Part shown: piece by piece, positions 1 through 64,000 of the stretch | Position numbering within the stretch: the first letter of the stretch is position 1 | How the letters are laid out: each line of letters starts with the position of its first letter | Source: Bacteroidia bacterium | GTDB taxonomy: Bacteria; Bacteroidota; Bacteroidia; JABEUT01 | Assembly (NCBI GenBank): GCA_035486275.1 | Contig: DATHNG010000165.1 | Location: forward strand, 8,686 to 72,685 | Direction of reading: 5' to 3' | DNA: 64,000 nucleotides | Notes under the pieces: model-generated | Databases searched by the model: none | What the model saw: only the letters and a program-made list of their open reading frames with translations | Told to the model about the DNA's origin: nothing | Program-made: the position numbers and the translations under genes

Positions 1-368
1 CTGTTAATGCTGCAATGCTTACAGGCTGGATAGGTGGCCCGAATACAGATAAGTTTTTGACAATGTCTGATGAGGAAGTTTTGAATATTGCTATTGATTC
101 AATAGCGTATATTTTCGGAACGAATAAAGAAGCGATACAAAAGGAATTGAAAAAGGGTAAAGTGGTTAACTGGATAAATAACCCATTTGAAAGAGGCGGC
201 TATACGTATGCTACCGTTGAAGGCTTAAAGTTGAGAGGAAAACTTGATGAGCCAATTGAAGATACTATATATTTTGCCGGTGAAGCATTCTTTACCGGTG
301 CAGAAATGGGTACTGTGGAAGCTGCTTTAGTAAGTGGCAAGAAAACTGCAGAACTGATAGCCATGTAA
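1..368 (+). CDS. FAD-dependent amine-oxidase-family oxidoreductase, C-terminal fragment (5' end outside window)
   Basis: Frame is open to the window edge. The tail 'IYFAGEAFFTGAEMGTVEAALVSGKKTA' resembles the conserved FAD-contacting C-terminus of flavin amine oxidases. Confidence 0.55.
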   Translation, partial: VNAAMLTGWIGGPNTDKFLTMSDEEVLNIAIDSIAYIFGTNKEAIQKELKKGKVVNWINNPFERGGYTYATVEGLKLRGKLDEPIEDTIYFAGEAFFTGAEMGTVEAALVSGKKTAELIAM

Positions 369-373
369 TTCTC

Positions 374-1714
374 TTAGTGCTTTACGTAAATAGAGTGCGG
401 CACAAAATATTTTGAAATAAGAAAAGAGAAGGAGGAAACTACCATTAAAGGTACAAGAAGGCTATAGCCTCCAGTTGCTTCTGCAATAAGAAATATAGCG
501 GTAAGTGGAGTGTGCATAACGCCACTCATCAAACCAGCCATAGCAACGGCAATAAAGTTCGGTTCATTTAATTTTTCAATGCCAAGTATTTTGCAAATAT
601 TAAAGTAGTTTATGCTATACACAAAAAAGAAGCCAGCCATAGAACCCATAAACAGAGAAGGTGCGAAGAACCCTCCGTTACCACCCGAACTAACAGTTAA
701 CTGTGCGGCCACTACTTTTATAAATAATACACCCAGTGTAAAGAAAAGTAAAACCAGTGCACTATAATCATTACCCAGGCGTGAGAAGATACTTCCGTTA
801 AATAATGAGGTATAATCTGTATCCAGTAAGTGTTGGACCGTATGGTACCCTTCACCATACAGAGGAGGAAAGAGAAATATGAGTATCCCTAGTACCAGCC
901 CGCCAACAATGGCTCTTTTGTACGGATTCTTTAAGGGACTCAATAACTTTTCTGAAAATGCTATTCCTCTCATAATATATACGGAATAAAAGCCTAGCAT
1001 TACACTCATTATGATATAGAAAGGAAGAGCATGCACATCCCAGCCAGGTGTACGTAGGTAGAATATTTGTTGCCCGCTGCTATATAATAATTGAGATACA
1101 ACAGATGCCATAGCGGATGAAATAAGTAAAGGCACAAAGTTTACGGTTGAAAATTCACCAAGTAATACTTCTATGGCAAACAAAACACCTGCTATTGGAG
1201 CGCCGAAAATAGCTGATATGCCTGCTGCTGCACCACAGGCAAGTAATAATGTGCGGTCCTTATAATCAAGATTGAAAAGCGCTGCAATATTGGAGCCAAA
1301 TGCCGAGCCTGTTACAACGATTGGAGCCTCTAATCCCATTGAACCACCAAAACCAACTGTTAAGGAAGATGTTATAATGTGAGAATACATCTTATCTTTT
1401 TCCATATAGCTCGATTTGTGATAGATATTGTTTACCACATTGCTGATACCTCTTCCAAGCTTGCCTTTTTGAACAACCCATGTATAAACTGTAGCAAGAA
1501 AAATACCGATAACAGGGAAAATAAGCAGCCAGTAGTTAATCCCTTTCTTATGAACTTCAAGCAATGTATCTAATCCATGTGTGGCCTGTTTCAATGCGAC
1601 GGCTGCAAGTCCCGCAACAATACCCACTACAATACTTAACAATAAAAAGAAATTACGAGGGCTAAGATGGAACCGTGTACTTAATATTTTTTGAAATAAT
1701 GGGGATGACTTCAT
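374..1714 (-). CDS. ClC family chloride channel / H+-Cl- antiporter
   Basis: 446 aa polytopic membrane protein with ClC-type motifs 'GGSMGLEAP', 'IFGAPIAGVLFAIE' and 'GGFFAPSLFMG'. Confidence 0.85.
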   Translation of the reverse strand: MKSSPLFQKILSTRFHLSPRNFFLLLSIVVGIVAGLAAVALKQATHGLDTLLEVHKKGINYWLLIFPVIGIFLATVYTWVVQKGKLGRGISNVVNNIYHKSSYMEKDKMYSHIITSSLTVGFGGSMGLEAPIVVTGSAFGSNIAALFNLDYKDRTLLLACGAAAGISAIFGAPIAGVLFAIEVLLGEFSTVNFVPLLISSAMASVVSQLLYSSGQQIFYLRTPGWDVHALPFYIIMSVMLGFYSVYIMRGIAFSEKLLSPLKNPYKRAIVGGLVLGILIFLFPPLYGEGYHTVQHLLDTDYTSLFNGSIFSRLGNDYSALVLLFFTLGVLFIKVVAAQLTVSSGGNGGFFAPSLFMGSMAGFFFVYSINYFNICKILGIEKLNEPNFIAVAMAGLMSGVMHTPLTAIFLIAEATGGYSLLVPLMVVSSFSFLISKYFVPHSIYVKH

Positions 1715-1718
1715 TTTG

Positions 1719-1726
1719 CAAAACTA
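1719..1726 (-). promoter_or_regulatory. -7 box TAGTTTTG immediately upstream of the ClC gene
   Basis: Perfect TAnnTTTG on the minus strand, only 4 nt from the ATG at 1714. Confidence 0.35.
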
Positions 1727-1817
1727 CGAAAACCTTAACACCCATGCAATAAAGATAATTAACCGGTGTTAGTTCAAATTATTAGGGCATCTGCGGATTT
1801 TCTCTGGAATCAATACT

Positions 1818-1825
1818 TACATTTG
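1818..1825 (+). promoter_or_regulatory. Bacteroidota-type -7 box TACATTTG upstream of the Omp85-like gene
   Basis: Perfect TAnnTTTG, 46 nt before ATG 1872. Confidence 0.4.
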
Positions 1826-1871
1826 AAAGCTGAAAGTGCCGCTTATTGAAGATGAAAATTGTAATAGTTCT

Positions 1872-3218
1872 ATGAAGAAGCGTATTCTTGTTTTATGTTG
1901 TGTTTTATGCCATTTTTTTTCAATCGGTCAACGAAAAGATACGTTAACAAAGGATTCGTTGAAATTGCCTTTCACCATATCTGAAACAGAGCATTTATCG
2001 GATGAAGACCTGAAAAATAAAAAAGAAGGGGCGTATCTTACAGGTGTACCTGATATGAGTTCTGACCCGGTAAACGGTTTCGGAATTGGAGCTGAGGCTC
2101 AACTCTATTTTGATGGTAAAAGAAATGACCCTTTTTTTGCATATACAGCGTATAGAGCTAATATTAATTTGTCGGCATTTTATACCACAAAGAGCGAAAG
2201 AGAATTTCAACTGGTATGGGATGTGCCCTATATTTTTAACTCTAAATGGCGCCTGAGGGGCCAATGTGAATATATGGTTAACCCAAATTATTTGTTTTTT
2301 GGGGTAACAGAAAAAACCTTGAGACCATTAAGCTATTATCCTAACAATGACTCTACAAAGGCAATAGTTAATAATGCTTCTTATGATAACTATGAAAATA
2401 ATCAGGTGGGCAGTATTTCCAATTACAATACATTTCAGCAGGAAGAAAAGTCATTTAATGTCAGCATGGAACATTCATGGCTAGATGGAAAATTGAGGAC
2501 TCTTATTGGTTATGAGATTGCATTTGATAATATTACAACTCCGCTTGATAATAATTCACTTCTGCATCAGCAAGCCGAAGAAGGATTAGTTACGGGTTTT
2601 GGTGCTGATAGAGGAACTTTACTACAGTTAGGCGTAATTTACGACACACGTGATCTTGAACCAGACCCGTCTTCAGGAGCATTTGCTGAATTTACCAATG
2701 AATTTTCAAATGGAGCATTGGGCTCGGAACATAATTTCGATCGTATTTTTATTCACTACAATTACTATCATAGCCTGTTTAAAGATGTATTTAAAAAGTT
2801 TGTTTTTGCAGGGCGGATCGGAATGGGCTATACTGTAGGTGATGCACCATTTTATGAATACATGGATCAATGGAGTTCAGAAGGAGATATTAATGGATTA
2901 GGTGGACCACAAACCTTAAGAGGTTATGTGCAAAGCAGGTTTGTAGCACCTGTAATGGGGTTTGCTAATATAGAGCTCCGTTATCGTTTTTTGCAGACTG
3001 ATATCTTAAAACAACATTTGGCTTTTTCTGTAATTCCTTTTTTCGATACAGGTGGTGTATGGGATTATTTGTACCGGATTTCGTATTTAAAAAATCTCCG
3101 ATATTCTGAAGGCCCCGGAATGCAGATTGCATGGAACGAAGATACTATCCTGCGTTTCGATTATGGAATATCTGCTGAAGGAACCCAATTCTACTTTGGT
3201 ATTGGCCAGATTTTTTAA
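1872..3218 (+). CDS. Outer-membrane beta-barrel protein (Omp85/surface-antigen-like)
   Basis: Signal peptide 'MKKRILVLCCVLCHFFSIGQ', alternating beta-strand pattern and terminal aromatic '...GIGQIF'. ATG 1872 is preferred over the track GTG at 1836 because a perfect -7 box lies at 1818-1825. Confidence 0.5.
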   Translation: MKKRILVLCCVLCHFFSIGQRKDTLTKDSLKLPFTISETEHLSDEDLKNKKEGAYLTGVPDMSSDPVNGFGIGAEAQLYFDGKRNDPFFAYTAYRANINLSAFYTTKSEREFQLVWDVPYIFNSKWRLRGQCEYMVNPNYLFFGVTEKTLRPLSYYPNNDSTKAIVNNASYDNYENNQVGSISNYNTFQQEEKSFNVSMEHSWLDGKLRTLIGYEIAFDNITTPLDNNSLLHQQAEEGLVTGFGADRGTLLQLGVIYDTRDLEPDPSSGAFAEFTNEFSNGALGSEHNFDRIFIHYNYYHSLFKDVFKKFVFAGRIGMGYTVGDAPFYEYMDQWSSEGDINGLGGPQTLRGYVQSRFVAPVMGFANIELRYRFLQTDILKQHLAFSVIPFFDTGGVWDYLYRISYLKNLRYSEGPGMQIAWNEDTILRFDYGISAEGTQFYFGIGQIF

Positions 3219-3262
3219 GCACAATAAACCACAAGAATAATTTATATGACTGCTTTTCATCT

Positions 3263-3862
3263 TCAATTCTTACACGAACACGCCGGAGAGAAAAAAATAG
3301 TGGTTTTAGGTAAATAGCTTTGAATAGTTGTTTGTGTTTCCTGGTTTATAAGTATGTCTCTGAGGTCGAATTCTTTAAGGTTCGTGAGTTTACTCAATGC
3401 TGCCGGAAAATAAGCAATGTCATCGCCCCACATATCAAGGTATCTTAGTTCTGTAAGTCCTCCTATAGCATCGGGTATTGCATCGAGAGGGTCTCTGTTC
3501 ATTATGAACCATTTCAAATGTTTCAACATACCTATTTGTGGTTCAAGCGAATCAATATCGTTATGAGAAAGTATGAGTGTTTGCAGTGAGGAAAGCTCAC
3601 TTATCCAGGAAGGGACTGAGCTTAATTTGTTTTTACTGAGATCTAGGTATTGTATATTTTTAAATTGCCTTATTTCTTCAGGAAACGTAGTAAGTTTCTT
3701 CTTGGTAAGTACAAGCTTCAAAACCTTATCAGGGTTGGCTTTTGCTAAACCCAGATCGCTATAGCCTTTCATAGTATCTAACGAAAGTGAATCGAGTAAT
3801 GGAGATTGGGCGCTACCTAGCTTAAAAACGATAAGTAATAAAAACAGCACACCCCTTTTCAT
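3263..3862 (-). CDS. Secreted leucine-rich repeat protein
   Basis: Signal peptide, then repeated LxxLxLxxNxL units ('LDLSKNKLSSVP', 'LILSHNDIDSL', 'LDMWGDDIAYFP'). Confidence 0.75.
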   Translation of the reverse strand: MKRGVLFLLLIVFKLGSAQSPLLDSLSLDTMKGYSDLGLAKANPDKVLKLVLTKKKLTTFPEEIRQFKNIQYLDLSKNKLSSVPSWISELSSLQTLILSHNDIDSLEPQIGMLKHLKWFIMNRDPLDAIPDAIGGLTELRYLDMWGDDIAYFPAALSKLTNLKEFDLRDILINQETQTTIQSYLPKTTIFFSPACSCKN

Positions 3863-3871
3863 GCATGCAAT

Positions 3872-4831
3872 TTACGCATTTTCCTCGAACACGCCCATTG
3901 CGCAGAACTTGTTTACGCGCTTTTCCAGTAACTTGGTTGTCTCTGTTTTGCTCAATTTTTCCAATTGTTTCAGTATTTCATCTTTTACATATTGGAAAGC
4001 TGCTTTAGGGTCAACATGAGCACCACCAAGGGGTTCTTTTATAATACCGTCAATTAATTTATTGGCCAACATATCATCAGCGGTAAGTTTTAAGGCTTCT
4101 GCTGCTTTTTCTTTAAAGTCCCAGCTCCTCCATAATATAGATGAACACGATTCCGGCGATATAACCGAATACCATGTGTTTTCAAGCATTAATACCTTGT
4201 CGCCAATTCCAATGCCTAATGCACCACCTGAAGCACCTTCACCAATAATTATGCATATAACAGGTACGCGCAGGCGCATCATTTCAAATATATTCCGAGC
4301 TATGGCTTCAGCTTGCCCACGTTCTTCAGCTTCCAGGCCCGGGTAAGCACCGGGAGTATCTATTAAACAAACAATAGGCATATTGAACTTTTCTGCCAAC
4401 CTGAATAACCTTAACGCTTTGCGGTAACCTTCTGGGTTTGGCATACCAAAGTTGCGGTACTGGCGCATTTTAGTAGTACTGCCTTTTTGCTGGCCAACAA
4501 ACATTATGCTCTTTCCCTCAACCTTACCAATTCCTCCTACCATAGCTTTATCGTCGTTTACACCACGGTCGCCATGCAATTCAAAAAAGTTGCCATCGGT
4601 AATATGCTGTATATAATCTAAGGTATAAGGCCTATCGGGGTGGCGGGAGAGTTGAACACGTTGCCAGGGAGTAAGTTTATCTGATATCTGCTTGCGGGTG
4701 ACCTTTATTTTATCTTCCAGTTCTTTAACTGAAGCTGAAATATCAACCTTGCTTTTTTCCTTGACTTGGTTCAATGCTTCAAGCTGCTGTATAAGTTCCT
4801 CTACCGGTTTTTCAAATTCAAGAAAGTTCAT
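3872..4831 (-). CDS. accA: Acetyl-CoA carboxylase carboxyltransferase subunit alpha
   Basis: 319 aa with '[12 protein letters not shown]', '[22 protein letters not shown]' and '[12 protein letters not shown]'. Confidence 0.92.
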
Positions 4832-4951
4832 CTAAATGCTTTTTTGGAGCTGCGAATTTATGAAAATAGTGTCGCTATTGTATTAAATTCACATAAGCAT
4901 TTGTTAACCAACTTGTTGGGGCAGTCTAACGATTAAATATACCTGCTTTAA

Positions 4952-5149
4952 CTACTTGTGATCATCATGGTGTTCATCTTCAGGACGATGGTGCCATCTG
5001 CCATGCTCACGACGTTCAATTCCACGATCATCGTGATAATACCAAACATTATCCCGTATATAATAACCGCCTGTTGGTTCTACGTATGCTTCGCAACCTT
5101 GTATTAAAAGCCCGCCTAATAAACATACTCCTAAAATTAACGTTTTCAT
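4952..5149 (-). CDS. Small lipoprotein with His-rich C-terminal tail
   Basis: Internal ATG at 5149 gives 'MKTLILGVCLLGGLLIQGCEAY' (lipobox-like) and a tail 'RREHGRWHHRPEDEHHDDHK'. The longer track ORF (to 5260) adds a non-signal N-terminus. Confidence 0.5.
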   Translation of the reverse strand: MKTLILGVCLLGGLLIQGCEAYVEPTGGYYIRDNVWYYHDDRGIERREHGRWHHRPEDEHHDDHK

Positions 5150-5293
5150 GTTCTTTATGTATTGATTCGAACATAAAATTATACTGACTAAGAACCATTT
5201 CGGGTTTATTTCTGTGAAAGGGTAAAAATTTGTGTCCAATTGGCTTTCAGGCTCTTTCAAATACAGTTTTGGTAATACCTTTGGCAGTAAGTT

Positions 5294-7859
<2,566 letters not shown>

Positions 7860-7900
7860 TGCTTAATTCTAAATGTTGAATTTTGAATGGCTGATTAAGC

Positions 7901-7928
7901 ATTTAACATTTAACATTAAACATTAAAA
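7901..7928. repeat. Tandem heptamers (atttaac)2(attaaac)(attaaaa) in the atpD-atpC spacer
   Basis: Read directly: catttaacatttaacattaaacattaaaatt, ending 2 nt before the atpC ATG. Preceded by an 8-bp inverted repeat tgcttaat...attaagca (7860-7901). Confidence 0.6.
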
Positions 7929-7930
7929 TT

Positions 7931-8167
7931 ATGTATTTAGAAATATTAACACCGGACAAAAAGCTTTTCAGCGGAGATGCTGAGTATGTTGATGTACCCG
8001 GAGAAGCAGGCAGAACAGGAGTATTGAGAAATCACGCTCCTATGATCAGTGCGCTTAAAGGTGGAAAAGTTAAGGTGCGTGATATGGCGAAACAAGAACA
8101 CTTTTTTGAAATTAAAGGTGGTATTATGGAAGTTCGCAACGATAAGGTTATAGTACTTGCAGAATAA
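7931..8167 (+). CDS. atpC: F0F1 ATP synthase subunit epsilon (short form, beta-sandwich domain only)
   Basis: 78 aa directly after atpD; 'LEILTPDKKLFSG...VPGEAGRTGVLRNHAPM'. Too short to include the C-terminal helical hairpin of long epsilon subunits. Confidence 0.85.
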   Translation: MYLEILTPDKKLFSGDAEYVDVPGEAGRTGVLRNHAPMISALKGGKVKVRDMAKQEHFFEIKGGIMEVRNDKVIVLAE

Positions 8168-8190
8168 TTAAGCGGTTAATTTATTTTGTT

Positions 8191-8219
8191 AAAAAGGAGG
8201 CCTATGGCCTCCTTTTTTG
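8191..8219 (+). terminator. Rho-independent terminator after atpC
   Basis: aaaaaggaggcc-tat-ggcctccttttt: 12-bp stem, 3-nt loop, T run. Confidence 0.8.
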
Positions 8220-8226
8220 TGCTCTT

Positions 8227-8252
8227 TATTAATGTAAACAGATACATTAATA
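8227..8252. promoter_or_regulatory. Perfect 10-bp inverted repeat tattaatgta-N6-tacattaata
   Basis: Lies between the atpC terminator and the -7 box of the lipoprotein gene. Confidence 0.3.
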
Positions 8253-8283
8253 CTTGAGTAACACCGACTTTCAATTAAAAGTA

Positions 8284-8291
8284 TAAATTTG
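8284..8291 (+). promoter_or_regulatory. -7 box TAAATTTG upstream of the lipoprotein gene
   Basis: Perfect motif, 31 nt before ATG 8323. Confidence 0.4.
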
Positions 8292-8322
8292 TCTAAAACT
8301 GTTTAAACCTAAAAACATTACA

Positions 8323-8820
8323 ATGAAAAACAAGTACTTAATTATTATGTTATGCTGTTGCAGCATATTATTCACCGCCTGCCCTTACAATGCACCTGTA
8401 TCAATTGACGATCCGAAAGCAGTACACGTAGAACACAAACTTGTTGGCAAATGGCAGCAACGTAGCTCTGAAGATGAAACCTATGTGGTTAAAGACCTGG
8501 ATGAGCACACCTATTCTATTATAGAGAAACACAAAAAGAAAGAAGGTTCTGAGAAACAAGATGACGAAGTGTATAATGGCTTTCTGTCAGAAGTAGATGG
8601 AGTTAAGTTTTTGAACCTGTACAAGCCTGATGAAGATCCTAAGACCTACTATTTCTATAAGATAGAGTTCAATGATGAAACCGGTGGATTTACCTTGTAC
8701 CCTATAACTGAATACATAACCGAGAAATTCACCACATCTGAAGATCTGAAGAAGTTCGTTAAGCAATATAAAGACCTTAGTTTCTTCTATGGCTCTAAAG
8801 AAGAATATATTAAAAGCTAA
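8323..8820 (+). CDS. Hypothetical lipoprotein
   Basis: 'MKNKYLIIMLCCCSILFTAC' is a lipobox. It has its own -7 box (8284-8291) and terminator (8842-8872). No recognisable family. Confidence 0.6.
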   Translation: MKNKYLIIMLCCCSILFTACPYNAPVSIDDPKAVHVEHKLVGKWQQRSSEDETYVVKDLDEHTYSIIEKHKKKEGSEKQDDEVYNGFLSEVDGVKFLNLYKPDEDPKTYYFYKIEFNDETGGFTLYPITEYITEKFTTSEDLKKFVKQYKDLSFFYGSKEEYIKS

Positions 8821-8841
8821 GTAATTCTTTTAGTTTTATTT

Positions 8842-8872
8842 AAAAAGAGAGGCGCGGTGCCTCTCTTTTTTT
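8842..8872 (+). terminator. Rho-independent terminator after lipoprotein gene
   Basis: aaaaagagaggc-gcggt-gcctctcttttttt. Confidence 0.8.
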
Positions 8873-8887
8873 ATGCAATGAATTGAG

Positions 8888-8895
8888 TACCTTTG
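8888..8895 (+). promoter_or_regulatory. -7 box TACCTTTG upstream of the T9SS cargo gene
   Basis: Perfect motif, 17 nt before ATG 8913. Confidence 0.4.
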
Positions 8896-8912
8896 TTTAA
8901 AAGCAGGGAGCA

Positions 8913-9974
8913 ATGAAAAGTAAGACATTATTAAGTCTAATAATTGTAATGGCTCTGTGTTTTTTTTGCAAAGCACAGAACTTGGTACCAAACTATAGCT
9001 TTGAAATTAAAACCCAATGTTCAAACGGAGTAAATCAAGTTGATGGTTACGTAAATGATTGGTCAGGTGGCGGAGGGGGGCAATGTTTTTATGATTCACT
9101 TTGTAACAATGTTAGTAGCGATGTTAATGTCCCCTTGAATATTTTTGGGTATCAGTATCCCCACTCAGGGGCAGCTTATGTTGGCATATATACGTTTACA
9201 GGAGTACCTCCCACTGGTCGCCCATATGATTATAACAATGTGGCTTATTTACAAGCAGAATTAACAAGTACTCTAAATACCGGAACAGAATATTATGTTA
9301 CTTTTTATATAAGTCTTGCAGATAGCTCTAAATGGGCATGTAATAATATCGGAGTATATTTTTCTGATTCGGCTTTAGTTTGGACGGGATATGTTAAATC
9401 GTATTTAACTCCACAAGTTCAGAATGATACAGCAAATCATCTTACCGATAAGATTAACTGGATGAAAATAAGTGGAAGCTTTAAATCTAATGGGACAGAA
9501 AAATATATAATCCTTGGCAACTTTGTTTCTGATAAGCAATGTGATACAATTTTTGTTAACTCACCATCGTCGAATAGTAACCATAATTGGAACGAAGCTT
9601 ACTACTATGTAGATGATGTAATAGTAAGTGCAGATAGTAATTATGCAGATAGTCTGTTTCCTAATTCGGTATCAAGTATAACAATGCCTCAGAATGAAAC
9701 AAAAGTGTACCCAAACCCTTCCAACGGAAAGTTTACCATTGAGGAACAAGGAGTAAGGGATAAGGAGCAAATAGAAATTTATAATATGATGGGTCAAAAG
9801 GTGGCCTCCTCCAACTCCTCCAAAGGAGGAGCTTCTGTAGTTACTGCTATCCTCCCTTCGGGAGGACAAAGGTGGGCCATTGATTTGAGCAATCAACCTG
9901 CAGGTATTTACTTGTACCGTATTGTTTCCGAAAAAGGCGAGGCGGTTGGCACTGGAAAATTGATAATCCAATAA
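8913..9974 (+). CDS. Secreted protein with T9SS type-A C-terminal sorting domain
   Basis: Signal peptide, N-terminal 'NLVPNYSFE...' domain and a C-terminus 'KVYPNPSNGKFTIE...IYNMMGQKV...IDLSNQPAGIYLYRIVSEKGEAVGTGKLIIQ' typical of T9SS sorting domains. Confidence 0.85.
   Translation: MKSKTLLSLIIVMALCFFCKAQNLVPNYSFEIKTQCSNGVNQVDGYVNDWSGGGGGQCFYDSLCNNVSSDVNVPLNIFGYQYPHSGAAYVGIYTFTGVPPTGRPYDYNNVAYLQAELTSTLNTGTEYYVTFYISLADSSKWACNNIGVYFSDSALVWTGYVKSYLTPQVQNDTANHLTDKINWMKISGSFKSNGTEKYIILGNFVSDKQCDTIFVNSPSSNSNHNWNEAYYYVDDVIVSADSNYADSLFPNSVSSITMPQNETKVYPNPSNGKFTIEEQGVRDKEQIEIYNMMGQKVASSNSSKGGASVVTAILPSGGQRWAIDLSNQPAGIYLYRIVSEKGEAVGTGKLIIQ
9795..9878. repeat. 72-nt hairpin-rich unit bounded by 12-nt near-identical direct repeats, in frame inside the T9SS sorting domain
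   Basis: Direct repeats caaaaggtggcc (9795-9806) and caaaggtgggcc (9867-9878). Hairpins ctcctcc-aaa-ggaggag (9815-9831) and tcctccc-ttc-gggagga (9850-9866). Confidence 0.55.
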
Positions 9975-9992
9975 ATTCCTAATTCTTAATTG

Positions 9993-10009
9993 AAAGCCTT
10001 CGGCTTTTT
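9993..10009 (+). terminator. Weak hairpin terminator after T9SS cargo gene
   Basis: aaagcc-ttc-ggcttttt: 6-bp stem. Confidence 0.35.
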
Positions 10010-10056
10010 CTCTGCCTTTTTGTCACCAATAAATTTTAGCAAGCAATTTTCATTAT

Positions 10057-10079
10057 AAATAATTGATAATCAATTATTT
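10057..10079. promoter_or_regulatory. Perfect 23-bp palindrome aaataattgat-a-atcaattattt (candidate operator)
   Basis: 11-bp arms around a single central base, in the 234-bp spacer upstream of the glcD-like gene. Confidence 0.4.
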
Positions 10080-10133
10080 TGTAAAATACTGGCTATTTAT
10101 TTTAGCAATTCTGTTCATTGTATTTTATTGTAA

Positions 10134-10157
10134 TTATCAATGAGGGGTTATTGATAA
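10134..10157. promoter_or_regulatory. Second inverted repeat ttatcaat-N8-attgataa sharing the ATTGATAA half-site
   Basis: 8-bp arms with the same half-site as the 10057-10079 palindrome, 52 nt before ATG 10209. Confidence 0.35.
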
Positions 10158-10208
10158 GTGTTCCGGTAAAACGGTTTATTTGGCAGAATGATTCCTACTT
10201 TTGTTATA

Positions 10209-11612
10209 ATGAAATTCAATACCGTCACCCCCGAAATGATATCCTTGCTGCATCAACTGGTTGGCAAGGAAAATGTGCTTTCGGATAGTGAATCGTTGAA
10301 GCATTACGGGCATGATGAAACAGAGGATCTGAGCTTTCTTCCGTCGGTTGTGGTTAAACCCCGCAAGGCAGAAGAGATATCAGAAATACTTAAAATTTGT
10401 AACAAAGAGAATATACCACTTACGCCGCGCGGCGCAGGTACAGGGCTTAGTGGCGGTGCATTGCCGGTGTTTGGCGGAATAGTTTTGTCGATGGAACGCT
10501 TTAATAAAATTCTGCAAATTGATGAACGTAATTTGCAGGCAACGGTTGAGCCGGGTGTTATAAACCAGGTGTTCCAGGAAACGGTAATGGAGAAGGGATT
10601 GTTTTATCCGCCCGACCCCGCAAGTAAGGGTAGTTGTTTTTTAGGTGGCAATGTTGCCGAACGTGCAGGCGGCCCGAAGGCTGTTAAATATGGCGTTACC
10701 AAAGATTATGTGTTGAACCTTGAAGTGGTATTGCCAACCGGAGAAATAATGTGGACAGGTGCGAATGTGCTGAAAAACTCTACGGGTTATAACCTCACAC
10801 AACTGCTTACAGGTAGCGAAGGAACACTGGGTATTATTACAAAAATTGTTTTCCGATTAATACCATTGCCGAAACATAACCTGCTAATGCTGGTGCCGTT
10901 CTTTTCAGCAATAAAGGCTTGTGAGGCAGTATCGGCCATATTCAGGGCAGGTATTACTCCGTCGGCATTAGAGTTTGTAGAGCGTGATGCAATTGATTGG
11001 GCGTTGAAATATGTTGAAGGAATATCCATACAGGTTAAAGATGAAATTCAGGCTCACCTGATCATTGAAGTAGATGGCAATGATGTTGATGTGTTAATGA
11101 AAGACTGTGAGAAGATAAGTGAAGTAGTTAGCCAGTTTGAATGTGATGAAATATTGTTTGCCGATTCTGCAGAGCAAAAAAATGCACTCTGGAAAATGCG
11201 CCGTAGTGTGGCTGAAGCCGTAAAGTCGCATTCGGTTTACAAGGAAGAAGATACAGTTGTGCCACGGGCTGAGCTTCCTCAATTACTTGCAGGGGTAAAG
11301 GCAATAGGAAAGAAATATGGTTTTAATTCAGTCTGCTATGGGCACGCTGGCGATGGTAACCTGCACGTGAATATTATAAAAGGCAATTTAACGGATGAGC
11401 AGTGGAACAATACCTTGCCTTCAGGCATACGCGAAATATTTCAGTTGTGTGTAAAATTAGGCGGTACACTATCCGGTGAGCATGGTATAGGATGGGTGCA
11501 GAAGGACTATATGGATATTGCTTTTACGGAGAAAGCAATTCAATTGCAAAAGGAAATTAAATTGGTTTTTGACCCGAAAGGAATTTTAAACCCCGGAAAG
11601 ATATGGCACTGA
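10209..11612 (+). CDS. FAD-linked oxidase (GlcD / D-lactate dehydrogenase family)
   Basis: FAD-binding PCMH-type region 'PRGAGTGLSGGALP' and C-terminal 'GTLSGEHGIGWVQKDYM...DPKGILNPGK'. ATG 10209 or 10188 are both possible. Confidence 0.88.
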   Translation: MKFNTVTPEMISLLHQLVGKENVLSDSESLKHYGHDETEDLSFLPSVVVKPRKAEEISEILKICNKENIPLTPRGAGTGLSGGALPVFGGIVLSMERFNKILQIDERNLQATVEPGVINQVFQETVMEKGLFYPPDPASKGSCFLGGNVAERAGGPKAVKYGVTKDYVLNLEVVLPTGEIMWTGANVLKNSTGYNLTQLLTGSEGTLGIITKIVFRLIPLPKHNLLMLVPFFSAIKACEAVSAIFRAGITPSALEFVERDAIDWALKYVEGISIQVKDEIQAHLIIEVDGNDVDVLMKDCEKISEVVSQFECDEILFADSAEQKNALWKMRRSVAEAVKSHSVYKEEDTVVPRAELPQLLAGVKAIGKKYGFNSVCYGHAGDGNLHVNIIKGNLTDEQWNNTLPSGIREIFQLCVKLGGTLSGEHGIGWVQKDYMDIAFTEKAIQLQKEIKLVFDPKGILNPGKIWH

Positions 11613-12208
11613 ATGAGAATTTTAAATCGCAGGTGGTCAAGAATTTTCTTGGACACATGGTGCAGGGCTTGCTTGTTATAACGCCTGTGGTCATTACCGT
11701 GTATGCAGTGTATAAAATTGTTACATACGTCGGTTCAGCGTTTGGATGGATACATCATATTGTTCACCCTCTTTTAGACCCGTTTATAATACTCGCTGCA
11801 ATGGTTGTTATCGTTTATGTTGTAGGCAGAGTATCGGCATCATTTCTGTTTACACCTATGTACGACAGGTTTGAAAAAGACATTGAAAAGGTCCCCCTAA
11901 TCCGTGTTATTTATTCCTCGGTAAAAGATATGATGTCAGCATTTGTAGGCAGTAAACGTAAATTTAACCGCCCGGTTTTAGTTACCATAGACAGAATAAA
12001 TGACATAAAGCAAATTGGTTTTATTACCCAGGAAGACCTCACTACTATGTCCATTGCTAAAGAATATACTGCCGTATATATGCCGTTCTCGTACGGGTTA
12101 TCGGGCAAGTTGTTAATAGTGAAAAAAGAAAATATTGAACCATTGGATGCAACTTCGGCAGAAGCTATGAAGTTTGTAGTATCGGGTGGTGTAACTCATG
12201 TAGATTAA
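11603..12208 (+). CDS. DUF502-like membrane protein
   Basis: Two N-terminal TM helices and a conserved-looking C-terminal domain. The start overlaps the glcD-like stop by 10 nt. Confidence 0.5.
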   Translation: MALNENFKSQVVKNFLGHMVQGLLVITPVVITVYAVYKIVTYVGSAFGWIHHIVHPLLDPFIILAAMVVIVYVVGRVSASFLFTPMYDRFEKDIEKVPLIRVIYSSVKDMMSAFVGSKRKFNRPVLVTIDRINDIKQIGFITQEDLTTMSIAKEYTAVYMPFSYGLSGKLLIVKKENIEPLDATSAEAMKFVVSGGVTHVD

Positions 12209-12215
12209 ATAATTC

Positions 12216-13874
12216 ATGCTAGGCAATTCGAATAAAAGCCCGCTTATTTCTTCCGTACTTGTAATTGTAGGCGCTGTATTGTTCCTGCCTTTTTTGGGTA
12301 AGGTTCATTTGTTCGATTGGGATGAAATAAACTTTGCTGAATGTGCCCGCGAAATGGTGGCTGCAAAACAATATTTTTTAGTTACCATAAACTATTTGCC
12401 TTTCTGGGAAAAGCCACCGCTTTTTATCTGGATGCAGGCGCTGAGCATGAAGCTATTTGGCGTGAGCGATTATGCCGCACGCCTTCCAAATGCAATCTGC
12501 GGAATTATAACCATGCTGGTATTATTCAGGATCGGTACCATATATAAAGACAAGCGTTTCGGGCTCTTATGGGTATTGGCATACATTGGTTCAATGTTAC
12601 CACATTTTTATTTTAAAACCGGCATAATTGACCCATGGTTTAATCTTTTTATTTTCTCGGGTTTCTATTTCTTCACCCGTTTTCAAATGCACAAAAAAAG
12701 CATTTTGGCGGGGCGGAATAATTTTCTTTACCTCTCTGCTTTTTGCATTGGCCTTGCTATGTTAACCAAAGGGCCGGTGGCATTCCTGGTGTTTTCAATT
12801 TCAGTTATTATATATTGGTTTGCAGAAAAGAGAAGGGAAATACTTAGTCCATCTCAAACAATTCTTTACTTAATTGTTGTATCTGCCGCCGGTGGTATAT
12901 GGTTTGCAATGGAAGCAATGACAGGCCATTGGGGCACAATAGTGCAGTTCTTTCAATACCAGGTCAGGTTATTCAATACGCAGGATTCAGGCCATGGTGG
13001 CCCATTTTATTATCACTTTATTGTGTTGCTTATCGGTTGCTTCCCGGCTTCAATATTTGCCATCAGGGGAATGATGATAAAGCCGGACGATGAAAAAATG
13101 AAAGAGGCAACCAAACTGATGAAGATTTTATTCTGGGTTGTTTTAATACTGTTCTCTATCGTAAAAACAAAAATTCTGCATTACTCATCCTTATGTTATT
13201 ATCCGCTTACTTTCTTTGCTGCGCTTGCGCTTTATGAGATATGGGAAAGCGCTGCCACATGGAAAAAATGGATGGGTTGGAGCATCGGTATTTTGGGTGG
13301 TATTTTAGGAATTGCACTTGCATTGTTGCCTGTTGCGGGTATGAATAAAGAAGCAATCATTCCATTGATAAAAGATCCCTTTGCAGTTGCAAATATGTCA
13401 GCCGATGTTACATGGACATACTCGCAGGGAATAGTTGGGTTTGTATTGCTGGGGTCGGTTATAAGCGGCTTAATATTTATTAAACGGGGTAACCATATTA
13501 AAGGCGCTATTACCTTTTTTATCGGTACGCTTATTACAACAAATATGGCTTTATTCCTTATTGCACCGAATATTGAACAAATTACCCAGGAATCTGCCAT
13601 TCAGTTCTACCAGGGATTAAAAGGAAAAGATGTGTATGTCACCACTATTGATTATAAGAGCTATGCCCAGTATTTTTATGCTGATATACAGCCCTGGAAA
13701 AACGTAAAGTGCACTGATAACGAATGGCTTTTAAAAGGCGACATTGATAAACCTACCTACTTTGTATGTAAGATAAATCAGGCTGAAGAAACCCAGAAAG
13801 AATACCCACAGTTGCAGGTGTTATACGGTAAAAATGGCTTTGTTTTCTTTAAGCGCAGTCCGGGGGCTCATTAA
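12216..13874 (+). CDS. Glycosyltransferase family 39 (ArnT/PMT-like, lipid-carrier dependent)
   Basis: 552 aa polytopic protein with a first-loop acidic motif 'FDWDEINFAECAREM'. Confidence 0.8.
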   Translation: MLGNSNKSPLISSVLVIVGAVLFLPFLGKVHLFDWDEINFAECAREMVAAKQYFLVTINYLPFWEKPPLFIWMQALSMKLFGVSDYAARLPNAICGIITMLVLFRIGTIYKDKRFGLLWVLAYIGSMLPHFYFKTGIIDPWFNLFIFSGFYFFTRFQMHKKSILAGRNNFLYLSAFCIGLAMLTKGPVAFLVFSISVIIYWFAEKRREILSPSQTILYLIVVSAAGGIWFAMEAMTGHWGTIVQFFQYQVRLFNTQDSGHGGPFYYHFIVLLIGCFPASIFAIRGMMIKPDDEKMKEATKLMKILFWVVLILFSIVKTKILHYSSLCYYPLTFFAALALYEIWESAATWKKWMGWSIGILGGILGIALALLPVAGMNKEAIIPLIKDPFAVANMSADVTWTYSQGIVGFVLLGSVISGLIFIKRGNHIKGAITFFIGTLITTNMALFLIAPNIEQITQESAIQFYQGLKGKDVYVTTIDYKSYAQYFYADIQPWKNVKCTDNEWLLKGDIDKPTYFVCKINQAEETQKEYPQLQVLYGKNGFVFFKRSPGAH

Positions 13875-13904
13875 TGGCTTAATATGCACGTATTGTTCTT
13901 TTGC

Positions 13905-13912
13905 TATTTTTG
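13905..13912 (+). promoter_or_regulatory. -7 box TATTTTTG upstream of rimK
   Basis: Perfect motif, 21 nt before ATG 13934. Confidence 0.4.
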
Positions 13913-13933
13913 TGAAAGTTAGCCCATATATAC

Positions 13934-14818
13934 ATGAAAATAGTTATTCTATCCCGAAGCCCTGAAGCCTATTCCACCAAGAGATTAGTTGAAGCCGGTA
14001 AAGTAAGGGGCCATGAAGTTTTAGTTGTCGATCACCTGAAATGTGTTCTTGTAATTGAACAAGGCCGTCCCCACATATATTATAAAGATGAAGAAGTAAA
14101 AGATGTAAATGCTGTAATACCACGTATTGGTGCATCGGTTACATTTTACGGTGCTGCAGTGGTAAGGCAGTTTGAAATGATGAAGATATTCAGCGCGGTT
14201 GAATCTCAGGCATTGGTACGTTCACGTGATAAATTGCGTTGCCTGCAGATACTCGCAAAATCAGGTATTGCTATACCTAAATCTGCATTTGTGTCTACAC
14301 CAAAACACGTTGAACACGTTATTAACCTGGTTGGCGGTGCACCCGTTGTTATTAAGTTATTAGAAGGAACACAGGGTATTGGTGTGATATTAGCAGAAAC
14401 GAAGAACTCTGCAAAATCGGTGGTAGAAGCATTTTTAGATGTAGAGGTAGATATATTGGTACAGGAATTTATAAAAGAAGCAGGTGGACAGGATGTGCGT
14501 GCATTTGTAGTGGATGGACAGGTAGTAGGTGCTATGAGACGTACAGGAGCGAAAGGCGATTTCAGGTCGAACCTGCACAGAGGCGGAACGGCTGAAGTAG
14601 TAAAGCTAAGTACAGTTGAAAAGAACCTTGCCATACGTGCAGCTAAATTAATGGGCCTTGGAGTTGCGGGTGTAGATATGTTGCCAACAGCAAAAGGGCT
14701 TGTAGTTAATGAAGTGAACTCTTCTCCGGGCCTTGAGGGCATTGAGAAAGCTACAGGTGTAGATATAGCAGGAAAGATTATAGAATACGTTGAAAGAAAC
14801 GAAGTCATCAGCGAATAG
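13934..14818 (+). CDS. rimK: RimK-family alpha-L-glutamate ligase (ATP-grasp)
   Basis: '[22 protein letters not shown]', '[14 protein letters not shown]', 'RSNLHRGG' and '[26 protein letters not shown]'. Confidence 0.88.
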
Positions 14819-14831
14819 TTTCGCGAACAAT

Positions 14832-15719
14832 ATGCAGGAAAATGTAATGGAGATCCTCCATCCAACTCACTTCAAAGATTACGAACTTATTGACTGTGGC
14901 GACTTCCAGAAACTGGAACGCTTCGGTGAATATATAACCATTCGTCCTGAGCCGCAAGCCGTGTGGAGCAGGGCCATGAAAAACAGTGAATGGGAAAGAT
15001 TGGCGCATGTTCGCTTTGAACAGAACGCAAGTTATGCAGGCGCATGGAAGAAACTGAAAGACATGCCTGACGGATGGGAAATAGGCTATGATCTGCCGAA
15101 TGGTCCAAGGCTGAATTTTCATTTATCATTAACGCAATTCAAGCACGTGGGTATATTTCCTGAACAGGCGGTTCACTGGAATTATATATATGAAAAGATA
15201 AGTGCTATGAAATTGAACCAACCTAAATTCCTGAACTTGTTTGCATATACGGGTGGTGCATCATTAGCTGCCAAGGCAGCAGGAGCAGATGTTATTCACC
15301 TTGATTCTATAAAGCAGGTTGTAACCTGGGCAAGGCAAAATATGGAGTCATCGAACCTGAATAATATACGTTGGATGGTAGAAGATGCAATGAAATTTGT
15401 GAGAAGAGAATTGAAACGAGGTACAAAGTACAATGGAATAATTCTTGACCCACCTGCTTATGGCCATGGGCCAAACAGGGAACAATGGAAATTAGAGGAG
15501 AATATTAATGAAATGGTTCGCAGTGTGTTAGAATTGATGGATAATGAAAAACACATACTGATATTGAACACATATTCGCTGGGTTTTTCGTCGCTTATAC
15601 TAGAGAATTTACTGGCAAAAAGGAAGAATGATTTGAAATATGGTGAATTATACCTTCAGGCAACCTCTGGTTATAAATTGCCGCTTGGCGTGTTTGGTAA
15701 GGTTTACAAGGGTGTTTAA
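14832..15719 (+). CDS. Class I SAM-dependent methyltransferase (RlmI/RlmK-like)
   Basis: 'LNLFAYTGGASLAAKAAGA', 'IILDPPAYG'. ATG 14832 avoids the overlap with rimK that the track start (14790) creates. Confidence 0.75.
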   Translation: MQENVMEILHPTHFKDYELIDCGDFQKLERFGEYITIRPEPQAVWSRAMKNSEWERLAHVRFEQNASYAGAWKKLKDMPDGWEIGYDLPNGPRLNFHLSLTQFKHVGIFPEQAVHWNYIYEKISAMKLNQPKFLNLFAYTGGASLAAKAAGADVIHLDSIKQVVTWARQNMESSNLNNIRWMVEDAMKFVRRELKRGTKYNGIILDPPAYGHGPNREQWKLEENINEMVRSVLELMDNEKHILILNTYSLGFSSLILENLLAKRKNDLKYGELYLQATSGYKLPLGVFGKVYKGV

Positions 15720-15735
15720 GCACCCCTGTTTTTTA
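15710..15735 (+). terminator. Weak terminator after methyltransferase gene
   Basis: gggtg-tttaag-caccc followed by ctgtttttt. The stem overlaps the stop codon. Confidence 0.35.
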
Positions 15736-15814
15736 ATAAAGTTTGCTTTTTCGAAAATATCTGCTGAGTTTTGCACGCTCAATTTTATAGAATAGGTATC
15801 TCTTAATTATACGC

Positions 15815-18148
15815 ATGGCAAAAAATTTACTCATAGTAGAGTCGCCCGCAAAGGCTAAGACAATAGAGAAATACTTAGGTAAAGAGTTTACCGTAAAGTC
15901 GAGCATAGGGCACATTTGCGACTTACCTGAAAAGGGTTTGGGTATAGATATTAAAAACAACTTTACACCTGAGTATGTTGTTTCAACCGATAAAAAGAAA
16001 GTAGTAGCGGAACTTAAAAAGCTTGCCAAGTCTGCTGACATGGTTTGGTTAGCGACTGATGAGGACCGTGAAGGAGAAGCTATTGCATGGCATTTGTTCA
16101 ATGAACTTGGTTTAAAGGAAAGTAAAACCAAGCGCGTTGTATATCATGAAATTACCAAGTCAGCAATTGAAAAGGCTATTCAGAACCCGCGAGAGATTAA
16201 TAAAGATCTTGTTGATGCCCAGCAAGCCCGTCGTATATTAGACAGGTTAGTAGGCTATGAGCTTTCACCTATATTATGGAGAAAGATCAAGCCATCGCTT
16301 TCAGCAGGCAGGGTACAATCGGTTGCGGTACGAATAATTGTAGAACGTGAAAGAGAAATAAATGCCTATGGCGTAACATCATTCTTTAAAGTAGTAGGCT
16401 ACTTTTCAGCTAACGGTGTAAGCTTTAAAGCAGAACTCGATAAGAAATTTAATACGGAAGCAGAGGCAAATGATTTTCTGAAAAAGATCAGTAATGCTGA
16501 ATTTTCTGTAAAGAACCAGGAAAAAAAACCATCTAAGCGTACACCTTCAGCTCCTTTTATTACATCAACATTACAACAGGAAGCAAGCAGGAAACTAGGC
16601 TTCTCACTTTTGCAAACCATGCGTGTAGCGCAGATATTGTATGAAAAGGGAGATATAACCTATATGCGTACTGACTCTGTGAACCTTTCGCAGGTAGCTA
16701 TTGATGCAGCTAAAGCGGAAATAATAAAATTGTACGGAGAAAAATATGCTGAAACACGTCAGTTTAAAACAAAGTCAGCTTCAGCACAGGAGGCCCACGA
16801 AGCAATACGGCCTACAAACTTTGCCAACAAAGAAATAGATTCGGAAGAAAGCAACGAAAAACGGTTGTACGAACTGATATGGAAACGTACCGTTGCATCG
16901 CAAATGGCTGATGCAGAAATTGAGAAAACTGTATTGACGATCGGAAACAATTCAGTAGAAAATAATTTTATTGCAACCGGTGAAGTAATTAAGTTCGATG
17001 GATTTCTGAAAGTATATATCGAATCGGACGACGAAAAAGAAGAAGAAGAAGAAACCGAAGGCCAGTTGCCTATGGTTAAGGTTAGCGATAAAGTAAATCT
17101 ATCGCACGTTGATGCGGTACAACGATTCACCCAACCACCTTCACGTTTTACGGAAGCAAGCTTGGTTAAGAAGTTAGAAGGTTTGGGTATCGGACGTCCG
17201 TCAACCTACGCGCCAACCATTTCTACCGTTCAAAAGAGAGGATATGTTGTAAAGGAATCACGTGAAGGAACCGAAAGAAAATATAATGTACTTACCTTAA
17301 AGAACGGCGCCATAAGTTCAGTTACTAAAACTGAAATTACCGGTGCAGATAAGGCTAAATTATTTCCGACCGACGTAGGTATGGTGGTAAATGATTTCCT
17401 TGTAAGCCACTTTGGAGAAATATTAGATTTTAATTTTACTGCACAGGTTGAAGAACAGTTCGATATAGTTGCAGATGGTAAACTGACTTGGACAAAAATG
17501 CTTAAGAATTTTTACAAGCCATTCCATGATACAGTTGAAAAAACAACTGCTGTTAAAGAAAGAGCATCGGGAGAAAGGCTATTAGGACAAGAACCTGCAA
17601 CAGGTAAAAATGTATTTGTAAAGATTGGCCGATACGGACCAATGGTTCAGATAGGTGATACAGAATCGGAAGAGAAGCCTCGCTTTGCAAAACTCAGAGC
17701 GGAACAACGTCTTGAATCAATGACCTTGGAGCAAGCACTTGAGTTATTCAGGTTGCCAAGAAAATCGGGTGTGTACGAAGAGAAAGATATGGATGTTGCT
17801 ATTGGCAGGTTTGGTCCATATATCAGGCACGATGGAAAATTTTATTCTTTACCAAAGGAAGATGATCCGTATACAGTGAATGAAGCAAGGTCAATTGAAG
17901 TAATTGAAGACAAGCGCAAGAAGGAAAGAGAAAAAGTTATTCAGATAATAAAGCGCGATCCTGAACCTGAGATACAGGTATTGAATGGCCGGTACGGCCC
18001 ATACATACAATCGGACAAAGAGATATTTAAAATACCAAAGGATAAGGAACCTGCAAAGCTTACACTTGAAGATTGCGTTGCTATTATAGCAGCAGACAAA
18101 GCAAGCGGAAAGAAGAAAAGGAGATTTATTCCACGCAAAAAATCCTAA
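15815..18148 (+). CDS. topA: DNA topoisomerase I
   Basis: Toprim 'LLIVESPAKAKTIEKYLG' and 'TDEDREGEAIAWH', catalytic region 'ITYMRTDS', C-terminal 'GRYGPY/GRFGPY' repeats. Confidence 0.97.
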   Translation: MAKNLLIVESPAKAKTIEKYLGKEFTVKSSIGHICDLPEKGLGIDIKNNFTPEYVVSTDKKKVVAELKKLAKSADMVWLATDEDREGEAIAWHLFNELGLKESKTKRVVYHEITKSAIEKAIQNPREINKDLVDAQQARRILDRLVGYELSPILWRKIKPSLSAGRVQSVAVRIIVEREREINAYGVTSFFKVVGYFSANGVSFKAELDKKFNTEAEANDFLKKISNAEFSVKNQEKKPSKRTPSAPFITSTLQQEASRKLGFSLLQTMRVAQILYEKGDITYMRTDSVNLSQVAIDAAKAEIIKLYGEKYAETRQFKTKSASAQEAHEAIRPTNFANKEIDSEESNEKRLYELIWKRTVASQMADAEIEKTVLTIGNNSVENNFIATGEVIKFDGFLKVYIESDDEKEEEEETEGQLPMVKVSDKVNLSHVDAVQRFTQPPSRFTEASLVKKLEGLGIGRPSTYAPTISTVQKRGYVVKESREGTERKYNVLTLKNGAISSVTKTEITGADKAKLFPTDVGMVVNDFLVSHFGEILDFNFTAQVEEQFDIVADGKLTWTKMLKNFYKPFHDTVEKTTAVKERASGERLLGQEPATGKNVFVKIGRYGPMVQIGDTESEEKPRFAKLRAEQRLESMTLEQALELFRLPRKSGVYEEKDMDVAIGRFGPYIRHDGKFYSLPKEDDPYTVNEARSIEVIEDKRKKEREKVIQIIKRDPEPEIQVLNGRYGPYIQSDKEIFKIPKDKEPAKLTLEDCVAIIAADKASGKKKRRFIPRKKS

Positions 18149-18163
18149 GCATAATTACCCTGC

Positions 18164-19318
18164 ATGGAAATTGAGCAATACCTTAAACCGGGCACAGTAA
18201 ATTCAGAATATGCTCCATTTATGTGGGGAAGCCATATTCGCAAAAATGTCACAAAGAATTTTCCTGATCTGGATGGCGTGCATATTGCCATTATTGGAGT
18301 AGGCGAGGCACGGAACTCAAATGGTAACGATGGTTGTGCAGCTGCACCTGATAAGGTGAGGGAGAATCTGTATAAACTTTCATATATTCAAAATGTGGTT
18401 GTTGCCGATCTGGGAAATATTGTTCCGGGTAATACGCCGAAGGATACTTACGTTGCATTGGAATTTGTTTGCGCTGAATTATTAGATAGAAAAATTATTC
18501 CGGTCATTATCGGTGGCAGCCAGGATCTCACCTATTCAATGTACACAGCGTATCAGCGTTTGCAACAAACCGTAAATATTGTTTGTGCTGATAGTAAAAT
18601 TGACCTTGGCGAAATTCACAGCGAATTAGATTCTGAAACATACATCAGTAAAATATTACAATACCAGCCAAGTTTGTTGTTCAACTATAGCCACATCGGG
18701 TACCAAACCCATTTTGTAAATCCTGAAGAAGTTGAAACGATAAAGAAAATGTTTTTCGATACATATCGCTTAGGGCAAATACAAACTAACCTTGAAGAAG
18801 CGGAACCAATTGTTCGTAATGCCGATATATTAAGCTTTGATATTTCTGCTATTCGTAAGTCCGATGCTCCCGGAACTTTACACGCTACACCTAACGGCTT
18901 GTATGGCGAAGAGGCTTGCCAGATATTCAGATACGCAGGGATGAGCGATAAATTATCATCTATCGGAATTTTTGAAGTTAATCCATTGTTTGATGACAGG
19001 GAGCAAACATCAGCTTTAGCTGCGCAAATGATTTGGTATTTCATGGATGGATTTGCGAACAGGAAGAGCGACTTTCCGGGTACTGAGAAAAAAGATTACC
19101 TGAAGTATAGGGTAACTATGAAATCGGGCGATCATGAAATAGTATTTTATAAAAGCACCAAAACTGACCGCTGGTGGATGGAAGTACCATACAGAGTGGG
19201 GGCAAAATCGAAATATGAACGTCATCACATGGTTCCGTGTTCGTATGAAGATTACGAACTGGCTTGTACTGAGGAAATGCCGGATAGATGGTGGCAGGCT
19301 TACCAGAAACTCAGCTAA
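18164..19318 (+). CDS. Arginase/formimidoylglutamase-fold protein, possibly with degenerate metal site
   Basis: Fold-level similarity by eye to HutG/arginase: 'IIGGSQD' vs GGxH, 'ADSKID' vs DAHxD, 'SFDISAIRKSDAPG' vs SxDxDxxDPxxAPG, 'FEVNP'. Confidence 0.6.
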   Translation: MEIEQYLKPGTVNSEYAPFMWGSHIRKNVTKNFPDLDGVHIAIIGVGEARNSNGNDGCAAAPDKVRENLYKLSYIQNVVVADLGNIVPGNTPKDTYVALEFVCAELLDRKIIPVIIGGSQDLTYSMYTAYQRLQQTVNIVCADSKIDLGEIHSELDSETYISKILQYQPSLLFNYSHIGYQTHFVNPEEVETIKKMFFDTYRLGQIQTNLEEAEPIVRNADILSFDISAIRKSDAPGTLHATPNGLYGEEACQIFRYAGMSDKLSSIGIFEVNPLFDDREQTSALAAQMIWYFMDGFANRKSDFPGTEKKDYLKYRVTMKSGDHEIVFYKSTKTDRWWMEVPYRVGAKSKYERHHMVPCSYEDYELACTEEMPDRWWQAYQKLS

Positions 19319-19451
19319 TGGTTAAACATCTGATTATCAGTTATATTAACCTGTAGACCCAAAAATATTTGGTTATTATTTGGAAAATGATTAGTTTAGC
19401 ATTCTCTTTCTGAGTGGAAGAGGGGTAGTTTTTTAACTTAATTTGTGAACT

Positions 19452-20393
19452 ATGAAGAAGATAATTACATCAGTAATACTAGTGGGAATGGGCTTGCTAG
19501 CTCACGCGCAGCAAGATGCGCAGTTCAGCCAAAACTTTTTTACAAAGTTAAATACTAACCCGGCTTATGCAGGAACAAGTAACGCATATTGCGCGAGTCT
19601 TGACTATAGAGATCAATGGGTAGGGTTCCCGGGCGATCCTAAAACAATTGCTTTTAATGGCGATGCCTGGTTGCCAATGATAGGTGGAGGTGCAGGATTA
19701 ACAGCATATTCAGACGCATTGGGTTTTGAAAACACATTAGAAATTAAATTGTCTTATTCATATCATATCGTTTTGGGCCCTGGTATATTAGGCATTGGTC
19801 CATCAATTGGTTTCTTCCAGAAATCGTTGAATGGCGCATGGATGAGTCCAGATGGTAAAGGTGGACCTAGTAACCCCATAACGGATCCACTTATTCCAGT
19901 AGGTGGTAACTCAGTTACTACATACGATGTTGGTTTAGGTATTTATTACGCTACTCCACAAGGTTTATATGTTGGTATTTCATCTTCTCACTTACCGGAA
20001 CAAACATTAAAAGGTTCATACCAGCAATACCAGTATGATGTTGCCCGTCACTACTATGTAATGGCTGGTTATGTTTACAATGCAAGCGCTACCTGGGATA
20101 TCATTCCTGATGTGTATGTTGAATCAGATGCATCTTCAACCCAGTTTCAGTTGAATGTTCGCGCCAGGTACAATAAAACCATTGATTTTGGCGTTGGTTA
20201 TAGAATGAATGACGCTTTTGTAGGTTTGGTTGGATACCAATACAAAAACTTCGAATTTGGTTATTCATATGATTTTACTACATCTGACATACATTCTTAT
20301 AGTAGTGGTGCTCACGAATTGGCAATTAAGTATTGCTTCATTCCAAAGCCACCTTCCAAAACAGAATATCATCAAAATCCGAGGTTCCTATAA
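19452..20393 (+). CDS. porP: T9SS membrane protein PorP/SprF family
   Basis: 'AQQDAQFSQNFFTKLNTNPAYAG' N-terminal signature, beta-barrel pattern, and position directly upstream of gldK. Confidence 0.9.
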   Translation: MKKIITSVILVGMGLLAHAQQDAQFSQNFFTKLNTNPAYAGTSNAYCASLDYRDQWVGFPGDPKTIAFNGDAWLPMIGGGAGLTAYSDALGFENTLEIKLSYSYHIVLGPGILGIGPSIGFFQKSLNGAWMSPDGKGGPSNPITDPLIPVGGNSVTTYDVGLGIYYATPQGLYVGISSSHLPEQTLKGSYQQYQYDVARHYYVMAGYVYNASATWDIIPDVYVESDASSTQFQLNVRARYNKTIDFGVGYRMNDAFVGLVGYQYKNFEFGYSYDFTTSDIHSYSSGAHELAIKYCFIPKPPSKTEYHQNPRFL

Positions 20394-20504
20394 TATAGTA
20401 TGAAAATTATATTTGTAACTATTAATTATAATTAACGTAAGAAGATTTTCACGCTATTTTAGAATGGTTTTAAGTATGCTTAATTTATTAAATCTGAGGT
20501 TAAT

Positions 20505-21947
20505 ATGAGAAGACTAATGTTGCTTGCTTGCTTTGTAGCGCTTATTGCAGGTTGTAATAAGTATGACGGGCAGCTAATCGGCGTACAGAACAGGCCATCG
20601 TGGTATCAAGCTGATCCATATGGAATGGTGTACATTGGCATGGGTAACTATATGATGGGTCCTGATGATCAGGAAGTGCCATATGCTTACACAACCAAAT
20701 CAAGGATGGTTTCAGTACAGGCATTCTATATGGATGACTCTGAAATATCTAATAACGAGTACAGGCAGTTTGTTTATTGGGTACGAGATTCATTAATGCA
20801 CTTAATGCTGGCTGAAAATGACCCTACTCAAACCATTACACAGGATAAAGATGGTAATGATATCGATCCGCCTGCTATTAATTGGGATGCAAAAATAAGG
20901 CTTGATGACCATGCTACTATGGAAGCTTTAACTGATGCAGGTTTATATTTACCAGCTGCCGAAAGGTTTTACCAGAGAGTTGAAATTGATACACGTAGAC
21001 TTAATTTCCTTTTTTACACATTGAATGTTCGTTTAGCGGCTGTAAAAAACAGCGATCAGGGTAACCGTTTTGTCCCTGATAAAGATGCACCAGACAAAAA
21101 GGGCGATCAGTATATTAATGGAAAAGGTCATTATGATGTAATTGATAAGCAGTACAATGGAATTGATGGGTATAAGACGCGTTCAAGAAAAGGCGTTGAT
21201 CGTAGTGTGTTCATTGATAAGCATGTAATAAATGTTTACCCTGACACATTGGCCTGGGTACATGACTTTACATATTCTTTTAATGAGCCGATGACCAATA
21301 TGTATTTCTGGCATCCTGCATATGATAATTATCCTGTTGTGGGCGTATCATGGAAACAGGCTACAGCTTTCTGCGTATGGCGTACTCAGTTAATGGATAG
21401 TTATTTGATTGGTAACGGTCAATCTATTGTAAACGACTTCCGTCTCCCTACAGAAGCTGAATGGGAATATGCAGCACGTGGCGGATTATCATTAAGTCCT
21501 TACCCTTGGGGGGGGCCTTATATCCGTAATTCAAGGGGCTGTTTCTTATGTAACTTTAAACCTATGAGAGGTAGTTACATGGATGATGGTGGTTTCCACA
21601 CCGTTGGTATATATTCATATAATCCGAACGGGTATGGTTTATATTGCATGGCAGGTAACGCAGCTGAATGGACGAGTAACGCATATGATGAATCAGCATA
21701 TGATTTTTCACATGATCTGAACCCTAACTATGTGTATGATGCTACTGATAACGAACCAAGCGTATTGAAGAGAAAAGTTATCAGAGGTGGTTCATGGAAA
21801 GATGTTGGATATTATTGCCAAACAAGTTCAAGGACTTACGAGTATCAGGATACGGCAAAATGTTATGTTGGCTTCCGTTGTGTTGAAACCTACCTGGGTC
21901 GCGCACAAGGTGACGCTCTTGATAATGTATCTTCTGCTCACGAATAA
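20505..21947 (+). CDS. gldK: Gliding motility / T9SS lipoprotein GldK (PorK)
   Basis: Lipobox 'LIAGCNK' and an FGE-sulfatase-type domain ('VSWKQATAFCVWR', 'LPTEAEWEYAARGG', 'RGGSW'). First gene of the gldKLMN order. Confidence 0.9.
   Translation: MRRLMLLACFVALIAGCNKYDGQLIGVQNRPSWYQADPYGMVYIGMGNYMMGPDDQEVPYAYTTKSRMVSVQAFYMDDSEISNNEYRQFVYWVRDSLMHLMLAENDPTQTITQDKDGNDIDPPAINWDAKIRLDDHATMEALTDAGLYLPAAERFYQRVEIDTRRLNFLFYTLNVRLAAVKNSDQGNRFVPDKDAPDKKGDQYINGKGHYDVIDKQYNGIDGYKTRSRKGVDRSVFIDKHVINVYPDTLAWVHDFTYSFNEPMTNMYFWHPAYDNYPVVGVSWKQATAFCVWRTQLMDSYLIGNGQSIVNDFRLPTEAEWEYAARGGLSLSPYPWGGPYIRNSRGCFLCNFKPMRGSYMDDGGFHTVGIYSYNPNGYGLYCMAGNAAEWTSNAYDESAYDFSHDLNPNYVYDATDNEPSVLKRKVIRGGSWKDVGYYCQTSSRTYEYQDTAKCYVGFRCVETYLGRAQGDALDNVSSAHE
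21508..21515 (+). repeat. G8 homopolymer inside gldK
   Basis: cct tgg ggg ggg cct encodes 'PWGGP'. It is the longest G/C run I found in the window. Confidence 0.9.
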
Positions 21948-21993
21948 TAAAATAAACCTTAACGTAATAATTAACACTTAAAATTTAACATTT

Positions 21994-22917
21994 ATGGGAT
22001 TTAAAGAGTTTTTATCAGAGACAAAGAGAGGAAAAGATGTAATGAATAAATTCGTTTGTTGGGGTGCCTCTGTCGTTATTATTGGTGCATTGTTTAAGAT
22101 CCAGCACTATCCTGGTGCTACAATTGCGCTTATTACAGGTCTTTCTACTGAAGCGCTTATATTTTTAGTATACGGTATATTACCTCCGCACGAAGATGTG
22201 GATTGGAGTTTAGTTTATCCTGAACTTGCAGGTTTGCATGGTGGTGGTGATGAACATGGTGAAAAGGAAGAAGCTAAAGGAAGCATTACCGAGCAATTGG
22301 ATGACTTACTTGAAGAAGCAAAGATTGGTCCTGAGTTGATTGAAAGCTTAGGAAGTGGCTTAAAGAGCCTTAGCGAAAATACTGCCAAAATGAGCGGTAT
22401 TGCTGATGCAAGTGTTGCAACAGGTGAATATGTTAATAATGTAAAGAACGCATCTAAGAATATCAGCGATCTTTCAAATAGTTCTTCAAAAGCAGCTGAG
22501 TCTTTGGGTTCAATTTCTGACAGCGATATTTCAGGCACTACCAAGAATTATGTAAATAAGATTCAATCGGTTGCAGATAGCATGAGCGAGCTTAACAGTT
22601 CGTCTTCAAAAGCTGCTGAAACCCTTAAGGGACTTAGCGTTGGAAATCCAGGTGCCTATGTTGAACACATGGAGAAAATGGCAACCAATGTTGCAGCATT
22701 GAACTCAGTTTATGAAATGCAATTGAAATCATCTAACGACCAGGTTAAAGCTTCGGGTGCATTGTACGAAAGTATTTCAAGACTGGTTGAAAACGTTGGA
22801 GAGTCTGTTGAAGATACTCGCCGTTACAAAACAGAAATGTCTCAACTGGTTCAAAATCTTGAGTCTCTGAACACTGTTTATGGTGGCATGTTGACCGCTA
22901 TGAACATGAAGAGATAA
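21994..22917 (+). CDS. gldL: Gliding motility / T9SS protein GldL (PorL)
   Basis: N-terminal two-TM region 'WGASVVIIGALFKIQHYPGA...LSTEALIFLVYG' and a coiled C-terminal domain, placed between gldK and gldM. Confidence 0.85.
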   Translation: MGFKEFLSETKRGKDVMNKFVCWGASVVIIGALFKIQHYPGATIALITGLSTEALIFLVYGILPPHEDVDWSLVYPELAGLHGGGDEHGEKEEAKGSITEQLDDLLEEAKIGPELIESLGSGLKSLSENTAKMSGIADASVATGEYVNNVKNASKNISDLSNSSSKAAESLGSISDSDISGTTKNYVNKIQSVADSMSELNSSSSKAAETLKGLSVGNPGAYVEHMEKMATNVAALNSVYEMQLKSSNDQVKASGALYESISRLVENVGESVEDTRRYKTEMSQLVQNLESLNTVYGGMLTAMNMKR

Positions 22918-22979
22918 TGTGGATTTGAATTTTTTGAATAGAGAAATTAGTTATAAATATTTATAAAACCGTATAGGTT

Positions 22980-24623
22980 ATGTCACTTCCCAAAGAACCG
23001 AGGCAAAAGATGATTACCATCATGTATCTTGTACTAACAGCTTTGTTAGCGCTGAACGTATCAAAGCAGATTGTACATGCTTTTATTGTGGTGAATACAG
23101 GTTTGCAGTTAACAAATGAGAATACTCAAGGACAAACTAAGTCACTACAGGAAAAGTTTCAAAAGGCATATGATAATGATATGGTTAAAACAAAGCCTTT
23201 TTATGATGCTGAAAAGTTAGTAGTGGAGAAAGCAAATAAGATGGTGGATGATATTCAGAAAATGAAAGCTGATTTGGTAAAAGCAGTGGACAAAAAACCA
23301 TGGGATCTGGATAAGAAGGATACCATGATGGAATATGTAGATGCTAAAGAAGATTTCACTACTCCTACAGGTATTTTGTGCGGCGATGGCGATGATATTA
23401 CAAAGGGAAAAGCACATGCTTTGAAAATGGAATTAAATAGTTTCAGAAAAGATTTAATTACCATATTTAAGAACCCGCAATTGCATACTACCTTGGCCGA
23501 TACAGCCAGGGTGAAGTTGGGGTTACTCACTCCTGACATTAAAGTTCCGGACGAAGGAAAGCAAACATGGGAGTATTATTATTTTGGTGAAACTCCTCTT
23601 GTATCTGACGTTGTAACCTTTACTGAGTTACAAAGTGATGTAAGAAATGCTGAAGCAGCAATGTTAAACTATTTGTATAGCAATATTGATGCTACCAGTT
23701 TTAAAGTAACAGATTTTATTGCTAAAATTATTCCTAGTTCAAGCTATGTATTGTTAGGTGATAGTTTTAGGGCTGATATTTTCCCTTCTGCATACATTGC
23801 AACACAGCAGCCTACTATTACAATTGGTGAAGTGGATACAATTAAAAAGGAAATTAAGGGAACCGGAGAAGCTGTTAAAAAATTTGATGATAAGGGAATA
23901 GGAAAGTATAGTTTCAAAACAGAGAAAGAAGGACCTGCTGTTGTTACAGGTGTTATTCAAATGAAGGACCCTACAGGTGTTGTAAAAAGCTATCCTTTTA
24001 AAACCAATTATATTGTTGCTAAAGCAGCTGTAGTTGTTTCACCATCTCAAATGAATGTGTTTTACGCGGGTATTCCAAACCCTGTAGACGTTTCTGCTGC
24101 AGGTTTCGATGCCAGTGCATTACACCCATCTATGTCATTAGGTTCCATGTCACCTTCGGGACCTAAAGGGCACTACATGGTAAACGCAAGTGCTGACGCA
24201 ATTGGTAAAGAAGCAACTGTAACAGTTAGTGCTACTATGCCCGATGGTACTCATAAGTCACTTCCTCCTGTAAAATTCCGTATAAAGAGAATTCCTGATC
24301 CTGCTTGTTTTACCGGTGGTAAAAGTGGAGACGCTTCTATGAGTAAGTTGCAACTTCAGGCTGTGCCTAAGGTTGAAGCCCGTATGCCTGCTGACTTTGA
24401 CTTTGGCGGTGTAAACTTTAACGTTATATCATTTGATATGTCAATTGGTGTAAACGGAGTGTTTGTAGATGACCACGCAAATGGCGGTCGTTTTACTCCT
24501 AAAATGTTGAGTTTGATCGGCCAGGCTCCAAAGGGCGGATATATTATTGTAAAGAATGTACAGGTAAAGGGACCGGATGGAAAGAGCCGTACAATTCAGG
24601 GAATGGCAATAAGGCTTAACTAA
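22980..24623 (+). CDS. gldM: Gliding motility / T9SS protein GldM (PorM)
   Basis: 'MITIMYLVLTALLALNVSK' single N-terminal TM and a long periplasmic domain, in the operon position expected for gldM. Confidence 0.88.
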   Translation: MSLPKEPRQKMITIMYLVLTALLALNVSKQIVHAFIVVNTGLQLTNENTQGQTKSLQEKFQKAYDNDMVKTKPFYDAEKLVVEKANKMVDDIQKMKADLVKAVDKKPWDLDKKDTMMEYVDAKEDFTTPTGILCGDGDDITKGKAHALKMELNSFRKDLITIFKNPQLHTTLADTARVKLGLLTPDIKVPDEGKQTWEYYYFGETPLVSDVVTFTELQSDVRNAEAAMLNYLYSNIDATSFKVTDFIAKIIPSSSYVLLGDSFRADIFPSAYIATQQPTITIGEVDTIKKEIKGTGEAVKKFDDKGIGKYSFKTEKEGPAVVTGVIQMKDPTGVVKSYPFKTNYIVAKAAVVVSPSQMNVFYAGIPNPVDVSAAGFDASALHPSMSLGSMSPSGPKGHYMVNASADAIGKEATVTVSATMPDGTHKSLPPVKFRIKRIPDPACFTGGKSGDASMSKLQLQAVPKVEARMPADFDFGGVNFNVISFDMSIGVNGVFVDDHANGGRFTPKMLSLIGQAPKGGYIIVKNVQVKGPDGKSRTIQGMAIRLN

Positions 24624-24651
24624 TACTATAACAATACCAAAATTGAAGGCC

Positions 24652-25521
24652 ATGAAAAGGATTTTAGGATTAGCGGGAATAGCAGGACTTGTGTTTTTTT
24701 GCAATGGCGGTGCTGTTGCGCAGGGCGTACTTGCTCCTGGACCAGGCATGTTAGATGGATTGTATGTTAAAGAAAATTCACCAAGCCGAAATGTGATTCC
24801 TTATACATCATTACGTGAGGCTGATGTAATCTGGTCAAAAAGAATTTGGAGAATGATAGATTTAAGGGAAAAGATGAATCTTGACCTTTATTATCCTATT
24901 ACCCCAAATGCGAACAGAAAAAGTATGTGGGATGTTATTATAGGTGCTGTAAAGAATAAAGAAAATCAATTGGCCCTGTATAGTGTTTCGCCTTTTGACT
25001 TTGATAAATCATTTACCCTGCAAATGACCAAAACAGAGGCAGATAGTGCATTGTTGAAGATTATAACTGTAGTTGACTCGAATGGTAACTCCTCCTTACA
25101 ATCGCAGGCACTTGAATCTCCGGATATTCTTCAGTATATGCTTAAAGAAGATTGGTTTTTTGATAAACAGCGTTCAGTAATGGATGTTCGTGTATTGGGT
25201 ATTTGTCCGTTTAAGAAGACATTCGATGCAAATGGTAACGAGATACCAGGACAGCCTACCATGATGTTCTGGATTTATTTACCGGCAATAAGGCCTACTT
25301 TTGCTAATGCTGAGGTGTATAACACACATAACGATGCAGAGCGCAGGACATACGAAGACATATTCTGGAAAAGACAATTCTCTAGTTACATTATACAGGA
25401 AAGTAATGTAGCCAACAGAAAGATTGGTGACTATATGAAGAACCCGCTGGATGCATTGCTTGAAGGCGAAAAGATTAAAACAGGCATGTTCAACCTTGAA
25501 CATGATATGTGGCAGTACTAA
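24652..25521 (+). CDS. gldN: Gliding motility / T9SS protein GldN (PorN)
   Basis: Signal peptide from ATG 24652 (the track start at 24643 is TTG); 'LREADVIWSKRIWRMIDLREKMN'. Followed by a strong terminator. Confidence 0.85.
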   Translation: MKRILGLAGIAGLVFFCNGGAVAQGVLAPGPGMLDGLYVKENSPSRNVIPYTSLREADVIWSKRIWRMIDLREKMNLDLYYPITPNANRKSMWDVIIGAVKNKENQLALYSVSPFDFDKSFTLQMTKTEADSALLKIITVVDSNGNSSLQSQALESPDILQYMLKEDWFFDKQRSVMDVRVLGICPFKKTFDANGNEIPGQPTMMFWIYLPAIRPTFANAEVYNTHNDAERRTYEDIFWKRQFSSYIIQESNVANRKIGDYMKNPLDALLEGEKIKTGMFNLEHDMWQY

Positions 25522-25540
25522 GTATAAAAACTTATTGAGA

Positions 25541-25573
25541 AGCCTTGATTATTTTGATAATCAAGGCTTTTTA
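25541..25573 (+). terminator. Rho-independent terminator ending the porP-gldKLMN unit
   Basis: agccttgattat-tttg-ataatcaaggct followed by ttttt. Confidence 0.8.
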
Positions 25574-25610
25574 ATTTTATAGAGTATGACTATATGACAG
25601 ACTCTTTTTG

Positions 25611-25618
25611 TAAATTTG
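25611..25618 (+). promoter_or_regulatory. -7 box TAAATTTG upstream of miaB
   Basis: Perfect motif, 32 nt before ATG 25651 and downstream of the gldN terminator. Confidence 0.45.
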
Positions 25619-25650
25619 CAGCCCTAATTAAACGATACTACGTCGAATAA

Positions 25651-27063
25651 ATGCAGACTTTAGAACAGGATACACAATTAACAGCCACTATAAAAGGGAC
25701 GAAGAAGTTTTTCATGGAGACATATGGCTGCCAGATGAATTTTTCCGACAGTGAAATAGTAGCCTCAATTCTTAAAAATGAAGGGTATTCTATAACTTCA
25801 AAAGAAGAAGAAGCGGATGTTATATTAATGAATACTTGTGCTATACGTGAAAACGTAGAACAAAAGACCCGCCAACGCCTTACAGAATTCAGAGAATTGA
25901 AGAATGAAAACCCATCGGTGGTTATTGGTGTGCTGGGCTGTATGGCTGAGCGACTGAAAGTTAAGTTACTTGAAGAAGAGGATTTGGTTGATATTGTCGT
26001 CGGGCCTGATGCATACCGTAGCATTCCAAAGCTGATTGCTGAGGTAGAGGGTGGCCAGAAGGCTATTAATGTTTTATTGTCGAGAGAGGAAACCTATGCG
26101 GATATAAACCCTGTAAGGCTTTCGGAAAATGGTATTTCTGCATTTATATCTATAATGCGTGGTTGCGATAATATGTGTGCCTTCTGTGTAGTTCCGTTTA
26201 CTCGTGGAAGAGAGCGGAGTCGCGACCCGCAAAGTATTGTAAAAGAAGCAAAAGGGCTTTTTGATCATGGATACAGAGAGGTTACATTACTTGGTCAGAA
26301 TGTAGATTCTTATTTTTGGTATGGCGGAGGCTTGAAGAAAGACTTTGATAAAGCTAATGAAGAGCAGAAAAAGAACGCCATTACCTTTGGCAATCTTTTA
26401 TCAATGGTTGCAGAAATTAGCCCTTTATTAAGGGTAAGGTTTTCCACCTCAAATCCTCAGGATATGACGGATGAAGTATTACATGCAATGGTAAAACACG
26501 AAAATATCTGCAGGTATATACACCTGCCAATGCAATCGGGTAGTTCTACTACATTAAAAAGAATGAACAGAGGATATGATCGTGAAAAATATATCGACAG
26601 AATAAAGGCAATACGTTCAATTATTCCGGGATGTGGAATATCCACTGATATTATATCGGGTTTTTGCGGCGAAACAGAAGAAGAACATAGTGATACACTT
26701 TCATTAATGGATGAAGTAGTATTTGATTATGCATATATGTTTAAGTATTCTGAACGTCCGGGAACTGCGGCTGCCAAAAAGTATGCTGATAATGTACCCG
26801 AAGAGATAAAGAAAAGAAGATTGCAGGAGATCGTTGACCTTCACAGGAAACATGCTCACGAAAGCAACCTGAAGGATATTGGAAAAGAATTTGAAGTATT
26901 GGTGGAAGGGCAATCAAAGAAATCGGATAAAGATCTTTCAGGAAGAAATTCTCAGAATAAAGTAGTTGTTTTCCCCAGAGAACACTATAAGCGTGGCGAT
27001 TACGTTATGGTTAAGGTTTATAACTGTACCTCTGGTACATTGCTGGGTGAAGCAGTAAAGTAA
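25651..27063 (+). CDS. miaB: tRNA-i6A37 methylthiotransferase
   Basis: 'ETYGCQMN', radical-SAM '[11 protein letters not shown]' and a C-terminal TRAM-like domain. Confidence 0.93.
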
Positions 27064-27068
27064 ATAGT

Positions 27069-28304
27069 ATGACTGTTCAGGAAATAAAAAACAGGTTCAG
27101 AATAATAGGTAATGCTGTGGCGCTAGACAGGGCTATTGACATTGCCCGTCAGGTAGCAGCCACAGACCTTTCAGTTCTTATAACAGGTGAAAGTGGAACA
27201 GGTAAGGAAGTTTTTCCACAAATAATTCACCAGCTTAGCCCCCGCAAACATAACCAGTACATTGCAGTGAACTGCGGTGCTATACCGGAGGGGACAATTG
27301 ATTCTGAATTATTCGGCCACGAAAAAGGTGCATTTACCGGTGCGCATGATAGCCGCAAAGGATATTTTGAAGTTGCAAATGGTGGAACAATATTTTTAGA
27401 TGAGGTGGCAGAGCTTCCTTTGCCAACACAGGTAAGACTTCTGCGTGTGCTTGAAACAGGTGAAATTATAAAGGTCGGTTCTTCTAAAGTTATTAAAACA
27501 GATGTGCGTATCGTTGCTGCTACTAATGTGAATATTTTGCAGCTAATTGAAAAAGGCAGGTTCAGGGAAGATTTGTATTACAGATTAAACACTGTACCAT
27601 TACAAATACCGCCTCTACGCGATAGGAAAGAAGACATTCCTTTACTCTTCCGTAAATTTGCAACCGATTTTGCTGACAAGTATAAAATGCCACCTATTAA
27701 ACTTAACCGCGATGCTGAGGAAAGGCTTATTAATTATTACTGGAAAGGTAATGTGCGTCAGTTGAAGAATGTTACTGAACAGATATCGGTTATTGAAAAG
27801 AACAGAGATATAACAATTGAAATGCTTGGTCAGTATTTGCCCGATACGGCTTCAGTATCGGTACCCGCTTTATTCAGGCCTGAGCAAACTGGTGCAGGTA
27901 ATTCAGAATTTACAGAAAGGGAGCTGCTATACAAGGTGTTATTTGAAATGCGTAAGGATATGGTTGATTTAAAAAGAACCGTGCTTACTTTATTGGAGAA
28001 TGAAGATGAGCACCTGGCTATGAAGCTGCCTGGTAACGCTCAGGTAATTCATAAACTTCATCAGGACATTGATAAGAACGATGACGGACAGATTCAGATA
28101 CACCCGGTGAAAACCGGTTCAAGGTCCATAAATCCCAATATAGGCAAAGAAGTAGAGGAGTCTCATTCACTCGAAGAAAGGGAAAAACAATATATAAAGC
28201 GAGTATTGGATAAACACCAGGGCAACAGAAGGGCTGCATCTAAAGAACTTGGTATTTCAGAACGTACCATGTACAGAAAAATTAAAGATTATAACCTCGA
28301 ATAA
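27069..28304 (+). CDS. Sigma-54-dependent transcriptional activator (AAA+ plus Fis-type HTH, no N-terminal sensory domain)
   Basis: Walker A 'GESGTGKEVF', sigma-54 contact loop 'GAFTGA', Walker B 'GTIFLDEV', C-terminal HTH 'RAASKELGISERTMYRKIKDY'. The AAA+ core starts about residue 10. Confidence 0.9.
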   Translation: MTVQEIKNRFRIIGNAVALDRAIDIARQVAATDLSVLITGESGTGKEVFPQIIHQLSPRKHNQYIAVNCGAIPEGTIDSELFGHEKGAFTGAHDSRKGYFEVANGGTIFLDEVAELPLPTQVRLLRVLETGEIIKVGSSKVIKTDVRIVAATNVNILQLIEKGRFREDLYYRLNTVPLQIPPLRDRKEDIPLLFRKFATDFADKYKMPPIKLNRDAEERLINYYWKGNVRQLKNVTEQISVIEKNRDITIEMLGQYLPDTASVSVPALFRPEQTGAGNSEFTERELLYKVLFEMRKDMVDLKRTVLTLLENEDEHLAMKLPGNAQVIHKLHQDIDKNDDGQIQIHPVKTGSRSINPNIGKEVEESHSLEEREKQYIKRVLDKHQGNRRAASKELGISERTMYRKIKDYNLE

Positions 28305-28307
28305 TAG

Positions 28308-28808
28308 ATGAAGAGGCTTCTCGCTATACTCCTTGTTTCATTATTTTGTAGTTGTGGAGTAGGATTTTCTTTTTCAGGTGCTTCTATTCCAAGTGATGCA
28401 AAGTCAATATCGGTTCAGTATTTTCAGAATCATTCTGCTTTAGCTAATTCAACAACAAGCCAGATCTTTACAGATGCATTGCGTGACTATGTTACTTCAC
28501 AAAGCCACCTTCCGTTGGTTCAAAATGGCGATCTCGATTTCTCAGGCTCTATTTCCGGCTATACAATTCAACCTGTAGCAGCTAATGCAGGAACCGTAGC
28601 ACAATCATCATTAACACGTCTTACTATTTCAGTTGATGTTACTTTTGCTGATAAGAATGACCCTAAAAAGAATTTTAATTCGTCTTTTTCCCGTTATGCC
28701 GATTTCCCCAGCAGCCAGAATATCAGCAGCGTTCAGAGTGACCTGATTACTCAGATAAATAAACAATTGGTACAGGATATATTTGACAAGGCATTCAACA
28801 ACTGGTAA
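28308..28808 (+). CDS. LptE-like lipoprotein
   Basis: Lipobox 'LFCSCG' and a 166 aa size. My recollection is that LptE-family genes sit beside this activator in Bacteroidota; this is not verified. Confidence 0.5.
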   Translation: MKRLLAILLVSLFCSCGVGFSFSGASIPSDAKSISVQYFQNHSALANSTTSQIFTDALRDYVTSQSHLPLVQNGDLDFSGSISGYTIQPVAANAGTVAQSSLTRLTISVDVTFADKNDPKKNFNSSFSRYADFPSSQNISSVQSDLITQINKQLVQDIFDKAFNNW

Positions 28809-28818
28809 TCAGCGCACT

Positions 28819-30075
28819 TTGAACACAGAATTTTTTATTGCACGAAGAATTATACGGGGCAGAAGAGGCCAGAAAAAAATTTCGCAACCTACGGCCCGAA
28901 TTGCTATTGCGGGTGTTGCTATTGGGCTTACTGTAATGATATTGACTTTATCAATTGTTCAGGGTTTTCAGCGTTCTATACGCGATAAGGTTGAAGGATT
29001 TAATGCGGATATTCAAATCACTAACCTTGACAACAATAATTCCTATGAGCCATATCCGATAGCAAGGCATCAGCCATTTCTAACTGAGTTGAAAAGAATG
29101 CAGGGTGTTAAAAATGTACAGGTCTTTGCAACTAAGGTTGGTATAATAAAAACAAAAACTGAAAATAACGGTATTTTACTTAAGGGAATTGGCAGCGATT
29201 ATGATTGGACTTTTATTCGTAAAAGCCTTGTAAAGGGTAAGGTACTTGCTATTCAGGATTCTGTGCCTTCTACTGGTATTATTATTTCAAGTGTAATAGC
29301 ATCGGCTCTGGGGGTAGATACAGGTAGTAAAGTACTGGTGTTTTTTGTTACCAGAACTAAGGGTGCCGATAGCGCACATTTCAATGTTGAACAAAGAGTG
29401 AAATCATTTCATGTTTCGGGCATTTATCATACCGGTCTTGAAGACTTCGACCGGCAGTTTGTATTTACCGATATAGCCCAGATCCAGAATCTTAATTTCT
29501 GGACAAAAGAACAGGTTGGCGGTTTTGAGTTGCTGAGTAATGATTTTGATAAGGTAGACTCACTGGAAGATAATGTGAAGAATGCTATTGGTGTAAAGTT
29601 GAATGCACAAAGCATAAAAGAAATAAATGAACCCATGTTTTCATGGCTGAATTTGCAAAATACCAATGCTGCAATAATTATTGTTCTTATGGCGCTCGTT
29701 TCTGCTATTGCAATGGTATCTGCGCTTATTGTGCTGATACTTGAGAATACGAATATGATAGGCTTACTTAAAGCACTTGGTTCAAGAAACCTCAATATTC
29801 AACAAATATTTATGATAGATGGCGCCTACCTTATTTTCAGGGGGATGTTAATTGGCAATATTTTGGGAATATCGATGTGTCTTATTCAGGAATATTATAG
29901 GATTATTCCACTCGACCAGGCAACATACTATGTCTCATATGTTCCGGTACATTTTGATGTGGTAAATGTTGTGCTACTTAATGTATGTACTTTTATTATA
30001 TGTATGTTAATGTTGATACTGCCATCTTTTATTATTTCGCGCATTACACCTGTTCGTACATTAAGGTATAGTTAA
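28819..30075 (+). CDS. FtsX/LolE-like ABC transporter permease
   Basis: 'FFIARRIIRG' N-terminus, large periplasmic loop, C-terminal FtsX-type TM bundle. TTG 28819 is preferred (it gives NTEFFIARR...); the track ATG 28783 overlaps the lptE-like gene by 26 nt. Confidence 0.75.
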   Translation: MNTEFFIARRIIRGRRGQKKISQPTARIAIAGVAIGLTVMILTLSIVQGFQRSIRDKVEGFNADIQITNLDNNNSYEPYPIARHQPFLTELKRMQGVKNVQVFATKVGIIKTKTENNGILLKGIGSDYDWTFIRKSLVKGKVLAIQDSVPSTGIIISSVIASALGVDTGSKVLVFFVTRTKGADSAHFNVEQRVKSFHVSGIYHTGLEDFDRQFVFTDIAQIQNLNFWTKEQVGGFELLSNDFDKVDSLEDNVKNAIGVKLNAQSIKEINEPMFSWLNLQNTNAAIIIVLMALVSAIAMVSALIVLILENTNMIGLLKALGSRNLNIQQIFMIDGAYLIFRGMLIGNILGISMCLIQEYYRIIPLDQATYYVSYVPVHFDVVNVVLLNVCTFIICMLMLILPSFIISRITPVRTLRYS

Positions 30076-30089
30076 AAGCTGTACTTGTT

Positions 30090-30097
30090 TATATTTG
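30090..30097 (+). promoter_or_regulatory. -7 box TATATTTG upstream of the CBS-type gene
   Basis: Perfect motif, 26 nt before ATG 30124. Confidence 0.4.
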
Positions 30098-30123
30098 TAA
30101 CCTATTAAAATACGTAAAGATTT

Positions 30124-31491
30124 ATGGAATACTACAATAACATCCTGGAGGTTATAGGAAATACCCCAATGGTTAAGTTAAATCGCATTACTAAGGATAT
30201 TCCTGCTCTTGTTTTAGCAAAGGTTGAAACATATAACCCCGGTAATAGTATTAAGGACCGCATGGCGCTTAAAATGATTGAAGATGCTGAAAAACAAGGT
30301 AAATTAAAACCTGGTTATACTATAATTGAAGGCACTTCTGGCAATACAGGCATGGGGCTTGCTATTGCAGCTGTAATAAAAGGATATAAGACGATTTTTA
30401 CATCAACAGATAAGCAATCGAAAGAGAAATTTGATGCCTTACGCGCCTTTGGCGCCGAAGTTGTAGTATGTCCTACAAATGTTGATCCGGAAGATCCTCG
30501 TTCGTATTATTCTGTTTCATCAAGACTCGAGGCTGAAACACCAAATTCATGGAAGGCTAACCAATATGATAATCCTTCAAACGCATCAGCTCATTATGAA
30601 CAAACTGCTCCTGAAATATGGAAACAAACGGAAGGGAAAATAACTCACCTGGTTTGCGGTGTTGGTACGGGTGGTACTATTAGCGGTATTGGTAAATACC
30701 TGAAAGAAAAGAATCCTAAAATTCAGGTTTTAGGTGTTGATACTTACGGGTCAGTCTTTAAAAAGTATAAAGAGACAGGCATATTCGACAAGAATGAAAT
30801 TTACCCTTACATAACAGAAGGTATAGGTGAAGATTTTTTACCAAAGAATGTTGACTTTAATGTAATAGACCATTTTGAAAAAGTTACAGATAGGGATGCC
30901 GCAATAATGACTCGACGTATTACACGCGAAGAAGGAATTTTTGTGGGTAACTCTGCAGGTTCAGCAATGGCTGGCCTGTTGCAGATGAAGGATAGGTTTA
31001 AGAAGGGCGATATAGTTGTGGTTATTTTTCACGATCATGGTTCACGTTATCTGGGTAAAATGTTTAACGATGAATGGATGCGTGACAGGGGCTTTTTAAC
31101 GAATGATAAGATTACTGCGCAACAACTTATTGAAGGACATAAGGATAAACCATTGGTAACTGTAAAAGAATCTGATACGGTGCATGAAGCTGTTAGTGTG
31201 ATGCGTAAGTATAATATTTCTCAGGTGCCAGTAAAGAATGCAGGTGGTGAAACATTTGTAGGCTCATTGAATGATACCGAAGTGTTTAAAAAATTAATTG
31301 ATAACCCTAAACTTGGAGAGAAGAAGGTATCGGAAATTGTTCAGGCGCCTTTCCCATATGTAAATGCCGAATCTTCTATTGAAGAAGTTTCGCAACTTAT
31401 TACTCCTCAAAACCATGCCGTACTGGTTAAAGATTTAATGGGAGAGGTACATATTATTACCCGTCAGGATATTGTTGAAGCTTTGTGTTAA
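30124..31491 (+). CDS. Cystathionine beta-synthase-type PLP enzyme with C-terminal CBS pair
   Basis: 'NPGNSIKDRMAL' (PLP lysine region), 'GTSGNTGMGLA', 'GVGTGGTISG', then two CBS-like modules. Confidence 0.88.
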   Translation: MEYYNNILEVIGNTPMVKLNRITKDIPALVLAKVETYNPGNSIKDRMALKMIEDAEKQGKLKPGYTIIEGTSGNTGMGLAIAAVIKGYKTIFTSTDKQSKEKFDALRAFGAEVVVCPTNVDPEDPRSYYSVSSRLEAETPNSWKANQYDNPSNASAHYEQTAPEIWKQTEGKITHLVCGVGTGGTISGIGKYLKEKNPKIQVLGVDTYGSVFKKYKETGIFDKNEIYPYITEGIGEDFLPKNVDFNVIDHFEKVTDRDAAIMTRRITREEGIFVGNSAGSAMAGLLQMKDRFKKGDIVVVIFHDHGSRYLGKMFNDEWMRDRGFLTNDKITAQQLIEGHKDKPLVTVKESDTVHEAVSVMRKYNISQVPVKNAGGETFVGSLNDTEVFKKLIDNPKLGEKKVSEIVQAPFPYVNAESSIEEVSQLITPQNHAVLVKDLMGEVHIITRQDIVEALC

Positions 31492-31554
31492 ATTGCTAGA
31501 TAAGTGTTGAAATTTGTATGGAAATTCGCTATTTTTAAGCTTTAGCTTTATTTC

Positions 31555-32925
31555 ATGACAAGCATCCTTCAACTAATTGTTGACCCCGTTTCATTTCATA
31601 AGTTTTCCTTTAAAGAAAGGCAAAAACGCCGCCTTTTTATAAGTGGTAGCCTGGCCGGTTCATTATTCTGTTTGTTCTTTACAATAATTGGTGTTTTTAC
31701 AGGCCTTCGCTGGCTATCGTATTTAACAGCGGCCGATATGCTTGAGTTGTTAATTGGTATATATCTTACACATAAAGGGTTATTTAGCTTGGCAAGGCAT
31801 TTGTCCTTTAATACATCAATGTTGTTTTTCGTCAGTACTAACTATTTCTATGGAAGCGCTACGCATACTGAAATTTACTTATTCGCTTTCCCGGCTATTA
31901 TAATTTTTTTATTCGATGAAAAAAGAACGATAACTGCATATTGTGCCTATCTATTAGCGGGATTCGCAACCTGCATATATTTACAGAAGAACTTTTCAGG
32001 ACATTATGATGGAGACGTAACTCAATTGGCTAGGTATGCCTTTATGAATTATGTATTTGCTTTTTGTTTACTGGCAATAATTATATATTTTTTTAAATCG
32101 GAGAACCTGGAAAACAGCCAAAAGATAGAATTACAGAAGCAAGCCATTGAAGAAAAGAATACTGAAATAACAGCCAGTATTACGTACGCCAAACGAATAC
32201 AAGATTCTTTGCTTAGCCCAAGAGCATTATTTGATAAAAGTTTCAGCCAATATTTTCTTTTATTTAAACCTAAGGATATTGTAAGTGGAGATTTTTATTG
32301 GATGCAGCCTGTTTCAGCATCTGAATTTATTGTTGCTATAGGTGATTGTACTGGCCATGGTGTACCGGGTGCGCTTGTAAGTAGTATATGTATGGGGAAG
32401 CTTAGTGATGCTGCTATTAAAAGTAATTCTCCCGGCAAAATACTTGAAAATGTGAATAAAGAAATTAAAAGCAGTTTTGGAAATAGTGGAAATGATAATA
32501 TCAGAGACGGTATGGATATAATTCTCTGCCATCTGAACACCGCTACAAACAAAATAAGATATGCAGGTGCTAACCGTCCTTTATGGATAATAAAGAGGAG
32601 TGCTACTCCTGAAAGCGGACCAGTTGAAGTGAAGGCAGATAAAGTGTCCATTGGCGGGTTTACTGAAAACACTCAAAAATTTACAGAGCAGGAAATTAGC
32701 TTGGAAGAAGGAGATACTATTTATTTATTTACGGATGGGTTTGCCGATCAATTTGGAGGAGAGAATGGGAAGAAGATGACTACCAAACGTCTTAAAGAAT
32801 GGGTAATAAGTAATAATCATTTGCCTATTAAAGAAATTGGTGAGAAAATGAGTGCCAGTTATAACACTTGGAAAGGCAAACATGAACAGATTGACGATGT
32901 AACTGTATTGGCCATCAGGGTATGA
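31555..32925 (+). CDS. Membrane-anchored PP2C/SpoIIE-family protein phosphatase
   Basis: About 5-6 N-terminal TM helices, a coiled linker, then 'SGDFYW', 'GDCTGHGVPGA' and 'LFTDGFADQFGG'. Confidence 0.85.
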   Translation: MTSILQLIVDPVSFHKFSFKERQKRRLFISGSLAGSLFCLFFTIIGVFTGLRWLSYLTAADMLELLIGIYLTHKGLFSLARHLSFNTSMLFFVSTNYFYGSATHTEIYLFAFPAIIIFLFDEKRTITAYCAYLLAGFATCIYLQKNFSGHYDGDVTQLARYAFMNYVFAFCLLAIIIYFFKSENLENSQKIELQKQAIEEKNTEITASITYAKRIQDSLLSPRALFDKSFSQYFLLFKPKDIVSGDFYWMQPVSASEFIVAIGDCTGHGVPGALVSSICMGKLSDAAIKSNSPGKILENVNKEIKSSFGNSGNDNIRDGMDIILCHLNTATNKIRYAGANRPLWIIKRSATPESGPVEVKADKVSIGGFTENTQKFTEQEISLEEGDTIYLFTDGFADQFGGENGKKMTTKRLKEWVISNNHLPIKEIGEKMSASYNTWKGKHEQIDDVTVLAIRV

Positions 32926-33716
32926 AAAAGGAATTTATTGACCAATTAGGCCGGAAAATTAAAGTTGAATGGCCACCTAATCGAATAATATCACTGGTCC
33001 CTTCTCAAACAGAATTACTAAACTGGTTAGGGCTAAATAATGAAATTGTTGGAATAACAAAGTTTTGTGTTCACCCCAATGAATGGTTTCGCACAAAACA
33101 ACGTATTGGAGGAACCAAGAAGTTTGATTTCGATAAGATAGCCGAACTGCAGCCTGACCTGATAATAGGGAATAAGGAAGAAAATGAGGAATTGCAGATA
33201 AAACAATTAATGAAGCAATATCCGGTATGGATGAGCGATATTCATACGCTGGAGGCGGCATTTGATATGATGAAGGGTGTGGGAGAATTGGTTGATAGGG
33301 CAGATAAAGTGAATGATTTAATAAGTAAAGTAAAGATTGAATTTGCCGGACTTAATAGCTCAAAACTGCATCGCAAAAAAGCGGCGTATTTTATTTGGAA
33401 AGACCCCTTTATGGTTACCGGACACGATACTTTTTTAACAGACGTGCTGAAACAGTGTGGCTTTGTGAATGTATTTGAAGAATATGAAGGCAGGTATCCT
33501 GAAGTAACAAAAGAAGACATTCAAAAACAGTCTCCTGATGTTATACTACTTTCATCAGAACCTTACCCGTTTTCTGAAAAACATATTGATGAATTCAGGC
33601 AAATATGCCCTGCAGCAAAAATTGTGTTGGTTGACGGAGAGTATTTTTCATGGTATGGCTCACGATTACTGGACGCTCCGGCATATTTCAACAAAGTGCT
33701 GAATGAGATAGAATAA
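32922..33716 (+). CDS. BtuF/TroA-like (helical-backbone) binding protein without signal peptide
   Basis: 'RIISLVPSQTELL', 'PDLIIGNKEEN' and 'PDVILLSSEPYPF' are typical of class III substrate-binding proteins. No N-terminal hydrophobic segment. The start overlaps the phosphatase stop (ATGA). Confidence 0.6.
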   Translation: MKKEFIDQLGRKIKVEWPPNRIISLVPSQTELLNWLGLNNEIVGITKFCVHPNEWFRTKQRIGGTKKFDFDKIAELQPDLIIGNKEENEELQIKQLMKQYPVWMSDIHTLEAAFDMMKGVGELVDRADKVNDLISKVKIEFAGLNSSKLHRKKAAYFIWKDPFMVTGHDTFLTDVLKQCGFVNVFEEYEGRYPEVTKEDIQKQSPDVILLSSEPYPFSEKHIDEFRQICPAAKIVLVDGEYFSWYGSRLLDAPAYFNKVLNEIE

Positions 33717-33745
33717 TGAGTAAATTTGCTCTCTGAGAGGCTATT

Positions 33746-36064
33746 ATGGCTAAAAAATTGAAACACTCATCTCTACTTTTATTTTTTGTTTTCCTGACAA
33801 CTCTTTCGGCAAATAGCCAGAAGGTTGGACTGGTGCTTAGTGGCGGCGGCGCAAGCGGCATTGCTCACATTGGTGTAATTAAAGCGCTTGAGGAGAATCA
33901 TATTCCTATTGATTATATTACGGGAACATCAATGGGTGCTTTTATAGGTGCTTTGTATGCGGCAGGATATACACCAGAACAAATGGAGCAGTTGGTAACA
34001 TCAAGGGAATTTCTTGAACTTGCTTCAGGTGCTGTAAACAGAAAGTACGAATATTATTTCAAGCAGAACATAAGTGAAGCCTCATGGATAAACTTTCATT
34101 TTTCACTAGATACCTCTATAATTACGAGTATTCCCACTCACCTGGTATCCCCATTGCCAATTGATTTTGCTATTCTTACTTATTTCTCGAGTGCGTCTTC
34201 TGCTTCGCATGATAAGTTTGATAGCCTGTTCGTCCCTTTCAGGTGCTTGGCAGCTGATATAGCCGAAAAGAAACCATGGATATTTGATAGCGGAAACTTA
34301 GGACAGGCAGTCAGGGCATCGATTTCATACCCGTTTTACCTTAAACCAATTACAATAAATGGTAAAATGCTTTTTGACGGAGGGCTGTATAATAACTTTC
34401 CTGCTGATATAATGCAGCAAGATTTTAACCCTGATATTATTATTGGTAGTAATGTTTCAGGAAATATTCAGCCGCCGAGTGATGATAATATTCTATCGGA
34501 AATAAAGAATATGCTCATGACAAAAACAAACTATGCGTTACCGGGTAAAGGCTTGATTATATTGCCTGATGTTGAGGCTGGTATATTGAGTGCTGATAAT
34601 CCTCAGGCATTAATTGATAGTGGTTATATTTCTACACTCAGACAGATACCCGCTTTATTAAAACTTATAGACAGAAGGGAGAATGATGAAAAATTAAAGA
34701 AAAAAAGAAGTGATTTTCAAAGGAAGGAACACCCTTTAATATTCAATAAACTTAGTTTTAATGGTGTTAATGATAACCAGGAAAAATACCTAAAAAGCGT
34801 TCTATTTGATGATCACAAAGAAATGTCATTGAATGATATGGCTGTTGCTTATTTTAAAGTAGCGACTGACCAAAACATTCACAGTATATACCCAATGGCT
34901 AAGTATAACGACAGTACAGGGTACTACACACTTGATATGTCTATTAAAAGAGAAAAGCATTTCCAGGTAGGTTTCGGCGGAGTACTTTCAAATCTTCCTA
35001 TTAGTGAAGGCTATGTTGGGCTACAATACAATACGTTTGGAAGACAGGAATTACAGCTTGTTGGTAATATTTATTTTGGGAAGTTGTATACTTCGGCTTT
35101 AGGGTCAGCGAGAATTTATTTCCCGAAACTGCCTTTTTACCTGGAGCCGTCAATTACGTATAACAGTTGGAATTATTTTACAAGCAGCACCGATTTCTTT
35201 GCAGATATTACTCCCCCATACCTGATACAGTACGAAGGATTTGGGAAATTAGATATGGGATTCCCGATTGGTGGAAAATCGAAATTAATATTGGGAGGTA
35301 GTTACGCAAACATTAATAATACCTATTTCCAGGAACTATCCCATAAAACAACAGATACAGCTGATATTACAAGGTTTGGTGCAGCTACCGGGTATGCCAA
35401 GTTCGATTATAATTCACTTAATGATAAAGAATATGCAAGTACAGGAATGAGGTTTACGACGCATGCGCAATGGATTGCAGGAACTGAAACATTTTACCCC
35501 GGCACACAGGACATAAATAAAGATACTGTAGTAAAGCAACATAACTGGTTACAGATTAAAGCTTCGTTAGATTATTATCTTGTAGGACGTGGGCCGGTTA
35601 GGTTTGGTATTTATATGGAAGGGGTGTATTCTAACACATTTGTAAATGGCCATGCCCTGCAAACCTATTTTCAAAACTACTGGTCAACAACTTTAATGGC
35701 TCCTGCTTTTCAACCAACGCCGGAAATGCAAACTCTTTTTCTACCTAAATATAGGGCGTATAATTACGCAGCAGCAGGCCCAAAGATCATAATACCGTTC
35801 AAGCCAAAAATCGACCTGCGATTTGAGGGATATGTATTTCTTCCATACCAGGCTATTCAACAAAATACACTTAATAATCAGGCCGTGTATGGAGTACCAC
35901 TCGCTACTAAAGAATACGTAGGTATGGCTGCATTGGTGTATCATTCACCAATCGGGCCTGTAAGTGTCAGCCTTAATTATTTTGATAGTGACCCGCTAAA
36001 ATATTCATTTACGGTGCTTTTTCACGTAGGGTTTATAATATTTAATGAAAGGTCAATTAACTAA
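33746..36064 (+). CDS. Patatin-like phospholipase fused to a C-terminal beta-barrel domain
   Basis: Signal peptide, oxyanion 'SGGGASG', nucleophile 'GTSMGA', catalytic 'FDGG', and about 350 aa of C-terminal alternating beta-strand sequence. Confidence 0.85.
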   Translation: MAKKLKHSSLLLFFVFLTTLSANSQKVGLVLSGGGASGIAHIGVIKALEENHIPIDYITGTSMGAFIGALYAAGYTPEQMEQLVTSREFLELASGAVNRKYEYYFKQNISEASWINFHFSLDTSIITSIPTHLVSPLPIDFAILTYFSSASSASHDKFDSLFVPFRCLAADIAEKKPWIFDSGNLGQAVRASISYPFYLKPITINGKMLFDGGLYNNFPADIMQQDFNPDIIIGSNVSGNIQPPSDDNILSEIKNMLMTKTNYALPGKGLIILPDVEAGILSADNPQALIDSGYISTLRQIPALLKLIDRRENDEKLKKKRSDFQRKEHPLIFNKLSFNGVNDNQEKYLKSVLFDDHKEMSLNDMAVAYFKVATDQNIHSIYPMAKYNDSTGYYTLDMSIKREKHFQVGFGGVLSNLPISEGYVGLQYNTFGRQELQLVGNIYFGKLYTSALGSARIYFPKLPFYLEPSITYNSWNYFTSSTDFFADITPPYLIQYEGFGKLDMGFPIGGKSKLILGGSYANINNTYFQELSHKTTDTADITRFGAATGYAKFDYNSLNDKEYASTGMRFTTHAQWIAGTETFYPGTQDINKDTVVKQHNWLQIKASLDYYLVGRGPVRFGIYMEGVYSNTFVNGHALQTYFQNYWSTTLMAPAFQPTPEMQTLFLPKYRAYNYAAAGPKIIIPFKPKIDLRFEGYVFLPYQAIQQNTLNNQAVYGVPLATKEYVGMAALVYHSPIGPVSVSLNYFDSDPLKYSFTVLFHVGFIIFNERSIN

Positions 36065-36081
36065 GAACGATTGTTAATTAT

Positions 36082-36999
36082 ATGAGCAGAGTAATTAAAG
36101 CACACCTTGCCCTGCTTGGAGTAAATGCAATTTATGGCGCCAACTTTACAATTGTTAAGGCTGTTGTACCTGAGCACATTCAACCTTTTGCACTGGTAGT
36201 TATCAGGGCGACATGCTCTATGCTTTTATTTTGGCTATCGAGCCTTTTTCTTCCTAAAGAAAAAATAGAGCGTAAAGATTATATTAAACTCCTACTGCTC
36301 GGCGTATTTGGAGTAGCCTTGAATCAACTTCTCTTCATTAAAGGGCTTGCTATGAGCACCCCTATTAATGGCGCTATTATAATGATCTTCAACCCGATAA
36401 TTGTAATGTTACTTGAGGTTATATTTTTTAAAGAGAAAACCCCATTCATACGTGTTGCAGGTATTTTAGTAGGAATTACAGGTGCCTTGGTATTATTGCT
36501 GGGCAGAAGGGATGCAGCTACTGCATCAGCATCTTTTACAGGCGATATGTTAATATTGGTTAACTGTATATCATGGGCTATATATATGGTAATGGTGAAG
36601 CCATTGATGTTGAAATATAAAACCGTAACGGTTGTAAAATGGGTATTTTCTTTCGGCGCGTTTTATGTGCTTCCGTTTGGCTGGTCGCAATTGCAAGCAT
36701 TCGATTTTCGTTCCATAAGTTTAAATTCGTGGATGTGTATTGCTTATGTAGTAATAGCAAGCACATATATAGCCTATTATTTAAATACCTATGCTTTAGC
36801 CGAACTTAGCCCTTCAATAGCAAGTACTTACATTTATCTTCAACCGGTAATTGCAGCCGCTATAGCTGTTTATTATGGGCAGGATAAAATTAACGTAATG
36901 AAGGTTTTGTCAGCTATTTTCATTATAGTAGGCATTTACTTAGTGGGCTTAAGCCGTAAGAAAGAGAAGCAGAAATTGAATGCACAAATTTCTAAGTAG
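36082..36999 (+). CDS. DMT-superfamily (EamA) transporter
   Basis: 10-TM pattern with two EamA-like halves. Confidence 0.8.
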   Translation: MSRVIKAHLALLGVNAIYGANFTIVKAVVPEHIQPFALVVIRATCSMLLFWLSSLFLPKEKIERKDYIKLLLLGVFGVALNQLLFIKGLAMSTPINGAIIMIFNPIIVMLLEVIFFKEKTPFIRVAGILVGITGALVLLLGRRDAATASASFTGDMLILVNCISWAIYMVMVKPLMLKYKTVTVVKWVFSFGAFYVLPFGWSQLQAFDFRSISLNSWMCIAYVVIASTYIAYYLNTYALAELSPSIASTYIYLQPVIAAAIAVYYGQDKINVMKVLSAIFIIVGIYLVGLSRKKEKQKLNAQISK

Positions 37000-37030
37000 G
37001 TTAAGAGTAGCTAAATCAGCCGCCTATTAC

Positions 37031-37038
37031 TATATTTG
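37031..37038 (+). promoter_or_regulatory. -7 box TATATTTG upstream of yicC-gmk
   Basis: Perfect motif, 14 nt before ATG 37053. Confidence 0.4.
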
Positions 37039-37052
37039 AAAAAAAATAGCCG

Positions 37053-37919
37053 ATGTTACAATCAATGACAGGCTTTGGCAAAGTGTCAGGGCAAATAGGT
37101 GGAAAGACGATAGATGTTGAATTGCGCTCGCTGAACAGCAAGCAGCTTGATCTTAATATGCGCTTACCGTATCAATATTACACACTTGAACCGGAAATAC
37201 GTGCATTGTTACCCGGTTTACTAGACAGAGGCAAAGTAGATCTTCATATTAATATGTCCGGTTCGGAAGGCAAGAGCAAGGTTGCCTTGAATAAAACCCT
37301 TGCCAAACAATACCTGGCAGAACTTAAGGGGTTAGCGAAGGAGATAAATGAAAAGAATGTGCAATACCTTCCCCTTATATTACGTGCACCTGATATATTC
37401 AGAACTGAGGAGAAAGTAGATAAGAAGGAGCTGGAATATGTTTTTTCGTTAATAAAGAAAGCGGCCGTTTCTGTCAGTAAATTCAGGCAGCAGGAAGGTA
37501 AGGCATTAAGAAAAGATATTGAGTTACACCTGGCAGTTATTGAAGGTAATGAGAAGAAGATAGATAAACTGGACCCGATCAGGCTTAGCAAACTTAAAGA
37601 AAGACTGGCTAACAAATTGGTGGAAGGAATTGGAGGACGAGTGACCGATATGAATAGGTTTGAGCAGGAGATCATATACTATATAGAGAAACTGGATATT
37701 AATGAAGAGAAAGCCAGGCTTCGTGCGCATTGCAGTTATTTCAGAAAAACAATGGATGAACCTAATGGAGGAAGAAAGCTTGGTTTTATAGTGCAGGAAA
37801 TTGGCAGAGAAATAAACACTATCGGGTCTAAGGCAAATGATGCGGATATACAAAGGTTTGTAGTGGAAATGAAGGATGAACTTGAAAAAATAAAAGAGCA
37901 GCTTCTGAATATTCTATGA
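37053..37919 (+). CDS. YicC/YloC-family endoribonuclease
   Basis: 'MLQSMTGFG' start and C-terminal 'EIGREINTIGSKAND'. Overlaps gmk by 4 nt, as in many bacteria. Confidence 0.85.
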   Translation: MLQSMTGFGKVSGQIGGKTIDVELRSLNSKQLDLNMRLPYQYYTLEPEIRALLPGLLDRGKVDLHINMSGSEGKSKVALNKTLAKQYLAELKGLAKEINEKNVQYLPLILRAPDIFRTEEKVDKKELEYVFSLIKKAAVSVSKFRQQEGKALRKDIELHLAVIEGNEKKIDKLDPIRLSKLKERLANKLVEGIGGRVTDMNRFEQEIIYYIEKLDINEEKARLRAHCSYFRKTMDEPNGGRKLGFIVQEIGREINTIGSKANDADIQRFVVEMKDELEKIKEQLLNIL

Positions 37920-38494
37920 GTCAATTTTCCGGAAAACTGGTTATTGTTGCCGGCCCGTCCGGTACAGGAAAGACAACTATTGTAAGGCATTTACTGGGTG
38001 TTTTTCCACGACTGGCTTTTTCCATATCGGCATGTAGCAGGCCCGCCCGTAAAAACGAAATGGATGGTGAGGATTATTATTTTCTTTCCCTTGAACAATT
38101 TCGTGAAAAGATAGATAAAGGTGAGTTTTTAGAATGGGAAGAGGTTTACCCGGGTAGCTATTATGGTACACTTAAAACCGAAGTAGAAAGGTTATGGAAA
38201 GCTGGCCGACATGTTATTTTCGATATAGATGTAAAGGGCGCACTTAACCTGAAGAAGTACTTCCCCAAGGAATCGATTACTATTTTTATAGAGCCACCAT
38301 CCGTTAAAGCATTGGAGCAAAGGCTAAGAGACAGGAATACAGAAACACCAGAGATACTGGAACAACGTGTAAGTAAGGCGAAAGAAGAATTGATGTATGT
38401 AGATAAATTTGAGAAAGTGGTACAAAACATTGAATTACAGAAGGCTTTATTGGATACTGAAGCCATAGTCAGGAATTTTTTAGGAGATAACTAG
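37916..38494 (+). CDS. gmk: Guanylate kinase
   Basis: P-loop 'GPSGTGKTT', 'EWEEVYPGSYYGT'. Confidence 0.93.
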   Translation: MSQFSGKLVIVAGPSGTGKTTIVRHLLGVFPRLAFSISACSRPARKNEMDGEDYYFLSLEQFREKIDKGEFLEWEEVYPGSYYGTLKTEVERLWKAGRHVIFDIDVKGALNLKKYFPKESITIFIEPPSVKALEQRLRDRNTETPEILEQRVSKAKEELMYVDKFEKVVQNIELQKALLDTEAIVRNFLGDN

Positions 38495-38496
38495 AA

Positions 38497-38949
38497 ATGC
38501 TGTCGAAGAAAACAAAATATGCCATTAAGGCGCTTGTTGCACTTGCCAAAAGCGATAAGTCAATGACTATTTCTGAAATAGCTGCGCAGGAAAGTATTCC
38601 TAAGAAGTTTCTGGAGAGTATATTATTAGACATGCGTAAACAAGGGTTGCTTGGTAGTAAGATAGGAATAGGTGGAGGATATCATTTAATTAAAAAGCCT
38701 AAAGACATAGTTCTTACTCAATTGTTAAGGTCCATTGATGGGCCAATTGCCATGATACCTTGTGTGAGTCTGAACTTTTATGAGCCATGTGAGGATTGTG
38801 TAGACGAGGTAACCTGTGGAATACGAAGTGCATTTATAGAAGTGCGCGATGCCAGCCTTAAAATACTGGCAGGGATAACATTGGAAGATATTCTGAAACG
38901 GGAAGAGCATCTTAAAGTCCTGAAAAAGAGGAAGAAACAGCAGGAGTAA
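38497..38949 (+). CDS. Rrf2-family transcriptional regulator with Cys cluster
   Basis: 'MLSKKTKYAIKALVALA' wHTH and Cys residues in 'CVSLNFYEPCEDCVDEVTC'. Confidence 0.85.
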   Translation: MLSKKTKYAIKALVALAKSDKSMTISEIAAQESIPKKFLESILLDMRKQGLLGSKIGIGGGYHLIKKPKDIVLTQLLRSIDGPIAMIPCVSLNFYEPCEDCVDEVTCGIRSAFIEVRDASLKILAGITLEDILKREEHLKVLKKRKKQQE

Positions 38950-38991
38950 AAAATTTTATTCTTAATATCTACTAAATTGATAGATATTATA

Positions 38992-38999
38992 TATATTTG
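38992..38999 (+). promoter_or_regulatory. -7 box TATATTTG upstream of the DUF4395-like gene
   Basis: Perfect motif, 22 nt before ATG 39022. Confidence 0.4.
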
Positions 39000-39021
39000 T
39001 GCCCTCAAACAAAAAATAAGT

Positions 39022-39498
39022 ATGAATAACACGTCCGTAACATGCCCTGTATCAATAAACCGAATTAATGAAAGCGTAGCCAGGGTGGCGGCTTTCTTTA
39101 CAATTGTAATTACCATCATTGGGGTGTATTTTAAATCTCCATACATAATTGCAGGCCTGGCAATTGATTTTTATTTGAGGGCATTTACATCAGGAAAGTA
39201 CAGCCCTTTAAAAGCTATAGCAAAAACTGTTGCATCGTACATTGGCTTGCCATGGAAACAAACAGACGCAGCGCCTAAAAAGTTTGCAGCTGCAGTTGGC
39301 TTTGTATTTACAGTTGCAATTGCCACATTACTTTTCCTGAACTATGATGTACTTGCCTATATAGTAACCGGTGTATTATTGATATGTGCAGCACTTGAAA
39401 GCTTTGCCGGATACTGTGTAGGATGTGTTGTATATACATATGCTATTCGCCCTTTTTTAAATGAAGAAACAGAAGAACCAATAATTATAAACCTTTAA
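39022..39498 (+). CDS. Small integral membrane protein (DUF4395-like)
   Basis: Four predicted TM helices and 'CPVSINRINESVARV'. ATG 39022 was chosen because a perfect -7 box (38992-38999) lies inside the longer track ORF. Confidence 0.45.
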   Translation: MNNTSVTCPVSINRINESVARVAAFFTIVITIIGVYFKSPYIIAGLAIDFYLRAFTSGKYSPLKAIAKTVASYIGLPWKQTDAAPKKFAAAVGFVFTVAIATLLFLNYDVLAYIVTGVLLICAALESFAGYCVGCVVYTYAIRPFLNEETEEPIIINL

Positions 39499-39512
39499 AT
39501 TTAAATTACACA

Positions 39513-40148
39513 ATGGCATTAAGACTCGGAGACATTGCGCCTGATTTTACAGCGCAAACTACGCAAGGTACAATTAACTTCCACGAATGGCTGGGAGACA
39601 AATGGGGAGTGTTATTCTCTCATCCTGCTGATTTTACACCTGTCTGCACTACTGAATTAGGTAGGGTGGCAAAGCTAAAGCCTGAATTTGATAAGCGCAA
39701 CGTTAAGGTTATAGCATTGAGTGTTGACCCTATTCAATCGCATGAGGCATGGGTGCAGGACATTAACGAAACCCAAAAGACAACGGTTAACTTCCCTATC
39801 ATTGCTGATCCTGATTTTAAGGTTGCAAAACTGTATGATGCTATTCACCCGGAAGTATCAGATAAGTTCACCGTTCGTTCGGTATATGTTATATCGCCCG
39901 ATAAGAAGATCAAGCTGACCATCACATACCCTGCATCAACAGGTAGAAATTTTGATGAGATACTTCGCGTGATCGATTCATTGCAACTAACCGCTAACTA
40001 TAGTGTTGCCACACCGGCAGACTGGAAATATGGCGAAGATGTTGTAGTTGCGCCTGCTATTAAAACAGAAGATATTGCGGCCAAATTCCCTAAGGGGCAT
40101 AAGGTTATTAAGCCTTACCTGCGCACAACACCGCAACCAAATTTGTAA
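39513..40148 (+). CDS. 1-Cys peroxiredoxin (Prx6 type)
   Basis: 'HPADFTPVCTTELG' peroxidatic Cys motif; 211 aa. Confidence 0.92.
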   Translation: MALRLGDIAPDFTAQTTQGTINFHEWLGDKWGVLFSHPADFTPVCTTELGRVAKLKPEFDKRNVKVIALSVDPIQSHEAWVQDINETQKTTVNFPIIADPDFKVAKLYDAIHPEVSDKFTVRSVYVISPDKKIKLTITYPASTGRNFDEILRVIDSLQLTANYSVATPADWKYGEDVVVAPAIKTEDIAAKFPKGHKVIKPYLRTTPQPNL

Positions 40149-40172
40149 CATAGTTTTGGGGGAGTTTATGTG

Positions 40173-40210
40173 AGACACAGTATGCTTAATTGCTACTGTG
40201 TCTTTTTTTA
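40173..40210 (+). terminator. Rho-independent terminator after peroxiredoxin
   Basis: agacacagta-(11 nt)-tactgtgtct: perfect 10-bp stem followed by T7. Confidence 0.8.
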
Positions 40211-40528
40211 TTCTTTTTTCTGCATTTGTTACCCGTCTTTATATTGTTAATCAGTATGTTTAGGGGTAACACTGTAACCCGTCTTTTGTTGTTATTACTA
40301 TTTCCCAAAACCACAATACAATGCCAAAAGTATTTCTCAGGAATTAATTATTTACAATACAAATTTCAGCAATTTGTGCCTACTATAAAATAAAATGTTT
40401 ACTATTTATCAACAGGCCATATTCCTACTCAATCTTAACCTAAAATCTCAATATGGGTTCATTGATAAATACAATGAAATACAATTAGACATTTTAAGTT
40501 AATTTAGTTTGTAATTAATTGATTATAA

Positions 40529-40549
40529 TATATTTGTATGTTATTTTTG
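40529..40549 (+). promoter_or_regulatory. Two tandem -7 boxes (TATATTTG, TATTTTTG) inside the AT-rich islet leader
   Basis: Perfect motifs at 40529-40536 and 40542-40549, about 260 nt upstream of islet gene A. AT-rich DNA raises the chance expectation. Confidence 0.3.
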
Positions 40550-40810
40550 TTGCGTGTCAAAAAAAGGCTAATAACTGGCAAGTTTTAGAAAAAGAATGAC
40601 AATATTGTGGCTTTAAACAACTGAGGAAACGTCAAAACGCATTTAAGTACTTATTTATGTATCTTATTGCACGTTCTTGTATTTAAATGAAAAATATTTC
40701 TTATGTTGTGTATGTAAACTCATCAATTGATAATTTAAAAGTACTATTTAGAAAAACTCACTATGCATCAAATTTTATTGTGCCGTTGTTGTAGAGACAA
40801 CAATGATTGG

Positions 40811-41317
40811 ATGAAATATTTAATTCCACTTATTGGTTTCATTTTGGCTGGGGTATTTGCATTATTGAAAATCAAATCAAATACTGTTTCTGCTTCTAGA
40901 ATTAAATGGATTCTTGAGATTACCGAAGCGTTGAGCGAGTATTTGGTTTCCATAAGTAAAGGATTATTAGATTATCAGAATTATAAGATAGATTATCAGA
41001 AAGATGAGTTGGATTTTAGGACGAAAAGAGAAAGTTATCGTAGATTCACTTTGTCAATAAATAAATCTATAAGATTGGGATACAAAATACAGTTGTATCT
41101 CAATTCAAAAAATAAGTTGCAAAATAATCTTGAAATGGCAATAATGGAAATTAATCATATAATACAAGAGATTTTTGACAATGATTTATCACATATTGAG
41201 AAAATTGATGAATACAGAACAATGATTGATAATAAACTGTACACTATTGTGTCTATTTCAAAAGAGGTTATTGAAGAAGAAAGAATAAAATCGAAAAGAC
41301 TAATAGATCTTGATTGA
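40811..41317 (+). CDS. Hypothetical single-pass membrane protein with helical cytosolic domain (AT-rich islet gene A)
   Basis: ATG 40811 gives 'MKYLIPLIGFILAGVFALLKIK', followed by Lys/Glu/Ile-rich helical sequence. No family recognised. The alternative start at 40763 adds 'MHQILLCRCCRDNNDW'. Confidence 0.5.
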   Translation: MKYLIPLIGFILAGVFALLKIKSNTVSASRIKWILEITEALSEYLVSISKGLLDYQNYKIDYQKDELDFRTKRESYRRFTLSINKSIRLGYKIQLYLNSKNKLQNNLEMAIMEINHIIQEIFDNDLSHIEKIDEYRTMIDNKLYTIVSISKEVIEEERIKSKRLIDLD

Positions 41318-41367
41318 AGGTTGTATCAAGCTATTGCTAATATAGATTACATATAACTGACTGGAGC

Positions 41368-41952
41368 ATGAAAATTAATTTGAATATTAGAAAAATAGCT
41401 AGGTGGCTTGCAACTTTTTTTATTGCTTGGCTTGGGAAAAAAATACTTGATGCTACAGGAATATTTGAGAATGTTACCGTATTTCTTTCAAAAATGTATA
41501 CGAAGAATGAAGTGATAGGATATTTAAACAAAGAATATCCTATTTGGAAAATTCTTTTTGGGGCTACCCTTCTTTTGATTGGTTACTGGTTGACAAGTTT
41601 AATTTTTCGGCTACTCTTTGGCAAACAAAATAAATATAATAAGAAGAGAGAGCAATTAAAAAAATGGAATAAACAGGAAATGGGTGGTATTTTATGGAAG
41701 TGGGATGTAGAATTTGATGATTCAGGCAGGCCTTTTATTTCTAATTTGCAGCCCTATTGCATTAGCCACGGAGAGCCTCCGCTGAAAATGTCTCTTGGAG
41801 GGTTTTTGGGCGCCGCTGGTGATTATGTTTGTCCTATACCGGGATGTCGAAGCGGTGTATCACTAAATTCTTATCAGCTAAACAGTATTCAAAAAGCAAG
41901 ACAATATATAGAATCACACTTAGAAAGTACTTGGGAGAAAATAAACAAATAA
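41368..41952 (+). CDS. Hypothetical membrane protein with C-terminal Cys/His domain (AT-rich islet gene B)
   Basis: A strong TM helix at residues ~59-84, a basic linker, then 'ILWKWDVEFDDSGRPFISNLQPYCISHGEPP...YVCPIPGC'. No family recognised. Confidence 0.5.
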   Translation: MKINLNIRKIARWLATFFIAWLGKKILDATGIFENVTVFLSKMYTKNEVIGYLNKEYPIWKILFGATLLLIGYWLTSLIFRLLFGKQNKYNKKREQLKKWNKQEMGGILWKWDVEFDDSGRPFISNLQPYCISHGEPPLKMSLGGFLGAAGDYVCPIPGCRSGVSLNSYQLNSIQKARQYIESHLESTWEKINK

Positions 41953-41994
41953 AATAATTGTTTTTAAGTATTACTTATATTGTCTATGTAGTTT

Positions 41995-43236
41995 TTACCT
42001 CACCTCTCCATCCACAATCACCGTCCCAATCAAATTACTACCAAAAGAGTAAGGTATAAAGCTGTAACTTGGTATGGCTTGGGTGATAAACAGGTTCGCT
42101 TTCTTTCCAATGGTAATTGTCCCATGTGTTTTATCCAGGCCCATTGCATAAGCAGAGTTGACAGTAGCTGCATTTATAGCTTCCTCGGGTAGCATTTTCA
42201 TTTTCACACAAGCCAGGGAAAGTATAAAGGCCATTCTGCCTGAAGGAGATGAGCCAGGGTTATAATCTGTCGCTAATGCAATTGGTAAACCGGCATCTAT
42301 CATTTTACGTGCAGGCGGGTAATGTAAGCCTAAGAAGAAGGCTGTGCTTGGCAATAGGGTAGGCATGGTTTTTGATTTCAGCAGGCAATCTATTTCGGCA
42401 TCTCCGGTAAATTCAAGGTGGTCCACTGATAGGGCATTGTTCTTTACTCCCACTTGTATTCCCCCTGAATAATCTAATTCATTGGCATGTATCTTTGGCT
42501 GTAAGCCATATTTCAAGCCTGCCTGCAAAATAGCATCGGTTTCTTCAATGGTGTAAAAACCACGGTCGCAGAACACGTCGCAATAATCAGCCAGTTTTTC
42601 TTTCGCAATGACAGGTAACATTTCTTTAATAATAAGGTCAATATATTCCTGCCTGTTTTGCTTGTATTTAGTAGGCATGGCATGTGCGCCCAAAAAATTA
42701 GCCTTGATGGTTAAAGGAGAATGTTCTTTCAGTTTTTTAATAACCCGCAACATCTTTAACTCCCCATCAACCGATAATCCGTAGCCGCTTTTTATCTCCA
42801 CCCCACCTGTGCCATACTTTGTAATTTCGTTCAGGCGGTGCATAGCGCTATCAAAAAGTTCATCCTCCGATGTTTTGTTCAGTCGCTCTGCAGAGTTCAA
42901 TATACCACCACCATTGCGGGCAATTTCTTCGTAGCTCAATCCTTTAATGCGGTCAACAAACTCACCTTCACGGCTGCCTGCATATACAATATGCGTATGC
43001 GAATCGCACCACGATGGAAAAACAAATTTACCCTTAGCATCTATAACTTTATCGAAACCTGCTTTAGCCGGGATGCCATCTTTCATTTCACCCATGCCTG
43101 AGATCAGACCATTTTCAGTACTTAGCCATGCGTTATGAATACAGGGTAGGGCGCTCATTTCCTTGCCCGATACTTTTTCCTGTGGCCTTGGATTTGCTCC
43201 AACTATTGTCTTTATATTTTCAATAAGTATTTTCAT
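41995..43236 (-). CDS. hutI: Imidazolonepropionase
   Basis: 'WCDSHTHIVYAGSR', 'LGAHAMP', 'KIHANELD', 'SVDHLE', 'ALATDYNPGSSP'. Confidence 0.92.
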   Translation of the reverse strand: MKILIENIKTIVGANPRPQEKVSGKEMSALPCIHNAWLSTENGLISGMGEMKDGIPAKAGFDKVIDAKGKFVFPSWCDSHTHIVYAGSREGEFVDRIKGLSYEEIARNGGGILNSAERLNKTSEDELFDSAMHRLNEITKYGTGGVEIKSGYGLSVDGELKMLRVIKKLKEHSPLTIKANFLGAHAMPTKYKQNRQEYIDLIIKEMLPVIAKEKLADYCDVFCDRGFYTIEETDAILQAGLKYGLQPKIHANELDYSGGIQVGVKNNALSVDHLEFTGDAEIDCLLKSKTMPTLLPSTAFFLGLHYPPARKMIDAGLPIALATDYNPGSSPSGRMAFILSLACVKMKMLPEEAINAATVNSAYAMGLDKTHGTITIGKKANLFITQAIPSYSFIPYSFGSNLIGTVIVDGEVR

Positions 43237-43241
43237 ATCAA

Positions 43242-43249
43242 CAAATTTA
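43242..43249 (-). promoter_or_regulatory. -7 box TAAATTTG immediately upstream of hutI
   Basis: Perfect motif on the minus strand, 5 nt from the ATG at 43236. Confidence 0.35.
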
Positions 43250-43377
43250 AGATAAAAGCTATAATGGAACGCGGATGACGCGGATCTGGCGGATTAAATG
43301 AGACTATCCCTTGTCGATGTATAATAAAACATGATTTAACAGGCTCAGTATAACTTTAAGGAGATGCCACTGGCAAA

Positions 43378-43509
43378 GATTCCTCACTCCGTTCGGAATG
43401 ACAGGCAGGCTTTTTTACCTGGTGGGAAGTATGGCGACAGGCGAAGCCTGTCGCCATACTTCCCATGAAAATTAAATAATAATTGTCATTCCGAACGGAG
43501 TGAGGAATC
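43378..43509. repeat. Perfect 26-bp inverted repeat (IR2) gattcctcactccgttcggaatgaca / tgtcattccgaacggagtgaggaatc
   Basis: Arms at 43378-43403 and 43484-43509. IR3 sits in the middle. Confidence 0.85.
43424..43464. repeat. Perfect 19-bp stem, 3-nt loop hairpin (IR3) gggaagtatggcgacaggc-gaa-gcctgtcgccatacttccc
   Basis: Read directly; nested within IR2. Confidence 0.85.
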
Positions 43510-43515
43510 TCAATC

Positions 43516-43591
43516 TCTGCCCCAAACCCCTAAAGGGGCTTAAGAAAATACACTATATTGTATTGAAGCCCCTTTAGGGGTTTGGGGCAGA
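43516..43591. repeat. Perfect 26-bp inverted repeat (IR4) tctgccccaaacccctaaaggggctt / aagcccctttaggggtttggggcaga with 24-nt spacer
   Basis: Arms at 43516-43541 and 43566-43591. Each arm contains its own cccc-taaa-gggg mini-hairpin. Confidence 0.85.
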
Positions 43592-43678
43592 ATCCATCAC
43601 CTGTATTGATCCGTCGAATCAGCGTCACCTGCGTTCTATAAGCTAAAATTCGCTAAAATTGCATGAGAGAAAAAGAAA

Positions 43679-46171
43679 ATGGAGGAACGTGCTACATGGT
43701 TTGCGGATGTTATACTACCCCTGGCGGTACCTAACCTGTATACATACAGGATTCCCTATGATTCGAATGACCTTGTAAAACCCGGGCAGCGAGTGGTTGT
43801 GCAGTTTGGTAAGAATAAGCTGTATATGGCTTTGATAAAGCACCTGCATCAAACTCCGCCTAAAGATTACCAGGCCAAGTATATACAGGACGTGCTGGAC
43901 GCAGTACCTATTGTAAATGAAATGCAACTGAATTTCTGGGACTGGATTGCTGCGTACTACGTATGCACTCCCGGAGAAGTTATGAATGCTGCCTTACCGG
44001 GTGGTTTGCGTTTTAGCAGTGAAACGAAGATTATCCGTAATGAAGAGTTTGCCCTTGATGAGGTGGAACAGGATTTCTTTACGGATAAGGAATGGAAACT
44101 GGTAATAGCATTGGATGTAAAAAAAGAAATGACCATTGATGAAGCGGCAGAAGCATTAGGCATAAAGACCGTTCATCCTATCATTCAGACATTGCTGGCA
44201 AAAGGTTTTGCGCAGGTAAAGGAAGAAATAAAAGATAGTTACAAGCCCCGCACAGAATCGTTCGTTAGAATACCGGCCTCGGTATCGGAAGCTGATCTGC
44301 AACAGGCCATGAATGACCTGGAGAAGAAAGCATTTAAGCAATTACAATTGCTTATGGGGTATATGTCATTATCAAACTGGCATACGGGCAATGATATTGA
44401 TGTGAAGAAAAGCAAGTTATTAGCTCATACGGGATGCACCGCACAAACATTAGACCAGTTAGTGAAGAAGGGAATAATGGAAGTGTATGTGAAGGAAGTT
44501 TCGCGTTTACCAAGTTCAAATAAAGCATTGGAGTCTGCAAACGACCTGGCCGATTTTCAGCAGGTGGCCTATGATGCTATACAAGAACAGCTGAAGGAAA
44601 AAGAAGTGATTCTGTTGCATGGTGTAACATCGAGCGGAAAGACGGAGATATATATGAAACTGATGGAGCAGGTTATTGCAAAAGGTAAACAGGTATTGTA
44701 TCTCTTGCCCGAAATTGCACTTACAGCCCAGTTAGTTCAGCGCTTAAAAAAACGCTGGGGCGATAATGTCGGGGTGTATCATTCAAAGTATAGCGACAAC
44801 GAAAGGGTAGAGGTGTGGAATACATTGGCTAACCCTAAGGACAAAACCTATTCTATAATTGTAGGAACACGTTCTTCATTGTACCTGCCTTTCTCTAACC
44901 TTGGGCTTTTAATAATTGACGAAGAGCATGACAGTTCATATAAACAACAAGACCCTGCTCCGCGTTACCATGCGCGCGATTCTGCTATTTACCTTGCTCA
45001 TGTGCATAAGGCAAAGGTTATATTGGGTTCGGCTACGCCATCAATAGAAAGCTATTACAATGCTTTACAAGGCAAATACGGATTAGTTGAATTAGCCACA
45101 CGCTATGGAGGTATAGAAATGCCGGAAATAGATGTACGTGATGTGAGTGAAGAGAAGCGAAAGAAATTAATGAAGTCATTGTTCTCGCCTTTTCTGCTGA
45201 CTAATATTGAAGAAGCGCTGAATAAAAAAGAACAGGTAATATTATTTCAGAACCGAAGGGGCTTCGCACCATTTATTGAATGCAATGTGTGCGCACATGT
45301 GCCGCAGTGCATTAATTGCGATGTTAGTTTGACCTATCATAAAAAAGCTGATCTGCTGCGTTGTCATTATTGCGGTTATTCAACAAGTTTGCCAAAAATA
45401 TGCCCTGCATGCGGTAGCCCGGGTATGCATGTAAAGGGTTTTGGGACGGAGAAAGTAGAAGAAGAGCTGGCCGTATTTTTTCCACAGGCGCGCATTGCCC
45501 GCATGGACCTGGATTCAACCCGTGCAAAGAATTCGCACTCAAAAATAATAAGCCAGTTTGAAGATAGGGAAGTGGATGTGTTAGTGGGTACACAAATGGT
45601 AACCAAGGGACTCGATTTTGATAATGTAAGTGTGGTGGGTGTGCTCAATGCTGATTCAGGTTTGCATTTCCCTGATTTCCGTTCACCTGAAAAAAGCTAC
45701 CAGTTAATGGCGCAGGTAAGTGGCCGTGCTGGTAGGAAGAATAAGCGTGGTAAGGTTATTATACAAACCAATAGCCCTGATCATCCTATCATTCACCAGG
45801 TGGTGAAGAACGACTACATTGGCATGTATAAGGAACAGATAGAAGAGCGGAAAAAGTTTTCATATCCACCATTTACACGTTTAATTGAAATAACACTCAG
45901 CCAGAAAAACCAGGATGACCTTGATGCTGTATCGCCTGACCTGGCAATAGAGCTAAAAAAGCGGTTTGGTGAAGAACGTGTGCTGGGGCCTGAATACCCT
46001 ATAGTATCGAAAGTGAATAATTATTTTTTGAAAACTATTTTACTGAAAGTAGAAAAGGAAAAATATTCGCAGAAAGTAAAAGCCCTGGTGATGGAAGCGC
46101 TAAATGAATTTTACCATAAGGGCAAAGAATATAGCCGCACCCGCATTAAAATTGATGTGGATCCGCAGTAA
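43679..46171 (+). CDS. priA: Primosomal replication-restart helicase PriA
   Basis: Walker A 'GVTSSGKT', 'IIDEEHD', and a Cys-rich insertion 'CNVCAHVPQCINCDVSLTYHK...CHYCG...CPACGS'. Confidence 0.95.
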   Translation: MEERATWFADVILPLAVPNLYTYRIPYDSNDLVKPGQRVVVQFGKNKLYMALIKHLHQTPPKDYQAKYIQDVLDAVPIVNEMQLNFWDWIAAYYVCTPGEVMNAALPGGLRFSSETKIIRNEEFALDEVEQDFFTDKEWKLVIALDVKKEMTIDEAAEALGIKTVHPIIQTLLAKGFAQVKEEIKDSYKPRTESFVRIPASVSEADLQQAMNDLEKKAFKQLQLLMGYMSLSNWHTGNDIDVKKSKLLAHTGCTAQTLDQLVKKGIMEVYVKEVSRLPSSNKALESANDLADFQQVAYDAIQEQLKEKEVILLHGVTSSGKTEIYMKLMEQVIAKGKQVLYLLPEIALTAQLVQRLKKRWGDNVGVYHSKYSDNERVEVWNTLANPKDKTYSIIVGTRSSLYLPFSNLGLLIIDEEHDSSYKQQDPAPRYHARDSAIYLAHVHKAKVILGSATPSIESYYNALQGKYGLVELATRYGGIEMPEIDVRDVSEEKRKKLMKSLFSPFLLTNIEEALNKKEQVILFQNRRGFAPFIECNVCAHVPQCINCDVSLTYHKKADLLRCHYCGYSTSLPKICPACGSPGMHVKGFGTEKVEEELAVFFPQARIARMDLDSTRAKNSHSKIISQFEDREVDVLVGTQMVTKGLDFDNVSVVGVLNADSGLHFPDFRSPEKSYQLMAQVSGRAGRKNKRGKVIIQTNSPDHPIIHQVVKNDYIGMYKEQIEERKKFSYPPFTRLIEITLSQKNQDDLDAVSPDLAIELKKRFGEERVLGPEYPIVSKVNNYFLKTILLKVEKEKYSQKVKALVMEALNEFYHKGKEYSRTRIKIDVDPQ

Positions 46172-47470
46172 TTATTTCTTCTTCAACCCATCCACATAAT
46201 CACTTATAGCCTTGTAGTAAGCATCAGCTACTAATTGAATACGGAGTGGTACGGTCATGCCTTCAATATTTTCGCCATGTCCGGTAAGCAACATACATTC
46301 TTTGCTGTTATCCTGATAAAGTGGTTCACCATAAACCAATGTGCCTTTTATTAATCGGGCTAAAGCAAGGTCGCGCGAATAAACTCCAACAGCAGGTGTC
46401 GAAAGGCAATGTTCACTTAAGTATGTGGCATCTGTCTTTTTAGCAAGCGGTACTTTTAAGTCAGCAGATAGATGATTTACAACAAGTGAAGATAACTTTA
46501 CTGAATTCTCAATGTCATCACTTATCAGTAAACGCAACAGGTTTAGCCTGCCCGCTAATGTTTGCAGATCCTTAGTTGTAACACATCCGCTTACAAATGC
46601 CATTACAAAATCTTTATCGGTGGTTTTTGTCCAGCCGGTATTTTTTTCATTTACGTTATAGTGAATAATAACAGTCATATCAGGCTTGAATGCATTTACC
46701 TTTTTTGCCCTTTCTGATAGATCCATAGGCCCAAACACATTACTGAAAAGCGATTTGTCAGGTAAATGTCCGCGTATCTCCATTGCTTCTTTCTCCGTCA
46801 TTAAGCCTTCTTTCACCAGGCTATCAACATAAGCTCTGTTCTTGATCTTTCGTTTCCAATCGTAAAAACTAATGCCGAGTGATGATATGCCGGTATCGGG
46901 CCTGGTAAGCATAGTTATAGCGCCTTCTTTATCGAGTTTCTTTTTTAATAAAGATGCAGTTAAAAAGGTAAAATTTCCTTCTTCTAATTGTATACATACG
47001 GTTGAATCTATGCCCAATTTCATACAACGGCTTTCGGTTTCACCCATTTCAAATGTGCCGCCAATATGGCCGGGGTCAATGGCTATACGCATTCCATTGA
47101 ATTGGTTTGTGGCAATATGGCGTAGTGAATCTTTTTGTACATAATAGAACAGGCTATCCTTTTTATCAAATAGAATTTTTTCCAGTTCTTTTTCTGATAT
47201 ACTGCTGATAATATTCTTTAGCGAATCAACTTCTCTCCAGCTGAGTTTTATTTCCGCTTTTTTACCTTGCTCTTTTGCGCTTCCATTTTCGTATATAGAA
47301 ATGCCGTTTTCATTTATGCTTACAAAATTCTTTACCTCGTGATCCTTTGAAAAATAGGCTTCAAATTTGGTTTGGTAATAGCTCTCCTGAGACTGTGCCT
47401 GCAATAATAAGGGAAAGAAAAAAAGACTTATTTTGCTTAGAATTACGGTTGTACGTGAAATGAATGACAT
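46172..47470 (-). CDS. N-acetylmuramoyl-L-alanine amidase-like protein (Amidase_3-type), secreted
   Basis: Signal peptide, 'RIAIDPGHIGG', 'DMTVIIHYNV'. Confidence 0.6.
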   Translation of the reverse strand: MSFISRTTVILSKISLFFFPLLLQAQSQESYYQTKFEAYFSKDHEVKNFVSINENGISIYENGSAKEQGKKAEIKLSWREVDSLKNIISSISEKELEKILFDKKDSLFYYVQKDSLRHIATNQFNGMRIAIDPGHIGGTFEMGETESRCMKLGIDSTVCIQLEEGNFTFLTASLLKKKLDKEGAITMLTRPDTGISSLGISFYDWKRKIKNRAYVDSLVKEGLMTEKEAMEIRGHLPDKSLFSNVFGPMDLSERAKKVNAFKPDMTVIIHYNVNEKNTGWTKTTDKDFVMAFVSGCVTTKDLQTLAGRLNLLRLLISDDIENSVKLSSLVVNHLSADLKVPLAKKTDATYLSEHCLSTPAVGVYSRDLALARLIKGTLVYGEPLYQDNSKECMLLTGHGENIEGMTVPLRIQLVADAYYKAISDYVDGLKKK

Positions 47471-47867
47471 CAGAAATATAGATTTTTCACCGGAGTGGAA
47501 ATTTACTGCCAGCTGCAGCGGAGGTAAAGGCGGCCAGAACGTAAATAAGGTTTCTACTAAGGTTGAATTGCATTTCGATTATTTGAATTCGGCATTGTTG
47601 ACTGAAGAACAAAAACAACTTGTTGGTACAAAGTTAGCTTCATTCATCAATAAAGAAGGAATTTTAAAAATAATAGCCCAGGAAGATCGCAGCCAGTTGA
47701 TGAACAAAAAGGCAGCGATGGACAGGTTCTATATTTTGCTCGAAGGGGCTTTTAAAAGGAAGAAGAAACGAATTGCATCTCGCCCAAGCCGTGCAAGTAA
47801 GGAAAAGAGGCTAAAAGCCAAGAAGTTTAATTCCGAAAAGAAACGATTACGCAGAAACGGTGCCTGA
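47460..47867 (+). CDS. arfB: Ribosome-rescue peptidyl-tRNA hydrolase ArfB
   Basis: GGQ motif 'SGGKGGQNVNKVSTKVEL' and a basic C-terminal tail 'KKKRIASRPSRASKEKRLKAKKF'. ATG 47460. Confidence 0.88.
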   Translation: MNDIRNIDFSPEWKFTASCSGGKGGQNVNKVSTKVELHFDYLNSALLTEEQKQLVGTKLASFINKEGILKIIAQEDRSQLMNKKAAMDRFYILLEGAFKRKKKRIASRPSRASKEKRLKAKKFNSEKKRLRRNGA

Positions 47868-47868
47868 T

Positions 47869-47890
47869 AGCCTGTTTTCAGGCTTATTTT
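47869..47890 (+). terminator. Terminator after arfB
   Basis: agcctg-tttt-caggct followed by tatttt. Confidence 0.5.
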
Positions 47891-47998
47891 GCCCTTTTTG
47901 GTAATATGTTCAGCTAAATATCAATGAAGCTGATTTTTAGCGATATATCCCTGTTTTTATATTTATAAAGTTTTTATCCTGCGAGATATATATTTTTC

Positions 47999-48006
47999 TA
48001 CATTTG
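47999..48006 (+). promoter_or_regulatory. -7 box TACATTTG upstream of the FG-GAP gene
   Basis: Perfect motif, 8 nt before ATG 48015. Confidence 0.4.
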
Positions 48007-48014
48007 TGTATAAG

Positions 48015-49157
48015 ATGAATTGGACTTTGGCTAAAATTCAACGATTTGGCATTGTAATTGCCTTATTAGTTTTCACACTCTTCCCCCATAATAAAGTACT
48101 CGGGCAGGATAAAGTGTGTTTGCAGAAGGCTATATCGTACAAGGCTGGAAAGTTTTCATTTTCAGCATGTAGTGCCGATTTTAATGATGATGGTAAGCCA
48201 GATGTTGCCGTGGTGAACTACAATGGCAACAATATGGTTATTCTTATAAACAATGGCGACGGCACTTTCAAAGATCCCGTTACCTATGCTACAGGACACT
48301 ACCCTACAAGTGTAAAAGCCGGCGATTTTAACAACGATGGTAAAATGGACCTGGCTGTCAGCAACGTAGGAAGTGAAACCATATCAATATTTTTTGGAAA
48401 TGGTGATGGAACCTTTAAAGAAAAGAAGGACTTCCCCGGTGGGCCATTCCCTTGTTTTGTAGCAATTGCTGATTTTAACCACGATAAAAACCTTGATATT
48501 GCAATATCGAATGATAGCAGTAATACAGTAACTATAATGTGTGGTAAGGGCGATGGAACTTTCACACAAACCGGTATTTTCAGGGTAGGTGAGTATCCTT
48601 CACCAATAGCTGTTAGTGATTTTAACGGAGATGGTAATGATGATCTTGCAGTTACCAATACGGGTGGAAACAGTGTTTCGGTCTTACTTGGTAAAGGTGA
48701 TGGAACTTTTGGTAAAGCAAGTGAATATTCAGTAGGTAGTTATCCTAATTGCGTTACCGCCGGTGACTTTAATGGCGACGGAAAAGCTGATATTGCGGCG
48801 GTGAACAGTGCTAATGGCAATGTGTCAATATTACTTAATAAGGGCGATGGTACTTTCAGTAAAGCGCCTAATTTACCTGCAGGTGGCGGTGGGCCAATAT
48901 CTATTGTGGCAGTGGATATGAATAAGGATAAAAAGATTGATCTTGCTTTATGTAATGCAGGAACAAACAATATTTCAATTTTGGTAAATGATGGTGCCGG
49001 AAATTTTGGGGAGCCTGTTACCTTCCCGTCAGGCATATCACCCGTATGTATCTTGGTAGACGATTTCAATGGCGATGGTTTTCTTGACCTCCTAACTGTG
49101 AATAACAACGAAAGTGGGTCTATATCAGTATTTCTGGGGTGCTCAACAAAGCAGTAG
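48015..49157 (+). CDS. FG-GAP/VCBS-repeat protein (predicted 7-bladed propeller), secreted
   Basis: Seven ~50-aa units 'GDFNxDGKxDLAVxNxxxxxVSILLGxGDGTF'. ATG 48015 lies 8 nt after a perfect -7 box. Confidence 0.85.
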   Translation: MNWTLAKIQRFGIVIALLVFTLFPHNKVLGQDKVCLQKAISYKAGKFSFSACSADFNDDGKPDVAVVNYNGNNMVILINNGDGTFKDPVTYATGHYPTSVKAGDFNNDGKMDLAVSNVGSETISIFFGNGDGTFKEKKDFPGGPFPCFVAIADFNHDKNLDIAISNDSSNTVTIMCGKGDGTFTQTGIFRVGEYPSPIAVSDFNGDGNDDLAVTNTGGNSVSVLLGKGDGTFGKASEYSVGSYPNCVTAGDFNGDGKADIAAVNSANGNVSILLNKGDGTFSKAPNLPAGGGGPISIVAVDMNKDKKIDLALCNAGTNNISILVNDGAGNFGEPVTFPSGISPVCILVDDFNGDGFLDLLTVNNNESGSISVFLGCSTKQ

Positions 49158-49187
49158 AAAGTCACATAATTTTTTGTTTCTCTTTCG

Positions 49188-49195
49188 TAAATTTG
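49188..49195 (+). promoter_or_regulatory. -7 box TAAATTTG upstream of the MBL-rhodanese gene
   Basis: Perfect motif, 22 nt before ATG 49218. Confidence 0.4.
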
Positions 49196-49217
49196 CATAA
49201 ATATTAAAAGAACGAAA

Positions 49218-50600
49218 ATGTACATACAACAGATATATACAGGATGCCTTGCACAAGCGGCTTATTATATTGAATCGGACGGTGAAGCGGCCATAATTGA
49301 CCCATTGCGAGATATACAAACCTATATTGATATTGCTATGGCACGTAAAGCCCAGATAAAATATATTATGGAAACCCATTTCCATGCCGATTTTGTTTCT
49401 GGTCACATTGACCTGGTTAAAAAAACCGGAGCAAAAATTATTTACGGCCCGGGTGCTACAGCAGGCTATGAAATTATTGCCGCTACCGATGGACAGGAAT
49501 TTAAGCTGGGGAAATCTATTATACAGGTTATTCATACACCTGGGCACACAATAGAGTCGTGTTGCTTTTTGGTAAAAGATGAAAAAGGAAATGTTACTTC
49601 ACTTTTTTCAGGCGATACATTATTTGTAGGCGAAGTAGGCAGGGTTGACCTTGCTGCAAAGCATTACCTCTCAAAAGAAGAATTGGCTTCAATGCTATAT
49701 GACTCATTAGAAAAGTTGAAAAAACTGCCTGATAATGTTGTCGTATATCCTGGCCATGGTGCAGGTTCTGCATGTGGTAAGAACATTGGTAAAGAAACAA
49801 CTACTACTATGGGTGAACAACGGAGAAATAACTATGCTTTGCAACCTATGAGCAGGGAAAAATTCGTTGAAACGATGCTTGATGGATTGCAAGCACCTCC
49901 TCAATATTTCTTTACCGATGCTGTAATAAACCGTAAGGGTTATGAAAATGATATGGATACACTTATGCACAATAACGCTCATGCATTGGATGTTACTGAA
50001 TTTAAAAAGCAAATGGAATCGGGCATAACAGTATTGGATACGCGTACACCAGAAGATTTTGCAAAGGAACATATTACCGGTGCTACCAATATTGGTCTTG
50101 GCGGACAGTTTGCAATTTGGGTAGGAACCATTTTTAGAGATGAACCTTTCCTGCTTATATGCGATGAAGGAAAAGAAGAAGAAGCTATTATGAGATTAGG
50201 GCGTGTAGGCTACGATAAGGTATTGGGCTATCTGAAAGGCGGAATAAAGGCCTGGAAAGCTGCCGGAAATAACACCTTAGATGTGGAATCAATTACGGCC
50301 GATGAGTTTGTGAAACAGATGAATGACGGTAGTAAACTTATTGATGTGCGTAACGAAGGAGAACTTGCTAAAGGAGCTATAAAAGATGCAATAAATATTC
50401 CGTTAGGCACATTACCACAGCAGGTTTCATCGCTCGATAAAAAGAACCATTACTACGTATACTGCCAGGGTGGTTACCGTTCAATGATAGCTAATTCTAT
50501 TTTGCAAAAGAATGGCATTACTAATATTACTAATGTAATTGGGGGTATGGGTGCCATTTCAAAGACCGGAATTAAACTGGTGGTTGCTGAAGAGGTTTAA
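49218..50600 (+). CDS. MBL-fold persulfide-dioxygenase-like enzyme fused to two rhodanese domains
   Basis: 'THFHADFVSGH' metal motif, and a C-terminal rhodanese active loop 'CQGGYRS'. The middle rhodanese-like domain lacks an obvious CxxxxxR loop. Confidence 0.8.
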   Translation: MYIQQIYTGCLAQAAYYIESDGEAAIIDPLRDIQTYIDIAMARKAQIKYIMETHFHADFVSGHIDLVKKTGAKIIYGPGATAGYEIIAATDGQEFKLGKSIIQVIHTPGHTIESCCFLVKDEKGNVTSLFSGDTLFVGEVGRVDLAAKHYLSKEELASMLYDSLEKLKKLPDNVVVYPGHGAGSACGKNIGKETTTTMGEQRRNNYALQPMSREKFVETMLDGLQAPPQYFFTDAVINRKGYENDMDTLMHNNAHALDVTEFKKQMESGITVLDTRTPEDFAKEHITGATNIGLGGQFAIWVGTIFRDEPFLLICDEGKEEEAIMRLGRVGYDKVLGYLKGGIKAWKAAGNNTLDVESITADEFVKQMNDGSKLIDVRNEGELAKGAIKDAINIPLGTLPQQVSSLDKKNHYYVYCQGGYRSMIANSILQKNGITNITNVIGGMGAISKTGIKLVVAEEV

Positions 50601-51385
50601 CCCTCAAACGTAAACGATACAAGAAATACCTGTGAAGTTAAGGACTCAAGTGATTGAGTATAGACAGTATTGTCTTTGATAAAAAGATTTCGTATGCCTT
50701 GTGATACCTTTAGTTCAACACCGAATTTGAAGTAGGGTAAAAAGAACTGCAGGCCTGCTCCTGCTTCGTATGCATAATCATTGCGGATTATCCGCACGGT
50801 TGCATTCACACCTGCTAATTGTTGGTTAACTCCTGTTTGCGATGCAAGGTCAGTTATATACTTTGCCCCTGCCAGAACGTATGCCTGAAAGTTTGTAAGT
50901 CGTTTGGATATAAGCTTAACATCAATAGGGAAATCAAGAAATGTTGATTCAACTTTCTTGGTTACAGTGAAACTATCAACCTTTCCTTGAAATGTATATG
51001 CCAGATCACGTTCTGCGAATGATAGATCAGGCACAAAGCGTAATTTCAAATACGGACCTATTTTAACCTCAGATACAATACCTAAATTAAACCCTGTTTG
51101 GGGGTTTGAGTAAATTGTTTTTAAGCTATCCTGAAAATGCCCGCCAAGATTAGGTATAGGTTGTACAACAAAATTGGTGCTATTAACGGCTATTATAAAC
51201 CCAAAGTGCATAAATGTATGGTCATACCCTGGCAGGTTCATTTCCTGTGCCTGTGTTTTACCACCAAGCATAAATAAGAACAAAACAGGCAAACAGCCCT
51301 TTATGCATTGCCTGTATAATCGTATTGGAAGTGGAGCCCTATCGGCTATAGTGAACATAGATTTGATTAACGTGTGGCGAGGCAT
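50597..51385 (-). CDS. Outer-membrane beta-barrel protein, PorT-like
   Basis: Hydrophobic signal-like 'CLPVLFLFMLGGKTQAQE' and beta-strand periodicity. ATG 51385 begins 1 nt after the ubiE stop. ubiE-porT adjacency is recalled from other Bacteroidota and is not verified. Confidence 0.5.
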   Translation of the reverse strand: MPRHTLIKSMFTIADRAPLPIRLYRQCIKGCLPVLFLFMLGGKTQAQEMNLPGYDHTFMHFGFIIAVNSTNFVVQPIPNLGGHFQDSLKTIYSNPQTGFNLGIVSEVKIGPYLKLRFVPDLSFAERDLAYTFQGKVDSFTVTKKVESTFLDFPIDVKLISKRLTNFQAYVLAGAKYITDLASQTGVNQQLAGVNATVRIIRNDYAYEAGAGLQFFLPYFKFGVELKVSQGIRNLFIKDNTVYTQSLESLTSQVFLVSFTFEG

Positions 51386-51386
51386 T

Positions 51387-52133
51387 TTATTTCGCAATAC
51401 CTTTTTTTTTTGCTACATAAATAGATGCTATACCCATACTTTGAGGGTAGTGTTTAGCATTAACATAGCCTACTTTGTTAAGAATAGAAATAAATGCATT
51501 GCCTGTAGGGAACGCGCCAACCGAACGATTCAGGTAGTTATAGGCTTTGCCATCTGAAAAAATACCGCCTATTGCAGGGCATATTTTTGTCATGTATGCT
51601 TTATACAGGCTTTTGAAGGGCATATTTTCAGGGTCCGATGCCTCTAATATTAATATTGTTCCATCGGGGCGTAATACCCTTAGCATTTCAGAAAGGCCTT
51701 TTTCAAGGTATTCAAAATTCCGTACCCCAAAAGCAGAGCTTACCAGATCAAATGACCCATCAGTAAAAGGAAGATTTTCGCTATCGGCTTCCTGCAGATC
51801 AATAATTGAACTTAGTCCTTTGCGCTCCATTTTTTTTCTTCCCAGTTCAAGCATCACTTCTGCAATATCAATACCAATAACCTTTTTTGGTTTTAAGCGC
51901 ATCATTTCAACGGCAAAATCACCCGTACCGGTAGCCACATCAAGTATGTCTTTTGGCTGGTATGGCGCAACAAGTTTTATTGCCTTCCTTCTCCAGATGG
52001 TGTCAATTCTGAGTGTCAGCAACCGGTTCATGAAATCGTACCGGTGCGCGATGTTATTGAACATTTTACGCACCTGTTCCTTTTTGCTAAGGTTCAGATC
52101 TTCATAAGGAATAATGTGCGACCGGGAGCTCAT
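51387..52133 (-). CDS. ubiE: Demethylmenaquinone / ubiquinone C-methyltransferase
   Basis: 'VRKMFNNIAHRYDFMNRLLTLRID', SAM motif 'ILDVATGTGD', 'PFTDGSFDLV'. Confidence 0.9.
   Translation of the reverse strand: MSSRSHIIPYEDLNLSKKEQVRKMFNNIAHRYDFMNRLLTLRIDTIWRRKAIKLVAPYQPKDILDVATGTGDFAVEMMRLKPKKVIGIDIAEVMLELGRKKMERKGLSSIIDLQEADSENLPFTDGSFDLVSSAFGVRNFEYLEKGLSEMLRVLRPDGTILILEASDPENMPFKSLYKAYMTKICPAIGGIFSDGKAYNYLNRSVGAFPTGNAFISILNKVGYVNAKHYPQSMGIASIYVAKKKGIAK
51402..51411 (-). repeat. A10 homopolymer (minus strand) in the last codons of ubiE, 17 nt upstream of the PorT-like ATG
   Basis: gca aaa aaa aaa ggt encodes 'AKKKG'. It is the longest homopolymer I found in the window. Confidence 0.9.
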
Positions 52134-52137
52134 TGAC

Positions 52138-53130
52138 TTATAGGTATTGCTTGGCTTCTGCCAGCAATTGTTCTTTATTTACAGGTACAACACCCGATTT
52201 TTCACATACCTGGCCGCCAGCCAGGTTCGAAAGATACGCCATATCAGTTGGCGATAAACCCAACGCACAGCACAATGCAGCGACACTTACTACGGTATCT
52301 CCTGCTCCTGAAACATCAGATATATTCCGTATATGTGCAGGTATTAATTTTTTATCGGTATCAGAGTTTACATACACTCCATGTTCAGAGAGTGTAATAA
52401 GGGCAATATCAATATCTTGTTTTTTACGGAACACTTCAACTGTTCTGCGTAACGATTCCATATCTTTTGCATTAACATCTGTTCCCAATCCCTCTTTTAA
52501 TTCTTTCAGGTTAGGTTTAAATAAAGTCACTTTGCGGTAGGCCAGGAAATTCCTTTTTTTAGGGTCCACCACCGTAGGTACTTCAAGTTTTTTTGCAAGC
52601 GCTATTACTTTATCTATAAGGCTTACAGAGATAGCGCCTTTGTCATAATCTTCAAAAATTATAACGTTTATTTTACCTGTTATAATAAGCTTTTCTATCT
52701 GGGCAAAAAGCTTCTCAGTATGCGCAGCACCAATTACTTCATCTACCTCTTCATCAATACGCACAATATGATGATTGCTGCTTATAATACGGGTTTTTGT
52801 AGTAGTAGGCCGGTCCTTAACCCTAATCAACCCTTGCACAGGCAGTTTTGCAGCTTGCATTATTTTAACGAGTTTGTCACCGTTATCATCGTCGCCAATA
52901 ATACCACACAAATACGGAGTAGCACCCATAGCCTGAATATTTACGGCCACATTACCTGCGCCACCTAAACGGCTCTCTTTTTTGCGTACGCTTACTATAG
53001 GTACAGGCGCTTCAGGTGAAATACGGCTAACATCGCCCCAGTAGTATGAGTCGAGCATTAGGTCGCCAATAATAAGTACGTTGATCTTATTAAATGAGTT
53101 GAATATTTTGTTAAGCTCTGCCTGGTTCAC
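52138..53130 (-). CDS. D-glycero-beta-D-manno-heptose-7-phosphate kinase (RfaE domain I only)
   Basis: 'VLIIGDLMLDSYYWGDVSRISPEAPVPIV' and PfkB C-terminal 'DVSGAGDTV'. GTG start. No adenylyltransferase domain. Confidence 0.85.
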   Translation of the reverse strand: MNQAELNKIFNSFNKINVLIIGDLMLDSYYWGDVSRISPEAPVPIVSVRKKESRLGGAGNVAVNIQAMGATPYLCGIIGDDDNGDKLVKIMQAAKLPVQGLIRVKDRPTTTKTRIISSNHHIVRIDEEVDEVIGAAHTEKLFAQIEKLIITGKINVIIFEDYDKGAISVSLIDKVIALAKKLEVPTVVDPKKRNFLAYRKVTLFKPNLKELKEGLGTDVNAKDMESLRRTVEVFRKKQDIDIALITLSEHGVYVNSDTDKKLIPAHIRNISDVSGAGDTVVSVAALCCALGLSPTDMAYLSNLAGGQVCEKSGVVPVNKEQLLAEAKQYL

Positions 53131-53136
53131 AATAAT

Positions 53137-54330
53137 TTATTTTAATAGTGCTAGTGACTCTTTCATTCTTTCTAGTGCCTTTACCAATAGTTCTTCAGCA
53201 GCAGCATACGAGAAACGGATATAATTATCATCTCCGAATGCAGCACCCGGTACAAGTGCAACCCTCGCATTATCAAGCAAAAAGAAGCAAAGATCCGTAG
53301 CATTATTTATTACGGTTCCATTAAATGACTTGCCAAAATAATAACTTACATCAGGAAATACATAAAAAGCGCCATCAGGCACATTTGCTTTCATTCCAGG
53401 TATTTCTTTCATCATTTTCAATACGGTATCTCTTCGTTTCTTAAACGTATCGCGCATTGAAAATGTAATGGAAGGATCCAACGACACAGCTTTTTCAGTG
53501 GCTTTCTGCCCAATTGAACAGGTTGCTGATGTAACCTGCCCTTGTATCTTATCACATGCTTTTGCAATGGCAAGGGGGGCGCCTAAATAACCTACTCTCC
53601 AGCCGGTCATAGCAAATGCTTTTGAAACGCCATTAACGGTAATTACTCTGCCTTTTACCGATGGTATAGTACCAATGCTTTCAGTTTTTCCAATAAAATT
53701 GATATGCTCGTATATCTCATCAGATATAATGATGATTTGGGGATATTCAGCAAAAACAGCCGCAATACCTTCAAGTTCTTTTTTAGAATAAATAGAACCG
53801 GTAGGGTTACATGGTGAACTGAAAATGAAAAGTTTTGTTTTAGGAGTAATAGCTTTCTTTATCTGTTCAGGAGTTACTTTGAAATTGTTTTCTATACCTG
53901 CCTTTACAAGCACACTCTTACCCTCTGCCAAACGAATGATCTCTAAATAACTTACCCAATATGGCACAGGAACTATAACTTCATCACCTGCGTTAATAAG
54001 GCTTAATACTGCATTAGCAATTGATTGTTTTGCGCCTGTTGATACAACTATTTGCTCAGCACTATAATCAAGATTATTATCACGTTTAAATTTCCTGGAG
54101 ATAGCTTCACGTAATTCTAAATAACCTGCAACGGGAGTGTAATAGCTGAAATTATCATCAATAGCCTTTTTTGCTGCTTCTTTTACAGCATCAGGAGTTG
54201 GAAAATCAGGTTCACCAAGGCTAAGGTTTACAATATCAATTCCTTTTGCTTTTAATTCCCTGCTGCGTCTTGACATTGCAAGTGTCTGCGATTCAGATAA
54301 GCCGGAAACCCGGGCTGACAATAATTCCAT
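53137..54330 (-). CDS. PLP-dependent aminotransferase class I (aspartate aminotransferase-like)
   Basis: 'NLSLGEPDFPTP', 'SSPCNPTGS', PLP-lysine region 'NGVSKAFAMTGWRVGY'. ATG 54330 (the track start at 54336 is TTG). Confidence 0.88.
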   Translation of the reverse strand: MELLSARVSGLSESQTLAMSRRSRELKAKGIDIVNLSLGEPDFPTPDAVKEAAKKAIDDNFSYYTPVAGYLELREAISRKFKRDNNLDYSAEQIVVSTGAKQSIANAVLSLINAGDEVIVPVPYWVSYLEIIRLAEGKSVLVKAGIENNFKVTPEQIKKAITPKTKLFIFSSPCNPTGSIYSKKELEGIAAVFAEYPQIIIISDEIYEHINFIGKTESIGTIPSVKGRVITVNGVSKAFAMTGWRVGYLGAPLAIAKACDKIQGQVTSATCSIGQKATEKAVSLDPSITFSMRDTFKKRRDTVLKMMKEIPGMKANVPDGAFYVFPDVSYYFGKSFNGTVINNATDLCFFLLDNARVALVPGAAFGDDNYIRFSYAAAEELLVKALERMKESLALLK

Positions 54331-54353
54331 ATACAATATACGTTATAGGGTAG

Positions 54354-54361
54354 CAAAGCTA
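54354..54361 (-). promoter_or_regulatory. -7 box TAGCTTTG upstream of the aminotransferase-heptose kinase-ubiE-PorT-like gene string
   Basis: Perfect motif on the minus strand, 23 nt from ATG 54330. Confidence 0.4.
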
Positions 54362-54457
54362 CAAAAATCCTTCATAGCCCTTAAAAATCACCATATAAAG
54401 GTTGTGAATTCCTTTATTATAGATGGATAGGGTTAACTTAAAATATGCTAAAACGGG

Positions 54458-55126
54458 TTACTTAACTTCCTTAGCTTGTTTTGCCAGATCATCAACCACT
54501 TTTTGCTGGTTACTTATTTCCGTCTGCTTTTTAGCCTGATCGCTCTTATTCTTTTCCAAAGCGTCCTGATCCTTCTTTATTCTGTTCTGATAATCAGATA
54601 TATCACTATTCAGGTTCTTGTTATCTTTTTCCAGGTCTTTTTGTTGGCTATTCAATTTATCCAAAGCCTTTTGTTGTGTTTTTTGTTTATCTGTAATTGC
54701 TTCTGAAGTCAATTTAACCGCAAAATCGTGCATTATTTTTTCTGCTATTTTGTATTTATCAGCATGGGCTGATGAAGACAAGTAAGCACCACCAAGGTCG
54801 AAGGACACTACCAATTGAACTTCACCATCCTTTTTTACGTCAAAACGTGCATATATATCAATAGTATTATTGCCCATTTCCTTAATTGTTGCATTATCAG
54901 CAAACATTATTCCTTTACTGGAAGATATCTTTTGGGCGTTATAGTCTTTCATTACCGATTTCCACTCCTTTTCTATATCACCTTCATCGGCGCCATAAAT
55001 ACTTACTACAAGTGCATTGTTCTTACCTTTTCCAAAGTCCTCACTTTGTTCATGAACCTGAATTTTTTGACCCCATGAGTTTGCAAATAATAAACTGGAT
55101 ATGATTAGTAGTGTAAACTTTCTCAT
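54458..55126 (-). CDS. Hypothetical secreted protein with Lys/Gln/Asp-rich coiled-coil tail
   Basis: Signal peptide 'MRKFTLLIISSLLFANSWGQ', a globular N-half and a heptad-like C-half. Confidence 0.55.
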   Translation of the reverse strand: MRKFTLLIISSLLFANSWGQKIQVHEQSEDFGKGKNNALVVSIYGADEGDIEKEWKSVMKDYNAQKISSSKGIMFADNATIKEMGNNTIDIYARFDVKKDGEVQLVVSFDLGGAYLSSSAHADKYKIAEKIMHDFAVKLTSEAITDKQKTQQKALDKLNSQQKDLEKDNKNLNSDISDYQNRIKKDQDALEKNKSDQAKKQTEISNQQKVVDDLAKQAKEVK

Positions 55127-55150
55127 GATATATGGGTTTTAAGGTTTATA

Positions 55151-55158
55151 CAAATATA
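55151..55158 (-). promoter_or_regulatory. -7 box TATATTTG upstream of the coiled-coil protein gene
   Basis: Perfect motif on the minus strand, 24 nt from ATG 55126. Confidence 0.4.
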
Positions 55159-55197
55159 AAATATTCCCGAAAATGGTGGAGTTTTATATCGTAAAGT

Positions 55198-55590
55198 CTA
55201 TTTCTTTGCTGCAATTAAGCCTTCACGGCGTGCAACGATATAATGCCATACCTGATTATATTGAATAGAATCGAGTTTGGCCTTTTTACCCATTTCCTGC
55301 ATAATATTAGGCCAGTCACTTACACTGAACTCCAAAAGGTTTTTCATTTCATGGCAATCGTTACACTTGGTTGAATATATTTTATATCCCTCAATAAGCT
55401 CTTCGGCAGTTACTGAAGGCCAATGTGCCTGAGCTAAGGGAATATCTGTTTGCTGCGGGTGGAATGGATCAACCTTAACAACAGTGGTTGAAGTAGTTGG
55501 TTTAGTATTGGTGCATTGTACAATTACAATTGTTGAAATTATAACAAAAATGGCTACATATTGTTTAGCGGGAAAGAGTTGTTTTTTCAT
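55198..55590 (-). CDS. Small membrane-anchored c-type cytochrome-like protein
   Basis: N-terminal TM helix and a single heme-binding motif 'CNDCH', with downstream Met candidates ('NIMQEMG'). Confidence 0.45.
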   Translation of the reverse strand: MKKQLFPAKQYVAIFVIISTIVIVQCTNTKPTTSTTVVKVDPFHPQQTDIPLAQAHWPSVTAEELIEGYKIYSTKCNDCHEMKNLLEFSVSDWPNIMQEMGKKAKLDSIQYNQVWHYIVARREGLIAAKK

Positions 55591-55606
55591 AATTAGATCA
55601 GAGTAA

Positions 55607-55614
55607 CAAATCTA
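55607..55614 (-). promoter_or_regulatory. -7 box TAGATTTG upstream of the cytochrome-c-like gene
   Basis: Perfect motif on the minus strand, 16 nt from ATG 55590. Confidence 0.4.
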
Positions 55615-55633
55615 AAGTGTTTTTAATTAATAG

Positions 55634-56860
55634 CTAAACCTCCTCAATATAATCAAGGTCTTTGCCATAGGTTTCATTAAGCTTATAGAGTGAAAACAGG
55701 GCAAGCCCGATGCAAAGAATACCTGTGAATAATGCCGCATCCCATTTTCCATACATAGGAATTAAAAATGTGATAAGGGCATTTACACCAATAACTGAGC
55801 CTCTTACAAAATTCGGAACGGTAGTAGTAACGGTAGCACGCAGGTTTGTTCCGAATTGTTCGGATGAAACGGTAACAAATATTATCCAATAACCCTGAGC
55901 GATACCCAGGAAGAAAATAATTCCGTAGAACAAAGTTGAACTTAACCCGAAGGAACAGAAATATGCTGTTGTGAAAAGAATAAGTACCGCAAAAGCAAGC
56001 CACAATGATTTTTTCCGGGAATGTAGCGCCTGGCCTACAATGCCCCACAAAAAACTTCCTATAGAAGCACCAATGTAATGTATCATAACTGCCCGGCCGG
56101 CAATAACTGTTCCATTTATGTGAAGCACCTTATCTGAAAAATCATCAGAGTATGCTATAAGGTAACCAATTATATACCATACCGGAATCCCCAGAAGAAT
56201 ACAGTACAGGTATTTTAAAAACCTTTTTCTATTGGTGAAAAGCATAAGAAAATTACCCCTTGAAACCTGTTGTGTATCGAGTTTTTTAAACATACCCGAT
56301 TCTACAACAAACACCCTTAGTACAAGTAAAAGCAATCCTAATATACCACCCATTAAATACGCCATCTTCCAATTAAAGCCTGCTGTAATTGCATATCCCA
56401 GTACCGCGCCAAGTATACCAATTGCACCAACCACGGTGGTTCCAAAGCCACGTTTTGCAGTAGTCATAACTTCCGATACAAGTGTAATACCAACACCAAG
56501 TTCACCGGCTAGGCCAAAGCCTGCAATAAAACGCATAGTTGCATATTGCATAATATTCACCACAAATGCATTAGCAATATTGGCTAATGAATATATCAGA
56601 ATGGTAAAGAACAATACAGATAAACGTCCTTTTTTATCACCCAATACTCCCCATAAAATCCCTCCAAGAACCATTCCCAGCATTTGCATATTCATAAGGA
56701 ATTTTCCTTGGGTAAGTAGATCTTCTCCTGAGAAACCAAGGGCCTTCAGGCTGGGAACGCGCACAATGTTGAAGAGTACAAGGTCATAAATATCTACGAA
56801 GTAGCCAAGAGCCGCTACAATTACTATAATGTTAAGAGTACGCGAAGTAAGTTTATTCAC
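55634..56860 (-). CDS. MFS transporter
   Basis: 12-TM pattern and 'GVLGDKKGR' loop 2-3 motif. GTG start. Confidence 0.85.
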   Translation of the reverse strand: MNKLTSRTLNIIVIVAALGYFVDIYDLVLFNIVRVPSLKALGFSGEDLLTQGKFLMNMQMLGMVLGGILWGVLGDKKGRLSVLFFTILIYSLANIANAFVVNIMQYATMRFIAGFGLAGELGVGITLVSEVMTTAKRGFGTTVVGAIGILGAVLGYAITAGFNWKMAYLMGGILGLLLLVLRVFVVESGMFKKLDTQQVSRGNFLMLFTNRKRFLKYLYCILLGIPVWYIIGYLIAYSDDFSDKVLHINGTVIAGRAVMIHYIGASIGSFLWGIVGQALHSRKKSLWLAFAVLILFTTAYFCSFGLSSTLFYGIIFFLGIAQGYWIIFVTVSSEQFGTNLRATVTTTVPNFVRGSVIGVNALITFLIPMYGKWDAALFTGILCIGLALFSLYKLNETYGKDLDYIEEV

Positions 56861-56929
56861 ACGTATATATTTAAAGAAGAATGAATTGCTAAAATAATCA
56901 GTTTTTAATGTGTAAAACCAAATATTACT

Positions 56930-58345
56930 TTATGCACTGGTTTTTCTGCGAAATAATTTAATAAAGAAACCTGTGTAGGCCTCTTTTTCAAACAAAGCTG
57001 AATCCATTGATGCCTTATACGTAAAAAAAGCACCTAATGGTAAAAGAACAGCTGTTGGGAGCCATAGTCCTTCAGGTATGGTCATTGTTTCCTGCATAGC
57101 TGATTTCACTCCAATAATTGTTAAAATATAGAATAGAATGAAGAAAAGTGATGAAACAACAACCGGCATACCCAGCCCCCCCTTTCTGATAATGGCCCCG
57201 AACGGCGCCCCGATGAAGAAAAGCAGGAAACAAGCAATTGCAAACGTGAACTTTTTATGTATCTCTATTTTTCTTTTCAAAATATCTTCATTTGTAACAT
57301 TCTGCGAATCGCTATTTCCCTGCACAAACTGCATTGCATTATGAACATTATTTATTGCAGCCTCTAGCATATTTATTCGGGCCTGAGAGGGCATAATACT
57401 ATCACTTTTCAGCTTGCTTGCACTCAACTGCTTTTGGTCAAAATAAGTACGGGTATAATCGTTATAGAATTGTGCCTTTGTTTTTGCAAAAACCTCCGAC
57501 ATAGAATCAGAAGTTAATTTCAGCTGCTTAATGTTAAGCATCTCATAATTACTCTTAAAAAGATCTTCATTGGTACGGCTGAACCTGAAATTAGACAGGT
57601 CAAGATATACAGTCTGTTCCTTGAAATTATTTATAGTAAGCGGGTGAGTCATTCTGTAGGTGGCATTATCTACCATTTCCTGGTAAACATTTCCGTCGTA
57701 TAAGTTCAATACAAGGTAGCGCTGGTCGGCCGACATTTTCATTTTGCCCCACTTGGCTAGTATTACTTTAAAGTCGCCACCTTCCTGGTGTGTATTATCA
57801 GGGTCGGTATGGTCATATATCATTACTTCATGTATAGTTTCCTGGTCAGGATCCTTTTTGCCAATACGTATACTATAACCACTAATGCCATTATAAAATA
57901 TCTCCTGCTGAATATTCAAAGCAGGCTTCGCAATTCGTATGTCATATAATAAGGCATCTTTTTTCAAGTTAACCCACGGCAATACATTATTAGCAAAAAC
58001 AAATGCTCCTACCGACATGAATATGATAAGTGCAATAAGTGAGCCCATTATTTTGGGTAATGATAGCCCTGCAGCTTTCATGCAGGCAAGTTCATGGTTC
58101 TCTGCCAGGTTACCGAATGTCATTATGGAAGCCAGCAATATTGCCAGCGGAAGTGCCAGGGGTACTAAGGTGAGGGTTACAAAAAGCAGTAATTTGGCAA
58201 TTATATAAAAAGAAAGGCCTTTTCCTACCAGGTCATCTATATATACAAACACAAACTGCATAAGAAATACAAAAAGCGCAATGGCAAGGGTTAAAGCCAA
58301 AGGCCCTAAAAATGACTTGAGCATATACTTATGCAATACCTTCAT
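56930..58345 (-). CDS. LptF/LptG-family permease
   Basis: ATG 58345 gives 'MKVLHKYMLKSFLGPLALTLAIALFVFLMQF'. Large periplasmic domain followed by C-terminal TM helices. Confidence 0.8.
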   Translation of the reverse strand: MKVLHKYMLKSFLGPLALTLAIALFVFLMQFVFVYIDDLVGKGLSFYIIAKLLLFVTLTLVPLALPLAILLASIMTFGNLAENHELACMKAAGLSLPKIMGSLIALIIFMSVGAFVFANNVLPWVNLKKDALLYDIRIAKPALNIQQEIFYNGISGYSIRIGKKDPDQETIHEVMIYDHTDPDNTHQEGGDFKVILAKWGKMKMSADQRYLVLNLYDGNVYQEMVDNATYRMTHPLTINNFKEQTVYLDLSNFRFSRTNEDLFKSNYEMLNIKQLKLTSDSMSEVFAKTKAQFYNDYTRTYFDQKQLSASKLKSDSIMPSQARINMLEAAINNVHNAMQFVQGNSDSQNVTNEDILKRKIEIHKKFTFAIACFLLFFIGAPFGAIIRKGGLGMPVVVSSLFFILFYILTIIGVKSAMQETMTIPEGLWLPTAVLLPLGAFFTYKASMDSALFEKEAYTGFFIKLFRRKTSA

Positions 58346-58421
58346 ACGGTGTAAAGATACCGTAAAAACGAAAAATGAGGTAAAAGAGTATGGCAAAGCG
58401 AATCATTACCAAACAAATTTT

Positions 58422-58429
58422 TACTTTTG
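58422..58429 (+). promoter_or_regulatory. -7 box TACTTTTG upstream of the GT2 gene
   Basis: Perfect motif, 14 nt before ATG 58444. Confidence 0.4.
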
Positions 58430-58443
58430 TCCAATAGCTTATC

Positions 58444-59202
58444 ATGATAAACAATAGGAAGTTAGTAGTTGTGTTGCCGGCATATAATGCTGAAAAGACT
58501 CTTGAGCAAACTTATAAAGAGATACCGTTTGATATTGTTGACGAGGTAGTGCTTGTAGATGATGCCAGTCGTGATAAGACAGTAGAAGAGGCGGCCCGTA
58601 TTGGCATTAAGCATGTAATAAAACACGAAAAAAATAAGGGTTATGGTGGTAACCAGAAAACCTGTTACAACAAAGCTTTATCATTAGGTGCTGATATTGT
58701 TATAATGCTGCATCCTGACTACCAGTATACCCCAAAACTTATTCCTTCAATGGCCAATATTATTGCGCAAGATCTATACCCCGTAGTTATGGGATCCAGA
58801 ATTTTAGGCAAGGGCGCTTTAAAGGGTGGAATGCCTATTTATAAATACATTTTTAACCGTTGCCTTACCTTAACCCAAAATATTTTAATTGGTCAGAAAT
58901 TATCAGAATACCATACCGGCTATCGTGCCTTTTCACGTGAAGTATTGGAAACAATACCTTTTGACCGTTGTTCAGATGATTTTGTATTTGATAACCAGAT
59001 GTTATCACAAATATTTTATGCCGGCTTTGAAATTGGTGAAATTACCTGTCCTACCAAGTATTTTGAAGAGGCTTCATCAATCAACTTCAGCCGTAGCGCA
59101 ACCTATGGCATGGGAGTACTAAAGACTTCTCTTGCTCATCTTTTTCAACGTATGGGATTGATACATTCCCCATTATACGAAATGAAAAAAAAGAAGGTGT
59201 AG
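58444..59202 (+). CDS. Glycosyltransferase family 2 (polyprenol-phosphate sugar transferase-like)
   Basis: 'VVVLPAYNAEKTLEQT', 'VDDASRDKT', 'LHPDYQY'. Confidence 0.85.
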   Translation: MINNRKLVVVLPAYNAEKTLEQTYKEIPFDIVDEVVLVDDASRDKTVEEAARIGIKHVIKHEKNKGYGGNQKTCYNKALSLGADIVIMLHPDYQYTPKLIPSMANIIAQDLYPVVMGSRILGKGALKGGMPIYKYIFNRCLTLTQNILIGQKLSEYHTGYRAFSREVLETIPFDRCSDDFVFDNQMLSQIFYAGFEIGEITCPTKYFEEASSINFSRSATYGMGVLKTSLAHLFQRMGLIHSPLYEMKKKKV

Positions 59203-59206
59203 CCCG

Positions 59207-59222
59207 TAAATTTGTAATTTTG
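59207..59222 (+). promoter_or_regulatory. Two abutting -7 boxes (TAAATTTG, TAATTTTG) upstream of pruA
   Basis: Perfect motifs at 59207-59214 and 59215-59222. Confidence 0.4.
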
Positions 59223-59251
59223 TAGTCCTGAATTTTATAAACCTTATTGTT

Positions 59252-60895
59252 ATGTCTAACGCATTTTATAAAGTACCACCGGCGAAGAACGAACCCGTAA
59301 AATCATATGCTCCCGGGACTCCTGAAAGAGAAGAACTGAAAAGGACTCTGAAGCAGTTTATGAAGGAACATAAAGATATTCCAATGCATATTGGTGGCAA
59401 AGAAGTACGAACAGGCAAAACAGTTTCTATCCGCCCGCCGCATAACCATAAGCATGTTGTTGGGCAATACCATAAGGGAGATAAATCTCATGTAAAGAAG
59501 GCTATAGAGGCGGCCATGAAGGCTAAAGAAGATTGGAGCAATATGCCATGGGAGCAAAGGGCTGCTATATTTTTGCGTGCAGCTGACCTTATGGCTGGCC
59601 CTTACCGTGCAGCTATGAATGCTGCTACTATGATCGGCCAGTCGAAAAACGCTTTCCAGGCTGAAATTGATGCGGTATGTGAACTGGTTGACTTTTTCCG
59701 TTTCAATGTTCAGTTCATGACTGAAATATACCATCAGCAACCGGAATCACCTGCGCTTACATGGAACCGTACTGAGCACAGGCCGCTTGAAGGATTTGTG
59801 TTTGCATTAACTCCTTTTAATTTTACTTCTATCGCAGGCAATCTTCCATCAGCCCCTGCATTAATGGGTAATACTGTTGTATGGAAACCATCGAATACCC
59901 AGATATATGCAGCAAACATGATCATGGAAATATATGAGAAAGCAGGCTTGCCTCCGGGTGTTATAAACCTTGTATATGTTTCAGGACCAGAAGCGGGTGA
60001 TGTAATATTTTCGCATAAAGATTTTGGTGGTATCCACTTTACAGGTTCTACCGAGGTGTTCAATGGAATATGGAAGACTGTAGCTAACAATATGGACACT
60101 TATAAATCGTACCCACGTTTGGTCGGAGAAACCGGTGGGAAAGATTTTGTAGTTGCTCATGCTTCAGCAGACCCTAAAGTGGTGGCTGTAGCACTTGCCC
60201 GTGGCGCTTTTGAATACCAGGGGCAAAAATGTTCTGCTGCATCACGTGCGTATATTCCGGCATCAATATGGAAAGATGTAAAGAAGCATTTGTGTGATGA
60301 CCTTGCATCATTTAAAATGGGTGATGTGGAAGATTTTTCAAATTTTATTAATGCGGTAATTGATGAAAAATCATTCGATAAGATAAGCAACTATATTGCA
60401 AACGCTAAGAAAGATAAAGATGCAACGATAATTGCAGGTGGTAAATGCGATAAATCGAAAGGCTATTTTATTCAGCCTACAGTTATTCAAACTACTAACC
60501 CATACTATACTACCATGTGCGAAGAAATTTTCGGACCGGTATTAACTGTATATGTATATGATGATAAAAAGTTTGAAGCAACGCTTGATATAGTAGATAA
60601 AACGTCGAGCTACGCACTTACAGGTGCTATATTGGCAAATGACCGCGATGCAATAGTATTAGCTACCCGTAAACTAACCCATGCAGCAGGTAATTTTTAT
60701 ATTAACGATAAACCTACCGGTGCAGTTGTGGGTCAGCAACCTTTTGGTGGTGCAAGAAAATCAGGTACAAATGATAAAGCGGGCTCAATGATCAATTTGT
60801 TGCGTTGGGTATCTCCACGCAGTATAAAAGAAAATTTTGTGCCGCCTACTGATTACCGTTATTCTTTCCTGGAAGAAGAGAAGAAAGGGAAATAA
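59252..60895 (+). CDS. pruA: L-glutamate gamma-semialdehyde (1-pyrroline-5-carboxylate) dehydrogenase
   Basis: ALDH motifs 'VVWKPS', 'ETGGKDF', catalytic Cys 'GQKCSAASR'; 547 aa long form. Confidence 0.9.
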   Translation: MSNAFYKVPPAKNEPVKSYAPGTPEREELKRTLKQFMKEHKDIPMHIGGKEVRTGKTVSIRPPHNHKHVVGQYHKGDKSHVKKAIEAAMKAKEDWSNMPWEQRAAIFLRAADLMAGPYRAAMNAATMIGQSKNAFQAEIDAVCELVDFFRFNVQFMTEIYHQQPESPALTWNRTEHRPLEGFVFALTPFNFTSIAGNLPSAPALMGNTVVWKPSNTQIYAANMIMEIYEKAGLPPGVINLVYVSGPEAGDVIFSHKDFGGIHFTGSTEVFNGIWKTVANNMDTYKSYPRLVGETGGKDFVVAHASADPKVVAVALARGAFEYQGQKCSAASRAYIPASIWKDVKKHLCDDLASFKMGDVEDFSNFINAVIDEKSFDKISNYIANAKKDKDATIIAGGKCDKSKGYFIQPTVIQTTNPYYTTMCEEIFGPVLTVYVYDDKKFEATLDIVDKTSSYALTGAILANDRDAIVLATRKLTHAAGNFYINDKPTGAVVGQQPFGGARKSGTNDKAGSMINLLRWVSPRSIKENFVPPTDYRYSFLEEEKKGK

Positions 60896-62078
60896 CCTTA
60901 CGGTACAAGGCCTCCAGTTTAGCGACAATTACAGCCTCTGAAAATTGATTCTTTATATTATGTGAAATTTGCAAAGGGTTAAATGATGAATATATATTGT
61001 ATATATGAAACAGTTTTTGCTGCATGTCATCTATACTGTTGAGTTCACATATCATACCATTAATTTCATTGATAAAGTCTTCAGGTCCCTTGCAACGAGT
61101 TGTTAGTACTGGGTTTCCCCTGAACAAAGCCTCGGCTGCAACCATTGAAAAGCTTTCTTTTTCGGAAGATATTACAACAACATGCGATGAATCTATAATG
61201 CGAATCAGTTCATCCTGATTCCTGTGTCCAGCAAATTGTATTTGTTCATGCATATTCAGTGAAACAACAAGGTTCTTCAATTCATCTTCCAGTTTACCTT
61301 TCCCGATAATAGTGAGGCGAACATCCGTATTGCCCTTAAATGTCATGGTAAAGGCCTCAATCAATATATCTTGGCGTTTTCTCCTTGCAAGTTCACCAAT
61401 ATTTAAAAATAAAAAAGGCTTTGTGTTTTTAGGAAATACAGGTAAAGGTGTATTGGAGAAATCGTTGTTTATCATATTCGGTATCATAATAAAAGGAACA
61501 TGAAACAATTCCTCATTGAATTCCTTATAAAAATTACTTACCGTTATACGTGCCGCCGCTTTTTGAATCATTTCAAGCCTTTCCTCTTTGGTTTCATATG
61601 AATTGAAGTGATCTATCTTATCAATAAACATAGAGTGTTCCGTTATAACATAAGGAATATTAAATACCTTGCTTAAATGTGCAGTGATGTAACAATAGTT
61701 TGCAATGCCATGGTGATGAATTACATCAGGCTTTCCGTTGCGTGATATATAACTGGCAAATGATGTTTCTACGTATTTCAGGAACGTTTTTTTTTGCAGC
61801 GCAATAGGGTTAGATGAAAAACGAGTAGGATAAAAATGCACAAAATTGCCGGCAAATGGAGTGAAGTTCTTCCCTTTTGTCCAATTGCTGAGCGGTTCTC
61901 CTTTCAGTTTCTTTTTCAGCCATGCTATAAGGCTATAGTATTGGAACATGAAAACAGTAACTTTATTTCCTGCATCTATCAATGCATCGGCCTGGTCGCG
62001 GACAAACAAGCCTGTTGCATTTGCAAGTGAAGGATACCAGGTAGAAATAATGGCAATATGTAATTTCTTTTCAGACAT
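60846..62078 (-). CDS. Glycosyltransferase family 4
   Basis: GT-B C-terminal 'VVISSEKESFSMVAAEALFRGNPVLTT' (E-x7-E). Confidence 0.8.
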   Translation of the reverse strand: MSEKKLHIAIISTWYPSLANATGLFVRDQADALIDAGNKVTVFMFQYYSLIAWLKKKLKGEPLSNWTKGKNFTPFAGNFVHFYPTRFSSNPIALQKKTFLKYVETSFASYISRNGKPDVIHHHGIANYCYITAHLSKVFNIPYVITEHSMFIDKIDHFNSYETKEERLEMIQKAAARITVSNFYKEFNEELFHVPFIMIPNMINNDFSNTPLPVFPKNTKPFLFLNIGELARRKRQDILIEAFTMTFKGNTDVRLTIIGKGKLEDELKNLVVSLNMHEQIQFAGHRNQDELIRIIDSSHVVVISSEKESFSMVAAEALFRGNPVLTTRCKGPEDFINEINGMICELNSIDDMQQKLFHIYNIYSSFNPLQISHNIKNQFSEAVIVAKLEALYRKVISLSSLLPGKNNGNQ

Positions 62079-63079
62079 TAAACTAAATTGAATTTTCTTT
62101 TTAGCCTGAAGTGAGTCCAGTTAAGAGTGTTTGCAATAGCAGTAATTCTTTTCAATGCTTTTTCCTCGGTAAGTAATATGTTGTAATTCTTAATATCAAG
62201 CAGAGAATATGCTTTTTTAGCAAAATTGAATTGGCTTTTATTGAAAACAAGCGAACCTCTTTTTAGAATAAAATACCTGAGCATATTCAATGTTGTTTCC
62301 TCAGCAGGGTACTTTGCGTTTGAATATGAATAACCTGCTACGAGTTTGTAATGCAAGCCAAGTAGCCTGGCAATTTCCTCCAGTTTATTCTGTTTCGCAA
62401 AACAATAGAGTAGAGTAGCATATTCATTATCAAACTCTGCCTCTTTTGTACCTGACTTCGATTCAGAGTGGATACGGAAGTACACAATCGTATCATCAAG
62501 GATTTTAGTGAAATCAATACCATACTGCTGCACATATTTAGTCCATAATTCACGGTCCATTATATAATGCAATGCAGTATTAAGCGGCATGAATTCTGCC
62601 ATGACCTTTCGCCTGAAAAATGTTGCAGGCTGATTTATATCCGGAAAACGTAAATGAAATTCAAGGCCTCTATTTGGGCCAATTGTGGAGACACCTTTCT
62701 GCTGTTTCCCTTTCTCATCAAATAAAATGCTGGCACCACAAACTACATTTACAGAAGGATCTGAAAAAGCATTGAGTATAACTTGTAAAGCACCTGGCGG
62801 ATAATAGTCATCACTATTCAGCCATCCAATAATTTCCCCGGTTGCTTTAGTAAAGCCTTTATTTACAGCATCACTTTGCCCGCGGTCCCATTCACTTACC
62901 CAATAAGTAAGTTTACCATCATGTTTTTCCAGTATCTCTTTTGAGTTATCAGTGCTTCCGCCATCAATAATAATATGCTCAAGGCCAACTATACCCTGAT
63001 TAAAGACAGAGACTATGTTTTCTTCAAGGTATCGCCCTTGATTATAACTGGGGGTAATAATGCTTATACTTGGCTGCAT
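62078..63079 (-). CDS. Glycosyltransferase family 2
   Basis: 'ISIITPSYNQGRYLEENI', 'IIDGGSTDNS', 'WLNSDDYY'. Its stop overlaps the GT4 start (TAATG). Confidence 0.85.
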   Translation of the reverse strand: MQPSISIITPSYNQGRYLEENIVSVFNQGIVGLEHIIIDGGSTDNSKEILEKHDGKLTYWVSEWDRGQSDAVNKGFTKATGEIIGWLNSDDYYPPGALQVILNAFSDPSVNVVCGASILFDEKGKQQKGVSTIGPNRGLEFHLRFPDINQPATFFRRKVMAEFMPLNTALHYIMDRELWTKYVQQYGIDFTKILDDTIVYFRIHSESKSGTKEAEFDNEYATLLYCFAKQNKLEEIARLLGLHYKLVAGYSYSNAKYPAEETTLNMLRYFILKRGSLVFNKSQFNFAKKAYSLLDIKNYNILLTEEKALKRITAIANTLNWTHFRLKRKFNLV

Positions 63080-63081
63080 TC

Positions 63082-63606
63082 TTATAATCCCTGCAATTGG
63101 TCAAGTATAATGTGCAATATGGTCGAATGCAGGTTTTCTACAATACCATAACTGCGCATAGGAATTATAATATTGGCATCACCAAGTTTACCAAGAGAGT
63201 TATCTTTATTAAAACCACTAAAGGTAATTACTTTACCTCCTATCTGTTTTGCCTTTTTTGTTGCGTTCAATATGTTCTTAGATTCGCCTGAACTGCTGAT
63301 AGCAAACAGCAGGTCGCCAGGCATAAACTGGAACTTGATCCATTCTTCCATAGCCCTTTCCCAGCCATAATCATTAGCAAAGCATGTTATCATAGCTGCA
63401 TCGGTAAATGAAGAGGTGCGTTTATTGAGCATCTTCATATAGTCTTCCATCATATGGGAGCAGATAGAGTTTGAGCCGCCATTGCCAATAAAAGATATCC
63501 GGTTATGTGTGCGTACAAGTTCCATAGATTTTTCTATTCCCAATTTTACTTCGGGTGAAGATAGGTAAGTTGAGAACTCTTTATGGTATAATTCAAATTG
63601 TTTCAT
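63082..63606 (-). CDS. SIS-domain sugar-phosphate isomerase (GmhA-like)
   Basis: 'FIGNGGSNSICSHMMEDY', 'LLFAISSSGESKN'. ATG 63606 is preferred because a perfect -7 box (63634-63641) overlaps the TTG track start. Confidence 0.6.
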   Translation of the reverse strand: MKQFELYHKEFSTYLSSPEVKLGIEKSMELVRTHNRISFIGNGGSNSICSHMMEDYMKMLNKRTSSFTDAAMITCFANDYGWERAMEEWIKFQFMPGDLLFAISSSGESKNILNATKKAKQIGGKVITFSGFNKDNSLGKLGDANIIIPMRSYGIVENLHSTILHIILDQLQGL

Positions 63607-63633
63607 AATTGTAGGATATGATAAAATATATTC

Positions 63634-63641
63634 CAAAAATA
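63634..63641 (-). promoter_or_regulatory. -7 box TATTTTTG upstream of the SIS-GT2-GT4 operon
   Basis: Perfect motif on the minus strand, 27 nt from ATG 63606. Confidence 0.4.
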
Positions 63642-63726
63642 AGCATTTCTGGGTTTTGTTTCTAATTTTAATAAAAGCAACGAACCTTTTCTTAAATGTT
63701 CTTATTTTTATAATCTTTGTAGCATA

Positions 63727-64000
63727 ATGGCAAAGGTAGCAGTAAAAGAATCGGAGGGTACTCCGCTAATGAAGCAATATCAAGGTATTAAGGCCAAATA
63801 CCCCGATGCGCTGTTGTTGTTTCGTGTGGGTGATTTCTACGAGACTTTTGGAGAAGATGCAGTTAAAACTTCTGCTGTTTTAGGAATAGTGCTTACCCGA
63901 AAATCATTAGGGTATGGTGCAAATACTGAACTGGCAGGGTTCCCATACCATTCGTTGGATATGTACCTGCCAAAACTGGTCCGTGCGGGGCATAGGGTTG
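63727..64000 (+). CDS. mutS: DNA mismatch repair protein MutS, N-terminal fragment (runs off window)
   Basis: My own translation from ATG 63727: 'MAKVAVKESEGTPLMKQYQGIKAKYPDALLLFRVGDFYETFGEDA...FPYHSLDMYLPKLVRAGHRV', the mismatch-binding domain signature. It is absent from the ORF track because there is no stop in the window. Confidence 0.9.
   Translation, partial: MAKVAVKESEGTPLMKQYQGIKAKYPDALLLFRVGDFYETFGEDAVKTSAVLGIVLTRKSLGYGANTELAGFPYHSLDMYLPKLVRAGHRV

What the first reader, a model, noticed from the sequence alone, without database searches (positions are those of the whole stretch)
40211..41994. AT-rich ~1.8 kb islet between peroxiredoxin and hutI carrying a two-gene cassette of unrecognisable membrane-anchored proteins
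Housekeeping genes bracket this block: a 1-Cys peroxiredoxin ending with a strong terminator at 40173-40210, and hutI converging at 41995.

Composition drops sharply inside it. My hand counts give 13 G+C in 40441-40500, 13 in 41101-41160 and 18 in 41581-41640. The neighbouring peroxiredoxin line 39541-39600 has 27.

The block holds about 600 bp without a credible ORF, then two same-strand ORFs 50 nt apart (40811-41317 and 41368-41952). Both start with hydrophobic helices and continue as soluble domains that match no family I know.

No integrase, transposase, tRNA or convincing long terminal repeat is present, so this looks like an old or minimal insertion rather than an active element. Compact, compositionally foreign, membrane-anchored two-gene cassettes are a common architecture for abortive-infection, phage-exclusion or toxin-immunity modules. 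That functional reading is inference only.
Basis: partly seen in the sequence, partly recalled or inferred. Interest (0 to 1): 0.7.

Follow-up and report, generated by a model that had tools for sequence, protein, structure and literature searches.

The report
Acquired islet with defence-island membrane zinc-ribbon gene
A 1.8 kb AT-rich piece of foreign DNA sits between two housekeeping genes of a Bacteroidia genome; one of its two genes belongs to a rare, uncharacterised family of membrane-anchored zinc-binding proteins that elsewhere sit among anti-phage genes, and the other has no detectable relative.

Summary
Window 40211-41994 has 29.4% G+C against 38.9% for the rest, the lowest value in the window. 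It holds a 600-nt ORF-free leader and two same-strand genes. The closest relative, MAG JABCZY01 (flanks 91-96% identical), has the prx terminator directly followed by the hutI stop codon. The block is therefore a clean presence/absence difference, and there is no integrase, tRNA or long repeat.

Gene B (41368-41952) is real. It has about 70 distant relatives of 160-210 aa: a transmembrane helix, a basic linker, then a conserved CxxH...CxxxxC domain. The AlphaFold model (pLDDT 90) has no significant fold match. The family matches nothing in Pfam, PADLOC, PHROGs, NCBIfam or PDB.

B homologues lie inside a type I R-M operon, between AbiL and Kiwa on an Emticicia conjugative plasmid, and next to AbiJ/Abi_alpha, PIN/LmuB-like and TIR genes.

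Gene A (40811-41317) is an orphan: an N-terminal membrane anchor plus a soluble region of unknown fold.

Best reading: a horizontally acquired islet whose B gene is a candidate new anti-phage family. The function is untested.

The parts
40173..40210 (+). prx intrinsic terminator: a 10-bp perfect stem, an 11-nt loop and a T run. It is the left boundary of the islet. In the relative L003 the same hairpin is followed directly by the hutI stop codon, where it serves as a shared bidirectional terminator.
   Evidence: (I23)
40211..41994 (.). The islet: 1784 nt at 29.4% G+C, present here and absent from the closest relative. TTTTTA occurs at both edges, which could be microhomology or a target duplication, but it is low-complexity sequence.
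40221..40276 (+). Second stable hairpin at the left end of the islet. It overlaps two copies of the 14-mer TGTWACCCGTCTTT (40227-40240 and 40273-40286). Its role is unknown; it could be an insulating terminator or a relic of the donor context.
   Evidence: (D1)
40211..40810 (+). ORF-free leader at 27% G+C with no coding frame, no Rfam family and no detectable pseudogene remnant.
40508..40536 (+). Candidate Bacteroidota-type promoter, TTTG-N17-TATATTTG. A second TAnnTTTG lies at 40542-40549. This is a consensus match only, and the motif is not enriched in the window.
   Evidence: the promoter consensus is from my own knowledge of Bacteroides promoters, so this is inference
40811..41317 (+). Gene A, 168 aa (alternative start 40763, 184 aa). 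It has an N-terminal TM anchor at residues 3-21, followed by a K/E/I/L-rich soluble region of about 145 aa whose fold was not modelled. It is an orphan with no homologue found.
41368..41952 (+). Gene B, 194 aa, a member of an unnamed family of about 70 clusters. It has a weak hydrophobic helix at about residues 10-25, a TM helix at about 60-85 (nt 41545-41622) and a basic linker. The C-terminal domain (residues about 100-194, nt 41665-41949) holds the conserved residues C131 (41758-41760), H134 (41767-41769), C155 (41830-41832) and C160 (41845-41847).
41995..43236 (-). hutI-like amidohydrolase, the right flank, converging on B with a 42-nt gap and no hairpin between them. Its last 12 codons (about 41998-42033) diverge strongly from L003.

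Best explanation
The block is a small horizontally acquired accessory islet, inserted exactly between the prx terminator and the hutI stop codon in one lineage of an uncultured Bacteroidia species. This part is shown.

Its conserved cargo is gene B. B belongs to a rare, fast-diverging family seen so far only in Bacteroidota. Members are about 180 aa. They are anchored in the inner membrane by a strong TM helix, and a weaker N-terminal hydrophobic helix may make it a hairpin. A lysine/arginine-rich linker follows the TM helix. The C-terminal domain has a beta-sheet, a Cys-His-Cys-Cys site and a terminal helix. The architecture is shown; zinc binding and cytoplasmic orientation are inferred from the motif and the positive-inside rule.

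Family members recur inside defence islands and mobile elements, tightly spaced with ever-changing neighbours: HEPN-like, Abi_alpha, PIN, BRCT and R-M subunits. B is therefore most likely a self-contained anti-phage or anti-mobile-element protein. My proposed mechanism is inference only. The cytoplasmic zinc domain recognises a phage-derived protein or nucleic acid. The membrane anchor then either perturbs the membrane (abortive infection or exclusion) or localises and controls a neighbouring effector.

Gene A is a lineage-specific membrane-anchored orphan, probably co-transcribed with B from the AT-rich leader. It may be a local partner or just a passenger. It is not a conserved component.
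For: Insertion:
- L003 (hutI 95%, prx 100%, priA 99% aa identity; flanks 91-96% nt identity) has 62 nt between prx and hutI. The terminator there is directly followed by the hutI stop codon.
- G+C is 29.4% against 38.9%.
- Neither A nor B is found in 80 related hutI loci.

B is a real family:
- 70 representatives at E<=1e-3 and 24 at E<=1e-10, almost all 160-218 aa plus five shorter, apparently truncated sequences.
- H134 and C160 are invariant; C131, C155 and S183 are at least 90% conserved.
- The AlphaFold model built with the family alignment has pLDDT 90.3.

Defence and mobile-element context:
- P0010 lies between HsdS and DUF4357/HD/HsdR of a type I R-M operon, beside a D5/PriCT primase.
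- On the Emticicia conjugative plasmid pEMTOL01 the order is AbiLi (2.6e-101), AbiLii, a HEPN-like ORF overlapping the B homologue by 8 nt, three hypothetical ORFs and two small ones, then KwaB/KwaA.
- L089 has AbiJ/Abi_C upstream, Abi_alpha 38 nt downstream and a tyrosine integrase.
- L087 has PIN_4 90 nt downstream, an LmuB-like gene (3.7e-17) and an IS1595 transposase.
- L088 has a TIR/SpbK-like gene (3.4e-16) and IS1595.
- L094 has a BRCT gene 3 nt downstream, in a small islet between housekeeping genes.
- Most 90% clusters are singletons, as expected for fast-evolving accessory genes.
Against: - No experiment and no homology to any tested defence protein: PADLOC is empty for all 54 aligned members.
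- Only 9 loci have useful context. About 5 of them carry recognised defence genes within about 5 kb. That is suggestive but not a statistical defence score.
- Three contexts show no defence gene at all: L085, L083 and the window itself.
- No fold match was found, so no biochemical activity can be assigned.
- Insertion against deletion rests on a single relative with the same junction. L004 and L006 have different gene content at this spot.
- A's reality rests only on ORF length and codon statistics. The three other assemblies of the cassette whose DNA could be compared or that encode it carry no informative polymorphism.
Confidence: 0.5

Rival explanations
1. A and B form an obligate two-component module, such as toxin-immunity, toxin-antitoxin or a two-gene abortive-infection system.
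For: - A and B are on the same strand with a 50-nt gap and no terminator between them.
- Both are membrane-anchored.
- They arrived together in one islet.
- B homologues are often tightly coupled to a neighbour: an 8-nt overlap with a HEPN-like ORF, 3 nt to BRCT and 38 nt to Abi_alpha. B may therefore generally work with a variable partner.
Against: - A has no homologue in 5.8 billion proteins by word-index search, in plasmids or in PDB.
- No A-like ORF lies near any of 13 fetched B-homologue contigs, representing 10 distinct loci, even with filters off.
- The neighbours of B homologues are unrelated to each other, and several B homologues have no co-directional neighbour within 100 nt on one side.
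Confidence: 0.15
2. B is not an immunity gene. It is a membrane-tethered zinc-finger protein with some other accessory role, for example a regulatory or anti-sigma-like factor, an envelope stress factor or a maintenance function of mobile elements. On this view it merely accumulates in the same variable 'junkyard' regions as defence genes.
For: - Several contexts are mobile-element or variable regions without assigned defence genes: an HTH_3 gene plus small ORFs in L083, an island of hypotheticals in L085, and IS1595 in L087 and L088.
- In L094 and in the window it sits between housekeeping genes.
- No enzymatic or pore-forming signature was found.
Against: - Being embedded between hsdS and hsdR of a type I R-M operon, and lying between AbiL and Kiwa, are highly specific defence contexts.
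- The ZAS anti-sigma signature (an N-terminal HxxxCxxC before the TM helix) is absent. Here the Cys/His site lies C-terminal to the TM helix, and no sigma factor gene is adjacent.
- No HTH or other DNA-binding domain was found.
Confidence: 0.25
3. The islet is ancestral at this junction and was deleted in the L003 lineage, rather than inserted here.
For: - Only one relative shares the prx-hutI junction, so polarity is not fixed by an outgroup.
- The short TTTTTA motif at both edges could equally mediate a deletion.
Against: - G+C is 9.5 points below the genome fragment, and A's codon usage is the least host-like.
- The B family is patchy, rare and linked to mobile elements.
- The empty site in L003 is a functional, compact bidirectional terminator arrangement.
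- Even if this rival is true, it changes the history only and not the nature of the cargo.
Confidence: 0.08
4. One or both ORFs are non-coding chance ORFs in AT-rich DNA.
For: A has no homologues and there is no sequence variation among assemblies to test for purifying selection.
Against: - AT-rich DNA is rich in stop codons. A stop-free run of at least 168 codons arose in 1 of 1000 shuffles, and here there are two such ORFs.
- Both show a strong frame-specific codon signal.
- B has 70 homologous clusters with conserved Cys/His residues.
Confidence: 0.02

Closest known systems
Single-gene membrane-anchored abortive-infection or superinfection-exclusion proteins, and genes embedded in type I R-M loci (from my own knowledge: lactococcal Abi proteins, Sie/Imm-type exclusion proteins, PrrC/RloC-type R-M-embedded genes)
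   Same: - Small size and membrane anchoring.
- Low G+C and patchy distribution with rapid divergence.
- Location in defence islands, on plasmids and inside an hsdS-hsdR interval.
   Different: - No sequence or structure similarity to any of them: PADLOC, Pfam, PHROGs, PDB and BFVD are all negative.
- No phage-borne copies were found.
- No phenotype is known.
Zinc-ribbon / treble-clef small zinc-binding domains
   Same: Four conserved ligands in a CxxH...CxxxxC arrangement on short beta-strands or loops, nearly invariant across 54 sequences.
   Different: - The ligand spacing and the surrounding three-stranded sheet plus C-terminal helix gave no significant fold match.
- The best hit is PUR-alpha repeats at E 0.33, probability 0.3.
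- Metal binding is inferred and not shown.
Kiwa KwaA, Zorya ZorB and other TM-containing defence components
   Same: Defence-island membrane proteins thought to sense infection at the envelope. A B homologue lies about 3.9 kb from kwaB-kwaA.
   Different: No homology: a single family member gives a spurious ZorB hit at 0.0036. B is much smaller and has a cytoplasmic Cys/His domain.
Classical genomic islands and integrative elements
   Same: Compositional deviation, presence/absence between close relatives and an intergenic insertion site.
   Different: - Only 1.8 kb.
- No integrase, transposase, tRNA target or long flanking repeats (neighbouring gene content).

Membership tests
Horizontally acquired genomic islet | Absent from a closely related genome at an otherwise conserved junction | tested here: met
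   L003 has the prx terminator directly followed by the hutI stop codon. About 30 nt in L003 correspond to about 1814 nt in the window, and the flanks are 91-96% identical.
Horizontally acquired genomic islet | Composition deviates from the host | tested here: met
   29.4% against 38.9% G+C, the window minimum and about 5.9 SD below the mean. A's in-frame codon score is 0.011, against 0.21-0.27 for host genes.
Horizontally acquired genomic islet | Mobility machinery or signatures (integrase/transposase, tRNA target, terminal repeats) | tested here: not met
   No tRNA. No convincing direct or inverted terminal repeats, only TTTTTA at both edges. The flanking genes are housekeeping.
Known anti-phage defence systems (PADLOC-DB 2.0.0) | Significant match of a component to a system HMM | tested here: not met
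   A and B give 0 families at E<=1. The 54 B-family members give only scattered single-member hits.
Defence-island-associated gene family (guilt by association) | Homologues recurrently neighbour known defence genes | tested here: met
   For B: type I R-M-embedded; AbiL and Kiwa; AbiJ and Abi_alpha; LmuB-like and PIN; TIR/SpbK-like. The sample is small, about 5 of 9 informative loci, with no background model.
Two-gene toxin-antitoxin / toxin-immunity / Abi cassette | The two genes co-occur as a conserved pair in other genomes | tested here: not met
   No A homologue anywhere. None lies near 13 fetched B-homologue contigs, representing 10 distinct loci. Limit: A was not searched with full-sensitivity HMMER or by structure.
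Two-gene toxin-antitoxin / toxin-immunity / Abi cassette | Operon organisation (same strand, short gap, no internal terminator) | tested here: met
   50-nt gap with no terminator-like site between A and B.
Zinc-ribbon-type metal-binding domain | Four conserved Cys/His ligands in two knuckles | tested here: met
   C131 and C155 are at least 90% conserved; H134 and C160 are invariant in 54 sequences.
Zinc-ribbon-type metal-binding domain | Fold match to a solved zinc ribbon, or demonstrated metal binding | tested here: inconclusive
   The model has pLDDT 90.3, but no Foldseek hit at E<=1e-3 in PDB or BFVD.
Zinc-binding anti-sigma factors (ZAS) | N-terminal cytoplasmic HxxxCxxC domain preceding the TM helix, with an adjacent ECF sigma gene | tested here: not met
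   The Cys/His site lies C-terminal to the TM helix with a different spacing. No sigma factor gene is adjacent in the window or in the fetched loci. The ZAS definition is from my own knowledge.
Phage or prophage gene | Homologues in phage genomes or viral contigs | tested here: not met
   tblastn against 50,697 phage records gave none. The IMG/VR pattern scan gave none. blastn of the islet against phages gave none. BFVD gave no structural match.

The most novel reading that the evidence does not exclude
The B family is a new Bacteroidota-specific anti-phage module. It would be a membrane-tethered Cys-His-Cys-Cys sensor or adaptor with a previously unseen fold. It would act alone or plug into interchangeable neighbouring effectors: HEPN-like, PIN, Abi_alpha, BRCT, R-M subunits, or the orphan membrane protein A in this window.
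Probability: 0.25. Interest if true: 0.65.

Novelty: new variant of a known kind. Interest (0 to 1): 0.45.

Why it matters
Defence systems of Bacteroidota are much less explored than those of Proteobacteria and Firmicutes.

This is a compact protein of about 180 aa with a confidently predicted fold that matches nothing solved. It recurs inside a type I R-M operon and between AbiL and Kiwa. That makes it a cheap and well-defined candidate to test.

If it protects against phages, it would add a new membrane-associated sensing principle. The four conserved Cys/His residues give immediate mutational handles.

If it does not, the locus is still a clean natural example of a minimal, machinery-free insertion at a bidirectional terminator between housekeeping genes.

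Tried and rejected
**Profile libraries.** Pfam, PADLOC, PHROGs and NCBIfam gave nothing for A or B. Pfam and PADLOC gave nothing consistent for all 54 family members.

**Word-index homology search.** It returned only self-hits for A and B and only three proteins with the family profile. The full HMMER scan was needed to see the B family. Its single job went to B, so A was never searched at full sensitivity.

**The search for related loci with the family alignments.**
- A1 and A2 were too divergent for metagenome patterns.
- The IMG/VR scan found no relative.
- The one metagenome scan, with subfamily alignment A3, returned a single 1.2-kb contig.

**dN/dS from strain variants.** L001 and L002 are 100% identical across the cassette. 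The 45 differences in L002 lie at or beyond its left contig end, upstream of prx.

**Structure.**
- The single-sequence model of B was mediocre (pLDDT 69.5). The alignment-based model was good, but Foldseek found nothing significant in PDB or BFVD.
- Recurrent weak PUR-alpha hits are kept only as a lead.

**Sequence searches against PDB.** Only noise.

**The 600-nt leader.** No Rfam family, no sigma-70 enrichment or terminator, no similarity to plasmids or phages, and no pseudogene remnant relative to ORFs of B-homologue loci (noise only).

**Small upstream ORFs.** The 42-aa ORFs called upstream of three B homologues are unrelated to each other.

**Literature.** The accession WP_015026264 appears in no held paper. 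A keyword search gave nothing specific.

**hutI C-terminus as a recombination scar.** Rejected, because the same 12 residues are equally variable in L004.
Full report

Yes, at the stated coordinates.

- The segment 40211-41994 has 29.4% G+C against 38.9% for the rest of the 64-kb window.
- A sliding window of the same length reaches its global minimum at 40201. The value lies about 5.9 SD below the non-overlapping windows, which have mean 0.388, sd 0.016 and minimum 0.360.
- The left edge is the prx terminator, a perfect 10-bp stem at 40173-40182/40194-40203 followed by a T run.
- The right edge is the hutI stop codon at 41995-41997.
- The flanks are a 1-Cys peroxiredoxin (AhpC-TSA 1.7e-33 plus 1-cysPrx_C) and an amidohydrolase of imidazolonepropionase type. 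PriA, an amidase and an RF-1-domain gene lie beyond.
- There is no tRNA in 30000-52000, no Rfam family and no convincing terminal repeat.

**2. Are the ORFs genes?**

- The first 600 nt (40211-40810) have no coding signal in any frame.
- A (40811-41317, 168 aa; other assemblies call the 40763 start, giving 184 aa) and B (41368-41952, 194 aa) each show a clear frame-specific codon signal.
- A's in-frame score is the least host-like, +0.011 bits per codon against 0.21-0.27 for neighbouring genes.
- A stop-free run of at least 168 codons appeared in 1 of 1000 shuffles of the islet, and the islet has two such runs.
- A has one N-terminal TM helix (residues 3-21). The rest is a K/E/I/L-rich soluble region whose fold was not modelled.
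- B has a weakly hydrophobic helix (about residues 10-25), a strong TM helix (about 60-85), a very basic linker and a soluble C-terminal domain.

**3. Is it an insertion?**

A genome scan with HutI returned 80 related loci.

- The closest is MAG JABCZY01 (L003). Its protein identities to the window are HutI 95%, Prx 100%, PriA 99%, Rrf2 99% and Gmk 97%.
- L003 keeps the order priA-hutI-prx-DUF4395-rrf2-gmk-yicC, but has only 62 nt between prx and hutI.
- The same terminator hairpin is followed immediately by the hutI stop codon. About 30 nt of L003 correspond to about 1814 nt of the window.
- The DNA just outside the islet is 91-96% identical on both sides.
- The breakpoints fall in T runs. 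TTTTTA is present at both islet edges and once in L003. This could be microhomology or a target duplication, but it is low-complexity and proves nothing.
- Only L003 shares this junction. L004 (HutI 86%) has two other small ORFs between hutI and gmk, and L006 has rrf2 next to hutI. The spot is therefore variable, and polarity rests on composition plus the nature of the cargo.
- None of the 80 loci contains an A or B relative.
- The same cassette is found on contigs from three other samples (JGI, ENA and Logan). Both contigs whose DNA could be fetched are 100% identical to the window across it. No polymorphism is available.

**4. What are the proteins?**

*Library and homology searches.*

- Neither protein hits Pfam, PADLOC, PHROGs or NCBIfam, nor PDB by sequence.
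- The word-index search of 5.8 billion proteins found only the proteins themselves.
- A full HMMER scan of 1.84 billion cluster representatives with B found 70 proteins at E<=1e-3 and 24 at E<=1e-10. Almost all are 160-218 aa, plus five shorter, apparently truncated sequences. They match over most of their length.

*The B family.*

- The alignment of 54 members has three N-terminal subtypes and a common C-terminal domain.
- The consensus of that domain is LxKWxVxFD...PxIxxLxPYCxKH..P.KM...C....C.N...IES.L...W.
- H134 and C160 are invariant. C131, C155 and S183 are at least 90% conserved. This is a Cys-x2-His ... Cys-x4-Cys site.
- With the family alignment, AlphaFold gives pLDDT 90.3. The model has helices to residue 98, three longer strands (102-105, 108-116, 122-131), short strands around the Cys/His site and a terminal helix 173-193.
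- Foldseek found no hit at E<=1e-3 in PDB or BFVD. The best hits are PUR-alpha repeats at E 0.33, which I keep only as a lead.
- No family member matches any Pfam or PADLOC model consistently.
- Most 90%-identity clusters are singletons.

*Protein A.* A remains an orphan. There is no hit in plasmids. There is no relative among the ORFs of any fetched locus, even with HMMER filters off.

**5. Where do B homologues live?**

Contexts were recovered for a dozen homologues.

| Locus (homologue) | Context |
|---|---|
| JGI 3300059473 contig (P0010) | Inside a type I R-M operon, HsdM-HsdS-[B]-DUF4357-HD-HsdR, next to PriCT/D5 primase genes |
| Emticicia oligotrophica conjugative plasmid pEMTOL01 (WP_015026264.1) | AbiLi (2.6e-101), AbiLii, a 182-aa ORF with an RNYLAH (Rx4H) motif and sub-threshold HEPN hits that overlaps the B homologue by 8 nt, the B homologue, three hypothetical ORFs and two small ones, then KwaB-KwaA |
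| L089 (P0006) | AbiJ_NTD4/Abi_C divergently upstream, Abi_alpha 38 nt downstream, tyrosine integrase nearby |
| L087 (P0016) | PIN_4 protein 90 nt downstream, then a weak NOV_C-like ORF and an LmuB-like ORF (3.7e-17); IS1595 transposase |
| L088 (P0025) | IS1595 transposase adjacent; TIR/SpbK-like protein (3.4e-16) about 3 kb away |
| L094/L095 (P0008) | Small low-GC patch between gatCAB and a DEAD-box helicase, with a BRCT protein 3 nt downstream |
| L083 (P0064) | Preceded by an XRE-type HTH gene |
| L084 (P0003) | Surrounded by unannotated ORFs |
| L085 (P0004) | Surrounded by unannotated ORFs |
| L090-L092 (P0014) | Surrounded by unannotated ORFs |

- All taxonomic markers seen point to Bacteroidota: SusC, T9SS sorting tails, Arm-DNA-bind_5 integrases, Emticicia and a Marinilabiliales MAG.
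- No copy was found in phage genomes, IMG/VR or BFVD.

**6. Interpretation.**

- Shown: a compositionally foreign 1.8-kb insertion-type polymorphism without mobility genes.
- Shown: B belongs to a rare, divergent family seen only in Bacteroidota contexts, with a membrane anchor and a conserved four-ligand Cys/His domain.
- Shown: family members recur in defence islands and mobile elements, with neighbours that differ each time.
- Inferred: the C-terminal domain is cytoplasmic (positive-inside rule) and binds zinc.
- Inferred: the family has an anti-phage or anti-mobile-element role. This is guilt by association from about 5 of 9 informative loci, including the very specific hsdS-hsdR and AbiL-Kiwa settings.
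- Speculative: the cytoplasmic domain senses an invader molecule, and the anchor either perturbs the membrane or positions a neighbouring effector.
- A is probably co-transcribed with B (50-nt gap, no terminator). A lineage-specific partnership is not excluded.

**7. Comparison with known systems.**

- It works like, at most, small membrane-anchored Abi or exclusion proteins and R-M-embedded accessory defence genes.
- It is not a member of any family in PADLOC, Pfam, PHROGs, NCBIfam, PDB or BFVD.
- It lacks the defining features of ZAS anti-sigma factors and of classical integrative islands. See the membership table.

**8. Verdict.**

- The novelty lies in the B family: an uncharacterised candidate defence gene with an unmatched predicted fold. 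The islet as such is an ordinary kind of accessory insertion.
- Interest is moderate at 0.45. Candidate defence families are numerous and nothing here is tested. This one is small, well delimited, has clear mutational targets and comes from an under-studied phylum.

Noticed in passing
window 43276-43595 (hutI-priA intergenic region): About 320 nt cannot be aligned with L003, although both flanks are 91-92% identical. In the window the segment is built of nested perfect palindromes. One pair has 24-nt arms, TGTCATTCCGAACGGAGTGAGGAA, at 43380-43403(-) and 43484-43507(+), enclosing a hairpin at 43423-43466. A second pair has 20-nt arms, CCCCAAACCCCTAAAGGGGC, at 43520-43539 and 43568-43587. The Rfam 'miRNA' hits there are sub-threshold hairpin artefacts. 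It looks like a REP- or MITE-like palindromic insert, a second variable spot 1.3 kb from the islet.
   Followed up: partly
window 40221-40286: A second stable hairpin lies immediately after the prx terminator, inside the islet. Folding 40160-40300 gives z = -5.6 against shuffles. It overlaps two copies of the 14-mer TGTWACCCGTCTTT spaced 46 nt apart. With up to 2 mismatches the 14-mer has 4 matches in the window against 0.8 expected. Its function is unknown.
   Followed up: partly
window 32215-40214 compared with L003: Identity to the closest relative is mosaic. It is 70-83% nt from 32215 to 37814 (yicC and leftwards), then jumps to 91-96% from 37815 to the islet edge (gmk-rrf2-DUF4395-prx). 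It is about 91-92% to the right of the islet. This suggests recombination, or MAG mosaicism, around this locus.
   Followed up: no
L004 9317-10131 (JBKQUY010000067, hutI-gmk junction): In the next-closest relative the rrf2-DUF4395-prx block is missing. Two other ORFs, of 173 aa and 80 aa, occupy the space between hutI and gmk. From memory the 173-aa one resembles ORF6N/KilA-N-type proteins; this was not tested. The hutI 3' junction is therefore a recurrent site of gene turnover.
   Followed up: no
window 41953-41994: In L003, hutI and prx share one bidirectional terminator hairpin. In the window, hutI now converges on B with a 42-nt spacer that has no hairpin, so read-through in both directions is possible.
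   Followed up: no
L086 8415-8963 (Emticicia plasmid pEMTOL01, WP_015026265.1): A 182-aa ORF overlaps the B homologue by 8 nt. It carries an RNYLAH (Rx4H) motif and several sub-threshold HEPN-family hits: RiboL-PSP 4.7e-4, HepT-like and DUF4145. It is probably an unannotated HEPN RNase paired with the B homologue.
   Followed up: partly
L084 1772-2065: The 97-aa ORF called upstream of the closest B homologue (P0003) is a run of 7-residue repeats (MTADIRI...). This is tandem-repeat DNA rather than an obvious gene.
   Followed up: no
L087 5643-5912(-) and L088 5821-5949(+): Small ORFs next to two different B homologues share an LRLIHVI.Y motif, and both loci carry an IS1595-family transposase just upstream. 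The two loci may derive from the same type of element.
   Followed up: no

Follow-up and report, generated by a model that had tools for sequence, protein, structure and literature searches.

Stacked palindromic repeats between the divergent hutI and priA genes of an uncultured soil Bacteroidia bacterium

Introduction

Why should one short spacer between two housekeeping genes be filled with inverted repeats that appear to sit one inside another? The question is raised by a 64,000-nucleotide stretch of DNA (the window) from an uncultured soil Bacteroidia bacterium, in which the divergent genes hutI and priA are separated by 442 bp (43237-43678). A preliminary description of this DNA noted four palindromes in the spacer, IR1 to IR4, and suggested that they belong to repeat families of Bacteroidota, that one had been inserted into the loop of another, and that the stack may regulate, terminate or insulate transcription or mark a hotspot of insertion. 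Such a pile-up is unusual; the type of repeat itself is ordinary. The reading that we consider probable is that the spacer is a long-lived hotspot of insertion and recombination, and that it holds three unrelated kinds of dispersed, REP-like palindromic repeat that are selfish or neutral. The structure of the repeats, their turnover among relatives and their distribution in other genomes are discussed below together with the alternatives.

The inverted repeats and their surroundings

The palindromic modules are real and comprise three perfect inverted repeats and one imperfect outer pair (Table 1). The IR4 arms are exactly as first described, and those of IR2 and IR3 are indeed perfect but are each one nucleotide longer, 27 instead of 26 for IR2 and 20 instead of 19 for IR3, which has the expected GAA loop. 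By direct reading 22 of the 28 positions of the IR1 arms are complementary, as claimed. In 200 dinucleotide shuffles of the outer sequence (227 nt once the inner repeats are taken out) the count averaged 16.1 and did not rise above 18. The triplication of a GCGGAT unit in each IR1 arm is clean on the left, but on the right the units are degenerate. It was also correctly noted that the two spacers flanking IR3 within IR2 are not complementary to each other. The statement that the spacer consists almost entirely of inverted repeats was too strong, as 82 nt and several linkers lack both palindromes and repeats. Direct repeats are limited to one family, a 14-nt match in two copies, and a CRISPR array was rejected because the repeats are inverted and not direct.

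Table 1. Features of the hutI-priA region, in window coordinates. R1 is a covariance model.
Feature	Position	Strand	Remarks
hutI (imidazolonepropionase)	41995-43236	-	ORF; TIGR01224, E 1.1e-123, 412.9 bits; left flank, reads away from the spacer
Predicted hutI core promoter, box TAAATTTG	43242-43249	-	5 nt upstream of the hutI ATG; fits TAnnTTTG
IR1 left arm	43267-43294		Three 9-nt GCGGAT units, GAACGCGGAT GACGCGGAT CTGGCGGAT
Unique non-palindromic DNA, 82 nt	43295-43376		Part of the block missing from L002; repeat search empty
Indel block (82-nt unique DNA and IR2/IR3 composite)	43297-43517		L002 has about 47 unrelated nt instead
IR2 left arm, TGTC-tagged REP-like hairpin unit TGTCATTCCGAACGGAGTGAGGAATCT	43377-43403	-	R1: 45.4 bits, E 4e-7
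Spacer, IR2 left arm to IR3, 19 nt	43404-43422		Not complementary to the right spacer
IR3, perfect 20-bp hairpin	43423-43465	+	Arms 43423-43442 and 43446-43465; G-rich 5' arm, GAA loop; centre of the IR2/IR3 composite
Spacer, IR3 to IR2 right arm, 18 nt, AT-rich	43466-43483		Read from the sequence
IR2 right arm, TGTC-tagged REP-like hairpin unit	43484-43510	+	R1: 46.6 bits, E 2e-7
IR4, dimer of CCCCAAACCCCTAAAGGGGCTT repeat	43516-43591		Arms 43516-43541 and 43566-43591, loop 43542-43565
IR1 right arm	43609-43636		Degenerate units ATCCGTCGA ATCAGCGTC ACCTGCGTTC
Predicted priA core promoter, box TAAAATTG	43654-43661	+	17 nt upstream of the priA ATG; one mismatch to TAnnTTTG
priA (primosomal replication-restart helicase PriA)	43679-46171	+	TIGR00595, E 9e-183; right flank, reads away from the spacer

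Folding of the region, which had been proposed as a check, gave a spacer far more stable than its shuffles on both strands. As RNA the whole spacer is predicted to fold with -219.4 kcal/mol on the + strand (z -20.8) and -211.3 kcal/mol on the - strand (z -17.7). With DNA parameters the values are -25.9 kcal/mol for IR3 (z -11.7), -34.4 kcal/mol for IR4 (z -10.0) and -59.7 kcal/mol for IR2 and IR3 together (z -17.9). A single IR2 arm gives no stable hairpin in nearest-neighbour DNA folding (-1.5 kcal/mol, z 0.5), because G.A pairs are not modelled there; a hairpin of the single arm is suggested by covariation and by the stability that G.A and GNA motifs are known to have. The apex of IR3, GGCGAAGCC, includes the mini-hairpin sequence GCGAAGC.

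Palindromes in a metagenomic contig could arise from mis-joined reads, and several short-read contigs of relatives do break within the spacer. However, an ENA contig agrees base for base with the spacer and the DNA on either side, the two genes are likewise 442 bp apart in a JGI contig, and an 859-nt Logan contig matches 42900-43711 at every position. Related strains also share the modules with few substitutions, and the families to which they belong are found in isolate genomes as well, so that an assembly artefact is extremely improbable.

The promoter consensus of Bacteroidota at -7 is TAnnTTTG, and the palindrome stack lies upstream of a box of this type for both genes. On the hutI side the box is present at the equivalent position in eight other loci (L002, L168, L169, L170, L344, L345, L347 and L005), and at the priA box GCTAAAATTGC is kept in L002, L004, L168, L169, L172 and L344. 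That the stack is not transcribed is a prediction drawn from promoter-like boxes. The position of the boxes bears on the idea that the spacer yields a structured RNA, such as a small RNA, a leader, or a bidirectional terminator or insulator. An RNA would account for the extremely stable fold on both strands. The central hairpins of L117 and L102, which are analogous to IR3, keep pairing through G.T on the strand bearing the downstream + arm, and in viral contigs the IR4-type motif tends to share the orientation of the flanking genes (35 versus 15). However, the stack is upstream of both conserved boxes, with both genes pointing outward, and a hairpin followed by a T-run is absent on both strands; no Rho-independent terminator was found in 43000-43900 on either strand. 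Nor does the region belong to a known structured RNA gene, the outcome that the preliminary description had named as fatal to its proposal: Rfam 15 has no match at gathering score in the window, only generic miRNA-hairpin models at E up to 10, and it has no match on the hairpins of family copies in 18 other loci. A tRNA search with ARAGORN returned nothing relevant, and the region is in no RNA run. Among close relatives the modules are variably present or absent, the TGTC hairpin of the IR2 arms has no consistent orientation relative to genes, and IR2/IR3-type composites occupy the gaps of both convergent and divergent gene pairs. The proposals of an RNA, a terminator or an insulator are therefore unsupported, and we regard an RNA as very unlikely.

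Turnover of the spacer among relatives

The proposal that the spacer is a hotspot is borne out by its relatives, which have from zero to three of the module types there, or whole genes. Their spacers measure 84, 113, 185, 187, 193, 268, 364 and 442 bp, and those with inserted genes 1.5-2.1 kb. A comparison for empty sites, as had been advised, gave a graded series: an empty spacer (84-113 bp), an IR1-type hairpin alone, IR1 around IR4, and IR1 around IR4 and IR2/IR3. L168 has the IR1-type hairpin alone and compact (z -5.5). In L002 IR4 lies within IR1, and this locus aligns only to 43237-43296 and 43518-43678 of the window. The outer ends of IR1 (GGAAC...GTTCC) are kept in L002, L168 and L344, the outer part of its right arm is kept in L002 and L004, and a homologous array is found upstream of priA in L168. 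The unit types at the equivalent site differ among relatives (CACTAAG, CACAGAG and ACACGGAT).

Nesting of one palindrome in another thus holds for IR1, which is compact in L168 and split by other modules in L002 and in the window, but it fails for IR3 and IR2. The IR2/IR3 block is absent from L002, the HutI of which is 96% identical. The difference from L002 is a replacement of 221 nt versus about 47 nt and not a clean insertion, and there is no convincing target-site duplication at the block. The only candidate is the trinucleotide CAA, which flanks IR2 on either side; such a match is within chance, and the pattern is absent from L117 and L102. The 82-nt segment of the block cannot be aligned to L002 and has single-copy depth in soil metagenome X1. 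Compared with a strain whose hutI is about 9% divergent, the block has at most two differences over 230 covered nt (p 8e-8).

Could the whole be a composite mobile element or cassette site, with IR1 as the terminal inverted repeats and IR4, IR2/IR3 or genes as exchangeable cargo? In Flavobacterium rivuli (L164) an AbiJ-like gene lies between composite inverted repeats of about 200 nt, the outermost part of which is GGAACGCGGATGACGCGGAT and in which a CCCCTAACCCC...GGGG module is found as well. IR1-like remnants enclose a Por_Secre_tail gene in L004, and another contig of metagenome X1 has an IR1 unit joined to an IR2-type arm via 30 nt. Transposon ends with cargo would fit L164 and perhaps L004. 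They do not fit L005, where the palindrome of unit arrays is compact and does not enclose the extra gene, nor L168 and L344, where the palindromes are compact and free of cargo. The interior of the window copy is single-copy with no transposase or convincing target duplication found, the nearest 5 kb or so around the stack being free of transposase genes, and the unit arrays at the equivalent site are not the same sequence from relative to relative. An element of this kind is kept as a rival only, and we consider it unlikely.

The repeat families

It had been suggested that IR3 was inserted into the loop of IR2. This is not the case. Other Bacteroidota genomes have the tripartite layout too, with a central hairpin that is unrelated each time (L117, L102, L094 and L071), and IR3 is single-copy by sequence searches and metagenome depth; IR2 and IR3 are therefore taken as one composite unit. 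The composite of L117 lies at 5747-5953 and belongs to Alkalitalea saponilacus DSM 24412, which is cultivable, as are the carriers Hymenobacter lutimineralis KIGAM108 and Flavobacterium rivuli DSM 21788. IR3 was tried as a repeat family of its own and rejected: its 18-mer had one viral match, non-palindromic and apparently coding, which was treated as chance. The tags of the two IR2 arms point inward, an arrangement designated a TT dimer. Six TT and one HH dimers were counted in Bacteroidota compared with 11 TT and 61 HH in other phyla (p 3e-4), and the central hairpins of the Bacteroidota TT dimers are 16-22 bp. A gapped scan of viral sequences for further TT dimers (GGAATGACA N60-90 TGTCATTCC) yielded 14 hits, all 14 being chance 9-mer pairs in coding DNA, as the pattern is too short.

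The arms were thought to resemble short palindromic repeat families widespread in Bacteroidota. Such families do exist in the phylum, and that of the IR2 arm extends far beyond it. The pattern TGTC/ATTCC-GA-N-CGNAG-N'-GA-GGAAT/CT is present in at least 120 genome stretches of Acidobacteriota, Chloroflexota, Planctomycetota, Patescibacteria, Cyanobacteriota, Bacteroidota and others, as well as in 33 viral stretches. Copies of the TGTC hairpin in Bacteroidota, Chloroflexota, Patescibacteria and an archaeal MAG are almost the same, and homology of IR2 to other genomes is limited to this arm of 27-29 nt. In soil metagenomes k-mers of the right arm are 50-130 times deeper than the flanks. Seventy stems other than ATTCC are complementary, compared with 3-6 in controls, which points to a hairpin constraint, and the inner stem pair, which lay outside the selection criteria, is GC in 29 copies, AU in 9 and CG in 6. 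The stem differences within the family include compensatory changes. Among 138 copies the tag has G in 99% at -1 and T in 82% or C in 12% at -2. The stem in the window, ATTCC-GA-A / T-GA-GGAAT, has eight positions and opens with A-T and T-A; in the family its positions 6-7 are conserved G.A/A.G, which is non-Watson-Crick. The 5-nt loop is CGGAG in the window and CGNAG in the family, the apex is G-CGNAG-C in 64% of copies and ACGGAGT in the window, closed by A-T rather than G-C, and the 3' tail is C-T, with T in 77%.

No recurrent protein family was found beside the hairpins in about 150 loci, the only clusters being kinase paralogues and one related group of phage contigs. Likewise, no mobilising gene was found between distant hairpin pairs (L047, L015 and L065), which enclose an ordinary dehydrogenase and a PHA synthase, or no ORF. 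Cultured phages gave only chance-level matches of 20-25 nt (E about 0.8) and plasmids none. Searches of the literature for the arm as a string returned unrelated primers for IR2 and nothing relevant for IR1 and IR4.

The other two families have a similar spread. IR1 units (GGAACGCGGATGACGCGGAT) are found in Flavobacterium prophage regions, and the IR1 18-mer AACGCGGATGACGCGGAT is present exactly in six viral-contig stretches, two of which are such prophage regions. The IR4 arms (CCCCAAACCCCTAAAGGGG; family search pattern CCCCWAACCCCTAAAGGGG) are present in 84 viral-contig stretches and in Draconibacterium. In L002, L169, L345 and the viral loci L127 and L256 the arms are invariant and the loops unrelated. 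The preliminary description held that its case would fail if the arms were unique to this locus. They are not, as copies exist in other genomes; within 184.6 kb of the clade, however, only the copies in the spacer were found. A scan of the window and clade relatives (184.6 kb) with R1 gave the two IR2 arms as the only confident copies, and the IR1- and IR4-family patterns match only the hutI-priA spacer in the window and L001-L005. Over the 184.6 kb scanned the three families are cross-genome rather than high-copy.

The spread of the arms bears on a further alternative, that the repeats are cis-acting regulatory or architectural DNA, kept to bind host proteins or to absorb supercoiling between the divergent promoters. 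The 9-nt arrays of IR1 would then be operator- or iteron-like, gyrase, IHF or a nucleoid protein would bind the TGTC hairpin, as has been reported for the REPs and BIMEs of E. coli, and the stack would tune or uncouple transcription of hutI and priA. Each promoter has its predicted -33 position next to an IR1 arm, and the outer ends of the arms are among the parts kept in relatives. Exact IR4 and IR2 arms with diverging loops and flanks are what would be expected under selection on the arms, and a conserved host factor would account for the near-identity of the TGTC hairpin in very distant phyla. However, close relatives have no module at all (84- and 113-bp spacers) or have the other unit types listed above. 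The 18- to 27-mers of the window modules are also found beside unrelated genes, in phage contigs, and at convergent and divergent gene pairs alike, and no dedicated regulator gene was found near the stack among the neighbours checked. A regulatory or architectural function is for these reasons considered unlikely.

Proposed origin and significance

The hotspot reading is preferred. The repeats would have gathered in a dispensable zone between two divergent core promoters. IR1 is an imperfect palindrome of 9-nt GCGGAT-type units, probably once a compact hairpin and since split open, and IR4 is an inverted dimer of the CCCCAAACCCCTAAAGGGG repeat. IR2 and IR3 form a 134-nt composite of two inward-tagged TGTC REP hairpins around a private, G-rich perfect hairpin, which probably arrived together with the unique 82-nt segment, the whole block being about 220 nt long. 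The modules would act as DNA, in the form of single-strand hairpins or cruciforms, and not as genes or RNAs; most likely they are selfish or neutral passengers. Their units may be copied or exchanged in trans by an enzyme of the HUH/Y1 type that recognises single-strand hairpins, or by recombination between repeat copies. The nested look may be due to the centre of an existing palindrome being a favoured landing site, and the effect on hutI and priA is presumed to be small.

Several observations sit uneasily with this reading. Classical REPs are high-copy within a genome, and here only one locus in 184.6 kb of the clade has the IR1, IR2 and IR4 families. The block absent from L002 is a replacement that lacks a convincing target-site duplication, no mobilising enzyme was found near the hairpins of about 150 loci, and a single IR2 arm is not predicted to fold stably; these points also count against it. 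That the arms are exact in distant lineages could be due to a host function, for example protein binding, instead of selfish spread. It is also conceivable, though quite unlikely, that the TGTC hairpin is the recognition module of a horizontally spreading single-stranded DNA machinery, or a site for a universal replication or repair factor, with the three-hairpin unit as its product. The central palindrome would be remade at each event, perhaps by snap-back synthesis, and would for that reason always be perfect and never alike. IR1 and IR4 would be further substrates marking sites of exchangeable cassettes, including defence genes such as the AbiJ-like gene of L164.

For the annotation of this genome the hotspot reading has little effect, as the region is non-coding repeat DNA that should be labelled neither as a gene nor as an RNA. 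The relatives provide a natural series of palindrome build-up, from an empty site to a single palindrome that is split by a second and then by a third. The IR1 and IR4 families are absent from the searchable literature, co-occur with the TGTC hairpin and flank variable genes. A repeat model such as R1 would be of practical use, since these repeats break short-read assemblies and yield spurious small ORFs, for example CHSERSEESL and CPKPLKGL.

Comparison with known systems

Several known systems share features with the stack. Like MITEs, the modules are 134-370 bp in size, have terminal inverted repeats, are non-coding and are present in some strains and absent from others. They differ in that repetition is limited to the arms, with the 82-nt segment and IR3 being single-copy without another match, and in that there is neither a clear target-site duplication nor a parent IS. 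Neisseria NIMEs are blocks bounded by dRS3. The BIMEs of E. coli and the NIMEs resemble the stack in having several kinds of short palindrome in one intergenic region, in varying between strains and in having arms that bound variable blocks. Here, however, three unrelated families are nested and not arrayed, the host belongs to Bacteroidota, and there is one cluster in more than 180 kb instead of many per genome.

The d(GCGNAGC) and d(GCGAAGC) sequences are described in a review as extraordinarily stable DNA mini-hairpins (PMC13037366). The predominant family apex and the apex of IR3 are of this type, and the window IR2 apex is not; the mini-hairpin is a physico-chemical motif rather than a family of genetic elements.

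REPINs are doublets of GTAG-tagged REPs that are moved by RAYT, a single-copy Y1 HUH transposase (PMC3116915, PMC2817692, PMC6006769). As in REPINs, two inverted hairpin units form a larger hairpin that is non-autonomous and intergenic, and recognition of a single-strand hairpin is the likely mode of action. The tag of IR2 is TGTC and not GT[AG]G, and RAYT is absent among the genes of the 64-kb window that were checked and near about 150 family copies. REPINs are also lineage-specific, whereas the sequence of the TGTC hairpin is nearly the same across phyla. The TnpA_Y1 proteins of subclass 2.6 (Bacteroidetes) and class 3 (foot CnGA) are flanked by hairpins described as "atypical". No sequence matching the TGTC motif was found in the supplements of PMC6006769 that were examined for a link to either.

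The closest likeness is to the CGTC-tagged REP superfamily of Di Nocera, De Gregorio and Rocco (2013, BMC Genomics 14:522; PMC3733652). According to that paper, the superfamily includes Neisseria dRS3 (CGTC-1) and Rickettsia RPE-4 and RPE-6 and is reported from five phyla. The tag often reads TGTC, the stem has 8-9 bp opening with A-T and T-A, the loop has 4-5 nt, and the 3' tail is CCA. Host genomes have tens to thousands of copies, mostly intergenic, and HH dimers prevail while TT dimers are rare. The IR2 arms appear to fit this superfamily by the layout of tag, stem and loop. They share the unpaired 5' tag and a 5-nt loop, and they resemble it in a stem of about eight positions with the same opening pairs and in a short unpaired 3' tail. 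Both sets of repeats exist as singletons and as inverted dimers with spacers of 20-100 bp that may contain small stem-loops, and neither has an associated transposase gene. The IR2 family differs in its two conserved tandem G.A positions, its GCGNAGC-type apex and its CT rather than CCA tail. The copy number in this lineage is very low (two arms in 184.6 kb). The window copy is TT, with its tags inside; outside Bacteroidota the 61 HH to 11 TT match the published preference. The Bacteroidota form of the superfamily, with tags inside and a private central hairpin, thus appears distinct, and a little-studied published superfamily with no known transposase would span far more phyla than the five reported.

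The hutI-priA spacer and its inverted repeats

The 442 bp between the divergent genes hutI and priA hold four inverted repeats, IR1 to IR4 (together, the stack), which form an unusually dense yet essentially ordinary REP/BIME-like cluster. The window has a G+C content of 38.6% and tightly packed genes, and it derives from an uncultured soil member of the Bacteroidia. The stacked repeats of the preliminary description were all recovered. The IR1 pairing was read directly from the sequence, and 200 shuffles with the inner repeats taken out gave at most 18 complementary positions. Folded as RNA, the spacer has z about -18 to -21 on either strand, and folding of IR3, IR4 and IR2+IR3 with DNA parameters gives z of -10 to -18. 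The spacer is identical in an ENA contig, the hutI-priA distance is unchanged in a JGI contig, and a Logan contig crosses the whole spacer with 0 differences. These independent contigs rule out an assembly artefact as the origin of the palindromes.

RNA-level or terminator roles had been proposed for the repeats. They were not borne out, as the spacer gave no match to an Rfam family, no tRNA and no terminator-like site. Further copies of the arms occur in other genomes, and none was found within the 64-kb window outside the spacer. Neither members of these repeat families nor any strong inverted repeat were found in the window's three remaining long intergenic regions. The repeats also create spurious small ORFs, and peptides of the CHSERSEESL type are likely to surface as "hypothetical proteins" in automatic annotation.

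A TAnnTTTG box, the Bacteroidota -7 promoter consensus, precedes the hutI ATG by 5 nt, and a TAAAATTG box precedes the priA ATG by 17 nt. Relatives retain both boxes, independent of the intervening content. The stack (43267-43636) would lie upstream of both predicted boxes, with its outer ends at about the expected -33 positions. Relatives function with an 84-bp spacer, so about 330 bp of the window spacer would be dispensable.

Coordinates of features in the window and in compared loci (L-numbers)
Locus	Feature	Position	Strand	Remark
Window	Imidazolonepropionase HutI	41995-43236	-	ORF
Window	PriA	43679-46171	+	ORF
Window	IR1	43267-43294/43609-43636		22 of 28 complementary
Window	IR2	43377-43403/43484-43510		27 nt perfect
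Window	IR3	43423-43465		20 nt perfect
Window	IR4	43516-43591		26 nt perfect
Window	Spurious ORFs	43356-43468, 43500-43628		CHSERSEESL, IPHSVRNDR, CPKPLKGL
Window	Other long intergenic regions	5261-6164, 7860-8322, 40149-40762		904, 463, 614 nt
Window	Downstream of hutI	40149-41994		Two ORFs, 184 and 194 aa, without Pfam or NCBIfam match
L002, P0004 contig	Downstream of hutI	11243-13647 (L002)		RVT_1 reverse transcriptase, 485-492 aa
L005	Downstream of hutI	11317-12131		ORF6N-domain gene
L345	Downstream of hutI	3743-4390		DUF3575 gene
L004	In priA-hutI spacer	8636-9586		Por_Secre_tail protein, 316 aa
L005	In priA-hutI spacer	8655-9869		404-aa protein, no family
L171	In priA-hutI spacer	~2000-3650		Insert of ~2.1 kb
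L164	AbiJ_NTD4 gene between composite repeats	1040-2480		Flavobacterium rivuli DSM 21788, prophage-like region
L120, L047	Partial TGTC-hairpin copies	~2160-2250, ~3630-3715		

The TGTC hairpin

The arms had been likened to short palindromic repeat families, and this proved correct. The IR2 arm has the pattern TCATTCCGANCGNAGNGAGGAATC, a hairpin tagged TGTC, which occurs in more than 120 genome stretches among the matches listed. These carriers belong to Acidobacteriota, Chloroflexota, Planctomycetota, Proteobacteria, Patescibacteria, Verrucomicrobiota, Cyanobacteriota, Bacillota and Bacteroidota, with one Nanoarchaeota MAG; the three isolates among the matches listed are Hymenobacter lutimineralis, Leptolyngbya PCC 6406 and Alkalitalea saponilacus. 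A further 33 stretches are viral contigs. Related phage-like contigs with common large proteins (963 and 579 aa; L129, L132, L136, L137, L140, L146, L147) carry the hairpin, thus the repeat also moves on viruses.

Similarity between IR2 and other genomes is confined to the 27-29-nt arm. In 138 copies G is found at -1 in 99%, T (82%) or C (12%) at -2, and T follows the last C in 77%, while positions 9 and 15 covary (G...C 88, A...T 38, C...G 9). Alternative complementary stems (ATTCT/AGAAT, ATTTC/GAAAT, ATCCT/AGGAT, ACCCT/AGGGT, ATCCC/GGGAT, ATGCT/AGCAT) occur in 70 hairpins at these loci, against 3-6 in non-complementary controls. In an alignment of 52 sequences the inner pair, which was unused in selection, is paired in 47 with 16 double changes; the five outer pairs were imposed by selection and are not evidence. 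From the consensus and the covarying stems the unit is defined as TGTC, ATTCC GA N, CGNAG, N' GA GGAAT, CT, and by the comparison of its copies it is under a hairpin constraint. Two tandem G.A positions are conserved, and the apex in most copies is GCGNAGC, described as the sequence of very stable DNA mini-hairpins (PMC13037366). Nearest-neighbour folding does not predict a hairpin for a single IR2 arm because G.A pairs are outside that model.

Among the short repeats of soil communities the TGTC hairpin is a common one: across window positions 43455-43528 in soil metagenomes X1, X2 and X4, the summed contig depth is 370-960 over the right IR2 arm vs 5-7 in the flanks. Contigs of relatives in soil metagenomes break at the hairpin. 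In several other genomes (L120, L047, L026, L113, L107, L110), 1-3 partial copies in tandem, made up of the 5' half and upstream flank with a period of 17-38 nt (e.g. repeated tttgtcattccgaac-N9), lie ahead of the full hairpin, a pattern that resembles slippage or template switching there. In Acidobacteriota (L010, L019, L032, L033, L036, L057, L122) the hairpin belongs to a longer conserved repeat in which a motif of roughly CAGGCTGCGGAAAAA-N12-TTTTG lies upstream; it is usually found in dimers with tags outside (HH) and with an extended GC stem on the second arm.

IR2 and IR3 as one composite

It had been suggested that IR3 was inserted into IR2. Dimers of the TGTC hairpin at Bacteroidota loci comprise 6 with tags inside (TT) vs 1 HH, and those in all other phyla 11 TT vs 61 HH (Fisher p 3e-4 for the contrast). 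The Bacteroidota TT layout is an arm, 17-26 nt, a perfect or near-perfect hairpin of 16-22 bp, 17-26 nt and an arm. It is present in the window, L117 (Alkalitalea), L102, L094, L071 (truncated) and L064 (larger loop). In the central hairpin the G-rich arm is always 5' of the + arm and the apex is of the GGC-NNN-GCC type; the sequence is different at every locus, and IR3 is single-copy. Judged by this recurring layout, IR2 and IR3 are one composite, and an accident of nesting is rejected. The genes on either side of the composite are convergent in L117 and L094 and divergent in L102 and the window, which is evidence against a role linked to transcription direction.

History of the spacer

The priA-hutI order is kept throughout the clade, and module content differs by relative in spacers of 84 bp to 2.1 kb, in agreement with the insertion hotspot originally proposed. 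The region 3' of hutI likewise differs among relatives in its gene content.

The priA-hutI spacer among relatives
Locus	HutI identity to window	Spacer	Content
L172	74%	84 bp	0 modules
L170	82%	113 bp	0 modules
L344	88%	~185 bp	CACTAAG units, compact palindrome
L168	85%	187 bp	ACACGGAT units, compact IR1-type hairpin, z -5.5
L345	86%	193 bp	IR4 within short unit arrays
L002	96%	268 bp	IR4 within IR1
L169	84%	364 bp	IR4 within CACAGAG/CACGGAG arrays
Window	100% (reference)	442 bp	IR4 + IR2/IR3 within IR1
L004, L005, L171	88%, 86%, 80%	1.5-2.1 kb	Extra genes

L002 can be aligned to the window only at 43237-43296 and 43518-43678, and has about 47 unrelated nt where the window has a 221-nt block of unique DNA and the IR2/IR3 composite. 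In a related strain from two other soil metagenomes hutI is ~9% diverged and the block has at most 2 differences in 230 nt (binomial p 8e-8). Being nearly unchanged despite this divergence, the block looks recently acquired or recently exchanged. In the same strain the 24-nt IR4 loop has 5 substitutions and a 2-nt deletion and the 52-nt arms have 1 change; at the level of sequence, the repeat arms are kept constant.

Companion families and possible mobilization

The IR4 family, CCCCWAACCCCTAAAGGGG, was found in 84 viral-contig stretches, either singly or in inverted dimers whose AT-rich spacers measure ~25-35 nt; Draconibacterium mangrovi is among the carriers. IR4 arms are invariant across four lineages and two viral contigs, with unrelated loops and flanks. 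The IR1 18-mer occurs in 6 viral-contig stretches, two of which are Flavobacterium prophage regions. In every case GG stands ahead of the 18-mer and further GCGGAT units behind it, often along with TGTCAT... hairpins. The composite inverted repeats around the abortive-infection-like AbiJ_NTD4 gene of L164 are ~200 nt long and combine GCGGAT-unit (IR1-type) arrays with a T-run and a CCCCTAACCCC...GGGG module; the left-hand one occurs as a tandem duplicate. In viral loci L248-L325 the CCCCTAACCCCTAAAGGGG motif, which has conserved flanks (AAAGAA...GATAAGA), usually follows directly on a stop codon. Its orientation agrees with that of both adjacent genes in 35 cases and is opposite in 15, a bias that may point to a strand-specific function in these phages. 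A search of the published literature for the IR1 and IR4 sequences found no mention of either.

Compared across loci, the repeats are family members whose presence or absence varies. The units may be DNA-level REP-like passengers that are spread or exchanged in trans, and the favoured target would be the single-stranded centre of a pre-existing palindrome. In L168 IR1 is unbroken; in L002 and the window its arms are separated by other modules. A mobilizer was sought among the window neighbours, which are housekeeping genes, and between distant hairpin pairs, which enclose ordinary genes; no recurrent protein family adjoins TGTC hairpins at about 150 loci. TnpA_Y1 subclass 2.6 (Bacteroidetes) and class 3 (foot CnGA), which are described as flanked by "atypical" hairpins (PMC6006769), are possible candidates.

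Comparison with CGTC-tagged REPs

The wider interest of the stack lies in the breadth of the TGTC hairpin over phyla, its three-hairpin form in Bacteroidota and the two companion families (IR1, IR4), which are apparently undescribed. A covariance model of the hairpin, run on 184.6 kb (window and relatives), found only the two IR2 arms and otherwise one 12-bit remnant in the L004 spacer. Di Nocera et al. 2013 describe "CGTC-tagged" REPs with a tag that is frequently TGTC, stems of 8-9 bp that begin with A-T then T-A, a loop of 4-5 nt and then a short tail (PMC3733652). Dimers are predominantly HH with 20-100-bp spacers that may contain small stem-loops, and the elements, Neisseria dRS3 included, were reported from five phyla without an associated transposase (PMC3733652). 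The IR2 arms share with these REPs the tag, the first two base pairs of the stem, the loop and the absence of an associated transposase, but differ from them in the tail, the G.A positions, the TT dimer and the copy number in these 184.6 kb.
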